In this document: in pieces, positions 1-64,000 of the stretch | How the letters are laid out: each line of letters opens with the position of its first letter | Numbering within the stretch: the stretch's first letter is position 1 | NCBI GenBank assembly: GCA_001643675.2 | Contig: LSRY02000036.1 | Span: forward strand, 930,001-994,000 | Direction: 5' to 3' | Length of the DNA stretch: 64,000 bases | DNA from: Monocercomonoides exilis PA203 | Taxonomy: Eukaryota > Protista > Preaxostyla | Made by a program: the position numbers and the translations under genes | The notes under the pieces: model-generated | What the model was told of the DNA's origin: nothing | What the model saw: the letters and a program-made list of their open reading frames with translations, nothing else | The model's database searches: none

Positions 1-350
1 CTGCTCAGACATAGAAAATATTAACGTGGAAGAAGAAAAAAGAATATTTGGCTTTTTGGCATAGAAGAAAGGAAAACTGGAAGTTGTCAAAGAAATTTCA
101 TAATTATTAGTGTGAAGAAAAAAAAGGAACAATTATTACCATTAATAATGACAAACATAATTCCAGATTCTTCAATTTATTCAGACGTATGAAAGGCTTT
201 CACTTTATTGAAATCATCAGGATTCGATCATCACATTGAATGAAATAAATACAGATTTAAAATAGAAAATGGCATATGAACAAATATTTCAATAAATGTT
301 TGGAGTGAATTTCGAACATTTCTCCTTTTGGTAAAAATTCATATTTGATG
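1..350 (+). pseudogene. Decayed Merlin/ISXO2-like (IS1595 family) DDE transposase, C-terminal part, truncated by window start
   Basis: Frame 1 reads RKY*RGRRKKNIWLFGIEERKTG...EQLLPLIMTNIIPDSSIYSDV*KAFTLLKSSGFDHHIE*NKYRF...GI*TNISINVWSEF. This matches the ISXO2/Merlin pattern KRKYNRGR..WVFG..ER.TG...TLLPII...I.PGS.IYSDxWKAY..L...G..H...HTN.IE..WS. It carries at least 4 in-frame stops and has lost the third catalytic acidic residue. Confidence 0.85.
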
Positions 351-582
351 CACTGACGAGACAATCGAAGATTTTTTTCAACAAAAATAAAATCCGTGGA
401 ATTTTCTGAATTTGCGGAGGGCATGTTTTTTTATAAAGAAGTGGAAAATAAGAAAATGGGAACTCCGATCGAATTTTGTGACGAAGAATCCAAGGAATCA
501 AAAGAATCTGACGGACGTGATGATTCTTCTTTAACAGAAACAGAAGAAATACCATCTGACAGACCATCTGATAGTGATCATA

Positions 583-860
583 TGGGGTAAAATATGAGAC
601 TTCAAACTTTTTCATTGAAAAATTATGCACTTTTGATCAACTTTTTGTGTACAAAAATTTATTGAAAATGAGAACAACTTTTGAATTACGTGTGAGTTCA
701 CAAAAAGGTTTGTTATTATATCAATGATGTTTGTTTTCAGATATGAAAATAAAAATTATTATGAAATCTGGTTAAATTTAATAATGTTATAAGGTAAACA
801 ATTTTTTTATGCTTTGTGCATTAAAAGCTTGAAAGTCCATATTTTACACCATATAGATGA
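583..860 (+). repeat. Dispersed degenerate repeat, copy 1 (downstream of the transposase)
   Basis: tggggtaaaatatgagac...tgtgagttcacaaaaaggtttgt aligns by eye to ~1070-1205 and 44091-44225. aaaagcttgaaagtccatattttacaccata (~823) aligns to aaaagcttgatagtccacaatatccaccata (~1559). Confidence 0.7.
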
Positions 861-1069
861 AAAAGACATGGAATACATCCCTCTAAAAGTTAATTTTTTC
901 ACTCCTTTTTTAACACTTCAAAATTCATTATCACTTTTCAATAGCTCTATTCTTTTATATCAGACACTATTTGTTTTTATTATAAAAATGAAAATAAAAA
1001 AACCTTGAAATTATTGGGCATCTATCGCATTGACTTTTGTCGCCATAAGCTTCACTATTTTTTTCGAAT

Positions 1070-1595
1070 TGTGAAAAGTTGGAAACTTCAAGCTTCATTA
1101 TAGAAAAATAATGTTATCCGTTGAATGAATTTTTTGCGATCAAAAAATATAAACGAAATGTGTTAATTTTTTGAAATGCATATGAAGTCACAAAACGTTT
1201 TGTAATAATATTATTGTCTAAATTTTTTTGAAAAGTTCCTTATGTTAAATTTTCAAATAAAGAAAAAATTTCATATTTCGATCAAATTTCTGTTCCCACT
1301 CACGAAAATACGCAAAAATGGAAATAATAACATTGTCAAGATTTTGTTTTCATGACAGCGAATGTTTGTGAGTGGAAACATAAATTTGATCGAAATATGA
1401 ATTTTTTATTTTATTTGAAAATTAAACAAAATGAACTTTTCAAAAAAATTTAGACTAATAGATAACTGTTTTCTGAAATGAAAATCCAATTTATTTTGAA
1501 TTACAATAAATATTCAAAATAGTTATGAGTGGAATAATACATAATGCGTATCGTTCAAAAAAGCTTGATAGTCCACAATATCCACCATATGCGGA
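1070..1595 (+). repeat. Dispersed repeat, copy 2, interrupted by a hairpin element
   Basis: Collinear with 583-860 once 1216-1455 is removed, e.g. tgttttctgaaatgaaaat versus tgttttcagatatgaaaat. Confidence 0.65.
1216..1455. mobile_element. ~240-bp palindromic MITE-like element, copy A
   Basis: Imperfect inverted arms of ~88 bp: gtctaaatttttttgaaaagttc...atcaaatttctgttcccactcac (1216-1303) versus gtgagtggaaacataaatttgatcg...gaacttttcaaaaaaatttagac (1368-1455). A homologue lies at 43474-43712. Confidence 0.75.
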
Positions 1596-2045
1596 CTGGA
1601 TAATTTTTCAAGATTTTTCAAAACACTTGACAGAAAAAACTATATTTTAATCACTTCACAAATCTTTCATTATTTGCGAAATGTGGAAAAAATCTGTCAT
1701 TTGGTTTACCAAAATAATAACAGACATTTAATATCGTTCAAAGGCAATGATTAATTTTGATCAATTAAACAACTTTTTTTTTGATTTTCATTTTTTTAAA
1801 TTTCAGTATTTTTTTCTTTTTTTGGTTTGTTTGTTTGAAAATGTTTCAAGATGACAAATAAATAGAAATATAAGACAAGCATACAAAATAACCAAAATTA
1901 AAAACTTTAAAAAGATGAGAATAAACAATGTAACAATTATTGCTTATTGTTGGAATAGATATTAATTTTTGTATTGTTGAAAAATTGAAAATTCACATCA
2001 AATTATTTACAAAAATTGATGACATTCAGTGATAATTTTTTCGCA

Positions 2046-3208
2046 TTACTGTGATTTAGTCTGTTGAGGTTGCTGTTGTTGTTGATTTTGTTGTTGCGAC
2101 TGCGCAACCATTTCATCAACCTGCTTTTTAGTTCCTTCAGAAGAACTAGCTCTTAATCTTTCTTCGACTGTTCTCCAATTGACATCCTTTTTAATGTAAG
2201 TATCTACGAACTGTCCTTTATTTCCATTAAATGATTTCGGTACAACATCATTGAAGCAATTGATCTGAAAATTAGAAATAAAAAAAATATTTATAATTAT
2301 TTAATAAAACTATTTAATCATTCATAATCAACGAGCATACAATGATAACTGGCGCATATTTTGTAACTAAGCATTCGAAAGACAATAAAATTATTAAAAA
2401 ATTTTGTTTTTATAACAGAAAATAGGACACCTTTAGACATCTCATTATTATTTACCCATTCAATTACAATTTCCTCATTTTGAGGCTGCATGCAAACAGT
2501 AATCCATCCATTTTCATTTTTATGTGCATCACCAACATGTGCTGCCTCTTTCGCGAATGCGCTTCCAGTTGGGAATTTCTTTGCAAACAAAAATTGGGCC
2601 ATTGCAAACGGCTTTGTTTCTGATGCAGTATTAGCGAAGAAAAGTTCTGTAAGAACAATTGAACACCAAATATCATCAAGTTTTGCTTGCATAGCGTGAA
2701 TAGCTTGTTCATTTTTGGGTTCAGATTTCTTTAAAACTTCAAACTGACCTCGAAGTTGATTCATCGACTTAACATTATCTTTAAAATTCAATTAAAAATA
2801 AGAAAAATAATTTTCATACAATTCAAAAAAAAATATTTCTAATGATAATTGCAAACTGCGATAGTTTTGAAGCAATGTCTGAATTGAAGAATCTTCAACT
2901 GTTTGAAGTTTTTGACCTTTCAACATCTGTTCTATGACTGAACTTTGATCTTTATATTCAACGAGCTCGCTTACAACATCATTCAGATCAATTTCATTTG
3001 TAGCCGCTTGAAGTGGAAGTGAACGCATTGGAGAAATGGACCCTTTTAAAGGCATCATGGAAGGAAGCATCATAGAGCTGCATCCACAACACGAACATGA
3101 AGGATTAATTGTATTCCTTAAAGGCATTGCCATTGAAGAAAAGCCGGTGAAAGGACATATTTGACTGATTGCAACTGAAAAACAAAACACTAGTAAATTA
3201 AAAAGCAT
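2046..3208 (-). CDS. Secreted hypothetical protein (multi-exon)
   Basis: ATG at 3208 with a signal-peptide-like MLFNLLVFCFSVAIS/Q, a Cys/Met-rich pro-segment and a helical core. The last exon starts after tttcag (~2264) and ends QQQNQQQQQPQQTKSQ-TAA at 2046. Internal junctions are approximate. Confidence 0.7.
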
Positions 3209-3491
3209 TTTTTAAAAAGATTAACCAAAAAATGTTTGCTGTACAATTGTAAATAACTAGATCACATCAATAGCTACACTTTTCAACAATTTGTTTACAA
3301 ATACATTTTTTCTGACCATGGGAAAACTTCCAAAAATGGATTAATTTTATCTTGTTGATATGTGTACCAGTTTAATATGGCTATAAGCTTAAAAATCACA
3401 CAATACTCCATTTGCTAAAAGCCAAAAATGATAATGATAATTTATTATAGAATTAGATCAATCTTTGTTTATTAATCAAATAACATTAAGA

Positions 3492-5282
3492 TGCATTGCA
3501 TTATCGAACACAAAAATCCACTAAACATTACAGAAGAAGAACTTAAAAGTATTATTTTTGGTTAATGTACATTGCAATTAAGCATTATTAACAAATTGTT
3601 ACATTTTTTGCTAAAAGACATTATTTTTTTGCTACATTTGACTCATTGCAAAGATAAAGATCCAATATTAACCTACTTGATAGAGTGCTTTCAAATTACT
3701 CCTTACGATGTTTTGTTCGAAGTTGTAAACAATGATTTATTTAAAATACTAAAAAGTCTAGTTAATGTTGATAAAACTGATGGAATCGATTTAGCCCTTG
3801 CTTGCATTGAAAAGATTGCTCAAAGAGGCGCAAAAGAAGCACATGAATTCAATGTGAATGCTTTTGACCAGAAGATAGAATTGTGGGTTCTCGATTTTCT
3901 TCTTTTGATTGTTCTCAGTGAGAAGATGTCATCAGAATCTCTCATTATGGCAAGCAGAGCATGCTTTTTTATCTTGAAAAGTTGTGGACTTCGGTCAATT
4001 ACCTTGGATCCATGCACCAAAGTTTTACTGAATCAAATAAAAAAGGTTGATGTATCAACATCTGAAGTTGAGTCAATTGCGGAATCAATTTTTTCTTTAA
4101 AATGTATCGCCGAAGGAGCAAGTTTGAAGACTATTTGAATTTTGTATAAAATTTAATCATTATTTCTTTTTAATTAATACCTTAAAAATTTTAGAAGTGA
4201 GAACTTTCTTTGTTGAATACGGTGTTATTCCTGTTGCAGTTTCCCTTGTACACAGTCAGCACGTGCAAATTCGTAAACAAGCGCTTCTTTTGTTGTCAAC
4301 TCTCACGCTTTCATCAAAACAAACGCTTAATGATCTTGTTGCTAAACATAATATACTCAAGCCTCTTATTAAGATTTTGACGTCAACAGCCAGAAAATAC
4401 ATGCAAAAGGAAAAAAAGAAATCTTTGAATGAAGATAAATACCACAAAGCAAATAAAAGTAGAATGGTTACATTAAAAACAGGCTATATCGAGAACTCAG
4501 ACACAGTCAAAGAGGAAGGGACAAAAAAAGAAAACGAAAGAAAATCGAAAGAAGAAGAAGAAGAAGACAATAATGATGATAATGACGATAATAATGATAA
4601 TAATGACGAACTTGACCAGTTGATTGAACCAGCGCTTTCTCTTTGTCAATCGATGGCTATTGAGACAGGAGTGTCATCATCGTCACTTGCTCTCAACGCC
4701 CAACTGCGCCATTCATTCATCATTCTTGCCACAACATCGTCTGTGCCTGTCCGTGTGCGAGTGTCGAGCTGCGGAGTGCTCTGCGGAATAGTCGGCTCAG
4801 TCAGCGACGAAGACGTGACTGACTTGTGCAGCGACATTCTGGACACGCACGTCTCAGACATCATCAACAACATCATTTGCTCTTCGTCCAGCCACCGTCT
4901 CGTTAGAATGTTCATTCAAATCATCTCCTCTTTGCTCCGCTCACACACCCGCACTGTTTTGACACGATGTGCTTCTCAAAATGTTTCTCCAATCCAATCA
5001 GAATTGCCGACTGAAGATGGTGCATCATCATCGTCATCATCATTATCTTCAACGGTAGATGATGGATTAGCAACTTCTTCATCTCAACCGAAACAAACAT
5101 TTCCATCTTTATATTCTCGACTCTTAAAATATATTAATCAACTTGAAGGCAACGGATTTTTTGATCTTTTGCCTCTCGTCCTCAATTGGGATGATCCACC
5201 AATCAGAAGAGAAAGTCGAGATTTGTTTGAGATAGCCCAGAATGTTTTTTCAAATAATAAAAAATTCAAACAATTAATTTAA
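3492..5282 (+). CDS. ARM/HEAT-repeat protein (5' end uncertain)
   Basis: ORFs 3572-4138 and 4197-5282 join through a GTTTGA...TTTTAG intron. ARM-like repeats include FFVEYGVIPVAVSLVHSQHVQIRKQALLLLSTL and LEGNGFFDLLPLVLNWDDPPIRRES. Confidence 0.65.
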
Positions 5283-5443
5283 CTATTAATTTGTATTATA
5301 ATATATTTTCATTTTTGTGTAAGTTATTTTTTTTTACGAAATTGTTTGAGATCTTCATTTGATCAACTTGTTTATTTAATAAAATTTTTTTGATCATCCT
5401 AAACAACTTGTTGAATTTATTGCCTTTTGGTTTTTTTTTCCAA

Positions 5444-6988
5444 ATGAAAACAGGGGCAACAGGTTTAGAAGTTGCACAAACAATCCTATTTTTTATTGGA
5501 GTTTCTATCACTGCATTGAGCATCTTGTTTTCCATTGTTGGATTAATTTTGACAATATGTGCTCACAAAGCATTTTTCAACAGAATTTGGAAAGTTAGAT
5601 TATGGATTGCAATATTGTGCATTGGATTATCTGTTTGATTTTTCTCTTAGTCGGTTTTAATAATTTTTTGGGAAAAATTTTTTTAGGTTTTTTCAGTAAC
5701 CTTTTCACAATTTTCTTATGGTAATTTTTCGAAATTTTCAAGAAGAAAACTTAACTATCAAATTTCTTCTCCATTGTGGTACGGCTTATTCGTTGCGCTC
5801 GTTATTACACTTGGAGCTTTAATGAAATCATATAATAACAAGTGTGCGAATTCAAGCGAAAATTTGAAGAAAAATAATACTCTAATTTATTTCATAAATA
5901 TAGGAAACGTTGCTTTCCTTGCTTAGGACAGGAAGCATTCTCATTTCTTGTTAGCATTTTCTTCGGCATTGTGACTGCAATTTTGCAAGTTGTATTTGTC
6001 ATTCTCGATCTTTTCCACATCTTTGATTCTGTTAAGCCTGTATGATATTTCTTTTTTCATTTTAAAGACATTAAATACTTCTTTTCTGACGTTCTTTGCA
6101 CTATTTGAAAAAAATCTACGTAATTTTGTTAACCTTTTCCATCAGACTGGAGTGATTGTTTTTGAATCATGGATAGGTCTTGTGCAAAAAGGAGTTGGAA
6201 TTATTTGCGTTTTATTTGCTTTGTTATATTATGGTCTGATTCAAAATTATTTTTTAATTGAAAAATTAACAAATTACACAATTTTCTATTTTCCATTTAT
6301 TTCTAATTATTTCAGGATTGGGAGTTCGAAAATTCAAAAATTCTGTGATGAACGTGCACATGAGAAAAACGCTTACAACGCAAACAGTATTTATTTTTAT
6401 TTATTATCATTTTTAATGCAATATTCTTATGATGTGTTTTTGATTTTTATAAATCCTCTGAATGCATGGCATAAGGTCATTATGATGGTTGCGATTGTTA
6501 TTGTTGCCCTGGCCTCGCTCTGCAACACTCTTTTTCTGACGCTTGTCAGCGAACGAATTGCGGACAGGGATGTTGAGCTGCATCCAGAATACGGGAATAA
6601 CCAGGATGTGGATGAACTCCCTGGACTTAACACGATTCATGTGAGTGCGACGCTTGCAGATGATCTCCCATCGTTTATCATAATGCTCTGCCTCTTCTTC
6701 TTCACCATCCACACAGTCTTACACTTCGTTATTATTCCTGTTATCTCTTCTCTTCGATATCCAGTCACTCTTCTGAAGGACGAGCCTTCTCAGCCCTCTT
6801 CAGGCGCTTCCAGCAAGGAAAATGCACAAGAGAGGACCTCTTCATCTTCATCATCTTCATCTTCACACACAAACACTTCAGAAACAGCAGCAGCAGCAGC
6901 ATCAGCATCAGGGATGCCTCGTTCAGTTCTGGTGGAAATGAAGCCATTGGACAGCGCTGATACATCCTCTGTCAATAATGCTGTGTGA
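5444..6988 (+). CDS. Multi-pass (about 7 TM) membrane protein, multi-exon
   Basis: Successive hydrophobic helices across short exons (TILFFIGVSITALSILFSIVGLILTI; VIMMVAIVIVALASLCNTLFLTL; FIIMLCLFFFTIHTVLHFVII) and a Ser-rich C-terminal tail. Stop TGA at 6988. Confidence 0.65.
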
Positions 6989-7829
6989 TTATTCAAAAAT
7001 AAAATAAAAAATTAAATTAAATGAAATGAAATAAAAAAAAGCACTGATGTCATTTCGCTTCGTTGCTTCTCTTTTCAGTTTGTGAATAGCGATTTCTGTT
7101 TTCTTCGCCTTTTGTAAGTTAAATATGTTTTTTTTAGGTTGTAAATGTGATGTTTTTGTTCCATGTATTGGCTTTGATGAAATTTTTTTCTTTTTCTGCA
7201 AGTTAAACATTTAATGTGCTTAATAAAAATATTCTCTCGCTTTATTCAAGCGATGCAGTATTTCTGTAAGAGCCTTTTTGCACTGCTTATATTATTGGTA
7301 TCATTTTTTCTGTTCTCTATTAATCTTTTAAGTTTGATTAAGCGAGATGAGAATCTTGCTCTAATCATCATATCATTTGATCTCGTTCCTCTTTCGAATG
7401 CTTTTTTATACATTTCTACTTTCTTTTGGAGGCTTTTTCCTTATTCAAACGAGGATTCTGCCTTTCGAAGTTTACATTTGTTTAGAGAATTATTTAGCGG
7501 AACAAATTTTTAATCATATCTGCAATATTTTTTTAAGTTGATGGATTTTATTCGTGTATTATTACCTCAAATTTATTATAAATTATTTTTTTCTCCCAAT
7601 TGATTTACTGTTTTTATTTTAGTGAAGTTAAGTTGGGCAGCAATCTGCCTTTCATTTTTTCATTTTCAAATCAAAAAATTTTCTGTTCTCTTCATATCAC
7701 TTTTGATTTTCTTTGAAATCATAAAAGATGGAAAGCTGCACGCAGTAAATTTGAGCTTTACATCTTTTTCAAAACTTAAAAACTACAAACAATTTATAAT
7801 GAAACATAAATTACCAAAATCAAGAATGA

Positions 7830-8531
7830 TCAAGTTGGCAAATGCTCTAAAACTCCTTGTCTAATTAAAGGTTCTGCATCAATTTTGTTCATTGACATTT
7901 GAGAATCTTTTTGAATATCCATTGGCTTTCCAAAATGATCAATTACAGAATCCATTGTCTTCAGTGCACGGACACATACAGTGACCGATTTTGGTGGGAA
8001 AATATCATTTGTCAATTCCAAATCTCCTAATGACTCACAATACTTTACGACAATTTGACTGTATTGCCTATAAAATCGTTCTTCTTGAGAATGAAGTTTT
8101 CCCTTCAAATGCTCAGGCAAATAACCAATTTCCCATTTAACAAGTTGTATTCGTCTCATACGGTAATCACTACAATTACAGAATTATAAACAAAAATTAA
8201 AAGCTAGAGAATACATACAAATATGCTTGAAGAATTCTTCTGTTTTGTTGAATTCTTGTAAATATTATAACAAAATATGGATCAAATAATTTTCTTTCTT
8301 CTTCTTTAGCCCCCTTAAGTTGCTTAATCATTTGATTGCTCTGAAGCACTAAATCATGAAGAATTTGCTTAACTTCCTTCACATTTTGATCCTTTGAACA
8401 AAAAAAGAAAGAAATTATAAATTCCACCAATAAATCATTTCTCGACTGTTACAAACATCATATCGAGGAAGCCAAGGAACCCTTTGTAATTCCTGGAGAA
8501 GTATAACGCCAGGATGTTTTGTTTCAGACAT
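7830..8531 (-). CDS. PSF1: GINS complex subunit 1 (Psf1), 3 exons
   Basis: Motifs IQQNRRILQAYL, RIQLVKWEIG, DIFPPKSVTVCVRALK and C-terminal EPLIRQGVLEHL match GINS1/Psf1. ATG at 8531 (MSETKHPGVILLQEL). Confidence 0.92.
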
Positions 8532-8624
8532 TTTAAAATAAAAATTTGAAGATAATTAATTAAAATTTGGACAGATCAGAGCTGATCAAAAACTCTTGAT
8601 TTTTGAAAGTCTGTGACAAATTAC

Positions 8625-9343
8625 ATGTCTAGACCGAAGTATCAAGCAAACTTCGATTTTACTGCGCGCGTTGCAAATGAATTAACATTTAGGGAAGGAG
8701 ATATTATCACACTTATTGAGAAACATGAAAGTGGGATGTGGAAAGGAGAATTGGACGGCAAAATCGGACTCTTTCCTTATAATTTTGTTTCAGAACTTCA
8801 TGTCGAAGAAGAGGTATTTGACTTTATATATATTATGATGTTTTAAAATGGAAAATAATTTTTTATTTTTTTAAAAAAGACAACTCCAAAAGGTCCGCCA
8901 AAACCAATGGAAGGTTGGCTTATAAAACAAGGTAACAATGATATCATTACAAATTATACTTTAATGCAATTATTCGTCTCGTTTTTTCATGTTGAAAACT
9001 CTCATTTAGGTCATGTTGTAAAGAACTGGAAAAAGAGATGGTTTTCACTTCGAGGATCTTCTCTGTTTTATTTTGAAAAGCCAGTTTGCCGCTTGTATCT
9101 TTTTATGTTCCTTTTTACCCTTTGACTCTTTTCAAATTATTGTGAAAGACTTCACTTAAGGAAAATGGTGAAATACCATTGAAGGGGTGTCAGGTTGAAA
9201 ATGCAAGGGAAATGCCAGACAAGCCATTTTGCTTTCATATTTTTTATCCTCAAGCACCAGGACAAAGGGAGTTTTATATTTGTTCTGAGAATGCAGATCA
9301 GATGAAAGCGTGGATGGAAGCAATAACTCTTTCATCAAAATAG
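8625..9343 (+). CDS. SH3 + PH domain adaptor protein, 4 exons
   Basis: SH3: ANFDFTARVANELTFREGDII...WKGELDGKIGLFPYNFV. PH: MEGWLIKQG|HVVKNWKKRWFSL...GEIPLKGC...FCFHI...QMKAWMEAI. Stop TAG at 9343. Confidence 0.92.
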
Positions 9344-9632
9344 ATTACACTTTAATTTTAAGTATTGAATTAACAAAACGAAATAATGTCAACGTTCATT
9401 TTTATTTTAAATTTGGAATGAAATTTTTAGAAGAGCTAACTTATGTAATTTTTCTGTTTATTTCTGTTATATGTATGATGGATTGTGTTAGAAATAGTTT
9501 AACGATTTTATATGAAGCATTTCATTTGTAATTTGTAATTTTAAATATTGGAATATCCGATATTTAAAAAAACTTTTTTCGGAATATACCAACATTTTAT
9601 TTCTTGAGAGCTTTTTTTTTATTTCGAGCTAA

Positions 9633-10917
9633 ATGGATCAAGATTCAGAAGTTGTTTTGAATCGAGATGTAAAAGATTGCAAAACATTAAAATGTAGTTT
9701 AATTTGATTACTGTTCTTTTGAGAATATTACTTCCAATTAAATGTTTTTTCACTTGTTGATTTTTTTCTTCATTTTAGCGAAAGAGAAGCAAAGACAAAT
9801 ATTAAAGAATAAGCACAAAACGCATTTGAAACGGAAAAGGTTTTGAAGAAGAAATGCTTATTGAAAAGCTTACATCAATTTATTATTTTCTTTAAGAATT
9901 TCACCACAACAAAAAGACATTCCTTCCATTGAAGTTGAGAAAATAAACGGAGAAGATATATCTGTTTTAATGGACGATTTGTGCAAACTTAACAATGATT
10001 TAAACGTTATCATGAAGGATGGTATTTTTGAAAAATTTCTTTTTTTTGTGAGAAAACTTAATTTTTTCTTTCCAATAACAAATTAGCTGAAAGCGGAAAT
10101 GAATCAGAATTGTTGTCATACTTTGAGTCGGTTAATTTACAACTCGATCCAGATCTAAGAGCAGAAAAAAGGCAATTAGAAAAGGCAAAAACTGAGAATA
10201 TTGAAGAAGAAACAAAGAAAGCAGAAGAAATTGAAGATGCCAAACTGGAAAAACGAAAGAAGCGAATTATTCAAGATTCAAAAGATGCATATATTAAAAG
10301 GGTATGAAACACCTTTAATACAAAAATTTCAAAAAGCATACTCTTGTTTCAATTTAAAAAAGGCATTAACACTTTTGTATGCAAAAATGACGGAAGAACT
10401 ACTTCCATTGGAAGACGATTCAGGAGAGGAACAGACCTTGACAAGCGATGTTGAATTTGAAGATGAGAATGAGAACCAGGATCTTTTTGAAGATGAAGAA
10501 AAAGTGATGAAAAAATACAAACATGAAGACATAATGAGTGTACTGAAAGGTGGAATTGTTTCAATAGCCAAAAAAATGTCTGAAGAAGATGTGGAAATTA
10601 TTGATTCATACGAATCTGAAGACGACGATGAAAAGGAAGAAGAGGAAGAAGAGGGAAAAGAAGGCAAACAGTTAAAGGAAGATGAAGATGAAGAAGAAGA
10701 AGAGGAGGAAGAGGAAGAGGAAGAGGAAGAGGAAGAGGAAGAGGAAGAGGAAGAAGAGGAAGAAGAGGAAGAAGAGGAAGAAGAGGAAGAAGAAAAAGAA
10801 GAGATTGATGAAAACGGGAAGCATAACAAGAGTGAAGATGCAACGCAGAACCAACCAGAGTCACCTCATTTAGACAGCCAATCATTTGACTTAGAAAACG
10901 AATACGAAATAATATAA
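9633..10917 (+). CDS. Acidic poly-Glu hypothetical protein, ~5 exons
   Basis: Spliceable in frame from ATG 9633 through a coiled-coil exon (10087-10302) into ORF 10201-10917, which contains the long Glu run. Confidence 0.65.
10688..10803 (+). repeat. (GAA/GAG)n coding microsatellite, poly-Glu
   Basis: Long pure-purine gaagaggaagag tract. Confidence 0.95.
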
Positions 10918-11705
10918 CAGCTAAACATTACAAATATTTCTATTCTATCTTTTCGTTGAATAAAACATTTCATTTGCTTTCGTTTAACTCATTTTATGTT
11001 CCATTCCTCTGAAAGTTTTAAGTTTGTTTAAAAGAGTCGTATTTTATTGATGTTGAAATTCTTTAATCTTTTTTCTTTAAAACTTAATGCCAAGTCATTT
11101 TGATAATTTTTACCAGAAAGTTAAAACCAATTGACCAATTTCTCTAAAGATGAGATCTTATTCATATGAAGCGTTGAATTGGCCATGAAGTCACGATTTC
11201 ATATTGAAAAAATTATTTCGATTCCATTTCAGAATTTGTTTTCTTTTCCTTGTGAAAGAAAAACATTAACATTTAATGAATTTTTACATGGATATTTATT
11301 AAAGCATAAAAGTGGAAAAAAAGAAAAAAAAATCTCATAACAAAACAGAAGTGCAAACAAGATTATGCTCAAAGAAAAAAGCAGAAAAACCAAAATATCA
11401 CTTCGATAAACAAAATGCTCACAATTCTAAAGTTAGCAACAGATTCTGTAAATTGATACTTCTGTCAAATAAATCTGTAATCGAAGCAGTTTTACCCAAA
11501 GCTTAAAAGACAATTCAGATTGCCTGGGCAAAATGGGAAGAAAAGGCCGAAGGAAAGAGAGAACAAATAGTGACATGTTATCTTAACGCCAAGTGCCCAT
11601 GAGACACATTTAGAGTAATGACAATAGAAGATTGTGAGGAAGACATAAAAGAAAGAAGACAAGAAGATAAGAAGGCAATGCAAAGGTGAAAGTTATCTCA
11701 TTTCT

Positions 11706-13266
11706 TTAAGATCTTTCAGATTGAGAAAGAAGAGCATCTTCCTCGCCGCTCTTCTCCTTTCGAGTGGATGTTGTGAAAACAACCACAACATGCACAAACA
11801 GCATCACAAGAAGCATCACGTCTGACAGAATTGAGAGAGCAACTGCACAAACAAAGGAAGTCACGAGATGGTTTCAGTGCCAATCATTGTTGGTTAAAGA
11901 TATTCACATCGAAACAAAAACATAATGAAGAAATTGTATCATAGAAACAAAAAGGAAATTTGGAGTTGATGACAATAACAAAATGATTAGCAAATAAAGA
12001 TAAAAAAAAAAGATAATGTGAGCACACATAAAACGATCAATTCGAGTTTTGGATAAGACTCAACCAGCTGATTATTTGCCTGTGTGAATGTGTAAAGGAA
12101 CGAGAATGCATGATATCCCAAAGGCAACACAGTGAGCAAGGCAAGAACCACATGCAGCGGAGCAGCTTTTGGAAATTTGGAGACCTAAACAAGAAATAAT
12201 AAACAAGTTATTTGGTTTATTTTCACAAATAAAATTTGTAAGTTTTTTTCATTTGAAAAAAAATCAAAAAAAGAAATAAAAAATCAATTCAAAGATTTGA
12301 AGTTTGTCTACAAATTTGAAATAAGCAAAGTTGCATACCAAATAGCTTGACATTGAGCCAATCAAAAATCCAAAGCAATTGAAAGCAGCATCAACTGCAT
12401 AAAGAACATTTCCCGAATCTGTTCGTTTTCTAAAAGCTAACAGGACAGCTGCCACACCAAAACTCATAACAGCAGAAAACTTCCCAAAGCTCGATGCAGT
12501 TCTTTGAACTCTTAAAGTATCTGCAATGAATCATTGATAAATTGAAAAATTATTTTTTAGTGAATCCAAATTTTCATACTGACTTGGGAAGAGGATAAGC
12601 CTAATTTTACAGTTCTTTGAACCATAGTCCCATGTAATCGTTCTAATGATACGATGTATATAAGAGCAGCTATTATGCTTACAACAAAGCACACAATATG
12701 ATCTGATAGAATGTGAGAATTTTTTTGGAAAAAGAAAAATGAATTAGAAATACCTGGAGACGTAACTTGCGTCGAAGGGAAAGCATGATATGTACAAAAT
12801 GCAATGACAACAAATGAGAAAGCTGTTGAAGCAATTAGATCAACATATGAATCTGAAAATTTTCAAAATATTTAAATTTGAAATTATGAAATAATTAAAA
12901 CAGAAATTCAAACAGTTCCACAATGCCAAAAAGACAAATGTAATCATAAATAAAGCAAAAATCAAAAGAATTGATGCATCAGCTTGAAGACGAAGTTGGT
13001 CATGATAACAGTCTGTTTTGTAAGTGTACTTCGAAGAACATGTCCCGAAAGCTCGGGCATATGAGACAATGGAGCAAGCAATGATGACAACAGAGTGCAC
13101 AATTCCGGTTACTAACAGCAACCAGGAAGCACAACTTGACCGTTTAATAAAACTCTTAAAGCCTGATGGTTCAGAGGTGGCAGTTGCAATCCCTAGCAAT
13201 AAAATTAGCAATAAAATAAGCTATTTCCCAAAGAAACTAGATTCCAAATTGCAAACCGTTTTCCAT
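11706..13266 (-). CDS. Multi-pass membrane protein, many short exons
   Basis: ATG 13266 micro-exon (ATG GAA AAC G|GTTTGC) splices to ...IATATSEPSGFKSFIKR. Many hydrophobic segments follow. The last exon VALSILSDVMLLVMLFVHVVVVF...SERS-TAA ends at 11706. Confidence 0.7.
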
Positions 13267-13380
13267 TTATCACAAAAGATTATTTTGGATTAATTGATTT
13301 CTCAAGTTATAAATTATTTATTGTTACCAAAATAAAATATCTCAAATTAGTGAAGAATTTTTTCTTTATTTCAGCTAATT

Positions 13381-16300
13381 ATGAGTATTCATGAGAAGGA
13401 AAAGACAAGGTTGCAATCGTTTTTTCAATGTCAATCTTTAGATGCAACGGCTTTATCTGAACAACACGATCTCAACGATTTGAACATTTTTCGAATACGC
13501 ATCTCTGGAGTGAATATTAAAGTTTGTTAAGAGTCTTTTGCAAAACTCACAAGAATTTTTATCGTCACGCGTCTATTTCAACAATCCGTTTTATTTTTAC
13601 CGTTTTTTTATCATTGCAGGAAGAGTGTTCAAGCATGTTAGCTTTTTCATTAAATAGAGACCAAAAGGAACTCAAAGAATTGTCAACAGACATATCCCCC
13701 ATTACTTTTAAGCCAAGATACAGGAGAGATTGCTTTGATTTTAGTTTGCTATTTTGTGAACCTTTTTAATTAACATTTTCTTATTTATTAGTTGTCCCAA
13801 CGTCGTTTATTCGTAAAGAAACCGCTTTGTTTATAATAATGTTTAAAAATGAAACATTTGCAACAACTAGCACAAACGCTTCCATTGACAAACGTTCTTC
13901 TAAAAACCGCTCTGAGGAAAGTCAATCTCATCAACTCAAAATGAAGACATCAATTTTAGGAGCAGCAATAATTTCGCTGTCAGGGATTCTTCCAACACTT
14001 GCAATTGGATTTCCGATGTACTTAATGATTCCTTTGACAAAATCAGAGAAGATTCGACCAAAAGTTCTTCCTCAGACGATGGTTTATTGGCTGAAAGGAG
14101 GAATCAAAAATGTCCAATTCCACCACATAGAACAAGCTTTAACAAACAAAGCCGCATTGATGAAGGCAGAGAAACGGAGAGCACAACGAGAAGAGATTAA
14201 AGCCAAAACACAAAGGAAAGGAACAAAGATAAAAAATATAGAAAACATTAATAGAAAGGATGAAGTGAAAAAAGAAGAAAAAGAAAAAGAAAAAGAATCA
14301 AAGGAAGCTTCGGCTGAATCTATGAACGAACAGAGCAAACCAGGACTGTCAAGCAAAGTGCTCAAAAGAGAGCGCGGCGGAATGCGAGCGCTGCAAGTTG
14401 AAGGGCAGAATGTGAATGAATCTCCCCTTGCCAACATTCTGCAGCTTTTGGAGCCAGAAATCAACAAAGGGAAACCAAGCCCTTCATCTCAACAGCCCAA
14501 TGCCTCTCCAAACTCATCTTTTTCCTCATTCTCTGGGGCCTCTGCGAAGAGCACGGCTGGTCTTGCCTTCTCTTCCACGCCTTCTGCCCCACACAATCTG
14601 TTTGCCTCGCCGTCGATGCTGGACAGCTCTGAGGACATTCAGCGGGCGTCTGAAGAGAAGCACAGCAACAAGCAGAAGAAGCAGAAGTTGATTGATAGAA
14701 ACAGAGGGAGAGAGAGCAAGAGGAGCAGAGAAGACGGGAGAGGAGAGAAGAATCTGTTCAGAAGCAGAGAGAGGCAGAAGAAGGAGGCGCAGAAGGAGAA
14801 GCATCACACAGCAACACTCCAGTTTGTGTCACTTGCACACTCACAGCACTCACAGGCATCGGATGACAAGCACAACAGAAAGGTCTCATCGCCCACTGCG
14901 TCTCCGTCGCCGTTCCATTCGCGCTCACAGTCGTTTGAGAGGATGCACATGAATGACAGCAAAGAGAAGAGGAAAGGGACACACAAGAGGAAAGATGCGA
15001 GTAGAATAACAGAAGTGACTGAAGAGAAAGAGAAGGAGGAAAGAGAAGAAGAAGAAGATGATGATGAAGAGAAAGAAGAATCCCCAATTCATTTTGAAGA
15101 GCCGAAGGGCAATTCTCACACACAACATCAGCATCATTACACACACCGCCACCGAAAGAAGCATTTTGAGAAGATGAATTTTGGAGAAGAAGAAGAAGAA
15201 GAAGAAGAAGAAGAAGAAGAAGAACAAGAACAAGAACAAGAGATGGAAGAGGAGCAGAGTGAGGAGCCGAAGAGAAAGAGCAGTACACAACAGGATTTGG
15301 ATGGGTGGAGAGAAGAGGAGATGGAAGAGGGAAATGATGATGACAATGGAGATGAGAAGGAGAAGAAGAAGGAGACGAAGAAGGGGAAAAGAAGCAAAAG
15401 AAGTGGAAGAGGCAAAGGAGGAGAAAGAGAAGGAAGAGAAGGAAGAGGAGAAAGTGATATGGAAGAGATGAGAGGCAATGAAATGAATGATTCGTCGAGT
15501 GATGTGATCAAATTGGATGACTTTCAAAATGTGAAGATTGACAATTTGGATGATGAAGCGAAGGCGCCTTCGTCTGATGGCAGAGAAGAAGAGAAGAAGA
15601 AGAATAAAAGAGGAAAGGATGATGATGGTGATGGCGATGGTGATGAGATGCAAAGAATAGAAACACCAATAAGAGAAGAAGACAAAACAGCACAAAGCAG
15701 AAAAAGAGAGAAAGAAGGAGAAGTCAAATTAGATGGGAACATTTCAGAGTCATCCAGCAGACACAAACAGATGGAAGCAGAAGCAGAAGCAGAAGGAGCA
15801 TCAGCAGCAGTTGCGATTGAGATGGGCGAGGCAGAAGCGCCGGAACAGGCAGAGGCGCCTATTTTGGATGACAATCCATTTGACACGTTTCAAATAGCAT
15901 CTGAAAGCAGCAGACACGAAGAGAGCTCAAATGACTCAGCATTGTTTGCGCTGAATGGAGACAACAACAAAACACCAGAGCAATCACAGACCACACCACA
16001 GGCATCAGAACACGAAGTGCCAGCCATCCAGACACAGCCGTATGGATACTCCACTCCCTCCTCTTCTCAGGCACTCACCCTCTCTCTCTTAACAGACGTG
16101 GAATCTGGTACAAGCATCACCCTCCCTAGCGAAGGAGCTATTGGACAGCCTCTGCCACGTGTGGGCACACCGAAGATAACAAACATCTGGGACGACGACG
16201 CAATCGTGGCGACAATCACACTCGAAATGCGTCTTATTCGCATCTTTCCGAATGTGCAGTCGATTCCACAGCCAGTGATTGTACCGCTGACAGAAGAGGA

Positions 16301-19300
16301 GACAGTGCAGGTGAGGAAGCAGAGGATGGACGAGAGGGCAGAGAAGGAGAGGCAGATGAAGGAGGAGAAGATGGAGAAGGAGAGGAGGAAGGAGGAGAGG
16401 AGGAAGAAGAGCAAAAGAAAGAAGAAGAACTCTGCAAAGAGAAAGAAGAAGTCGCACAATTCTTCTTCATCCAGACGCAAATCGAAACATTCGTCTCGCT
16501 CGAAGACACAATCGCAGTCGCAATCACAGTCAAAATCTCATTCAACCAAACACTCAGAAACATCAGGAGAGCATAAGCATAAGCATCACCACCATCATCA
16601 TCACAACAAAAGCAAAAGCAAAAACAACAAAAACAGTCATCGTCACTCACATCAGAGCACACACAATGGACATCACGAACACAGCAGCAGCACTCAGAAG
16701 AAGTACTCTGAAGATCAGATGAGAGAAGGGAATTATGAAAGTGCAGAGAGAAATGAAAGGGAAGAAAGGGAAGAAAGAGCAAATGAGAATGAGTTGGGCA
16801 ACAATCTTTTGGACACACCTTCCAATTCGTTTGTTCCGCCTCGCTCTGCCCTCTGCCCTGAGCCTGCCCCGCTGAATGCAGAAATGGACCGCCCTTTCGT
16901 CTCTTCTTCTCTCTCTCCATCGCCCTCGCCTTCTCCTCCTCACTCCAATTCACATTCTCATTCTCATTCTCATTCACACTCACACTCACACTCATATTCA
17001 CCTTCTCCCTTCACTTCACTCAACCCTTCCGCCCTCCCTCCCAATGACACATCCTTCCAGCCATATTCCCCTTCACCCGAAGCAGAATACAACATGTCCA
17101 AACACCGCTCCCTCACTTTCTCTCAGCTCCCCCACCACTCATTTCACCACTCCCACTCACAGTCTCTTTCCTTCCCTGTCTCTCTGAACAACGGCCCTCC
17201 CTCTCCTCGCTCACTTGTGCAGTCTTCGACTGTCTCTATCTTTCCTCGTTCCGCTGAACAACAACCACAACCACAATCACAACAACAACAGAATCTTCAT
17301 TCATCTCCGCCTGCTGCTGAGAACAGGCCCATCGCCCTCTCCCACTCAAATGCCTCAGCCACTGACTCCTCAGCCGCTGCCTCAACCTCCTCCACCCGCC
17401 AAGAGCAGTTCATCATCCCCTCCATCGATGCTCTGCAGACAACAGAGCGCGACCCACTCACGCCCACATCGATGTCCCCCCTCTTCCTCCCTTCCTCTCC
17501 TTTCCTGTCGTCTTCGCTGCATCACCAGCTGCTCCACCACTCCATCACAAACACCAACATTGAGGCATCAACTGCTGTGAAGAATGAGTGTGTGTCTCCT
17601 GCTGAGAGTGCACCGGACATGCCTCTGTTGAGACTGCCCTCACACGTGCGTTCTCGTTCGTGTTCGTATGACAGCAGCTTCAAGACAGAGGTACCTGCTG
17701 CTCAGAATGAAGAGTACAAGGAGCAGGCGAATGAGCAGTATCACACCATCGACATATCATCCACATCGACAAAGAAGAACAATCTGTCTCAGGAAGACTG
17801 TCAGACACAGCAGCCAAGCACTTTTTCTTCTTCTTCTTCTTCTTCTGAAGCACATCCTCTTCTGTCTGCTCAACCACTCTCATTAACAGCCGACTCAAAT
17901 AACACTCAACATAACAATAGCATTAATCCATCCACACGTCATCCACTAGCATCGTCCTTCTCCTCCTCTGCCCTTCCCTCTCCAACAGGCATCTCCTTCC
18001 TCCCGATCCCTCTGGACGATGGCTGCCACATGGAACAGAATGCATTTCGCTCCAAATTCCACTCCTCTCCCTTTGGCGGTGTGCAAAGCGATGCTCTTCA
18101 GAACTCCCTTACAGAACAGCCGCTGAACACACTGAAGATGAGTCTGCCTGCTCTGCCTGCTCTTCCTCATTCACTCGACATTTCACAAGACACTCACGAT
18201 GCATCACACAACGTGACTGGATCAGATGATCATTCCACTTCAAACAACAACTTGCAACTGCCTTCTTCTTCTCCTTTCTTTCCTTCTTCTTCATCATCTT
18301 CCTCCTCTTCCTCCTTTTCTTCCTCTTTTTCTGTGAAAGCACACTCAGATTCACTGGATGTCATGCACACTTCCTCTTCCCAGCAGGAGATGGCTGGTCT
18401 GCCTGCTTCTCACACATCAGTGCCTTCTTCTCTGTTCTCACCCGATCTGCTCACTGGCAATCAACAAGACTCCTCAAAGGCAAACAACGAAGACAATCAG
18501 AATGAAATAGAGGGAATGAAGGAGTTGCAGATGAATGAGCAGAAAGGTGATAATATTGAATGCGGTGGAAGAGGAGAAGAGGCACAAGAGGCAGAAGAAC
18601 AAAAGATAGGAAAGGGTGAATACTATCAAAAGGGCAATGATGCAACTGGCGATGATGATATTGCACATCTGAAAGATGAGGACGACAAAGCAATAAACAT
18701 GAAAAGTCCCAAAAAGAATGAAAAACAGCAACGTCGGCAGAAAGAGCGTGGTTCAGACAGTTCAGCGCGCTCAGTCTCTTCCACCTCGTCTGCGGCCTCT
18801 CATTCGTCGTGTGCCTCTTCACGTGGCTCTTCTCTGCCAACATCTGCAGACACAGAGACAACTGGCTGTGCTGCCTCTGGCACAGACACCTCCAACGACT
18901 CCTCCACACAGCCCAACCACTCTCCTTCTCTCTCTTCAACTCCTCCTCCTCCTTCTCTTCCGTCTTCTCTTCCTCCAAAGCCTCCCTCGGTCGACATCAG
19001 CAATGTCTTCTCCACTCCCTCTGGCGCTCTTGTGAGGGTGCATCCACGGCCTTATCGCCCTGTGCAGGTGCGGATGCAGCTGTTCTGGTGTGAAGCAGCA
19101 GCAAAAGTGAATCATCCGATCGAGAAGAAGACAAGAGACGAGCTGGATGTGCTGGAGGAGGAGCTCAGCAGAAGAGCAAGTGGATTGAATAGAAACAGCA
19201 GCAATAAAAGGAATGAAAAGGGGAATAGTCACAATGATAAGAATGGTACGATGTCGTCTGAACTTCCAGCAGAGTTGTTGAATGAGTCTCGTTTGGTGCT

Positions 19301-22300
19301 GTCTGCAGATGGCAACAAGAACAGCACAAATGGCACACAACAGCAAACAGAAGGAAAAGAAGGCAGAGAAAGTGAAAAAAGCAACATCCACAAAAAGAGC
19401 AAGCGTCGAGAGAGAGTGCGCCAGCTGAACAGCCATCTGAGTGGGCGGGTGATTGTGCGAGTGCGAACAACCGATGCGAAGTCTGAGGTGCTCCAGTCGC
19501 ACCCAGCCACCTTTGCCACCATCAGAGATCCAAACAACCCGACGCGGCTGAAGAAGCTGCGGCAGAGGGGATTCTTCTTTGAGGAGATGAGTGTGGTGTC
19601 TGATGTGCGGTCACCGCTTGTTCTCTCTCTCATCTCGCAGCATCCACTCCAGGTGGATGATACCAACTCCTTCCAGCTGTCACATTCTGTTGAGTTCCTG
19701 TCAGTGCCTGCCTTTGACAACCCCACCCACGACTACGAGCCCCACTCCCTCACACGCCCTCCTTCTGCCTCGACTGTTGCCTCTCTTCCCTCTCAGATCA
19801 CCTCCTTCATCACTCCCCAGATGCTGCAGAACCACCGCCTGTCACAGCCGAATATCACCGTGGGACATCCAAAGAAGTTCTCTGAAGGCACATTGATGTC
19901 TGTGGCTATCTCACTCGCCGATGCAGCTGTCCACGAAAATGCCACTTTTTTAGTCAGATTTGTGGATGTGCGGCGTGGCTATGCTCTTTCCATTGCAATG
20001 AGAGTGTCTTCACTCCCTCTTCTCCCGCGTCTGCCTGTCAATCCATCCACTTTTGTGCCTCGCCTGGCATTTGGTGTTGGCTACACCATAGCTTCCAGGC
20101 AGATGGCACACGCACCCACTCCGCCTGTGGTGGTGGGGCGTGTCGTGAAGGACAGAATGCGATACTGGGAAGACACAGCAGAAAAGGCAGACAACGAAGC
20201 CAATGAGCTGCCGCTGTATGCAGATGGGTTTCCGTATGAGAGACTGCCATTTGTGTGTGTGCCTGTGAAGAGCATATCATCTTTTGAGGATGAGCTGCTG
20301 GGGGAGACAGACGAAGGAGAGGATGAAAGTGACTCAGACGAGGATGAAGAAGGAAATGGGGTGAACCCTTCTTCAATCACGACAAATGAGGAAGCAGAGG
20401 CGAATGGAGAAAGCGCAAATGACAGAACAGCCAATGCAGGTGACCTGAAGAGTGATGCGCAGATTGCCAAACAGAAAGGGAAGACAACATCAAACGCACA
20501 GCCAACATCTTCTCTGTCATCATCATCCACTTCAATTGTTTCATCTTCCTCCTCTTCCTCTTCCTCTTCTGCCTCATCCACCTCATCCAGCAGAAAGTCC
20601 GATCTTCAGATCAACCCACCGCCCATCCAGTCACTCGAAACAGAAGAGTCAAGCGATTCCTCTTCCTCAAACAGAAATCTCTTTGCCAGTCTGTTTGAGA
20701 TGCTCCTCCCTTCCTTCCCTGGCGACATCGAAGTTGATCCTTCGCTCTGTCCTCCGCTCATCTCGTTTGACTTGAACATCTCTTCAGCCCCCCTTTCCTC
20801 TTTCCTCGCTCTTTTGTCTGCAACCGCCTTCGCCAGGCAGCATGGCATTGCTGTCTCAGACACTCGCGAAGTGCTCCGTCTGCGTGGTGCTATTCCTGCC
20901 CCTTCGTTCTCTGGCTCTCCTTCTTTCGCCTTCCTCCCTTCTCCCTCCGCTGCTTCGATTGCTCTGCTCCAGGATCCTGATAAGCCTCCTGCGTATTATG
21001 TGCCTTCGATGCAGAAGAAGAAGCAGAAGGGGAAAGAGAAAGAGAAAGAGAAAGAAGTTGGAGGAGCACAAAACGAAGGAGATAAAACAAACAAAACAGG
21101 TGCAGATGAATCAGCCAATCAGCTTTCTGATGCCAAGCTGCCTGCAAATGAACTGAGCTCATCTGTTTCTGATCGCAAAGTTCGAACACTCCCTCCTCTC
21201 CGCCCTGTTCCCCCGACTTATGCTCTTCCCCCTTCAGTCATCTTGTCTGTCTTCTACACCACGCCCCTCCCTCCTCCTTCAAGGGACATCTGCTTTGTGT
21301 CCATCATCAACCACCAAGGTGCCTCAGATTCGGTCCACTCATTTATTGACTCAACATTCCTGCTCCACCAAAGAGCAGCTGTTGCACTGGAGTTTTATGC
21401 ACCGGTTATTCAGCACGACACGAAGAAGACGGTGATTGAGAAGATGGCTGAGAGGATGCTGTCGACGCCAAAGGAAGGAGGAGGAGGTGGTGGTGGTGAG
21501 AAGGAGAGGGAGAAGGAGAAGAAAAAAGAGAAGAGGAGAGAGAAAGGAAAGGAGAAGGAGAAAGAGAAAGAGAAGCAAGAAAAGAGAAATGCAGAAGAAG
21601 AGACGAAAGAGAAGGCAAAGAGAGACAGAACAGCAAATGAACTGAATGAAAGAGAGGAGATCAACGAAGAGTCGTGTTCAGAGTCAGACGATGAGATTGT
21701 TCGGAGGCTGTTTCAAGAGAATGAGAAGGTGATTGCAGCACAAAAACAGACCTTTCTCATGCTGAAGGGAGTGACACTGACTGCTCTAATGGACGAGTCA
21801 TCTGACCAGGTTTGCTCTGAAAATGAACTCTTTTTTAATAATATTTGAGTTTTCTAATAAAAAAATCATATTTTTTTTCATAAATTCATTTTTTATTCAT
21901 TATTTTCTCTTTCTATTTCTCTCTCTTTATTTTGCTTGTTTTCCTTCAGTTCAAACTGCTTCGTCTGACCAACTGTATCCGGAAGATGTCTCTCTTCTGC
22001 CCAGCCATGCCCATCAACACTTTTGACGATGTTGCTTTTTCTCCTCTCCAAATTGAGTTTGGAGTTACTCCGCTTCGTTTCTCTCATCTTGCGCGGCAGC
22101 TGAGCTGGCTGAAGAGAGTGAAGAGGGGAGTGTATCCGAGCGATGGCTGTGACGAGATTGTGAGAGAGGAAGGGGAAGAAGGAGAGGATGAGATGGCGCA
22201 GATCGATCTGACGGATGTGCTGAGTGTGATGATGGAGATGAAGGCATCGAAGATCAGAAGAGAGAAAAGACATGTGAAGGAGATTGATGATGGAATGATA

Positions 22301-25300
22301 CAAGATGAAGGAGCGGATGGAATGGAACAGAAAATGAAAGAAGAACCAAAATCAAAAGATGAAGCTGAAACAGACAGCAAAACAAAAGATGATTTGAAGG
22401 AGACAGAAAAAGAGAAGGAGAAAGAGAAGGAAGATGGAAAAGACGATACAGAAGAAGACGAATATCTTTCACAGATGCTGCAGAAGGCGCAGGATGAAGT
22501 GGATCGGAAGGAGAAGGAGAGAAAGAAAGAGGAAACAAACAGAAGAGAAAAGCAACGAAAAGCACAAATGAAAGAAGAGAATGATTCATCAGAGGAAGAA
22601 AGTAGCGAGATGAAGCAGACAAAGGAACAGAAAAGCAAAGAAGGAACGAGCTTAATTCCAACAGGAATTCCATTTGATGAAATATCAACTCTGATTGAGA
22701 CAGTCAGCACACGCAAATTGGAAGACGAAGGAGAAATTCGAATGATTATTGGCAATTTGCAGAAGGACAATCAAAAGAAGAAGGCAAATGCAGACAAGAA
22801 GAAGATGACAAAAGAAGAGAAAGCGTCGATGCTTGCGATGGAAGTGGTTGAAAGAGGAGTGGCTGGACAGAAAGAAGAGACTGCAAATGAAGAAGGCACT
22901 GAAGAAGGGGAAGAGGAAGAGAATGAAGAAGAGGATGTTTTTGATGATATCTTTTCGAGTGATGCAGGGTGGGAGAGTGTGGAATCGAATGAAGATGAGC
23001 ATTCAAATGAACTCAGCACGAAAGAGAAAGTGGTTGTGACAAAAGAAGGAGAAGAAGGAGAAGGAGAAGGAGAAAACGAGGAAGATACGATGCGACTCTT
23101 GGAGACTGAGGAAGATGAAGATTATGTGTATGGCTGGTTTGCATGCAGTGATGGAACACAAACAAAGAAAAAGAAGATAAAGAAGAAGAAAATGAATAAG
23201 ATGTCTGAAGGAAGCAGAAGCAAGTTTTCTATTCTGAGAGGAGAAGACAGAAGAGTTGGAGTTGTGAAAAGTGTGGTTGATTCACATTCAACACTTTCAC
23301 TGCGAAGGAAGAGGAATGCAATGAACAGAGGGAAAGCAGAAGTGATTGAAGAAGATGGAGGGGAAGGGAAAGAGCTGAGACTGATGTATCCATCTTCGAG
23401 TGTGTCGTGTGCGCCTTCATTGCCAGATGCTGATGATCCCATTTGGAAAGACAAGGAAGAAGGAGAAATGGATGAGGATGAACTGAAGACGAGGAAGAAG
23501 AAGGGAAAGAAGAGGAAATCTCTGATGGGAGCAAACAATGAACAAGATTCAACAAGTTTGTTGGCGGAGCAGAGGAACGAAGGAACTGCTTCTTCTTTGA
23601 AGAAAAAGAGAAAGAAGAAGAAGAAAGGAAATGGCAATGGAAATGCAATAGCTGATCAAGGCAAAACAAGCATCACAGAAATGATCATCAAATCGCTCGA
23701 GGAGCAGGTCGAGGCAGAAACAGCAAGCAAAGCACAATCAGCTGCTGTTGTAATAAACAGAGACAAGCCTGTTCCTCTAATGCAGGGAGACCAATGGGAC
23801 AGCCAGCCACAAGAGAATGAGAGTGCAGAGGGCAACCATTTCTTGTTGGGAAGTCCTCAATCAGACAGCTTCTGCACATTGGCACAGACATCCACGCCTG
23901 CACTGAATCTCCTCTCCACTCCGTCCAATTCAAACACTCCCTTCTTGTCTCCTGTTGGCACACCCTCGTCCATCACCCCGCTGCTGGCACAGCCACACAG
24001 AAGAGCCATTTCGCAGATTCAGCTCGACATGTCCTTTGGGAAGGAAGAGCAGAATGGGCATTCGGGGGCATCTGGCAGTGGATTGAAGGAGTCAGACAGA
24101 AAAAGCGATGCTTTGCTGACGAAGTCTAAGAAAGTGATGCCTTCTTATGCCAAGTCAAGTGCATCTATGATGCCTGTGGTTAAGAAGTCAGGTGCACAGC
24201 TGCTTCAGGAAGAGGAGCAAAGGCATATTGAAGAACTGAAGGAGCAATTGGAAAAGGAGAGAGAGGCTGAAAGGAAGATGCAGGAGGAAGAGAAAGAAAG
24301 AGAGAGAAAGAGGAAAGAGGAAGCGGAGGAGAAGAAGAAGCAGGAAGAGTTGGCGCTGAAGAAGGCGATGCACGATGCGAAGAAGAAGTTTGAAGAGGAA
24401 GAGAGGCAGCGGAGACAGGAGATGGAGAAGATGAAGAGGGAGAAGCGAAAGAGGGAAGAACAAGAAAGGCAAAGAAGGAGGTTTGTGCAGCAGGTGCGGT
24501 CGAAGCTGACGGTGCTGATGGAGAATGAGAAGGCGAGCAGAGAAGACACGCTACAGATGCTGTCGCAGCTGGATGTGGATGCATACAGCATCCTGACGAA
24601 GGAGGAGATCATTCAGCAGGCAGAGCGGGAGAGAGAGACGCTGGCGATGACGATTGAAGATCTGAGGCAGAGGGAGGAGTGGATAGCAGAGGTGACGAAG
24701 AGGCAGATGGTAAAGGTGGATGAAGACGTGTCGCACATCCGCCACCCGAACGACCCGACAGAAGAGGAGCTGTTGGAGATGAGGAGGAAAGAGAGGATGA
24801 GGAGAAGAGAGCTGAAGAGGAAGAAGATGCAGGAGCGGAAGGAGAGGCAGCTGCGGAAGGAGGAAGAGAAGTTGATGGAGGAAGAGACGAGGCTGCGGCT
24901 GATGTTCTTCAAGAAAGTCGAAGTAACTGGCACGAAAGTGACGAAGATGGAGATGGATGCGTGTGATCAGAGCGCACTGGCCATTCCAACACAGGCAGAA
25001 GAGGACAACATGAAAGCATTAGGAATACCAATTCCAGAGGAAGATGAGACAGTCAGACGAGCAGGCTTTGTGAAGACACGTCTGCGGATTATGGACAACC
25101 ACGACGATCACTTCCAGACGAAGTCGAAACAGGAGGTGACATTTGTGGACACGAATGTGCTGCTGATTCCGACGTCGGAGGAGATGGAGGAGGAGGAGAG
25201 AATGTTTATGGGGCTGCCTATTCCTGATGATGAAGGAACAGAAACAGAGGAAGAGACAGACCTGAAGGATGAAGACACGCTTGAAGACGAAGATGCTCTG

Positions 25301-28297
25301 AAGGATGGCAAGAAGAAGTCGCCAATGTCTGGCAGTGAGACAGGAGCGAGTGACCTGCTCTACACAGACCCAGCCACACGGCAGCGGTCGCGGGTGATGA
25401 GGAAGGCAAAGGAGACGATGATACCACCGGAACTAGAACAGGAAGTGGACTACATCACAAAGAATGCCCAGGCACGTGCATCGAACAAAGGAACGTTCAG
25501 AACACCGCCTTATGCGAATGGGGCAGCGTTTGGGATAGGCGGGGCAGGTGGGGCTGAAATGGGATATGCACGGCAGCCACCTCTGATGCCAGAGAGGCAC
25601 TTTGAAGAATACACACAGATGCAGACACTGCTGGAGCAGCTGCGGCTGAACATGCAGAATCTGCGGAAGGAGAACGCGATGCTCAGAATCGAGGTCACAT
25701 CGTCTGCTGCCCCAACTTCTGCAAAACGAGGATCGAAGAATTCATCAAAGCTCGGTAATTCTTCTTCCTCTTCCTCTTCTTCATCGTCTTCTGTGATGAT
25801 GCTTGGCTCGCAGACAGAGCGTAAACAGCGGAAGATGGGCGCCTCTGCCTCAACAAACAGGCTCCCCTCAGTTGGAATCTCTGATGCTCCATCTGTTTCC
25901 TCATCAACATCGTCACTTGGCTCACAGACAGAGCGGACACTCAACCGCTCAGCCACATCAGCATCAATTGGGATGAATGCCAAGCTCAGACGCCCTTCTT
26001 CATCTTACTCGTCGAGTCGCACGTTTTTGAGGACAGCCAGCGAAAGGAAGCTGCGGACGCCTCTTGGGCAGATGAAGAAGAAGGGGAAGAAAGGAAGGAA
26101 AGAAGGGCTCTTCAGAGAAGAAGAAGGAGGAGCTGCAGGGAATGAGGAGGCAGGAAATGCTGATGAACAGCAACTCACTGAACGCTCAGCAAGCATGCCT
26201 GGCGGTGCTATTTCGCGAACAAACACCATTTCTGCAGGTGAAAAGTCTCCTCATTCAAAAGTCGAAGAGAATGAAGAATTTGGAGGGAACAATGAAATAG
26301 TGTGGAATGGCAATGAACAAGTGGCAGACAGCGCAATTGATGATGGATCGAACTGGGCTGTGTCCAGAACAAGACCAAGAGAGAGCGAGCATCCAATGGC
26401 AATACAGGAAAACAATGAAATGCAGGTGAATGAAAGCAGTGGAGTGGAAGAAACAGAGACACTTCCTGTGATTATGTCTGATGCTGAGTTACCGATCACC
26501 CAAAGCAACTCAATGACAGACACGATGAATGGGAACGACACAGACATATTTGTGCAGGAGGCAGAGAAGACAGATGATGTGAAGGGCCTGCAGTACATTG
26601 AGATTCCTATAGATGAGATACAAGAAGAATCGAGCTCTGAGAATGTGTGGGGCGTGCCTGAAGAACACGACATGCCAACGATACAAAGTGACAGCAACCT
26701 TGAGCAAGCAAGCAGAGCTGGGTATGAAGAAGGAGGAGAAAGAGAAAGAGAAAGAGAAAGAGAAGAAGTGGAAGGAGAAGTGGAGGAAGGCACAATGTTT
26801 AGTGTGCAAGAAAGCGAGGCAGCAGAACAGAATGCAATCGGAATCCAAGCACTGACAGACCAAATAAGCGAAGAGACAATCAGAGAAGTGGACGAAGAAG
26901 AGGAAAGAGAGCATTCAGAGTCGCACTTCCTTGACACAGACACCAAACAGACATCACTGGGCAGCACAATCGCATCAATTGAACCAGAACTCAAGCTGCC
27001 GCTGATGAGCCAAATGGGAATGGCCTTTGAAGACTTGGAGGAAGTCGACGAGGAACTTGAGAATGTGTGTGAGAATGTCACATCTCCACACAGCACATCT
27101 GCTGCTGCCCTTCCGTCGCAGATGCTGCCGTCTTCCTCGTCTGCGCTGCTTCCTTCCACAACTGCCCGTTCTTCGGCTTCTCTTCAGCCTTCGCTGAATC
27201 CTCCGCCTCTGCTCCTTCCACCTGCTGGCTCGATGGCTGCTTCGACTGACTTTAAGCCACAGCTGCTTCAAATTCCTGGGCTGGAGATGGACGGAGCACC
27301 TGCCTCTTTCGTTGCCTCCACATCGACTACACCAACATACTCATCTTCAACTGGCTCATCTTCCTCTTCATCAGCATCTTCATTGCAGCTGCCTGCCAAT
27401 CCTCTTCTATCAACCAGTCCATCTGGATTTACATCTCCCTTCGCGTCATCCAGCTCTTCAAGTGCATCTCTTTCGTCGCTGAATCCACCAGCCATTCCGA
27501 TTGAGCCACCGCTGCCGTCACAGGAGATTGGTGCATCGCTTGCTCCCTTCACTCCGTTTGACATAACAGCTGAGATGATCAAGCAGGCTGCCCCGCAAGA
27601 GCAGGAGAGGCTGAACCAGCTGCTGAGCATCCAGGTGGAGACGCTGTCGATCATCGACCAGATCAAAAAGATGCTGAAGGAGAACAAAGAGCTCCAGCAG
27701 AAGCAGACACAGGCAGCGAGTTTGAGCGAGGAGGAAGAAGAGAATGAGGAAGAAGTGGCAGAAGAGGAGGAAGTGAAGGCAGATAAGGACGAGCCAACTG
27801 AAGCAAACGAGAACGAACAGCCGACAGAGACTGATGAGACCGAGTTTGGGATCAAGTCAGAGATTCTTCCCAGATCAAAAGGGGCAGACGACTTTTTGGC
27901 GCATCCGAAGCGGAAGATTCTGCGGCAGGCGTCTCTTGCATCGATGCCACGCGGCCTGTCGATGTCGCAGCTGGCAGCGCTGTCATCTTCGAGGCGCCCT
28001 CCAACGACAGACGCGGAAAGGAGGTGGAAGAAGGGGAGCGATGCGGTGAACAACCTGATGATGGGGCGGCCTGTGTATCAGATTGAGGTGGTTAAGCCGG
28101 GGGAGGAGCAGACTGGCGGAGAGAAGGGGAAGGAGAAGGAGAACGACAGAGGAATCGCTTCTGACAGGCAGAGGCCGCATGCAAGGCATTTGAGGTCAGA
28201 TTCTGTGTCTTCTATAAAATCGGAGTTGAGCTTTGCGAATGGATCGCTTTCGACTCGGAGCATGATTTCTCAGCGCTTTCACATGAAAAAGAAATGA
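13381..28297 (+). CDS. Giant (~4,876 aa) low-complexity/coiled-coil protein with probable N-terminal C2 domain, 4 exons
   Basis: Exons 13381-13521, 13620-13743, 13792-21809 and 21950-28297 all splice in frame at GT..AG. C2-like pattern: TDISPITFKPRYRRDCFDFIVPTSFIRKETALFIIMFKNE...ILGAAIISLSGI. Confidence 0.8.
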
Positions 28298-29655
28298 TAA
28301 AACGAGAAAACAAAGAAGAAATTCTACTTCTTATTAAATTCTATGAGTCATCAGTTTATGAGAACGAGATGATTCTGCAACACTTATCAAACATTCTTTG
28401 TCTGCATTCACTGAATTCATTCACATCATATTGAGGGGCTTATTTATTGAGATTACCAATCTCATCGTATGTATGCTTGTCTTAATTGCATTTGAGCCAA
28501 TAGATTTGGTGAGACATTGAGATATTTCTCCAACCTCTCAGCCAAATATTCTTCATCAATTTCTTCTCAGTTTTTGATTTTTTGATTCTGAAATGCTTCA
28601 ATCGAAGCCCAACTTTTCATTCATTTCTCTGATAGCATTTTCTTTTGTGTGTTTGGGCGTCTCTATTTGTTGACAATTTGTTTAGCATTCCACATATGTA
28701 GCATTTTTTTTTATTGTTATTTTTGTTGTTTATGTCTTCTGTTTGTTTTTGAAGACTATCTTAATTTCATTCAAAACATTGAAGCTTTTTGTGTGGGCTT
28801 TATGTTTTTACGTCAGTTAGCTTTCATAGCAATCTGATTATTATTTAGTGAACTGCTCCTAATTTTGCTCTTCTTAAACATTGTGAATTTTTTTATAAGT
28901 AGAACAAATACTTTTCTTTCGCTTTTATGCTCTCTTACAATTTTTGTTATGCACATTTCATTCAGTTGTTTGATTATGTTCTTACATCTTTTTATACAAA
29001 GTTTTTGTTTGTTTTTTTGTTTATTTATATATCTGAGCCAGTTAAGGTGCCTACTTCATTTTCCATACATTATTACCAGAACTTTATTGTTATTGCTTTT
29101 TTGTTTAATTTCATTTGCATTCCACAATTTTTTGTGCTGCTTTGAGTGTTCAACAATGCAATACCAAATCAACTGTTTCTGATTGAGTTGAGTGTGTCTC
29201 TTGTTAGCTTCAGAAAAATAACAGCATAATCCTTAAGAATAGTTTCTTTTCGAATGATTGGTGCAAAACAATGTCAGATGAGGAGGGAAAAAAAAAGTTG
29301 TTTAATTGAAGAAATTATAAAAGTGAAAATTGTGAAGGGAAAATTATTTCATTATATTAACAGTACTCAGTTTGTTGATGTGCAAGACACATTGCCTATC
29401 ATAAACAACAACAGAAACAAACAAAAATTAAAATGTAGCGCAGAATAGAAGGAAGAAATTCAGCAAAACATAGTCTGAAATTATAAGTTTTGTGGTTTAA
29501 AAGGCATGTGTGGCACATAATTTGCACACGCAAATTGCTTTAGATTTCTCGCAAACACAACAAAGTGTTGCTCTTTTCACAATTCTTTTCACCAAAAATA
29601 AATACATGAATAAATAAAGCAATAAAAGGCAGGAATAAGCTCTTTGCGAAGTTCT

Positions 29656-31826
29656 CTAAAGCTCCTTGGAATTCTTTTCCTTTCTCTGCTTTTTGCCTTT
29701 TATCGTTTTCATCACCATCAGAACTGGAATCACAACTGCAATCACTTTCAGTCCCCACCAATCCACCACACGATTTATTTGGAGCACATCTGGCCAGATA
29801 AGAACCTGCAAAAGGATAGAAAAATCATTAAATTAAATTAAAATATTATTTAATTCTTTTTCTTTTTTTTTAAAGAACAACAAAAATACACACAGCAAAT
29901 GTCGAAGCAGCATAGTTGAACAGAAGTCCTGTCCACATCCAGTCGAAGATGCCTCTGAGCACATCAAACAGACCCGTCTTCTCATTTTTGGCTTCTGTTG
30001 CAGTGGATGTTTGAGCGGGTGTAGCAAGCGAAGGGGCAGATGTCATCGAGGGGGAATACATGGGCGATGGAGAAGAAGACGGCAGAAGGGGAGAAGGTGT
30101 CGCAGCATCAGCATCCTTCTCCTTCTTCTTCGCTTCCAGTTCTTTGAGCTCCTTTTCTGTCTCCTTGATTCCGTAGAGGAGAGGTCTCTTCTCGTTTTTG
30201 ATGGGGAACATGGAGAAGTAGAGGCGGTCGATCACGTTGATGAGGAAGAGGATCGAAAAGTGGAGGGAATATGCCAAGTACCACCCGTGCCACACAGCAG
30301 ACACAATGAATGTCGTGTACTGCATGAAGGGATGAAGCTGGCCGGTCTTCTTGTCTGTCGGCCCACGGACATAAATGTCTGTGTGAATTGAAGAGGGAGG
30401 AGGGAAGAGGCAGTGGCAGGGAAACAAGAAATATAAAATGGATGTGCAAAATGATACAAAGCAAAAAGGAGGGGAAAATAATAAAAGAAAGAAAGAAAAA
30501 TAATTCTTTAATTATGCACAATTTTGAGATAAAAAGCAAACAGTATTTCAGGAATCTTTGGGTGCCGCAGTTCCAATCAGCAATGAAAACACGAGGTCTT
30601 CGAGCAGTTTCGAGACGGAAGATGAAGCAGTTGATGGCGCCTTCCCAGCTGTGCCCGTCAAAGCCAGCACCAGCCAAGATCATTGCTGCGTTAGTAAGAC
30701 TCCATGCAGCATAATACCTTCACAGATGAAGAAAAAAAATAAGAAGAGAAAGAAATGGATCAATAAAAATAACAAAAGTTGTTTTTTAAAAAAATAAAAT
30801 AAATAATTCTCTGTAAGCATTTTTTTTAAAAAAAAAAAAAAGAATAGACAAGGCATTTTGATGAATTTTTCAAACTTCAATCTCGTCCATTCCATGGATA
30901 TGTGAATAATCAGGATCTTTTTGATTAGCGGTTTTTGGATGAATTTTTCATCATAAATGAAGGACGTATCTGTTGGTTTCACAAAATAGACCATGCATAT
31001 AATGCCCAATATCAACTGTTCGAAAAATAGTTTATAACGAGATTTCAATGGAGAAGTGGTACGCTCAACGCTGGATATGTACATTGAATACTCAGCCGAC
31101 GGACCATAAGAAATTGATATTGGAAAGAATATCCAACTAAACCGTGTTAAAGTCAAGTGTATAAAATAAAGCTTTGAAAAAATAAAATTCCAAACGAAAT
31201 AAATTTGAAAAATGATGGACATTCATTAATCGCCACTCGTCTTTGGTGAGATGTTCGAAGCACTGGTTTTTCTGGTGGCACTCCTCCATTTTTTTTTATT
31301 GACTCTGATTGTCGGTGCCCATCAAATAGATTCCAAGCCAAAGATGTACACTTTTGCACAGCAATCATAAGAGGTCCGGTAATATCCATTTGCCAAACTC
31401 CATATGCCGTCTTATAATAATATCCAAAAGTTGTCAAAAGATACACCATGTTAAAGGCAAAGACTACTAATGGATGACGTTGACCAAATCCACATGCTAT
31501 GATGATATAAGAAGGTATTACAAGTCCGAGAAATGCGAGAGTGGAATATGTTCCATAAGAAAACAGAAGCATAAACACTCCAGAAACGAGACTTGAAAAG
31601 TGCCTTTGAGCTCCTGCCTTTAAGTGGGGCCAAATAAATGCAAAAATAAAGGTAAAAGTGAAGCCTATCATCACAAAATACACGTTGTACACAAAACTAT
31701 ATTTAAATTTTTTTATTCACAGAAAATCAAACTGACAAATGATTTCGTTATATCTGATGAAAATCCAGTATACGCCTTCACTGGAGCAATAAGTTGATCG
31801 ACTGCTTCGGATATTGGATCGTACAT
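29656..31826 (-). CDS. MBOAT-family lysophospholipid acyltransferase (Ale1/LPCAT-like)
   Basis: DITGPLMIAVQKCTSLAWNLFDG, GPSAEY, KYYAAWSL, DWNCGTQRFLK, and the catalytic TFIVSAVWHGWY motif. ATG at 31826, TAG at 29656. Confidence 0.92.
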
Positions 31827-32388
31827 GCTATCTATATTCTTTTCTTAAACAATAGATTTTTATGAAAAGAAATCCAATAAAGGTTTAGACACTAATTTCA
31901 AAAAATAAAAGATAATTCGTTTTCATTGATTATACTAAACATTTTCATTTAATAATTGTATGAAAGCAAATGATTGGATTCAATAGACAATTTTTTTGAA
32001 CATTTCGACATATGATGCAATTCATTAATGATTTAATTTGTTTTTTGTTAAAAAATCAATAAAAAGCAAAGAAAACTTTTTAGAGTTTAAACAACTGAAA
32101 TTCAACAAGAAAGTTATATTTGAAGTTTCGTCAAAATTTTCAAAAAATCCTGAAGTTGTATTGTTTTGCTTTCTTGTTTTTAAATTTTTAAATTGCATCA
32201 AGCAATAAATTCCACTTTTGCAATTGATGCGACATTTTAATAAATTAGACAACAATTTTTGCTTCGATAGGAATCATTTACAACAAAAGCAAAAGCTGCA
32301 ATGAAATTTTTGGTTCAAAAAGAGATTACGAGCAGATTTTAGTGAAATAAACAAATTACTTCTCAAGTTGCGAGTTTTCATTACTAAG

Positions 32389-33112
32389 TCAGGGGCTGGG
32401 ATCTGTAAAACTCCAATCCGACTCGGAAGGATCATCTGAAGCTAACATTGAATAGCGAAAATCATTTGAAGGTTTAATCTAGAAAATAAACAATGTTGAT
32501 AATCAATAAAATGTTTGCATGAATATGTTTAAATAAAGAAAAACTTTTTCTTTTGATTTACTAAGCATATTTAAAATGTCTGTGCAGGCTCGGAAAATAT
32601 TCGAATTTATTTTTTTCCCTTCTAAAAAATGGAATAAAAATCATAATTACTCTGCATTATGGAAGGAAGAAAATCTTACTTAGTGTTTGGCTCCAACCAT
32701 CTTTATATAAAGAGCTGAGACAAATATGTCCATTTGAATATATATGCTTTCAAGAATGAAAAATTAGTCAATGTATAGAATCTTGAAAACCTTGTGAACT
32801 GGGATCAAAGGCGGAACAAATGTAACCAACGGTGCTCTTTGAGGATAATCTGGGAAAAATCGAAATTTTAAATCAAAGATTTCTCCTTCGTACAAAGAAT
32901 TTTTTGGCCCAGCAAGTTTTAAATACAGTCTTTTAAATAAATATTGCAATATATTCATTGTTATAACAGACATACGGATTAAAAATAGTTATTGATTTCG
33001 GAATTATTATTCCTGTATTTTCCATCTTGCTAATTTCTTTCAGTTCTCTTGATATTTTACCAATTGTTAAAGGAGGAAGAATAGGAACAGGAAGAGGTGT
33101 GCGAGGAAGCAT
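32389..33112 (-). CDS. UBE2W: Ubiquitin-conjugating enzyme E2, UBE2W-like
   Basis: GPKNSLYEGEIFDLKFRFFPDYPQRAPLVTF..PVHK|HIYSNGHICLSSL, with His in place of the HPN Asn as in UBE2W. The C-terminal DDPSESDWSFTD resembles the UBE2W tail. Confidence 0.8.
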
Positions 33113-33558
33113 CTTTAAAGGACAAATATTAAATTAATAATGACAAAAAAATAATTCTCTTTAAGAAAATAGTTGAACTAAAAATCAAAGAAAATAGAAT
33201 AGGATTTTATTAAAATAAATTATGGTTTTTGATGATTTAAAAAACAAGTTTTTTACAGGAAACTTTAACAATAAATATCATTTCAAATATTTAATACTTT
33301 GGTTTATTTGTTTTCTTATTTGTATAAGTTGAAGTATTGGAAATAATTTCAAAATGAGAAATCCGTTTAATATTCATTCACGAAAAATAACATAAATAAC
33401 AAGGTTAAAAAAAATCACATTTTTAAAATCAATAACACAATGATGAAGAATATTTGAACGCATAAATCTTGCATTATCACTCTTTTTAATTATTTATAAA
33501 TTGAAAATGCGCTTTTTTCAAAAAATTGGACAATTCTCTTTAAAACAGTCTTTCTTCT

Positions 33559-33560
<2 letters not shown>

Positions 33561-33623
<63 letters not shown>

Positions 33624-33665
33624 TACAGTAATTATTGTTATTGTTATTGTTATTGTCATTGTTAT
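33561..33665. repeat. (ATTT)n + poly-T + (TTATTG)n microsatellite cluster
   Basis: Seen directly in sequence. Confidence 0.9.
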
Positions 33666-33919
33666 TATTTACATTATGTTAATCTATTTTTTGTTGTGTG
33701 TCGAATCATTTGTTTGTTTCATCAATTCATGTTTGTTGATTCATTCATCTCTGAAATAATTCAATGAATTCTCTGTGTACGCATTTAATAAGTGTTTTTT
33801 TTAAAAAAAAATGATAATAATAAATCAATCATCAAACTTTTCAGTATTTATCCCATTTTTAATGAAATAAATTGGAAATTTTTTTATCTTTTCAAAATTT
33901 TCTTTTCGAATCTGAGAAA

Positions 33920-34659
33920 ATGACATCGAATGTCATTATAAGCACAAATTTCTATTCTGAAGATGTTGAAAAGATCAATGAAAACTTCAAGAGTTCTTCA
34001 AACGATTTATCTTTTGTATGAACTATTTTTTGCTTCACCGTCGGATAATTAACTTTTCGGTGCTATATTTTAGTGCTACAAAAAAAGCACTTATGATGAT
34101 CAGTATCTGGAAAGTCTTATAGAAGCTTGCCTTTCATTTATGGATTCTGAAGCTCCTCTGTTTCCAGTTGCTGGAAAGAAGACAATTTCACAAAAATATG
34201 GGGAAACAATCAAAAAATGGAGTGTGCTTTTCATTCATTCTTTTATGTGCTCTTTCTAAATTTTATTTCATTTTTTTGACTTTATTGTTATTTGTATTAT
34301 TTGGTTTTTAGAAGAAGAAATTATGAAACCGCAACCCTCATTCTGCTTTCTTTTTAAATTGAAAACGAAAAAAGTCTTCAACATATACTTAGATTTGAAA
34401 ACAGATGATGAAAAGCGTCCTGACTTGAAACAAGTTTGATCTTCTCTTTGCAGATAACTTTTTTATTATATATAATCTATGTTGTCTGTAAAAACACAAT
34501 TATTTTTGGACTCTTTTTTTTCAGGTTGTTTTATTACTTGTTCAGCACTTTTTACAGCAAAAGCCAGAATTTAAAGCAAACAGCTTGTCGCTACAATTTC
34601 CATCTCAAGTTCTTGGATATGCCTTGCCAAGTGTTTTCGGAGAGCAGACATTAACTTGA
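33920..34659 (+). CDS. Small hypothetical protein, 4 exons (not in ORF track)
   Basis: MTSNVIISTNFYSEDVEKINENFKSSSNDLSF|CYKKSTYDDQYLESLIEACLSF...|...|VVLLLVQHFLQQKPEF...QTLT-TGA. All three introns are GT..AG and keep the frame. Confidence 0.7.
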
Positions 34660-34928
34660 TTTCACACAAGTTCAGTTATGGACTAAGAATTGTTTTTAAC
34701 TATCTCAAACAAGTGTTTTTCCAGAAGATATTATGTTCAAAAAAAAGATTGAATTGCTTTTTACCACATTTTTTAAGTTTTCAAATAACTACTGTTTTGA
34801 GTTGATGTTTTTGTTTTTTATATATCAATTGTGGAATAAATTTTTTTATAAAAAACATTTATCTTTTCACATTTTTCGAAAATGTTTGTTTTTCAAAAAC
34901 AAGTGAGAATTTTTGCTTTAGTTATATT

Positions 34929-37900
34929 ATGGGAGTGCTGTTTGATTTGATCGAAAAAAGTATTATTTCGTCCCGTGATTAACTTGTGCATAAAAGAGTT
35001 TTGTCTTAATGAGTCAAAGAGATGATGACCAACGTTCAGTGAGCAGATCCGTTTCATCTGACTCCTCAACTGCAAATTCAATGGCAGTTGTGAAGTTTGA
35101 TGGAATCGATCATGCGTTATTTTCCTTGTTGTATACACTTCACCGGGTTTGATATCTTATTGTTGCCACTTGTTTATTGGAATATACTAAATTGATTGAA
35201 TTTTTAGGAACCAAGATTTCCCCAGATTTATTGGATTATTTGCATATTATTCACCATTATTCAATGTGTCGGGCTTTCTGTTTATTTTAACAAATGGCCT
35301 TTGGCAGAATCGTTTCGCCGAGGGGTTATTGAATTTTTTGGGTATTTTGTTATTTCTTTACGTTCATTATGCATAACTCTTTTATTTGATAGATATCTAA
35401 ATTTTTCGATTTCATGGACAAATTCAGTATTTTCCCTTGTGATGACAATTATTTGCTCAGTATTTGTGCTATGTTCCGTAATTAGTGTAGTTTTATCTTC
35501 AATCTTAAATAAAAGAGAAAACAGCAAATTCGCATGGGTTTCATCAGTTGCGAATTATTTAACAACTCTTGTGTCGTTTCTGTTTTACTTGCCTTGCTTG
35601 AACACATTTGCAGGAAACTTTTTATGTGTTGGAACGGGCAAGGATTTTGCAGAAATGGATTGCGAAAGAGCGGAAAGAATGGCTATGACAATTATATCTG
35701 CATTTTTAGCGTTAATATTGATCGTTTACGGATTTGTAGTTCGGCTATTTCTATTCCAGCAAAATACCAAAAAAGGAGATATATTTGCTTGTCAAACCGG
35801 AATATACAATACACTTGTTTTGGTACTAACATCAGTTATGACAATTATTTCAGTGTTTTTGAGTGGAACACCAATCGTTATACCAATAGTTGGGTTTGCA
35901 AATTTGAAAAAATAAACAGAAAAACATTAGAAATGTGTTAATTAATGAATATCATTATTCAAAGTCATCATTTTTTAAATTTTTTTAATACAATAAAATT
36001 TTTTTGAATCAATAATTCGTTTTTTGCTTTTTTATTTTTTTTTTATAGCGCTGTGTGCTCGTTCATATTATTTATAGTATCCTTCTTTGTCCAGCCGTTT
36101 TTCCATCCGTCTGGAAATGCTCTGTGGAGTGCCAGTTGGGCATTGACTTTTTGGATGTTTGTGATGGGCATAGTCGCTGAAGTTATCGACACCGAAGTCA
36201 CCTGGCACAATGTCGTATTCTGGATTGTGTGTGCCTTAGGAGCATTGGGCGTCCCAGCACTGTTTGGCCTGTTGTGCATGAAGCGAGCGAAGTCGATGTG
36301 GGCGATGCGGCCAGGCGAGAGCATCCCAATTGTTCGTGGCAACAAAGAGCAGATGATGGTTCTGTCTTCCATGATGCCCCAGCAGGTGTCCAACCCAACA
36401 ACATCGTCTGCTCCAACCACCATCAGCGTTTCCAATCCACCAATCTCTGGCTCATCAAACTATCTTTTTGGAAGCAACACAGCTAGCCAGCCAACTCCAG
36501 CACCCAACCCGCTCAGTGCGTATGGTGCAGTTGTAATAACTCCAAGCTCAATCGCTGGATCATCTACGTCGTCTACCCAACAGTCTTCAGCAATAGCACA
36601 GCCTCTGATTCCTACGGCATCTGGCACAGGAACTGGACCATCTCAAGGTCAGTCACAGCCGCAGTCACTTTTGCTGCCTCCCACATCGTCCTCTTCCGGC
36701 ACAGGAGCAGCATCACACAATTCCTCATCGAATACACTACCAACTGTAGCTACACCACAGCCTCTAATTACCCTTCCTCAAACATCATCAGCATCCAGCT
36801 CCTCAAACTTGGCGCCATCTGCAAGAAGTGAATCACCTCTTAATCCACGACCAAGCACCGGAAAGGAAGAAGAAACTTCCGCTTTGCACATTGCGACTCC
36901 TTCTTCTGCATCAGCATCCGTTTCAGCCTCGGCGTCTTCTTCGTCAATTGGCACTGCATCAAATGCTCACTCAGGTGCAGCTGGCATTTCTGGTGCCTCA
37001 TACAACATGAATGGAATGCCTCGTGTTTCAGCCGGAACAACGCTATTGGATCCAATGAACAACACACCCCGCACAACACCAGCAACAACACCTTCTTCCG
37101 CTGGTGTGCAAAAGACATCTCTGTTCAGCAGCTGTGCATCGTCAGTTACACCAAGACAGCCTGGACAGCAGATTCAATCGCCTTTGCTGCTCAGCAGCTC
37201 GACTCCTTCATCTGCTGGGTCGTCATTCTCAACCATCGGCCAGCCAGCCTATCCGATGTCCACTCTCAACTTCCAGGGCGCCCCTGCCTCATCTGCCTCG
37301 CTCATATCGCCAAAGTCCTCTCGTTCGACTGTGCAGGGAATGGGACAAAGCGGATCTCATCTGTCGAATGTGGGATCCAATGTCCGACCGAGCTCTCCAT
37401 CAGCAGCAAAGCCACTTCTGCCACCAAAGAAGCTGCCAAAGTATACTTCAGTATCACAGATACAATATGCTATCCGCTATTTGTCTGACCGAAAGCTGAG
37501 AAAGAACCAGAATACGATTACACTTGCAGAGACACTCCTGAACATTGGGCAGAAGAAGTTTGGGATGTCATCTGGAATGTGGATGACAGTAGCACTGTTC
37601 CATCTGTCGCACACACAAAACCAGATGAAGATGGGTGATGCACTCAGAACATGCAGACAGTGCATTCCAAATGTGATTGAACGCTGGTTGATCTTTGCCT
37701 TGTTGCACGACATGGAACGAAAGTCCTCCAAGAACATGTCCAGCGGCGGAGCTAACTCGCTCAGTGCGACATTCAGACTGGACTTTGAAAAGGCTCAGAA
37801 GGCACACGCTGTGTCTAGAGCGTATCTGCAGCAGGCGTATCTGATGCTAGCAAAGCAGCATTTGGATCTGGAGAGGATTATGATCTTCATGGACAAGGCA

Positions 37901-40900
37901 ATTGAGAATGAGGAGGAATCAAGGGAGATTCTGTCGAAGCTGCTGAAGCAGTATCCGCAGTCAACGCAGGTGCTGAGAGAGATGGGAGCACTTCTGAGAG
38001 ACATCTACCGCGACGACGACACAGCCACGCTGATGTTCACAGAGGCCAATCTGATTGAAGAGGACACGCTGACATCGCAGGGACAGTCGCATTCAGATGG
38101 GCAGAGCAGATACAGCAAACGGTCTTCGCTGGCAGGAAGCTCACTGGCTGGTGAGAGTCTGATGAGTGGAGGAGTGAAGAAAATGAAGAAGAAGAGGAGG
38201 AAGAAGCGCTCAGGCAGAACTAACGGAAACAAACTGACATTGGCGGAAGACAAGGCTAAGCTGCTTCCAATGTTTTTGCCAACCATTGTAGCGTCTCTGA
38301 TGATTATGATTGTCTGCTTTATTGTGTCGTTCGTGTTGAGTCAAACAGCATTCTCGACAATTCAAACCAGCGCAACAAGTTTGAATGAAGCAACAAACAT
38401 TCTCGTGAACTTCCTGATGAACTATCTGTATACAATGTATTTTGCGTTAGTCAAGGAGTCAAGTGATCCAACCACTTCATACACATTTTCAGGTGTAGAT
38501 TTCATTCCAAGCGATGAACGACTGAATCGAGAACTTGAATCACAGATGATTACCATGAATGAAAAACTAGACACGTTGTATCAGCAGACGAAGTATGAGG
38601 AGCACTTCAATCTGATGGAATATGAATACATTCAGCAGATTATGATAGAATACGATCGAAACGGTTCTGGCAGCTTTTTCAAGGCAGTCTGGAGTTCTCC
38701 TGTAAATATCATTGATCTCATCAACACTGTCTCTAACATCAATAGTGATCTGCTGTATATGTACGATAGCAAGCCTTCGTTTTCTTCGTGGCATTACTAC
38801 ATCCGTGCCAATACTCCTGTGAATGCTGTTGAAGCAATGAAGGGACTTGCCATCCAATACTCAAAATATGCACAAACACAATCAGATTCCATTGTCATTG
38901 CTATTATCATCATGGGCATTGTATCATTGGTTGTACCACTTGTGCTCACGAACTTCCAGTTTGTGATAACAGTCAGAAAGCTGAAGAAGGAGCGTCATGA
39001 AGTGTTCCTTCAGATATGCTCTGTACCAAAAGAGCAGATCTTGAAGCTGAAGCAGCGTTTGGATGAGTCTGAACAAGGAGAAGACGAAGAGTCGCTGACA
39101 TTCGGAACGATGGGATCGACTAACGTGACAGATGCAACGAAGACTGATCAGTCAGCAGTCACTGAAGACGATGGGAAGCCAGACAACCTGAAAGAAATTG
39201 TGGAAGTGACCAACTCTGAAGAGATAGAAAAAGGAGCCAGAACAACACAAGCTGAATCCAGTGGTGCTTCTAACAATGCTGGAGGAAGTTCTCCAAGAGG
39301 AGGAGCAAACGGATCAGGAGTTGAGATGTCACTTGTTCCACATGCACAGCCTGATGATTCCTTCAAGAATGATTCCAACATGATGGGTGCAGGAATGATG
39401 AACAATGGAATGATGAATAATGGAATGATGAACAGCGGAATGCTTATGAACATGGGCTCCAACTTGCAAATCGGTGCAGGTGGTCCAGGAGGTGTTGGCG
39501 GAACGACATCGTCAGGAATGCTGATGGGAACAGGAATGGGCAACATGGGTGCAAATCAAGCGTCTCAGTTCTCACTGGCTTCAATGGGGCAGAACAACAT
39601 GGCAGGAGGAATGCTGGGAATGTCACCAATCACATCTCCTTCTTTCACTTCGCCTCGACAAACGCCTCGTATTCTTCCACATGCAATGCAGCAGGTACAA
39701 ATAGGACTTGCTTCTGGTGCTCCATCACCTCAACCAGGAATGATGAATGGTATGAATGGAATGAACGGAATGAATAGTATGGGAGCTATGAACATTTCTG
39801 GTGATCTGAGCAAAATGCAACCGATGCTGCAGCCTCAAATGTCCTCATTCATTGCACCAGTCGGCAGTGATCGAATGGGTGGAACTGGAATGGGGATGGA
39901 CCTCGGTGACGACTTAGATGGATCTTCATCTTCATCGACAGACATGGAGAACGGAGATAGCAAAAACAAGACAGGCACAGATGACGCAGCAGGTGCACAA
40001 GGAGCAGCACAAGCAAACAATGCAAATCAGCAAGAGATGTCTGAAGAAGACGAAGAAAAAGAGGAACTTGCAGAGCAGATTAAGAAGATTAGCCACTTTA
40101 TCCCAACCTCTTTTTGGATTCGTGTTCTTGTGGGTGATATTGACATTATCATATTTGGTGTTGCCTTTTTGGTTATCTCCGTTGTTTCCCTAAAGACAAC
40201 TGTGCGATTCAACAATGGTATATTCACAGCTGGTTATCGTGAGGCAATGATGTGTACAATTGCTGTTATCACCATTAATCTTGGTTCTCCTTCTTTTCCT
40301 CCAATGATCGGAGAAGGTCTCACTTTCAACACAACCTTTGCGACAAATCCTGTGTGGACTAACTTGACTCACTTAAGCGACGATTTCTACACTCAGCAGA
40401 AATTATTGGCTGCTCTCTTTGAATTTTACACCGCACTGAATGACAGGGCAAACATGGGATCAGACTTTGGGGAATCTGCTCGGACGCATGACGATGCAGT
40501 GGATGAACTGGAAGTCGATAAGATTGTGGCATCTGGAACAAAAGCAAAAGATTTGATGATGACCAAAACGGACTGCTTGATGGAAGACAAATCCATTTGC
40601 TCTGAAATGCCTGGCAGAATGAAAGGTGTAAATGGGAACTTCACTGGTATCGAAGCTTTGCAGAGCATATTTGTTCAGAACTGCATTGCACTGATTAATG
40701 AGGCTGATCCAGTAAATGCAATTATCCTTAACACATCTGGTGTCCAAGTGGTCAATTCGTTGATTATGTACGATCTCTCACAAGGTCTGAAAAGTGTGCG
40801 TATGTCAGTGAGAGAAAGCCAAGTTGCATCCATATCACAGTTTTCCGTGTTTCTGTATCTGTTTTTCATTCTCGGCATCATTTTCACTTTTGTGGGATTC

Positions 40901-41755
40901 TTTGGCTGTCTGTTTCCAACAAAGACAGTGCTGTTCCGTGTGGCTACCAACTCAAGCAAAATGCGAGATTTGGATCCGTCAGTCGATCTGGCAGAGAGAA
41001 CAGGTATGGGCGCTGCTGGATGGAAGGACGAGTATTCATGTGATTGCATCAGAATGGACAAGGAGCATCAGCAAGTGCTTCTTTCTCTTGCCCTTGTTTG
41101 CTCTGGAATTGACCCAGAAATTGTGATCAAAGATCAGCTTGCTGAGATCAAGGAAGGAAACGATGAAGAGTTCAAGTCCATTGCAGAGTTGGTAGAAGAG
41201 AAGTGCTTGAAGAAAGAAGCATCTGCTGGAGGAAATGTGGCCATGATTAAATCGAAACAAGGAGCAGACGATAAATTAGATTCTGCCGATTTGAAAGAGA
41301 AGGACAATGCAATCTTGAAGGCAGTTATGCTTTTGGTCAAGAAGACATTCGCAGCACTTTCAGACGAAGAGCATCTTATCAAAAAATACAAAATGCCTGC
41401 AGATCATCGCTCACGTCATTATTCTGGCCATGCTTCACTTGTCAAAAAGCTCCAGACAAACATCCTGAACATCGAGAAGGTTGCAAAGAAAGGCAAATCA
41501 CTGATGGCATCACAGGCACAGCAGCTGATGCAAGTGTATGTGGGATGGCTTACTGATCATGTGGGGAAAGTTGACAGGGAGTTGACAGCACTTCTTGTGG
41601 GAAAAGCACCTTCGTCTGAAATGGAAAGAGATGTGCGCCTTAACCAGTTCACCGTTCCTCCTTCGTATTCGCAATTTTTGGAATCAGAGAACGCTTCACT
41701 TCAAGAAAAGAGCTTGTTTGAAAAGATGCTGAAAATATTGCATCTGAACGAATAA
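34929..41755 (+). CDS. TmcB/TmcC-like multi-pass membrane protein with C-terminal hemerythrin-like domain (~2,181 aa)
   Basis: Exons 34929-34974, 35040-35146, 35208-35893 and 36049-41755 are in frame. N-terminal TM bundle; TPR-like YPQSTQVLREMGALLRDIYRDDDTATLMFTEANLIE; two TM-loop-TM modules; hemerythrin motifs WKDEYS..MDKEH, SDEE, HYSGH, WLTDHVGKVD. Confidence 0.85.
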
Positions 41756-43216
41756 GAAGACAAGTGAAGAAAGCAAGTCAAATCAGAGAAAAGGAGAGAG
41801 AAAACAAGTGAGACGGAGAGAAACTATAAAAATATAAGAACAGTTACAAAGATGAATTCAATTTAGATCGTTAACGCATTTAAAACAAAAGTGAACATAT
41901 GCACAATGAACATGAGACACTTCACTGACTTTTGAAGCAAGCATTTCATTTTTTTATAGTGGGTTCTATTTGCTTTTTTCATTTGAAATAAATAAGTTAT
42001 TTTTAATATCTGAAATTTTTGTCAATTTATTTTCTTTTTTGAGTCACTTTCTGCCTCTCTTTTGCACACTTTTTTAATTTGTAGTTTGATTTTCTTGATA
42101 TTAAACATGATGTATATCCAAAAAAGTCATAAAATTTACATTCATATCTGTTTCTTGTTCTTGTTCTGTTTCCTACCGTGTGTAAATATGAGCAAGTCTA
42201 GAAGTCATTTCCAATCTAAACCAATATTTTCTGTTTAATTTTGTAATTATCTTTTTTTATAAGTTTTGTATTCATCATTCAAGTGTCTTGATGAGTTAAT
42301 AAGCAAATGTGAACCCTGCCTGTCAGTCATGTTAAATCATATTCAGATATGTTCTGTTCTCTTTGTTTCCAGTTTTCAATCCCTTTTTCTCGCTTTTCAG
42401 CAAATTTGGAAATTGCTAAACAAATATTTTGGAACTGTTATGATTAATAATGGTGTTAAGGCATTTTGAAACAAACTATTGTAATTCTGTTCTTTTTTAT
42501 TTTTCTTTATGTTTCTTTTGGAAAAGCATTTTCTTGTCTATCTCTGATCGTCTTTTATGGATAGATGCGTGTCTTGTTCAAAATGTTTATATCAAAAAAA
42601 CAATTTATCAATTTTATCTTAGGCATCGTCTTTCCATCTTTTTATTCTGAAGCATCTTCATTTCATTGTTTGTCTTTTTTGTTGAATAATTTTATAATTG
42701 CAGCAGTGGCTGTAGTTTGTGTACTCATCAGTCATTATTTTTTCTTAATGATGATACTTGTATTGTGTATTGGAGCATTGACTGATTTTATTTTTTGAAT
42801 ATAAATATAAATTTGTCATATTTTTTTCCATTGCATCATTCTAAGTAATACTTTTCTATTAAAGTTACTTTTTTTGTTACTGCTTTCAATTCTTATTCGT
42901 CCTTCTTTTCTATTTCTCTTCACCAATTCTTGAATCTAACTCAATTTTTCTCTGAAAAATTCATTCTTTCCTTGATGCAAAGTTCTTTTTAATTTTTAAT
43001 TTTTTCTATTCTTAACTTAACCTTTGTTTTGCATTCAATTCTGTCTTTTTTTTTATTTTTCAAAACGATATGTCAACAATACAACAATACAGAATTTTAA
43101 AAAATGAGAATTTTTTTTCAAAATTCACTTTGTTTAAAAACTCAAATTTAAACATTGCGTAATTATAATTACACCTCTGTAACATGACAAGTTATAAAAT
43201 CATTTGTATGTCACCG

Positions 43217-43274
<58 letters not shown>

Positions 43275-43315
43275 AAAAAGAAAAGAAAAGAAAAGAAAAA
43301 AAAGAAAGAATAGAA
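43217..43315 (+). repeat. Poly-A (~56 nt) followed by (GAAAA)n
   Basis: Seen directly in sequence. Confidence 0.95.
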
Positions 43316-43473
43316 AAGTGATTGAGATTAATTGCAAAAGTCTTTCATGGACCGCTTTTTCAATTGAATGATAAAAATAAATACCACAAAAATTAGCATG
43401 AATCGAACAACTTCAATTTGAGTTTGAAAATAAATTTTAACAAAAAGATATGAAAATTTTAATATTTCATCTG

Positions 43474-43712
43474 GGTGATTATTTTTGAAAAGTCGCTAAT
43501 GTTTAATTTTCAAATAAATCGAAAATTTCATATTTTGTTCAAATTTTTGTTTGCATACACCAAACTTCTCTCATATGGAATCAATTTCTGGACTATGCCA
43601 TTTCAAACATTCTTTTGAAGATTCGTGAGCAGAAACAGAAATTTGAGCAAAGTTAGAAATTTTTGATTTTTTTTGAAAATTAAACATTTGCGACTTTTCA
43701 AAAAGAATCACA
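43474..43712. mobile_element. ~240-bp palindromic MITE-like element, copy B, flanked by CATCTG direct repeats
   Basis: Arms gtgattatttttgaaaagtcgctaatgtttaattttcaaa and tttgaaaattaaacatttgcgacttttcaaaaagaatcac. CATCTG occurs at 43468-43473 and 43713-43718. Arm homology to 1216-1455. Confidence 0.75.
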
Positions 43713-44090
43713 CATCTGTTCATAAAAATCAATAGTGTTATTTCATTTGTTGCATAAAACACGGAAATTTTTGATTGAACCGAACATTCTGTCAATTTTT
43801 TCAGATTTTTTCTTTCTTGCGTTTGATTGAGAAAAAATGAACGAATTTAGAATTCCTCCTCATTCTGATAATATTCTTCATGGTAGTTTTTAAAACGGAG
43901 AATTTCTAATGAAGAAAAATTATCAAAAGAACAGATTTGAAAAAATAAAACGATGCATTGAAAATGCTTCATTCACCAAAATATTTATTATTCTATTTGA
44001 AAAGACGATTGCGTGTTTTTTTTATTTTGAAAGAAGTTAAACATTTGCTTCAATGATCAATTATTATTATTAATCAAAAAGTTCAGAATT

Positions 44091-44225
44091 GTGGGGCAAA
44101 ATATGGCACATCAGGCATTTTCATAGAAAAATTATGAACATTTGATAAATTTTTTGTGAACAATTATTATTATCAAAATGGATTCGGTTATAAAAAATGT
44201 GTGAGATCACAAAACATTTTGTCAA
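44091..44225 (+). repeat. Dispersed repeat, copy 3 (homologous to 583-715)
   Basis: gtggggcaaaatatggcac...tttcatagaaaaattatg...tgtgtgagatcacaaaacattttgt versus tggggtaaaatatgagac...ttcattgaaaaattatg...tgtgagttcacaaaaaggtttgt. Confidence 0.7.
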
Positions 44226-44979
44226 ATTCAAAAACATTTCTTCACGTTCATTAAATTCAAATTTATTTTGAATCAAAGAAAGTTAAATAAAGAGAAGAGA
44301 AAAACAAAGATTGAATACTTTGTGCATAAAAAACATGAAAGACCGAATTTTTTCACCAATAACCATTCTTGATTTTAAATAAATAAATGTTGTTGGAATG
44401 GAAAGAAAAAAGGAACATTTAAAATTTCCACATAGAAAAGAAATGATTTGATAATACTGGGTAATTTTCATTTTTTGTTTTTGCAGTTAATTTCTCTTTA
44501 TTGATATATTTTTATTTTGAATTTGCTATCATTGAATAAAATGAAACTTTGATTTATCTTTTTATTGTTTTAAAACCACAAAAATCTTTGAGTGATTATT
44601 TTTTGAAATCATTTCTTTTTTCGGATTATTATTTCTTCGAATGTTTTATTTCTTTGAATAGGCATTTTATGAAACAAAAGCAAAAATCATGATAATTGTC
44701 AAAAAAAAAAACACTTAAGTATGAGATTGAATCTATGAAAATTTTATTTTTTAAAAAGAGTTGCAACTTTTCAGCATTCATTAATCAATATTCAAAGTGA
44801 ATTTTAAATCCGAATTATTTCACAAAATAAATTTTTGATTATTTAATAATCACCCACTTGTTTGTATTTTTTTAAATTTCTTTGAATCTCACATAACATT
44901 GATTTTATTCCGTTTTTGTGTTGAAAAGCTTTTCCAAAATTTTTTTGATTTTCCATTCAGTTCAATTCAATTCCATTCT

Positions 44980-45092
44980 TTGCTTTTCTTTTCTTCTTTT
45001 CTTTTTTCTTTTTCTTTTTCTTTTTCTTTATCTTTTTCTTTTTCTTTTTCTTTTTCTTTATCTTTTTCTTTTTCTTTTTCTTTTTCTTTTTT
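44980..45092 (+). repeat. (TTTTTC)n pyrimidine microsatellite
   Basis: Seen directly in sequence. Confidence 0.95.
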
Positions 45093-45881
45093 AATCACTC
45101 TCAGAAAATAATCTCTATGAAATATTAAATTTTCTTATACCTCTGAGAGGAATAGAATTTTTTTTCTACCTTTATTTTTAATCAATAATCTTCATAATAA
45201 TTATTTTGTTTTTGAATAAAAGTTCTTAAATAAACAAACAGTCTTTATTTTTTCTTTATAAAATAGTTGCAAGCATTAAAACAGTTTTGAGCGAAAACAC
45301 AATTTTATTTCATAAAATTCATTTAATTGTGTGTGAAAAATATAAAATATCGGGAGGCATAGTTGAAAAACACAACTTCCCTTTAAATTACAAAACTTAA
45401 AAAATTAAATTCAAATAAAACTGATTATGCGATGTGAAATAAATTGAACGCTCACATCAAAAATCAAATTTAAGAATATAACATACAATTAAAAAAATAA
45501 TGAAGAAAACCATAACTTCAAACATGTGTGAGGAGAAGTGAACAGTAACTGTTCAAAATTTAAGTACAGAATGATGGTGACATAAAATAATCAAAGAGAA
45601 GTTAGAATACTCTTGGCAAAATGAAAACATAATTCAACGAACAAATAATATTATGAAATGTCTATTTGAGCGTCAAAGCAGTTGAGGAAAATAAATTTGC
45701 TCAAAACAACAAAATAATTTCATTTCTCAACGAAATTTCGAAAAAAATGAAATTGCTGAGCAGACAAAGAATGAAAAAATTTTCATAAAATAAAAAATAC
45801 ATTATCGAATTACAGCAATAGCAAAGACAAGAAACTTGATTGCGAATTTCATGCGTAAATCCTCAATCTTTAATTTGTTGT

Positions 45882-47312
45882 CTAAGAACGATATCTTGCT
45901 GACATTGACAAAATCTAAATAAAAAAATGACAATTCAAAGAGCAAAAAGAATTCAATAATCTCATCAATAAAAATAAAAACAATACCGACGGCTGAGGTG
46001 TGGAGACGCGAGATGTGCCAGCAGGAAGAAAGACCTTTTGCCTAATTCCCATAGACGTTTTAGGTCGTTCTGGTTTTAAATCAGCTCCTGATGAATAGAA
46101 AACAAATATTGTTGAAAGATATAATTATTTTGAAATGTTTTTCGCAATATTCAAAAGTAACAAGATAAAATAACTGATAAATTGGTTGCACACCGACAAC
46201 ATATTCCGGAAAAGGAGCCAACGTGCCTGTAATTCCTCGTTTTCCAGGAGAAGAAGGACGAAATGGAACAGTCTGACAGAACGAGGATCCTCGAGAACGA
46301 GTGGTGCCCGCACGTGTGGAAGGGCGTGTGCCTTAAAAAACATTTTCATCAAGAATTTTCAAAAAAAAAAAATATTAATTAGAGTGAACAAAATTCATCA
46401 AAATAACTTCAAACTTGTTGGACTACTTTCAGCTGATTTTGATTCCATTGTTGTGATAGGAGAATAGATTTTGGAATCAAAACATCCACCAGGAGGCGAC
46501 ATCGAGCGGAAAGGAACAGTTGGTGTCTTGGGCTTTGTTTTTTCAATTTTCATGCGATCTCCACCATACGGCTCGGACATGTACGGATATGAAAACCCAC
46601 CGATTGTATTAGAAGCAAATCCAGGTCCTCCTTTTTTTGTCGGATTTGTGTAAAAGTTACGTGGAGAAACAGAAGAAGTAGTTCTTTTTGTAGAACTCGC
46701 AGTTGATGAACGAGATGATGTTGGAGATTTAGTCATTTCCATTTCTCCTTCACTCATATATTCAATTTGATTAAAGCATCCATGAACATCACCTGGACCA
46801 GTTCTAAAAATACAAAAAAATATTAAAAATCTATTCTAAGTTTCATGGAGTTAAAATTGATACAGTTTCTTTGTAGGATTACTAGGCAAAAACGGTTTGC
46901 TGCTAACTGGCTTTGAAGACGATGAAAATCGTTTTGGAGGTGAAGGTGCTTGATATGGCTCGCTCTATAATAATATATATGAGTTATGTGTAAAAGAATA
47001 ATGTATGCCCAATGAATGAATAAATATAAAGTGGAATAATACAGTTGCAAGTGACTGGAACTTTCCGAAAGTAGTATCATTCAAAACTCCTCGCTTCGGA
47101 GGTATAATACCAAGTTGCTTTCCTTTGTACCTGTCATCTTTTAATGCAGCACTTTTGTCATCAACATATGGCTCCTAAAACAATGTTTTCCGTAATATAA
47201 AATAAAAATCAATCCAAACCCCAACAGACAAAAATGGAGAAAGCTGAAATAAATCATAAGTTTTTAAATCATGTGTGGCTTGCGGAGATGATGTTGACTT
47301 TTTTGTGCTCAT
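45882..47312 (-). CDS. CFAP96: Cilia- and flagella-associated protein 96 (C4orf47/UPF0602-like), ~7 exons
   Basis: LFQLSPFLSVG|EPY, KPFLPSNPTKK, PRNFYTNPTKKGGPGFASNTIG (compare NLYTNPGKKGTGYGYANITIG), and C-terminal PQPS|ILSMSARYRS-TAG. Confidence 0.8.
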
Positions 47313-47383
47313 GATAAAAATTATCAAAACAGCAGTTTTATTCTAGAATGGGATAAAATATTCAACGGTTGACAAAATATATT

Positions 47384-50300
47384 ATGTTAAGGGTATGATA
47401 GTGATCTGCATTCAGATTTGTTTTATTTATTGGTTTGTAGCAGATGAGTGATGTTGATTACGCATCGCGGCCGCGTAAGATGACTCCTACGGAACGTATA
47501 TTGTATGATAGTTTATATATTTTTTCGATTTGGATATGCATTCATTAATAATTTCAATCGTTATTAAATAAGATATTCACGAGAAGAAAATGCACTGAAA
47601 AAGTGGGAACAACAACAAGTCGAATGGGATAAAATTCGTGATAGACTTTCTAGAAAGACAGGAAAAGTTTGCTTTCAGTACATTTGCATTGTGACATTTT
47701 TTTTTCAGTCAATTGATGCTTTGGCAATTACTGATGCTGAACGTTTTCGAGAAACGTTAGAGGCTAGAAAAATTGCAGAAAGCGCGAGAACAATGTGGGT
47801 TTGTTTTCGTTTTTTTATCATTTTTCATTTGAAAGAACAAAAATTATTTGAATTTTATGTTTAGGATCGAAATGCTTCAAATTTCTGGGAAATGACTCTT
47901 CGAGATTCAGATCAACGCTATGCTAAAGTCGGAGAGTTATATGTTAAAATTAAAGAAACTGGTGCTCCTAGGTTTTTGATAAAGAAATAAAAATTTTTTT
48001 AAACAAAAATAATTTTCTTTTTTTTTATTGAAAATGGATTAGCGAGGTTGTTTATCAAAGAAGTGGATCACAGGTTGCAAGGTCTCGCGCTGGTACATCT
48101 TCATTTAGTTCCACGCAAGCCAGCAGAGCTGGATATCCCGGATCATCGTTTGAAGGCGAAGCAACAACAACGACGAATGCCACCTTATCTTCAACAGCAA
48201 AAGAGCGACAACGCCAACGTATTGACGAAGCAGTTGCGCGGAGGCATTATGGTCTCGACACGCTTCCCAAAGAAGTTCTGTCGCGCATTCACAAACGAGT
48301 GAAGGATTCGAAGCTTGTTCTCCCAGACAGCAGCGATCTGAGCTCCTTAGAGATACGCGGGACATCCGCATTGAACTCTACAAGAGGGTCTTTTTCTGAG
48401 CCAGGCAAAGAGAAGATCGACGAAGAAGGTGGGAGAGGCGCTGAGAGCAGGGTTCCATCTGGGCTGCGGATGGCGGAGCTGTCTGAAACAGAGAACGGAG
48501 AGGAAGGGGAAGAGCTGAATGAGGATGAAGAGAAGCAGAAGGAGAACGGCCGGTCAGAGGAAGGAAAGAGCGAAGGGACGATCACGCCACACTCGCTACA
48601 CAGGCATTCTGGCTCAGTTGCGTCGACGTCGCCGCTTCGGAAGCAGGCAGCTCCGACGCAGATAATCGAAGTTTCCACGCCGCACCTTCTCTTCGATGTG
48701 CCGGCAGGGACGCTTGCTGTGCAGACGATTGCTGTGCGGAACAACGGGGACTCTGCTGTCTTCTACAACTGGGAGCGCTGCGGGTCGGGCTCGTCGCTGC
48801 CGCTGAGCGACTGGCGGGTGTTTTCGCTGGACAGAACGAGAGGGTCGCTTCTGCCGGGCGAAGAGCAGCACTTCCACTTCTCGTTCAAATGCAACACACC
48901 TGGCCTCTTCATCGACCACTACTATCTGCTCTGCCAGCCTCCCCCGAATGGCCACTCTGACCCTTTCTCGCTGTCTCTGAGGGCACATGCGCGGCTGGCT
49001 GAGCACTCTCTCCTGAAACAGCAGAAGATGAACAGAGAGTTCGAGCAGTGTGTTTTGCGGAGGATTGTCAGAGACATCATTTGGGACGTTGTGTACGATG
49101 TGGATGCGCTGATTGGCCCAGAAGTTCCGTTTGATCTGCCTCGCGCGCTGTTCATCCACATGAACAAGGGCCATCTCCCTCGCCTCTTCCACACCCCGTC
49201 TGCACTCGAATATTGGCTCCGCCTTCAGCAGCTGCTCCACCGCGCCCTGCAGCTTCCGCAGGAGCTGAGATTCTGGGACTATCGGGTGGACTCACTGGAG
49301 TATCTGATCACACTCATCCCAGACGCCGAGTGCAGAGAGGCCACAGAGCATCTGTTCAACCAGCTGGTGAATTACTCGGCATTCCCATTCACAGCAGCAC
49401 TGGCAGACGTCGAAGGAGAGATGCCTCCGAATGACATGTCGCTGGCTGAGAAGGCTGCTGAAATGCAGGAGATGAAGAAGAAGAAGATGGGAGAGGAAGA
49501 CGCTGATAAGAACAACAGAAACAATTCTTCTTCTTCTTCATCGTCATCATCTTCATCATCATCTACATCTTCTGCATATCCTCAGAACAACAAGCCAACA
49601 CATCGTCCACTTGGAAGTGCGACCACTTTTGATCGTATGCTCCATTCTCTTCTTTGAACAAAACATGTAATTTTTTATTCATTCTGAATTTTTTATTTTA
49701 ATTTTGATTGATTTTATCTTTCAATGCTTCTTATTTGTTTATTCTTTTATTTATTTGTTCTCTTCTAATTTCTCAGCCAATTCGTATGATGAGAACGATG
49801 CTGAGCTGAATGTGTCCAACGTGGAGCATTTGGAGGAGCTGGTGTCGCCATTCCAGTCAGAGCTGTCCTTCATCCGGCAGCTTCTGATCGATGTGGTTGA
49901 TTCTGTGCCCCGCCACGCCATTCTCTCTCAGTTTGAGGCAGAGCTGAACAGCGCCCAGGGGAATTACTCTGCTCTCCACCCGACAAACGCCCCAGGGCAG
50001 GACACATCGCCTGCTGCGTATTATTTGAGGGGAGGAAAGAGCTCTCTCAACCGCCCACTGAAACTGGCACCGAAAGTGGATCTGTTTGGAGGTGAAGGAA
50101 ATGGGGGAGAGAAGAGCAATGAGAGAGAAACAGCTGGGAATGAGGGGAAGACGAAAGGGAATGAGAAGAAAGAGGGAGAGAAGGGGAAGAAAGAGGTGGA
50201 GAAGAAGGGAGGCAGGGCAGCTGGGGGAAAGGGGAAGAAGGATGCAGAGAATGTGAAAGGAGGGAAAGGAGGAGGAGGAGGAGGAGGAGGAGCATCAGGA

Positions 50301-51389
50301 GGAGCAGCAGATGGGGTGAATGGGAATGAAGACAGCGCAAATGGTGGGTCGCAGCTGAGCGGGCTGCGAATTGCGGAATTGTTGGAATTGAGGCAGTTCA
50401 GGAATAATCCGAGACACACTCCAGTTTATGCACAGCTGCTGACAGACGAGAGAAGGAAGAACTATTTGGAGATGATTGGCTGTGAGGAATGGCTGATTAT
50501 GGTTTGTGTTATGATCAATCAGGTGAAGATAGAATAATATGAGCGATGAAAGTATTAAAAGAATGATGTTATGTGTTCAGTAATTCTTTCTTTCTTTCTT
50601 TCCTTTTTTTTTTTTGACTATTTTTCATTGCCAATTTATTATCTTTGATATATTTCTTTTTGTATTTCAATATCATTTGTGGTGTTTCAGACTGACAGCA
50701 CAGTTGCCCCAGTCACAGGAATAGCGAGTGAATTTGACAAAGAAGGCTCATCAGCCAATCTTCCACCGTCAGATGCATCTTCCATCCCAGCTGCATTGAG
50801 AGGGAGTGTGACAGCACAGACAGCAGCTGCCAAAAAGCAGTCGCTCAACAACTCTGTCTCCTTCCAGCTGCTCTCATCAACTGCAGTCACACCTTCTTCC
50901 TCTTCCTCTTCCTCTTCTTCATCGGGAAGGAAGATGCCATTTGGAAGTGAGCAGCTGAGTGGAGAGAAAGAAGAGGCAGATGGAACAGACATTGCAAACA
51001 GAGAGAATATCAATGGAACAACAGGCACTCTTCCAAATGAGCACTCAGGAACAGCACTCACACTCATCCCAGAAGATGAAATTGATGCTGTGTGTATATT
51101 TTTTTTGATTTATTAACATTTATTTTAATTATTTTTTCTTTTAATTTAATTAATTAATTAATTAATTATTTATTTCATTTATTTCATTCACTTCTATCTG
51201 ATATAATACTCCTCTTATCTGTCTTCTCAGTCTATGATTGATCCAATGATTTATGGTGGACCGTTCAATCCATTTATTGTGCCACATGAATTCTTCCTCT
51301 CATTCTTTGCTGAAAGAGGCTTCCCAATGCCATCCACACCTTTCTCTGGAATACCAAATCCATCTCCTTCATATTCATCCTCCTCCTCA

Positions 51390-51427
<38 letters not shown>

Positions 51428-52826
51428 CACACCAATGCGTCCATTGTCTTCTTCCTCCTCCAATGCCACTTCACTCATTCCACCCCGTTCTGACTCCCCC
51501 TCTTTCCCCCACCGCACCAATGCTGAATCTGGCCCAGCTACAATCGGCGCCTTTTTGGCAGACAACGCCGATGCTGCTGCGAAGATGCCTGGAGGCAGCG
51601 ATGATTTGGAGAGGAAGGAGAAAGAAGAGACGGAACAGGCACTCCGCCAGCTGGGGCTGACCTATGACGATCTGCAGGAGAAGGAGTCGCTCAGATACTT
51701 CCCTCCCTTCAGCTACGAGCAGTGGGACAGCTTCTACACACAGATGAATGCGATGCTCACTCAGCAGATGTCTTCTTCCACAGCATCTCTCTCCTCCTCT
51801 TTCTCTTCCTCGTCGAATGCCTCTGTCTTTGTCTTCCCTCCTGTTCTGCATCGCATCCACTATCTCATTTCTGACTGCTTCAACAAGGGTGTCAGCGTGG
51901 AGTCGTTCTGCCGGCTGTATGATGCCTCTGTTGGGTGTGGGGTGCTTGGAGAGGAAGATCTGAGGCTGCCTCCATCTGTCGGAGGCGATGGAGACGAATG
52001 GCTTGTGCCGAGGAGGATGAACGAGGTGGCTGGGGAAGGGATGAGAGGAGGAGGGGCAGGCAGTGGAGAAGACAGAGATGGCAGTGAAGAGAAGGGAGGA
52101 AGGGCATCAGGAGACGGAGAGGAAGAAGGAGAAGGGGAAAGGAGGAGAAGAGGTGCTCGCTCAGATGCAGGGGACGATGATCTGAATGCGATGGACGATG
52201 AATACGAAGACGAGGAAGACGATATGAATGGAGGAGGAGGAGGAGGGAGAATGCGGAGAGGAGGAGATGGCTCATCCACATTGCAAGACGACGACATGAG
52301 CAATGATATGACAGACGAGGGAGACAACGATGGAGAAGAGGCAGGCAGAAGAGGTGGAGCGAACAATCGGCTGATGCGCAGTGTGGACTCGCTGGGTGAC
52401 TCTGTCTCGAGTGACGGCGCCTTCAGCCAGTTTGCTCTTCCACCGCAGCTGAGCAGCCTGCAGCGAGTGAAGCGGAGGCAGCAGCTGTGGGCGAGTGGGC
52501 ATTGGTGCAATGCATTCCACGGGGCGCTGCTGGGCTGTGCACTCAGCGTGAGAGACGAGGTGCGGGAGATGTTGTCACAGACAGGCCTCATTCTGGGCAG
52601 TGTTGGCGGGAGAGCGCTGCCCGAGACGATAGACAGGGCATTCATTGAGGTGGATGCGCTGGTTGACGGGTGGATGGCAGAGAACGGGATAGATGAGAAT
52701 GGAGAGGGAGGACTGGATGGAGGATTCACAATGGGCGACATGGGATGGGGCGATGATGGCACAGGAGATGGGCAAATTGAAGACGGAGGAGACGGATTCG
52801 ATGATGTTGGTGATGCTGACTTATAA
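47384..52826 (+). CDS. MYCBPAP: MYCBP-associated protein-like (ciliary, ASH/Ig-like domain), multi-exon
   Basis: N-terminal REENALKKWEQQQVEW..., and core QTIAVRNNGDSAVFYNWER...FSLDRTRGSLLPGEEQHFHFSFKCNTPGLF. ORFs 48299, 49704, 50679 and 51234 join through in-frame GT..AG introns. A 9-nt first exon is proposed at 47384. Confidence 0.78.
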
Positions 52827-53469
52827 GAGATAAGAGAAAAGAAAGGGGGAAAATAAAATTCACTTCATAGAAGCCAGAATCAAAGCGTTCTTCATATGCT
52901 TATTTTTATGTTCATTATTTTGACTAATGTTTTTATTTTTATTTTTTCTTAATAAACTGAACATTTTGAAAAAATGAATAAAAAAAAAGTAGAAAAATCA
53001 AAATTGAAGCTACAAAAAAGTATGAACAAGAAAATTTATGGTTAATGATAGAACAATAATAACACGAACTCGCTTTATTCATAGAATTTAAAAAATATAT
53101 TTCTGATGAGCATTTTCACACTTATAAAGAAATATTTTTAACAGTTTCTAAGAAAGAAAGAACTCCTTCATTAAAAAGTTGAATATTTATAATAATACGT
53201 TTGAAATGTTTGATGATAGGTCAGCTCTTGCAAAAATCAGAAACACAACATAAATTAAAAATTTTCTCTTTTGGTTTTCTTTGTAGCCTTGGGAACAGAA
53301 TTTAGGAAAAATTGATAAATTACCAAAACATTCATGTCACAATCACGAATCATGACTTTTTTTATATTTTTTTTTTTATGAATAATAATGTTTATGATTC
53401 AGAAGATTTTGACAAAAAAATTTGAATGATGGTTGTCACAAACATTTATAATTTTGCTCATTCGCAGCA

Positions 53470-56400
53470 ATGGGCAAACAAATAACCACAGACTCTTCTA
53501 AACTTAAAAGTGCCTCAATTGTTCAAGAAAAAAATGTTGATGATGACTTGCATCTTCAAAATTCCAGTGAAATTCAAAGCGTTTGTGAAATTTGACATTA
53601 TTGAAAATATTTTAAAACCATCACAATTTATAAACAATATATCGTCGCTTATGGAACATATTTTAACAGGAAAATGCAGCGCCACAGATAAATGAAAAAA
53701 GTGCCACAAAGAAAGTCGTTCTTTTAGGATTGTCATTTTGTTGCATCTTTATTGCGACACAGACATCTTTGAACTATATGACCACTTTCTTTGCTGATTA
53801 TGCATCAATTGTTCTGTGCCTTTATGGTGTTGTGAATGCGATTTATGGATTGCTCTGTCCTGTGGTCAAGCATTATATTGGAATTATTGGCTCATTTAGA
53901 GTAGCTGCAATAGCTGGTCTTATTTTTGTTGCTATGTGTTTATTTTGCCTGATTGTCGTTTTCACACAACAGTCCCTTCCGACGTTTGGAATCGTTCTTC
54001 TATTTATTGGAGCAGTATTTTATGGAATGAGTTATGCAACACTGTGGTTTTGTTGGTCAGCATATATGGATGAAATAACGACTATTGATACTAGAGGAAA
54101 ACTTTCTGGATTGTTTTATGCAATATTTTATGCAAATTCACCACTTGGAAACTTTTTGGGATCTATTTTATTTTCTGTTGGATTTGAAAAGTATCAGATG
54201 CTTATTGTTCTGACTGCATTTTGTGTGATCGGAGTTGTTCTTATGTTTTTTGTGAGAACAAACAGCAAGAAAGACGAAAAGCACGAGCCACAAAAATCTT
54301 CATCCACAAAGAATGAAGCGAATGATAATGATCCAGAGAAAGGAAGAGGCACAGGCGGTTCATCTAACATCAGAGATGCAACTGAATCTCCAGCTCCAAA
54401 GCAAAACGATGCCTTTGTACGAAAAGATTCGATGAAAATGTCAACAACGTCTTTAAAACTGAAAGGCAAGCATTATGTTTCATTGAGTGACTTCGATGGA
54501 ACTGTTCCTGTTCCTGCTCATTCACATCTCGCATCTTCATCCACTGCCTCAAACTCTGGCTTTTCATCTTCACCTTCTTCAGCTGCTTCAATTCACAATA
54601 TGTCAACTGTATCTTCATCACCACATGTTTCTTCCTCATCTTCATCGACATCTCCCTCATCTCCATCTGCTGCTGCCACATCATCTCTCAGACCACCTCG
54701 TCCAACAACACTTTCTTCTTCTTCGTTAGCACCTCATTCGCCTTCCGTAACTCCTCAGCCATCAACACCATCTCTGGCGCTTAATCCACTAGTCAACCAG
54801 AAGTCTCACTCGACACTTCCTGATGCTCTGATTGATGAAGATCGAGAGGGCGATGCAGATGCTGATGGAGAAGGAGAAGGAGACCAGCTGGTTGTGGCTG
54901 TGGTGGGAAAGAGCAGAAGCAAGAAGAGAGCATCAAATGCAGCAGCAGTTGTGGGGAGGAAAGACAGTTTGGCTGACACTTCAAAGGAAAGTGCAATTAG
55001 AGCTGAAGACGAAGACGACGATGACGAGGATGAAGATGAAGGAAACGATGCACAGATAGTTGATGCAGACACACAGAAGAAAGAAGAACAGGTGATCAAA
55101 CAAGAACCTGAAGCAGAAGACGAAGACGATGAAGATGACGACGACTTTGAGGATGATAGAGACAGAACAGATGAAAATGGAATGGTTGATGAAATTGTGG
55201 CAGATGATGATGAGGAGCTTTCAGAAGAAGACGACGATGATCAGAACAATCAGACCCTCCGCCTTCCTTCTTCATATTCAACATCATCGCTGAGCAGACC
55301 CAAACTCGGCCCAGTATCTCCTGACCCAGCTGAGTCACCGGCACCCGAATTCTCACCGAAGGAGTATTTCCGCGACTTGTGGGAGATTATCCTCACACCT
55401 GGCTCATACCCAGTCTGCCTGGCATATTCGCTGTATCATCTTATCGGATGCTATCTTGTGTCTGTGATGACAAAACATCTGACACCTGAGCAGCAGGGGC
55501 TGTTTGTGGGAATTGGCTTTGGACTGAGTGGGATCTTTCTGATGATCGGCTCAATCGCATTTGGCCACATCGTAGACAAGTTCAGCAAGCGGACATCGCT
55601 CTTCATAAACTTTGTGGTTGTGATCCTCACAATCATATCAGCATGGGTCTTTCACATTGTCAGTCCTTCTCTTCCTGGCTTCAAAGTGTTCATGTTCTGT
55701 TTGACACTTTGCTTGTATGGCTTTGAAAACAGCGGATTGGATGTGAACTTCTTCTGGCTGAGCATCGAGACAAACAAGATGAACCCAATGGCCTATTTCC
55801 AGTACTGCCGCGTCTTTTCAAACGGAACTTATGGAATTGTTGGTCTGATTTCACAATGGCTGTGGAACGAACCATTCTTCTTCCTCATTCTGAACATGTT
55901 TTTGACCTTTGTTGTTATGCTGCTGATGTGGAACACCGATGTTACTGTGTTCTCATTCTCGAAGATGACAAAGGAGGCGCTGATCAAAGAAATAATACGT
56001 GATCCAACTCAGCTGCAGCTTACAGAAAGAGACGTAGAAACGATTCCAATTGTGGCATCAGTTGCATCAGTGCACCATCTGCAGGCAATGGAGCGCCTCA
56101 GCTCTCTTCAGCACATTACATCAATGAAACGTATCGAAAGAGAGTTGAGTCATCAAATGCTACCAAAAGAAGGAGGCACTTTGAGCAGGTCGAACACACG
56201 AGGATCAATGCAACGATTGGGAAGTGGCATGATGGGAACGAATGGGACGATGTCTTCTGCATCGATGCTGGCAATGCGAGGAAGCCAGTCGCAACTCGGA
56301 GGATTAGGACCGTATTACAATCCATCCTATTTGTCACTCGCCAGACAAGGAGCACTCAGCTCGTCCACTCTGAGCATGACATCACTGCACCAGCAACAGC

Positions 56401-58937
56401 CACATCCACAGCAGCCTCGTGTGAGAGGAAGATATGCTGACCAGCGGGGTGCTCTATCTTCTGTGACGTCGCTCTCAACTCTGAGCAACGATGGAACAGG
56501 AGGAGGAAGAAGCGGGATAGCTCCTGGGCGTGTCTATGCAGATGCCTTCAGCAATGGCACAGGAGGCGCAGTTACTCGGCAGCGACGCTCGGAAATGGGG
56601 CAGCGTGGGTCGTCTGGTGAGATTGATGCGCGCGCAATGACCTCATCCTCACTCTCATCCTCCTTCAACATCCAGTCGCCTGCGTCAGAAACGACAGATT
56701 CGTCTATTTCTTCATCTGCTCCACTGAATTCAAGAAAAAGGCTTCAGAAGAAAAAATCAGGTGGAAACTCTCCAGCTTCGCCTGGCTTTACCTCATCTGC
56801 TTTTTCTTCTGGTTCTCTCCAAACTGCTGAGAGCCCCCGAACATCTGGTCAAATGGACAATCGCTCAGAAAAGGCAAAACTGCAACAGATTTCAAGCAAA
56901 GGAAGGCTGAAGCCAAAGGCAGGACTACTTGGCCCTTCTTATGCTGCTTCATCCAACACTGCTGCTTTTCCAGTGGCAGCAACTGGCACATATTTGAGTT
57001 CGACTATTCCAACATCTGCATCATATTTGGGTTCATCCTTTGCACTTGGCTCGAGATATGGCTCTTCTGCTCTGCTGATGACAACTGGTGGTGGAGCAGG
57101 CAATGTGCCTGTGCCTGTGCCTGTTCCAATTCCAGTTGGAGGTAGAAGAGACGAAGGTGCATATGCACCGTCTGTAACATCAACTTCTCCAATTCATCCA
57201 ACTGGAATGTCTCTTGCAATGTCCTCTTCATTCTCGTCTATTCCGGTGGCTGGCCATGCCATTCCACCAACACTCGAAGTAATGGATGGATGTACTGTTG
57301 ATGGAACACAGCAACCGATGCTTGTTGAACCAGCAATGTCAAACACAGAAAAGGAAAAGAAGACAAAGAAAGGCAAAAAAGGGAAAGATGGACTTAACAG
57401 ACAAGGGAGCCAAGCATTTCCATCAGGTTCTCCTTCAGCCAGCACAGCACAATTACACACATCAGCCTCAAAGAACAGCAGAATGTTTCAACAGCAGTCA
57501 TCTATTCCTTCGTCATCATCAAATCTATCTCGTTCACTCTCTCAGTACAAGTCAGCCTTTCCTGTGATGTTCCCACCATCCATCTCTGCGTCCAACTTGA
57601 TGTCTTCACTCGCTCAGTCACATCCTGTTCTCCACCGCAAAACAGAAGAAACACTTCCTCCACCGCTTTCAAGGCCAGCTATCACAACAGAGCTGATCAG
57701 AAAGGCAGAAAGCGAAGCAGAACTCGGAAGAGACGAATATACATACGAAGACGAAAGGGAAAGCGATGATGAGAATGGAGAAGTGTGGAAAGAGCGCATC
57801 AACGAAGATGGCAGCAGAATCGAAGAGCAGAGCCCACAAACAGGACAAGATTTGGGCGATGAGAATCGTCCTCTTCGTCAAGGCGACCAAAAGCCAAAAG
57901 CGAATCCCAAACAAAAGCGCATTGCTGGCTCGAAAAGTCGGTCTCTGCTTCAGCCAAAAGGAGGCATTCGAGGAGAGATGGGGCTGTTTGTGTCGTCTCA
58001 GAGCATCGGACTTGGGATGAATGAGCGGGTGAAGGAATACCAGAGAGAAAAGAGGAGAGAAATGGAAAGGAAAGAAGAGGTGAGCGCTGAAAATCAGTTG
58101 GTGCAGCAGGCGATGGATGGAATTGGAATGTCTGAATATGACTCAGGTGCTGTTGTGATTGGCGATGCAGTGACTGACAATCAACAGGCAGGAATAGGAT
58201 TGGATGTGGTGAACGAGGAAGATGAAAGAGAGGCATATGAAGAAGGCGAGGCAGGTTTGAATATTCCTCAAGCAGAGGTTGGCGGAAGAGAAGAAGAAGA
58301 AGATGACGACGACGATGATGATGAGTCGCTTGCTGCAGACGATGGAAAAGAGGCGATTGAATTGAACGAGCACAACATCACCTTCTTCCCTCCAACTGTT
58401 TCGTTCCCAGCATTTGTACCAGTTCAATCATCACAGCAACCGTCTTCACTTTCTGCTTCCAGCTCTTCTCCTTCTTCTGGTGCACTTTCATCAGAAACCA
58501 CGGGCGCTAATATTCCTTCAACGGGATCAGCTATTTCAACATCTGGTTTGTCTGACAGCGTATCTTCACAGTCATCAATCTATCCACAAGCAACAATTGA
58601 GCCATCAGCAGATTCAATGATTGCATCCCCCTCTTCCTCTGCTCTTCCTTCAACAGCCGCATCTGATCCATTTTCTGATCTGCATCCGATGCTCACTGCA
58701 CAGCTGGTCAGTGTTGCGCTGTCTGCGTCTGCTGAAACAGGCGCTGTCCGTCCGTCTTTTGGAGCACCTGTGCAGAGTTCACCGCTTGTGTCTATTCCTC
58801 AGCCAGTGGAACAGCCAGAGACATTTCCAACAAGAGCATCTCAGGCACAGTTGCAGATGGAACACACAAACAATGAGGAATCTGCTAATTCTGCGACTTC
58901 GGATGAGCATGCTTTTGATGGAAAAGAGGAAAAGTAA
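53470..58937 (+). CDS. UNC-93-like MFS transporter/channel regulator with greatly expanded central loop and C-tail
   Basis: Two six-TM halves (LSFCCIFIATQT...GMSYATLWFCWSAYMDEITTIDTRGKLSGLFYAI; GSIAFGHIVDKFSKR, similar to MFS motif A). Exon 1 from ATG 53470 splices GTTTGT..AACAG. Confidence 0.82.
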
Positions 58938-60115
58938 TAATTGCCGAATGACTTTCATCTGGAGAACGAAATTTCTTTTAATTCAAACAGTTTATTCAAA
59001 TTGATATTATTTTATTTAACAAGCGGATATTAAACATGATTGCCGTTCTGCTACGCTCTTCTCATGCTGTGGAATACTTCAGAATTTGGAACATTCATCA
59101 TTTTATTCGGTTATTTAGCCAATTTCACCAGGTCAGAGAAACATGATTGCTTCCATAAAAGCAACTTGATCTATAAGCACCAAATTCATTTTTTTAGCTT
59201 TTTGTTAGTTTTATTATTTTTATTGACGCTCAGTTGAAATGCACATTCATAAACAAAGTTTTGTTTCCAGTTTTTTGTTCGTTTTCTTGCTTGATCGTAT
59301 TTTTCTTGCTAATATACATTTAGTTTACTTGCAGAATTTCAAAATTACAATTATTATTTTGTTTATTTCATACTTACGATCTGTTTATCTTGTCATCTTT
59401 TAGGCTGCAGCGTCTTCTTCTGTTTAAAGCTTTTATTCACTGCCTTGCTAGACATTTATAATTGCAGTAGAGCATTTATGAATTTATGTTAGAAATCATT
59501 TTGTATTATTTTGTTATAGTTTTATTTTTTCCCCCCTTATCTTTGACATTTTAGTGATGTTTCACAGCTTTATGTTTGATAAAGATATTTTATGAAGAGC
59601 ACATTTCTTGAACATGCATTGCGCGTTATGCGATTTATTGATCCTCATTTCGCCTGGATGAACTTCATAATATTCACTTCACATGACATATCGTCTGCAT
59701 TCATTCAAGAAATCTTTCATAATCAATGGAAGTCTTTATTCAAACAACAAACAGCTAATCAGCTTTTTTAATCAAGTTATAAAATTAGAATATTTATTTA
59801 TTTATTTATGATGTTATGAGCAAAATGGAAACTAAAATGAAAGGAAAACAAGGAAAAATATGATTCAAGAAGAAGGAAAAAAAGCGAAGCTTTCACAAAC
59901 ACAATCTGCAATTTGTTAAAAGAGAGTGAAATTATTTGAAATGAAGCATTGATTCCAAAAGTGACATTTTTGTAAGAAGCAAACAAAAAATTCAATGGAA
60001 GAGATTATAAGATACTTGAGGTTGAAATCTTCTTTTGAATAACAAGAATAAGATTTTCGGGTGTTTCTTATTTCTTTTATAAATGTTTTATCAAACGAAT
60101 AAGAATGGCTCATCT

Positions 60116-61779
60116 TCAGCTTTCTGAGCCTTTTGCTTCAGTTTCTTTAATGTTCTGCTCTCCTTCATCATCTTTTTTGTTATTATCAGCATTTTGCGTT
60201 ATTTTGCTATTGTCAATGCCCTCAATTTTTCCCCCTTCTTCTTTTGAACGAGCCTTCTTTGCTTCTTCTGCTTTCCTCGCTTTCATTTCCATCATCAGCT
60301 CCAATCTGCTTTTCCCTCTCTTCTTTGTCTCAGCATGATCTGCATCCTCATTCTTCTCTTCATTCCTAATAAGTGTTATGCCAGAAACACCTGTGCGCGT
60401 TGGACTCTGCAAAAAAGGCTGTGGAGAAGTTGAACTTAGTAATGGCGATGTAGGAGATGATGGTGATGTTCCACAAAATCCAATTCTTGCTTCACTTTTC
60501 AATCGTTCAATTCCCATCATTTCTTTGCTCTTCCCATCTAAACTAGTTTCTTTATGCATCCCGAATCTGTTTTCCTCTTCGTCGTTGTTGCTCCGATAAT
60601 CTGTTTCATCTTTCTTTTCGTTTTGCATCACTGAAGCTCCACCAACACCAATTCCGCTTGATCTCATCAGCCTTCCCAGCTCTTCAAAGTCTCCAAATAA
60701 GACGCTCTTGTTGTCAGGCTGCCGCAACACAGCTGCTGGATGCAGCGTCGGAAACACCCGCACACGCTTCGCAGCTCCAGGAAGTGCAATCATCCTTACC
60801 TTTCCATGTTCAGAAAGAATCCCTCCAATTTTTTCTCCTGTGGTGCTTTTGTTGACGCCACACTGAAATCCCGCAAGAACAAACTTTGCTGCGAAATTTC
60901 CTAATGCCACCACCCACTCTGGACAGATGATTTGCAGCTGCTCCAAAAGATAAGGTGTGTGCTCTTTCATCTCATCTGCCCGTGGATTTCGCATTCCAGG
61001 TGCGGCATACTTAAGGATGTTACATATATACACATCTCCAATACTCAAACCAGCTACTCCAAGCAATTGCCCCAAAAGTCGTCCAGATGCACCCACAAAT
61101 GGAACACCTTGTCTGTCTTCTTCGGGGCCTGGCCCTTCTCCAATTAGAACGATCTTAGCACACGGGTTTCCACTACCAAACACAAGTCGTTGAGCTGTAT
61201 CTCGAAGTGCTCTAATCGATGATATTTGCATTAATGGCGAGTTGAAAAGTAGCAAAACGAAAGAAATGAATGAAAATCAGAACAAACGAAACAAAGCAGT
61301 TCCAAGAAACAACAATATAATTAAATAGTTTATTTTTAGAAAAAAACAAAGATGAAAAATCGTTTGAAAAATAAACAAGTTGATTTAAAGGTTGTTCATT
61401 CAAAAAATTGTTTGATTTTATGAAATGGTTATATTTAAGAAGAAGAAGAAGAAGAAAAAAAAAAAAAAAATAAGCTTTTAAACGAAAGAACAAAAAATTT
61501 AACAAACAATGTTTTGTTTCCTTCAATTCTCTTTCTGAGTTCCTCCAATCTATACACTTTTTCTTCACGGCTCAGGGTTATACTTCCTTTTGTACTTCCT
61601 GAACAAGCTTTAAAAAAGCTCGAAATATCTCGCATGACTCCGCCATCAGGTTTTTTGGCAATTCCATCATTTCTTTGCTCTATGTGTGTTTTTTCCTCAC
61701 CATTTTCTTTATTCACTTGATAACTCTTTTCATCTCTAATTGGGTATTCGTCACTTTTCAGTTTGTATTCTGCATGCAT
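60116..61779 (-). CDS. Family-4 (prokaryotic-type) uracil-DNA glycosylase, 2 exons
   Basis: LVFGSGNPCAKIVLIGEGPGPEEDRQGVPFVGASG, VYICNILKY, VVALGNFA and FPTLHPAAVLR. Intron 61507-61212 (GTTTGT..ATTAG) joins KT-L-ALRDTA in frame. Start codon is tentative. Confidence 0.93.
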
Positions 61780-62576
61780 TGAAATTTTATTCTCGTTTTC
61801 AAATCAGTTAAAAAATTTTCTTGTGGGTACAAACTTTAAGAATGAGAGCATTTTATTAATATCTTCAATTTCATAATGGACAAAGAACTTTTAATTATTT
61901 ACATAACTAACAATGCTAAAATAGAAAAAATAACAAATATGAAATGAGTTTGAATTATTATAATTAGCAAATCAAAAATCGCAGCAAATATATTCAAAAT
62001 TAGAGTTAGAACATCTTATTTGTAGTAATTTTGTAACATTTTAAAGCAGATGCTAAATATTAACTTAACGCAAACACACAAACATGGAAATAATATTTAG
62101 ATAAACAAAAATATCAAATAATTATTTTCTTACTGATAAAAAAAGAAATCAGAATTCAAAAAATTCAATATTCTTTTAATGTTTTCTTCTTAATAGTTTA
62201 AAGATGATCAGTTACATGTTGAAGATGCCTCATTTAAAAAAAAGACAAAACTGTTGAACAAATGTTAGAAACAAGTGTGTCATTAAAACAGAATCTTTCA
62301 AACACCAAGTTCCCAATACTCAAGCTAAAACCAACAAATTATTTGAGTTTGTCAGAAAAAGGTTTGATGAAATTTATTTTTAATTTTAATTTTGAAAAAA
62401 AAAACATTTCCAACTAAAATAAATAAGCAATACTCAAATTTTTATATTAAAACGGATTTCATCGATTAAATATTAAAATAATTCTATAAATGTACGATAA
62501 CAACATGAAAAATACATTTTATTAGTGAAAATAAACACTCAAAAAGCTATATGACACAGAAAATATAAATTGTGAT

Positions 62577-64000
62577 ATGTTTGATCTGAAAATGATAAAA
62601 GTGTTTAATGAGGATATTAGGGTTGGTTGCAACAAGTTTCCTGGTTGTCTAACTTGGGGAATAAATGATTTGGTTTTATATGGTGCAGAAAACAATGTGG
62701 CTATTTGTAATATGGCTTTGGTCAAAGTTATTGCACTTCTTTCTGGCCATAATGGACTTGTTACGGGACTTCGATGGATTCCAAATGAATGTTCCGAGAA
62801 CAAAAAGTCATTGGGAAAACCTGAATTTGAATTTATTTCGTGCTCTGCTGATCACACGCTTATTTGGTGGAAGTATGATCCTTCAGCAATTTTTGGATGG
62901 AAAGCAATGCAAGTTTTGAAAGGCCATGATGATTCAGTTCTAGGATGTGATGTAAGTATGTATTATATATATATTTTTAATTTTAATTTATGCATTTGAT
63001 TTTCGTGAATAATTCTTGATGTGTATCTGTAATTTTTTAATTGTTAAAGTTTCTCTTCAGAATGGCTCCCATATGCTTGCATCATATTCTGCTGATCACA
63101 CTGTTAAGATATGGCTTCGAAAAGACCCAATGCACTGTTGGACTTTGGCACAAACTTTATCTTTTGCACCTCGTGTCATTTGTTCAGTTTCTCTTTTTGC
63201 CTATTCAATCAGTGAACTTGGAGTTCTTCTTGCTTTGGGATCTGTTGATTCTAGAATTCATCTTTTTCATTCGTCCTCGCCAACAGAAGATAACGTAATT
63301 GAGTTTAAGTTTCAATCATTTTTAACAGGACATAAGGATTGGGTAAGATCCGTGAGATTTGCACGAGCTGAAGGTGACCTTGACACTGAAAAAGAAGAAG
63401 ATGAATCTCAAAAGGAAGAAAAAGGTACTATTTAATTTACGTTTTAAATATAATTTATTCATTTATTGTTCATATACAAATGATTGTTGCACAAAACAAT
63501 TTTTTATAATGTATTTTTACACTTCCTTAAATAGATGCTTCACCAAAGACAGATTCGTTGTTATCTTTCAGCGTTTGCTTGGCTTCATGCTCACTTGATT
63601 CAACAGCGCGTGTGTGGAAGATCGGTGTTCCATCGTCTTTGATACCAACAGCACTTGCAAAGCTGTCAGCTTCTCAATCAGCTTCATCTGAGAAACCTCC
63701 TTCAGATTTTCGTCTGCCAACAGGAATTCGTTTTGTTGGTGTGCAACAGGCAACACTCGCTGGACACACAAAGTGGGTGTCTTCTGTTGAATGGGCACAT
63801 CTGTCATCATCATCATCATCTTCTTCTTCTTCTTCTTCTGTTGTTCGTCAGCCGCCTCTTCTGCTCACATCTTCGATGGACTCGATGGTAATGCTCTGGT
63901 CTGCGGATGAGAAAAGCCGCTTGTGGATCAACCAGCGCAACTTTGGATACATTCACGAAAATCTACTGGGATTTGAAGGTTTGCATTAAAAAGATCATTT
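62577..64000 (+). CDS. ELP2: Elongator complex protein 2 (WD40), 5' part, runs off window
   Basis: IRVGCNKFPGCLTWG, LSGHNGLVTGLRW, LTGHKDWVRSVRF, LASCSLDSTARVWKI, LAGHTKWVSSVEW and LLTSSMDSMVMLW...LW...G...LLGF follow the ELP2 motif order. Confidence 0.87.

Follow-up and report, generated by a model that had tools for sequence, protein, structure and literature searches.

How oxygen, redox state, or iron is sensed in eukaryotes that have no mitochondria is the question behind the analysis of a gene of the gut protist Monocercomonoides exilis, first annotated at positions 34929 to 41755 of the window, i.e., the whole 64,000-nucleotide stretch of DNA that was analyzed. The first-pass annotation of this gene described a TmcB-like receptor ending in a hemerythrin domain and proposed it as a sensor of O2, NO, or iron.

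Gene model and expression of MONOS_15734

A database search with the last exon revealed the M. exilis protein MONOS_15734 (P0001, 2,159 amino acids) as its match. A reading of P0002 as the orthologue in a different species was rejected, as this protein is MONOS_884, a paralogue within M. exilis. Joining of four exons on the forward strand gave a translation identical to P0001: exon 1 (35009-35146; ATG at 35009, 46 codons), exon 2 (35208-35341; TM1), exon 3 (35393-35893; TM2 to TM6, with the conserved Pro158 and the Cys169/Cys181 loop identified in the alignment), and exon 4 (36049-41755; residues 258 to 2159 and the stop codon TAA at 41753-41755). The three GT..AG introns of 61, 51, and 155 nt were spliced in the RNA from four runs of one study; because the in-frame 51-nt intron was removed in all four runs, read-through of this intron was rejected. 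The RNA contigs, the 5' ends of which lie at 34962-34972, matched the genomic sequence without differences to the end of the stretch compared (34850-40800) and extended beyond it, and 93 to 94% of the sequence words of the complete gene were present in the RNA runs. MONOS_15734 is a real, intact, and transcribed gene, in agreement with the original description of a single spliced gene ending at 41755. The start proposed at 34929 was rejected. The ATG at this position opens a 17-codon open reading frame with a stop at 34982 and lies upstream of the RNA contigs, and the length of ~2,181 amino acids given before was therefore too long by 22.

Receptor architecture and topology

The number of transmembrane helices (TMs) in MONOS_15734 was determined from hydropathy and alignment. 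The N terminus comprises a bundle of eight TMs (35226-36283, residues 53 to 336), for which a structural model was generated from the Blattamonas paralogue P0007 in place of MONOS_15734 itself (pLDDT 82). Comparison of the P0007 model with the Protein Data Bank (PDB) revealed no solved fold for the bundle, the best match being partial (Z 8.6), and the sole Atlas neighbor of the bundle was a hypothetical protein from a ciliate. The structure and Atlas comparisons gave no support for a GPCR, a channel, or a transporter. The bundle is followed by a cytosolic linker rich in Ser, Pro, Thr, and Ala (36308-37411, residues 345 to 712; 25% Ser), which from its composition is probably disordered and the length of which is very variable among the paralogues.

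The next segment is the conserved cytosolic TPR region of the TmcB/TmcC type (37427-38071, residues 718 to 932). In MONOS_15734, this region scored 28.6 bits with the Pfam family TPR_TmcB (PF25474; gathering cutoff, 27), compared to 42 to 57 bits in the paralogues. It shares 51 to 58% identity with oxymonad paralogues, and in the Atlas it matched TmcB clusters from chytrids and from parabasalids (0.97/0.91). Between the TPR region and TM9 there are only 66 low-complexity residues rich in Ser and Lys. Analysis of hydropathy, alignment, and hhalign comparisons predicted a first module (38273-39070, residues 1000 to 1265) consisting of TM9, a helical ectodomain, TM10, and an amphipathic helix. 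A low-complexity cytosolic linker rich in Gly, Met, Ser, and Asn (39077-40075, residues 1268 to 1600) connects it to a second module (40091-40915), in which TM11 and TM12 flank an ectodomain with the invariant pair Cys1767/Cys1775 and four N-glycosylation sequons. The two modules represent an internal duplication (hhalign E value, 4e-5), and the Atlas neighbors of the second ectodomain were from ciliates, chytrids, and euglenozoans. A short, probably helical linker (40916-41020, residues 1881 to 1915) leads from TM12 to the N-terminal Trp loop of the hemerythrin domain. No PAS, cyclase, or kinase domain was scored in MONOS_15734 with Pfam or NCBIfam.

From the 12 TMs, the invariant Cys pair and the four sequons in the second ectodomain, and the matching published topology of the Trichomonas transmembrane adenylyl cyclases (TMACs) (PMC2914791), the TPR region and the terminal domain are both predicted to be cytosolic. 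The architecture in the first-pass annotation was thereby borne out in its main elements: the N-terminal TM bundle, the Ser-rich linker, the TPR-like domain (placed at ~37440-38065), the two TM-loop-TM modules, the TmcB-type scaffold free of cyclase, kinase, and PAS domains, and a hemerythrin domain as the terminal, presumably cytosolic module.

Fold of the C-terminal domain

The C-terminal domain (W1916 to L2107, 41021-41596) matched the hemerythrin model TIGR02481 with an E value of 7e-11, which is under the curated cutoff. Searching the PDB with a family profile revealed the hemerythrin domain of DcrH (DcrH-Hr) as the best match (E value, 7e-14), followed by bacterio- and myohemerythrins. 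An AF2 model of the domain was obtained with a pLDDT of 93, and its structural alignment by VIA again placed DcrH-Hr at the top (Z 14.0, 1.9 Å over 133 residues), ahead of the Methylococcus hemerythrin (Z 12.9) and an invertebrate hemerythrin (Z 11.6); for a helical bundle, Z values of this size are only modest, but sequence and structure concur.

Pfam PF01814 gave no match in MONOS_15734 even at an E value of 10, and a PDB search with the single sequence likewise missed hemerythrin. Foldseek with the domain model returned nothing at an E value of ≤0.001, although DcrH was found with a probability of 0.98. The likely cause of these missed matches is a charged helical insertion of ~60 residues between helices A and B (41111-41269), which was modeled as two helices and a loop. 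The insertion extends the spacing between the His25 and His54 positions to 96 residues, compared to 36 in DcrH and 36 to 38 in many paralogues, and it is variable in sequence and length (spacing, 83 to 111). The model and the alignment also revealed a family-specific helical tail at the C terminus (41597-41752).

From sequence profiles and the structural model, the terminal domain is assigned to the hemerythrin fold, and it belongs to the lineage of bacterial O2-binding hemerythrins. The proposed C-terminal hemerythrin domain was thus right with respect to the fold, for which the AF2 model and the structure comparison gave a four-helix bundle closest to DcrH-Hr (Foldseek alone was not significant), but wrong with respect to a full hemerythrin signature, from which MONOS_15734 deviates by an Ala residue at the His54 position and by the ~60 extra residues.

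Ligands of the predicted metal site

O2-binding hemerythrins share the motif H-HxxxE-HxxxH-HxxxxD, and canonical O2 binding requires both His ligands of the second iron (Fe2) (PMC9388753). Comparison of the seven ligand positions revealed six conserved residues in MONOS_15734, H1931, E2031, H2048, H2052, H2095, and D2100. The set for the first iron (Fe1) is complete and consists of H2048, H2052, and H2095 (corresponding to His73, His77, and His101) and the bridging residues E2031 and D2100 (corresponding to Glu58 and Asp106). The Fe2 set is represented by His1931 (corresponding to His25) and the two bridging carboxylates; the second Fe2 His is replaced by Ala2027 (codon GCA, 41354-41356) at the His54 position. 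The register at this position is secure because intact paralogues read HFSDEE where MONOS_15734 reads ALSDEE, in addition to the alignment with DcrH. A sequencing error was rejected, since a His codon would require a change at each of the three positions of GCA and this His is also absent from paralogues in three genera. Loss of both Fe2 His residues does not apply, since His1931 is present in MONOS_15734 and His25 in 27 of the 28 relatives without His54.

Alignment also revealed a new His residue, His2044 (position 69; 41405-41407), one helical turn before His73. Its equivalent was found in 20 of the 28 His54-less rows, in all 10 rows of the MONOS_15734 clade, and in none of the five intact rows. 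An equivalent of Asp1923 was found in 21 of the 28 His54-less rows, compared to none of the five intact rows. Judged from the known topology, His2044 and Asp1923 are probably situated at the bottom end of the helix bundle, distant from the His54 site. The association of both residues with the loss of His54 is confounded by ancestry, and there are three apparent secondary losses without the new His. Asp1923 was not taken as a replacement for the missing Fe2 ligand, since Asn is found near this loop position in DcrH.

Because one of the two His residues on the O2-binding iron is absent, O2 binding of the DcrH type by the MONOS_15734 domain appears unlikely. The ligand set weakens the original proposal of an O2/NO sensor with a canonical di-iron site and leaves a role in sensing iron or redox state plausible.

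Paralogues and phylogeny

The alignment comprised 33 full hemerythrin domains of the oxymonad type, of which 28 lacked His54 and five were intact; the search profile had been built from two His54-less members, which skewed the sample toward that class. Although the 28 His54-less domains share a mean core identity of only 35%, E58, H73, H77, H101, and D106 were each conserved in 28 of 28 and H25 in 27. Position 54 was occupied by ten different residues, mostly small ones (A, G, S, or C) in the MONOS_15734 clade and often Val, Thr, or Met outside it. The hydrophobic pocket, represented by the equivalents of Trp97, Leu98, Val102, and position 28, was kept. This pattern fits selection on the metal site, with His54 being dispensable. 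The same His54-less pattern was found in P0059, P0060, and P0064, which had been retrieved by means of the TPR region alone and without hemerythrin.

In a tree from which the insertion and column 54 had been left out, MONOS_15734 was positioned within a starred clade of 10 rows (support, 96/97) from M. exilis, Streblomastix, and Blattamonas, all of them His54-less. The state of His54 required two to four changes on this tree, the deeper branch order of which is poorly supported. A supported clade of three genera and six nearly invariant ligands indicate an old, remodeled site and not decay, and the His54-less state has been conserved over a long time. Intact paralogues with all seven ligands occur on the same scaffold (MONOS_10517, MONOS_3906, and MONOS_6676), as does a paralogue without both Fe2 His residues (P0049).

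All named matches with the full architecture were from oxymonads and included at least seven M. exilis genes; free-living Preaxostyla were absent among the named matches. The remaining named or locatable matches were two bacterial hemerythrins and fragments from JGI metagenomes. The clade patterns matched nothing in contigs of prokaryotic genomes or of JGI metagenomes; the broad alignment was too variable for patterns.

In the searchable literature, outside which most subscription journals lie, no paper on a fusion of the TmcB scaffold with hemerythrin was found; the searches led only to the genome paper, and the supplements of the Preaxostyla paper do not mention hemerythrin. A description of such proteins in Spironucleus papers was not supported by the literature search. 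The receptor architecture is undescribed in the searchable literature; the hemerythrin annotation of some members is already known, as MONOS_10517 and three Blattamonas genes of the family carry the label "hemerythrin" in NCBI. The earlier view of an undescribed architecture therefore stands insofar as the searchable literature contained no paper on the fusion. MONOS_15734 is not a one-off gene and belongs to a multigene oxymonad family with some members already labeled.

Proposed function and alternative explanations

The explanation that we favor, at somewhat less than even chances, is that MONOS_15734 is a 12-TM TmcB-type receptor in which the cytosolic hemerythrin domain is a remodeled metal site reporting iron or redox state and not an O2 carrier. 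In this mechanism, Fe1 would be tightly bound and the Fe2 position labile or open to solvent, and filling, oxidation, or ligation of the Fe2 position would report the level of cytosolic Fe(II) or the redox state. By analogy, a labile Fe2 position would be supported by Escherichia coli YtfE, in which displacement of one His impaired the second iron (PMC9268430). As the redox signal in DcrH travels via the N-terminal loop (PMC9388753), the change might reach the membrane modules, as well as the TPR region, by way of the N-terminal Trp loop and the post-TM12 linker. As there is no enzyme domain in the protein, the TPR region is the sole candidate for an output, and the ectodomains could provide a second, extracellular input. 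The following points weigh against this explanation. The kept His25 is superfluous for a purely single-metal site and fits a still-occupied Fe2, the domain occupies the position of the output cyclase in TMACs, so that it could be an output instead of an input, and the sampled domains are skewed toward His54-less members.

Retention of His25 in 27 of the 28 domains and of the hydrophobic pocket would suit a di-iron sensor of O2, NO, or anions, with the His54 cavity taken up by water or an exogenous ligand as in a natural cavity mutant. Fe2 with two open positions would then bind O2, NO, or a small ligand, with fast autoxidation as in the bacterial hemerythrin sensors. The usually small residue at position 54 within the clade and the intact seven-ligand paralogues on the same scaffold point in the same direction, but the canonical O2-binding motif requires both Fe2 His residues (PMC9388753), and Val, Thr, or Met, frequent at position 54 outside the clade, would fill the cavity; this sensor is unlikely, although it deserves serious consideration. 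The location of the domain at the cyclase position after a short post-TM linker (PMC2914791) allows for a structural metal (one Fe, Zn, or Mn), with the domain, insertion, and tail serving as an output for protein docking in place of the cyclase that TMAC-like ancestors had, and with the signal coming from the ectodomains only. The large charged helical insertion and the conserved tail, the existence of a class without both Fe2 His residues (P0049), and the possibility of a different site made by His2044, Asp1923, and Cys1924 agree with such an output. It leaves the retention of His25 unexplained, however, and an insertion with a spacing of 83 to 111 residues makes a poor conserved docking surface, and we consider it improbable.

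A membrane-tethered redox enzyme with a peroxidase-, catalase-, or NO reductase-like activity at the open Fe2 site is a distinctly remote prospect. DcrH-Hr was converted to an H2O2-using oxidase by changes in coordination that included an added His (PMC9388753), and the MONOS_15734 class gained a His; in addition, hemerythrin is listed among the genes for protection from oxygen stress in the M. exilis genome paper (PMC6759080). The scaffold of 2,159 amino acids, its two ectodomains, and the many diverged paralogues nevertheless resemble a receptor family and not a detoxifying enzyme, and His2044 is predicted to lie at the end of the bundle opposite Fe2. Least credible of all is a decaying, metal-free pseudohemerythrin. 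The missing Pfam hemerythrin match at an E value of 10, the TIGR02481 score under the cutoff, and the blank Foldseek result at an E value of ≤0.001 could be taken for decay, but the six ligands are nearly invariant in three genera, the gene is intact and transcribed, and the insertion explains the weak scores.

As judged from the ligand pattern, MONOS_15734 makes a weak candidate for O2 sensing in the classic sense but represents an old, conserved third ligand class, distinct from the intact class and from the class that lost both His residues. The wider proposal, which is rather doubtful, is that oxymonads expanded a receptor family with graded hemerythrin sites of seven, six, and five ligands. 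The six-ligand class (His54 lost, His69 gained, insertion) would then represent a new metal-site chemistry and a membrane-based means for a mitochondrion-free eukaryote to sense iron or redox state in the cytosol, tuned unlike the intact, O2-type paralogues. The intact, six-ligand, and five-ligand paralogues form a natural series for the role of each iron ligand, and the domain of ~250 residues with its high-confidence model is suited to expression alone, which makes the claim directly testable. In at least one M. exilis gene annotated "hemerythrin," MONOS_10517, the hemerythrin forms the tail of a multipass receptor of this family and is not a free protective protein. The stress-protection reading of hemerythrin in the genome paper is thereby questioned, provided that MONOS_10517 is the gene meant there.

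Comparison with known receptors and hemerythrins

Trichomonas TMACs form a large paralogue family with six to eight N-terminal TMs, a conserved cytosolic domain of ~300 amino acids, four to six TMs around two extracellular domains, and a cytosolic C-terminal domain (PMC2914791). MONOS_15734 shares this layout, but the C terminus is a class III cyclase in TMACs and a hemerythrin domain in MONOS_15734, where no match to a class III cyclase was found at the C terminus, which models as hemerythrin. The link to TMACs consists of the published layout and one parabasalid TPR_TmcB Atlas cluster and is a likeness by description.

With the TmcB/TmcC family (PF25474; Dictyostelium TmcB, chytrid and ciliate proteins, and P0074), MONOS_15734 shares the TPR region, look-alikes of the ectodomains, and the scaffold; it differs in lacking a PAS domain after the TPR region and in the added C-terminal hemerythrin domain. 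In P0074, a TmcB protein from outside the oxymonads, a weak PAS match follows the TPR region, and the protein ends after the last TM without a C-terminal domain. This indicates that the scaffold can exist without an enzyme, and hemerythrin may therefore replace PAS as the cytosolic input. Among the metamonads sampled in a previous study, tmcB-family homologues were found only in Carpediemonas (PMC8516963); in contrast, oxymonads carry many proteins with a TPR_TmcB domain.

The methyl-accepting chemotaxis protein (MCP) DcrH from Desulfovibrio vulgaris provides the best profile and structure match and the same N-terminal Trp loop, and both DcrH and MONOS_15734 are membrane receptors of anaerobes with a cytosolic hemerythrin domain at the C terminus. 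In its presumed mode of action, MONOS_15734 resembles DcrH, on a scaffold of the TMAC/TmcB type. DcrH differs in its unrelated receptor scaffold, seven ligands, and MCP output, whereas MONOS_15734 lacks His54 and a recognizable output domain and has the ~60-residue insertion and the tail. FBXL5 and BRUTUS are eukaryotic iron/redox sensors with a four-helix, di-iron, hemerythrin-like domain and ubiquitin ligase outputs. Their likeness to MONOS_15734 is a functional analogy only, since the ligand sets differ and neither was among the PDB profile matches.

The closest comparison is provided by the oxymonad family itself, the members of which share scaffold and domain with MONOS_15734. Intact paralogues have seven of seven ligands and no His69, whereas MONOS_15734 has six of seven and His69; compared to the members without both Fe2 His residues, MONOS_15734 retains one of them, His1931.

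RNA contigs at the 3' end of MONOS_15734

The region 3' of the stop codon of the receptor gene MONOS_15734 (window 41756 to about 43050) would be covered by RNA contigs in three of the four runs. These contigs reach approximately 2,250 letters beyond 40800, i.e., about 1.3 kb past the stop codon if they are colinear, and the contig of the remaining run ends near 42070. Provided that the contigs are colinear, this RNA would belong either to a long 3' UTR or to a neighbouring transcript.

Other genes and long ORFs in the window

Analysis of the forward strand revealed two adjoining very long ORFs with strong purine skew, at 13827-21848 (2,673 codons) and 21932-28297 (2,121 codons). Neither ORF has a Pfam match at an E value of 0.001, and the two possibly form a single giant gene with a short intron between them. 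Exons of the MYCBP-associated protein family (PF14646, E value 9e-22) at 48299-52826 (+) probably belong to a flagellar gene. The ORF at 53730-58937 (+; 1,735 codons) matches the Major Facilitator Superfamily in two places (PF07690, E value 6e-17). Ordinary MFS transporters are much shorter, which points to large insertions or to a fusion in this ORF. A uracil-DNA glycosylase superfamily ORF (PF03167, E value 8e-29) is located at 60116-61255 (-).

Receptor-family and TmcB-type proteins

Four proteins of M. exilis and Blattamonas, P0068 (MONOS_10517), P0034, P0049, and P0055, are annotated simply as "hemerythrin." All four are receptor-family members of 1,300 to 2,000 residues. Two of the Blattamonas proteins lack His54, and one of these also lacks His25.

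The non-oxymonad TmcB-type gene P0074 (L001:3001-8709; eukaryotic assembly GCA_037189325.1) is intronless and encodes 1,902 aa, with a weak PAS match C-terminal to the TPR; it carries no C-terminal domain. TmcB-family homologues were described as absent from sampled metamonads except Carpediemonas (PMC8516963), whereas many oxymonad proteins score above the TPR_TmcB cutoff.

Follow-up and report, generated by a model that had tools for sequence, protein, structure and literature searches.

The stretch of DNA analyzed here, the window, covers 64,000 nucleotides of the Monocercomonoides exilis genome (82 Mb assembly, 101 contigs), and the UDG gene that it carries lies on the minus strand at 60116-61779, about 990 kb into its contig. 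The gene is predicted to have two exons. Exon 1 (61508-61779, minus strand) begins with ATG and holds 90 codons plus two nucleotides, encoding an N-terminal extension of about 70 residues and then the first helix of the UDG fold; its 3′ end, TT, supplies the first two bases of a Leu codon. A spliceosomal intron of 296 nt (61212-61507, minus strand; GT..AG, reading GTTTGT...TTAG; phase 2; GC 0.23) splits this codon, TT before it and A after it, at the second cluster-ligand position, and exon 2 (60116-61211, minus strand) ends in TGA, giving a two-exon reading frame open across 455 codons. The public protein model of the locus (P0121, 371 aa) is without exon 1; as a by-product of this work, the public gene model here is apparently missing its first exon.

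A profile built from the YH clade, the closest one among prokaryotes (described below), begins to match precisely at the intron acceptor (profile position 21). Read in the register that the splice imposes, the final 19 residues of exon 1 score 14.7 bits without gaps against positions 1-19 of the same profile, which ranks 7th among the 62,080 19-mers across the six frames of the window; a local HMM search with exon 1 alone gave no match (E 11) and BLASTP aligned nothing of exon 1 with the N-terminus of the Blattamonas protein, so that only the register-fixed ungapped score is informative. The intron recurs at the same position and in the same phase in an M. exilis paralogue on another contig (C38) and in the orthologue from Blattamonas, and is absent from the Paratrimastix homologue. 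Homology start, helix score and shared intron together support, at the level of sequence comparison, the predicted two-exon structure. The 296-nt intron proposed by an earlier, sequence-only reading of this DNA is thereby upheld, as are the terminal extensions that it described, the C-terminal one comprising about 175 residues of low complexity.

Exon 2 opens with the catalytic UDG domain (60641-61211, minus strand; exon-2 frame residues 1-190), which matches Pfam UDG, TIGR00758 and PDB 1ui0. Taken alone, exon 2 scored 101.2 bits against Pfam UDG PF03167 (7e-29; cut-off 24.3) and 138.7 bits against TIGR00758 UDG_fam4, above the cut-off of 125.3, and the closest solved structures were the family-4 UDGs 1ui0 (1.8e-29), 4zbx and 1l9g. 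The catalytic motifs had been described as intact, and all of them are present: motif A, GEGPG, with the water-activating Glu (61127-61141, minus strand) and motif B, HPAA (60731-60742, minus strand), both aligned to 1ui0 and 4zbx; the uracil-pocket PFVG at exon-2 residues 37-40; and N64 within YICN. The pocket Phe and Asn are invariant throughout the oxymonad and archaeal alignment.

The four [4Fe-4S] ligand positions are occupied by N, L, Y and H, none of the cysteines being kept. By spacing from VFG, the two CxxC positions fall on an Asn in exon 1 and on the intron-split Leu; the Asn lies within the segment assigned to the N-terminal helix of the family-4 fold, EEKVYRLEELRKRIEGNKT (61510-61566, minus strand), to which the 14.7-bit profile score belongs. 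In LKYAAP (60998-61015, minus strand) a Tyr replaces the third cluster Cys of the canonical KC-RPP, with RPP changed to AAP, and in EHTPYL (60947-60964, minus strand) a His replaces the fourth; both assignments come from the 1ui0 alignment, which sets Y68 opposite the third ligand Cys and H84 opposite the fourth, and from clade signature counts. The RPPxNR DNA-contact loop is also changed, to AAPGMRNP in the window protein and LNGKKKT in the paralogue, and a five-residue insertion follows the AGF motif. Because all four Cys are replaced, we place the gene in a cluster-free subtype within the sequence family of family-4 UDGs and not with the canonical Fe-S UDGa. Profile and alignment evidence thus shows the family, the motifs and the absence of the cysteines, and the locus is predicted to encode a nuclear family-4 UDG of cluster-free subtype with its catalytic motifs intact, in agreement with the original proposal of a eukaryote-encoded family-4 UDG without any cluster Cys. 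That the cluster can be dispensed with fits archaeal family-4 enzymes mutated from Cys to Ser, in which about 60% of the activity remains (PMC5295032).

The structure modelled was that of the Blattamonas orthologue, the full domain of the window protein spanning the intron; the prediction (pLDDT 93.5) gave TM values of 0.88-0.90 against 4zbx and 1ui0, and of 0.86-0.90 over the family-4 structures as a whole. A Pfam and NCBIfam scan of exon 2 found nothing past the UDG domain, where a low-complexity tail (60116-60640, minus strand), S/P-rich and then K/E-rich, runs to the stop codon and is not conserved in Blattamonas. A UdgX-like identity was ruled out, as motif A is GEGPG and not GEQPG and the TIGR03914 score of 80.8 bits lies below the cut-off of 189.95.

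Contamination was likewise ruled out: the gene has an intron, a paralogue, orthologues that lie on eukaryotic contigs and a GC3 like that of the host. The sequence-only reading had argued for integration partly from eukaryotic neighbours; integration stands, mainly because of the intron, paralogue and orthologues and with host-like composition in addition. The only neighbour checked for its family, the ORF at 53730-58937, has an MFS domain, with GC and GC3 equal to those of the UDG domain, and MFS transporters occur beyond eukaryotes too.

The nearest prokaryotic relatives form a large clade, here called YH, with the ligand pattern x-C-Y-H and in some members x-L-Y-H. In a profile search the named members of this clade were all Woesearchaeota, Nanoarchaeota or Nanobdellota except one “Alphaproteobacteria” MAG, most members being metagenomic proteins without a taxon label. 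The top matches, P0001 and P0002 (46-49% identity), sit in archaeal gene neighbourhoods, those of the relatives including L7Ae-NusA-S12-S7 and TFIIE-alpha; the nearest Atlas cluster is most frequent in Nanobdellota; and the best GTDB genome is a 1.2 Mb MAG labelled Methanosarcinales, with homologues in 28 of 41 related small genomes. A C-terminal archaeal-style PIP box occurs in 12 of 125 prokaryotic YH-clade members vs 1 of 201 canonical enzymes. A sequence from Saccharibacteria (CPR) belongs to a related “YF” type with ligands H-T-Y-F, and in the tree the bacterial YF clade is the sister of the YH clade.

The nearest relatives therefore appear to be archaeal, of the small-genome, Woesearchaeota/Nanoarchaeota type, and not bacterial; a CPR affinity is not supported. 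The statement that Cys-less KY variants occur in CPR was right insofar as Cys-poor KY variants exist in prokaryotes, the Saccharibacteria YF type among them, but the clade nearest to the window protein is the archaeal YH clade. Similarly, of the “probable bacterial LGT” a prokaryotic ultimate ancestry of the gene is supported, while the named members, the neighbourhoods and the 28 of 41 genomes indicate a donor of archaeal type and the event was not recent. Because the prokaryotic clade is already x-C-Y-H, cluster loss would have preceded transfer: three of the four Cys had probably gone in the archaeal lineage, so that the loss is largely inherited and not a change of the eukaryote's own. Our searches point to cluster-free family-4 UDGs being common in prokaryotes, with many separate origins. 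In reviews, family-4 UDGs appear as bacterial and archaeal enzymes with an Fe-S cluster (PMC8307549), and in the literature searched we found no published description of cluster-free ones.

Beyond M. exilis and Blattamonas, eukaryotic homologues were found in Paratrimastix, in the amoebozoan Ceratiomyxa and in one eukaryote-like metagenome sequence. In all, only five eukaryotic lineages or sequences were among the best 150 of 1.84 billion representatives. The sequences closest to the eukaryotic copies are P0243, P0262, P0212 and P0234; the Paratrimastix protein, which retains the one remaining Cys, is nearest to P0243, and shares 60-61% identity with a prokaryotic sequence. The trees rest on a short domain (about 190 informative columns), with long eukaryotic branches and a weakly resolved YH backbone. 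They separate the YH clade from canonical enzymes with 98/89 support, recover the YH clade itself at 99/97 and the oxymonads at 100/99, and bring the prokaryotic YH sequences together as a single group in 14% of the bootstrap replicates. In the free tree with long-branch rows included, the eukaryotes fell into three groups and were monophyletic in 31% of bootstrap trees. In the cleanest tree, with those rows removed, all eukaryotes formed one clade (93/91), with Preaxostyla at 93/57 and an inner order matching organismal relationships. In an AU test the tree holding the eukaryotes together lay 8.7 log-likelihood units above the free tree (p 0.71), and monophyly was not rejected. The best trees put the eukaryotes inside a DPANN-type clade, with weak support. 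As far as these alignments can place them, the eukaryotic copies are thus shown to lie within or beside the archaeal YH clade.

These results leave little of a recent bacterial acquisition by M. exilis, since the gene is old and common to related protists: its intron is shared with Blattamonas, Paratrimastix, Ceratiomyxa and the eukaryote-like sequence are also carriers, and all of these fall into the single clade, whose monophyly the AU test does not reject. The suggested phylogenetic check for nesting in a CPR clade came out otherwise, with the window protein in the archaeal-type YH clade and not in the YF clade. That the eukaryotes form one clade comes near to what the sequence-only reading had set against its own proposal, a widespread, vertically inherited eukaryotic clade, except that this one is patchy.

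Exon 1 also encodes a PIP-box-like motif, MRDISSFF (61612-61635, minus strand; residues 49-56), of putative function, which agrees with the consensus Q-x-x-[LIM]-x-x-[FY]-[FY] at its hydrophobic and aromatic residues but has no leading Gln. In the corresponding place Blattamonas reads SADIGSFF, and the N-terminus of the Paratrimastix protein carries QTTLFSFM; shuffled extensions yield [LIMV].SF[FM] in 0.2-0.3% of cases. The full PIP consensus is present in Paratrimastix, Ceratiomyxa and P0264, the Gln is missing from the Blattamonas motif as from that of M. exilis, and a PIP motif is not clearly recognizable in the C38 paralogue. The box is N-terminal in Preaxostyla and C-terminal in the other two eukaryotic sequences. 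The N-terminal PIP box of human UNG2, QKTLYSFF, binds PCNA, and the motifs of the eukaryotic proteins suggest a similar tethering to the replication clamp. The PCNA genes of M. exilis, at both loci, are interrupted by introns.

The sequence-only reading had also asked whether UNG is missing from the genome. Contig C14 carries an UNG-like gene in two exons that match TIGR00628 collinearly; their scores of 63.8 and 19.1 bits do not reach the cut-off of 185.75, and they have GQDPYP and HPAVEA where UNG has GQDPYH and HPSPLS. The gene is divergent, and UNG is therefore not simply missing. The suggested tie to a remodelled Fe-S assembly pathway is weak and unsupported. Ceratiomyxa, an ordinary aerobe, is also a carrier of the gene. 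In published inventories the count of 4Fe-4S proteins in oxymonads is normal (PMC10703272), and the supplements of that paper make no mention of this UDG. Tempting as it is to see an adaptation to mitochondrial loss in the absence of the cluster, these results argue otherwise.

We consider it probable, taking the parts together, that the locus encodes a cluster-free family-4 UDG of DPANN-like archaeal origin, present in eukaryotes since or before the Preaxostyla ancestor, active in uracil repair and tethered to PCNA. The gene would have passed from a DPANN-like archaeon to a eukaryote at or before that ancestor, having lost most if not all cluster ligands before it arrived, and may later have spread among eukaryotes or been transferred a second time. 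Its product would be an ordinary monofunctional uracil-excising base-excision-repair enzyme, in which side chains standing in place of the cluster would hold the cluster-anchored loop and the N-terminal MRDISSFF would bring the enzyme to PCNA at replication forks, as in human UNG2. A bolder account, which we offer tentatively and think doubtful as a whole, is of a hitherto undescribed eukaryotic clade of cluster-free archaeal-type family-4 UDGs, spanning Preaxostyla, one or more amoebozoans and a further protist and wired to PCNA by PIP boxes, either a rare DPANN transfer or a relic of archaeal ancestry, that in oxymonads may replace a degenerating UNG in replication-coupled uracil removal; in its transfer version, the archaeal enzyme's own PCNA-binding motif, compatible with the eukaryotic clamp, would have let the transfer work.

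If related archaea had passed the gene on separately, two or three times, to the ancestor of oxymonads, to Paratrimastix and to the lineage of Ceratiomyxa, the eukaryote clade would be a long-branch artefact. This is unlikely: the three groups and the 31% monophyly obtained with all rows in, the remaining Cys of Paratrimastix and its closeness to P0243, the PIP boxes at different termini and the lack of an intron common to Paratrimastix and oxymonads would fit it, but the constrained single-clade tree is the better one by log-likelihood and the eukaryotes unite at 93/91 once long-branch rows are out. That same clade, with its organismal inner order and its members in supergroups as distant as Metamonads and Amoebozoa, would suit vertical inheritance from the archaeal ancestor of eukaryotes or LECA followed by massive loss, and the trees are compatible with eukaryotes as the sister group of all prokaryotic YH sequences. 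We nevertheless find this quite improbable given the handful of eukaryotic carriers among the best matches, the weakly supported nesting within a DPANN-type clade, the different termini of the PIP boxes and a Paratrimastix identity to a prokaryotic sequence that is high for a pre-LECA split.

A silent or decaying gene, or a non-glycosylase role such as UdgX-like uracil-DNA binding, might be read from the altered RPPxNR loop in both M. exilis copies and from the long, low-complexity tails. It is very unlikely in the face of 455 open codons with every catalytic motif intact, retention in three genera with a conserved intron, a motif A of GEGPG and a UdgX model score far below its cut-off. Least credible, at the edge of what we would entertain, is that M. 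exilis recently acquired the gene from bacteria, CPR/Patescibacteria or others, and has retained it for the fit of an Fe-S-independent enzyme to a cell with remodelled Fe-S assembly. M. exilis is indeed an amitochondriate oxymonad, and the Saccharibacteria H-T-Y-F sequence and the sister position of the bacterial YF clade lend this reading something; it is largely refuted by the place of the window protein within the YH clade and outside the YF clade, the Blattamonas orthologue with its common intron, the Paratrimastix and Ceratiomyxa homologues, the probable loss of the cluster before transfer and the normal 4Fe-4S proteome of oxymonads (PMC10703272).

One cluster-free lineage typical of small-genome archaea thus has a small, real eukaryotic foothold. 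Archaeal donors are unusual for gene transfers into anaerobic protists, and the PCNA-box motifs suggest, in a form that can be tested, how a repair enzyme of foreign origin becomes linked to host replication machinery. Compared with family-4 UDGa (Thermus thermophilus TTUDGA, 1ui0; Sulfolobus tokodaii, 4zbx; Thermotoga maritima TM0511, 1l9g), the window protein shares the family, motifs A and B, the Phe, the Asn and, judging from the orthologue model, probably the fold, but has N, L, Y and H in place of Cys, an altered RPP loop, a five-residue insertion, eukaryote-type extensions and an intron. With archaeal YH proteins such as P0001, P0002 and P0146 (46-52% identity) it has in common the Tyr and His ligands, NHTPYL and the FVLAGF..GM.K insertion, some of them also having a PCNA-box; these proteins differ in their length of about 200-215 residues, in mostly having one Cys (ligand 2), in having no N-terminal extension and in carrying any PIP box at the extreme C-terminus.

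The likeness proposed with human UNG2, a family-1 enzyme, lies in a disordered N-terminal extension with ..L/I-x-S-F-F ahead of the catalytic domain, whereas that domain comes from a different UDG family. UdgX of Mycobacterium smegmatis (6ail) is related to family 4 in its structure (TM about 0.7) but has GEQPG and keeps its cluster, and the window protein falls under the UdgX model cut-off. The case is reminiscent of clusterless MutY/MutYX, including that of Entamoeba histolytica (PMC11722440), a base-excision glycosylase usually equipped with a structural [4Fe-4S] cluster which also has natural cluster-free clades, one of them in an anaerobic protist and attributed to lateral transfer; MutY differs in its helix-hairpin-helix fold, its substrate and its bacterial relatives, those of the window protein being archaeal.

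The uracil-DNA glycosylase (UDG) gene lies on the minus strand and comprises exon 1 (61779-61508; ATG at 61779, 90 codons plus two bases), an AT-rich intron of 296 nt (61507-61212; GTTTGT...TTAG, GC 0.23) and exon 2 (61211-60116; TGA at 60118-60116). The predicted splice is supported by alignment of the exon-2 frame to a profile made from 118 prokaryotic relatives, which begins exactly at the first residue past the AG acceptor (profile position 21); by the final 19 residues of exon 1, whose match to the N-terminal helix (profile positions 1-19), in the register dictated by the splice, scores 14.7 bits (rank 7 of 62,080 19-mers in a six-frame translation of the whole window); and by an intron identical in place and phase in the M. 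exilis paralogue on contig C38 and in the Blattamonas nauphoetae orthologue (phase 2, inside a Leu codon ahead of [A/P]-[L/C]-R-[D/E]). Residues in frame upstream of the acceptor did not align to this profile. The intron proposed in the sequence-only reading is thus probably genuine. The public model P0121 (371 residues) starts at an intronic Met (MQISSIR..., window 61212-61255, minus strand) and lacks exon 1; this annotation is probably truncated.

The same reading had correctly recognised a eukaryote-encoded family-4 UDG with intact catalytic motifs. Exon 2 alone matches the Pfam UDG model at 7e-29 and scores 138.7 bits against TIGR00758, the family-4 model of NCBIfam, exceeding the 125.3 cut-off; with the archaeal equivalog and UdgX models it stays under the cut-off. 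Its best solved relatives are family-4 enzymes (Thermus 1ui0, 1.8e-29; Sulfolobus tokodaii 4zbx; Thermotoga 1l9g), and it has GEGPG as motif A and HPAA as motif B, together with the pocket Phe in PFVG and the Asn in YICN. Alignment to 1ui0 places Tyr68 and His84 opposite the third and fourth cluster cysteines, and spacing upstream of the conserved VFG, compared with canonical sequences, assigns ligands 1 and 2 to an exon 1 Asn and the intron-split Leu codon; all four [4Fe-4S] ligands are therefore absent, as originally claimed. The predicted structure of the Blattamonas orthologue (pLDDT 93.5) fits solved structures from family 4 with an rmsd of 1.6-2.3 Å. Given this fit and the full catalytic apparatus, the window protein would be expected to excise uracil in the ordinary way with no metal cluster.

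Other family-4 sequences also lack cluster ligands. Among 263 aligned family-4 sequences, the four ligand columns read CCCC in 90, x-C-Y-H in about 110, CCSC in 28, x-C-Y-F in 20 and x-L-Y-H in a few prokaryotic sequences; 37 of 79 species-representative loci, a sample biased towards relatives of the query, are not CCCC. Variants are specific to lineages (Alphaproteobacteria have FCWC, Balneolota ALHS, Anaerolineae LSDY and one Saccharibacteria genome HTYF; CCSC also occurs), so cluster loss in prokaryotes is frequent and has several origins. This agrees with the mild effect of Cys-to-Ser mutation in archaeal family-4 enzymes, which lowers activity by only ~40%, the cluster therefore being regarded as structural (PMC5295032). 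No description of natural cluster-free family-4 enzymes was found in the literature searched; a published parallel is cluster-free MutY, that of Entamoeba included (PMC11722440).

The window protein inherited its Y/H state, and its closest prokaryotic relatives are archaeal. Word-based searches returned first a Blattamonas protein (49% identity, annotated as 'putative Type-4 uracil-DNA glycosylase') and next P0001 and P0002 (213-215 residues), which have KY and NHTPYL in common with the window protein; genes on their contigs stand in an archaeal order (L7Ae, NusA-KH, S12, S7), and TFIIE-alpha, SepF and ZPR1 are also present. A profile search found more than 100 close relatives; the source names given among these are Woesearchaeota, Nanoarchaeota or Nanobdellota, bar one 'Alphaproteobacteria' MAG, and the closest ESM-Atlas cluster is commonest in Nanobdellota. 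A homologue occurs in 28 of 41 genomes (0.6-2.1 Mb) related to the best species representative, and in about 21 of the 28 it is 57-76% identical. That representative, a 1.2-Mb MAG, is titled 'uncultured Methanosarcinales archaeon', a label that looks doubtful; the lineage behaves like DPANN. From source names, gene order and small carrier genomes we conclude that the home of the Y/H subtype is a DPANN-like archaeal lineage with small genomes, and not CPR bacteria as had been supposed.

Other eukaryotes also carry the gene. In an exhaustive profile search (34,841 matches at E up to 0.001), P0264, a 303-residue metagenome protein, and P0265, a transcript product of the amoebozoan Ceratiomyxa fruticulosa, rank directly below three oxymonad proteins, with P0276 of Paratrimastix pyriformis slightly lower; all three are of Y/H type. 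P0265 has an N-terminal region (residues 1-280) fused to the UDG domain. The Paratrimastix gene (JAPMOS010000079.1, 3001-5017) is flanked by WD40 and CCT-chaperonin genes, and none of its five annotated introns is at the oxymonad position. Residues 176-218 of P0276 are unrelated sequence where IIxPxxIVxLGNxAxKFVL is conserved, and the junction annotated at this place lacks GT..AG ends; a splicing error in the model is likely. The M. exilis genome holds exactly two PF03167 loci, the window gene and the paralogue on contig C38 (700421-700903, locus L008:4391-6811, plus strand; public model P0263, MONOS_5281). This 856-residue protein has KC where the window protein has KY, LNGKKKT in place of the RPPxNR loop, and a low-complexity tail of ~600 residues.

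In a first tree (LG+C20) with oxymonads as the only eukaryotes, these grouped together (100/99) within the YH clade (99/97), and the YH and YF clades, with Tyr-His and Tyr-Phe at the third and fourth ligand positions, stood apart from canonical enzymes (98/89). With other eukaryotes and some long-branch prokaryotes added, the backbone was unresolved and eukaryotes formed three groups. The tree with all six eukaryotes constrained together nevertheless exceeded the free tree by 8.7 log-likelihood units (p-AU 0.71). After removal of five long-branch prokaryotic rows, the short fragment P0347 and the fast-evolving paralogue, all eukaryotes formed one clade (93/91), containing Preaxostyla (93/57), oxymonads (100/93) and Ceratiomyxa with P0264 (98/91). 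This clade may be either nested among archaeal sequences or sister to them.

We read this as a single old acquisition from a DPANN-like archaeon, at or before the Preaxostyla ancestor. Alternatives are that the gene later spread secondarily between eukaryotes or that it was transferred a second time; descent from the eukaryotic stem is less likely. The gene is ancient and common to several eukaryotes, as the shared oxymonad intron and the cleaned tree indicate, and not a recent gain. The UDG domain (GC 0.486, GC3 0.379) equals a neighbouring MFS-domain ORF (GC 0.462, GC3 0.383) in composition, so the gene is fully adapted to its host.

Nor is UNG, whose absence had been considered, simply missing: a divergent two-exon UNG-like gene on contig C14 (about 2546560-2547740, minus strand; L007:1489-1959 and L007:779-1405) is collinear with UNG profiles, scoring 63.8 and 19.1 bits against TIGR00628, under the 185.75 cut-off. 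It has GQDPYP for GQDPYH and HPAVEA for HPSPLS (motif-B region APHPAVEAF). Genome papers treat base excision repair in general terms only (PMC6759080). No further PF03167 member of TDG, MUG or SMUG type was detected in the M. exilis genome. Cluster loss was inherited from the donor lineage and was not adaptive, and the suggested link to Fe-S assembly is weak, since that lineage already lacked the cluster and Ceratiomyxa, an ordinary aerobe, has the gene. Oxymonads also keep a normal complement of 4Fe-4S proteins, per published inventories (PMC10703272).

The interest of the gene lies in its archaeal source, in an undescribed cluster-free subfamily and in a PCNA-box lead. Archaeal family-4 UDGs bind PCNA, according to a reference in PMC5295032. 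The extreme C-terminus matches QxxLxxF[LMI], an archaeal-style PCNA box, in 12 of 125 prokaryotic YH-clade proteins (P0001, P0002, P0146, P0150-P0154, P0161, P0217, P0259, P0261), in 1 of 201 canonical enzymes and in no YF or CCSC sequence. The eukaryote-specific part of the window protein is its terminal extensions. MRDISSFF in exon 1 aligns with Blattamonas SADIGSFF, both without the Gln of the PIP consensus; the Paratrimastix N-terminus has the full consensus (QTTLFSFM), and Ceratiomyxa and P0264 end in QRALTDFF and QKTLETFF. The 277-residue metagenome protein P0285 (L098:621-1454), of 'K-I ... H' type and from a tightly packed contig, terminates in QSSITQFF, a canonical PIP box, preceded by a Ser/Thr-rich tail. 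PCNA_N matches in M. exilis at C15:1455138-1455622 and C39:367995-368472, each split by several introns, suggest two PCNA paralogues. An archaeal PCNA box may have eased adoption of the UDG by a eukaryote. From the terminal motifs, whose pattern was set after the data were seen, and from archaeal PCNA binding we propose, as a lead, that putative PIP boxes tether the eukaryotic cluster-free family-4 UDGs to the replication clamp, much as human UNG2 is tethered through its N-terminal QKTLYSFF.
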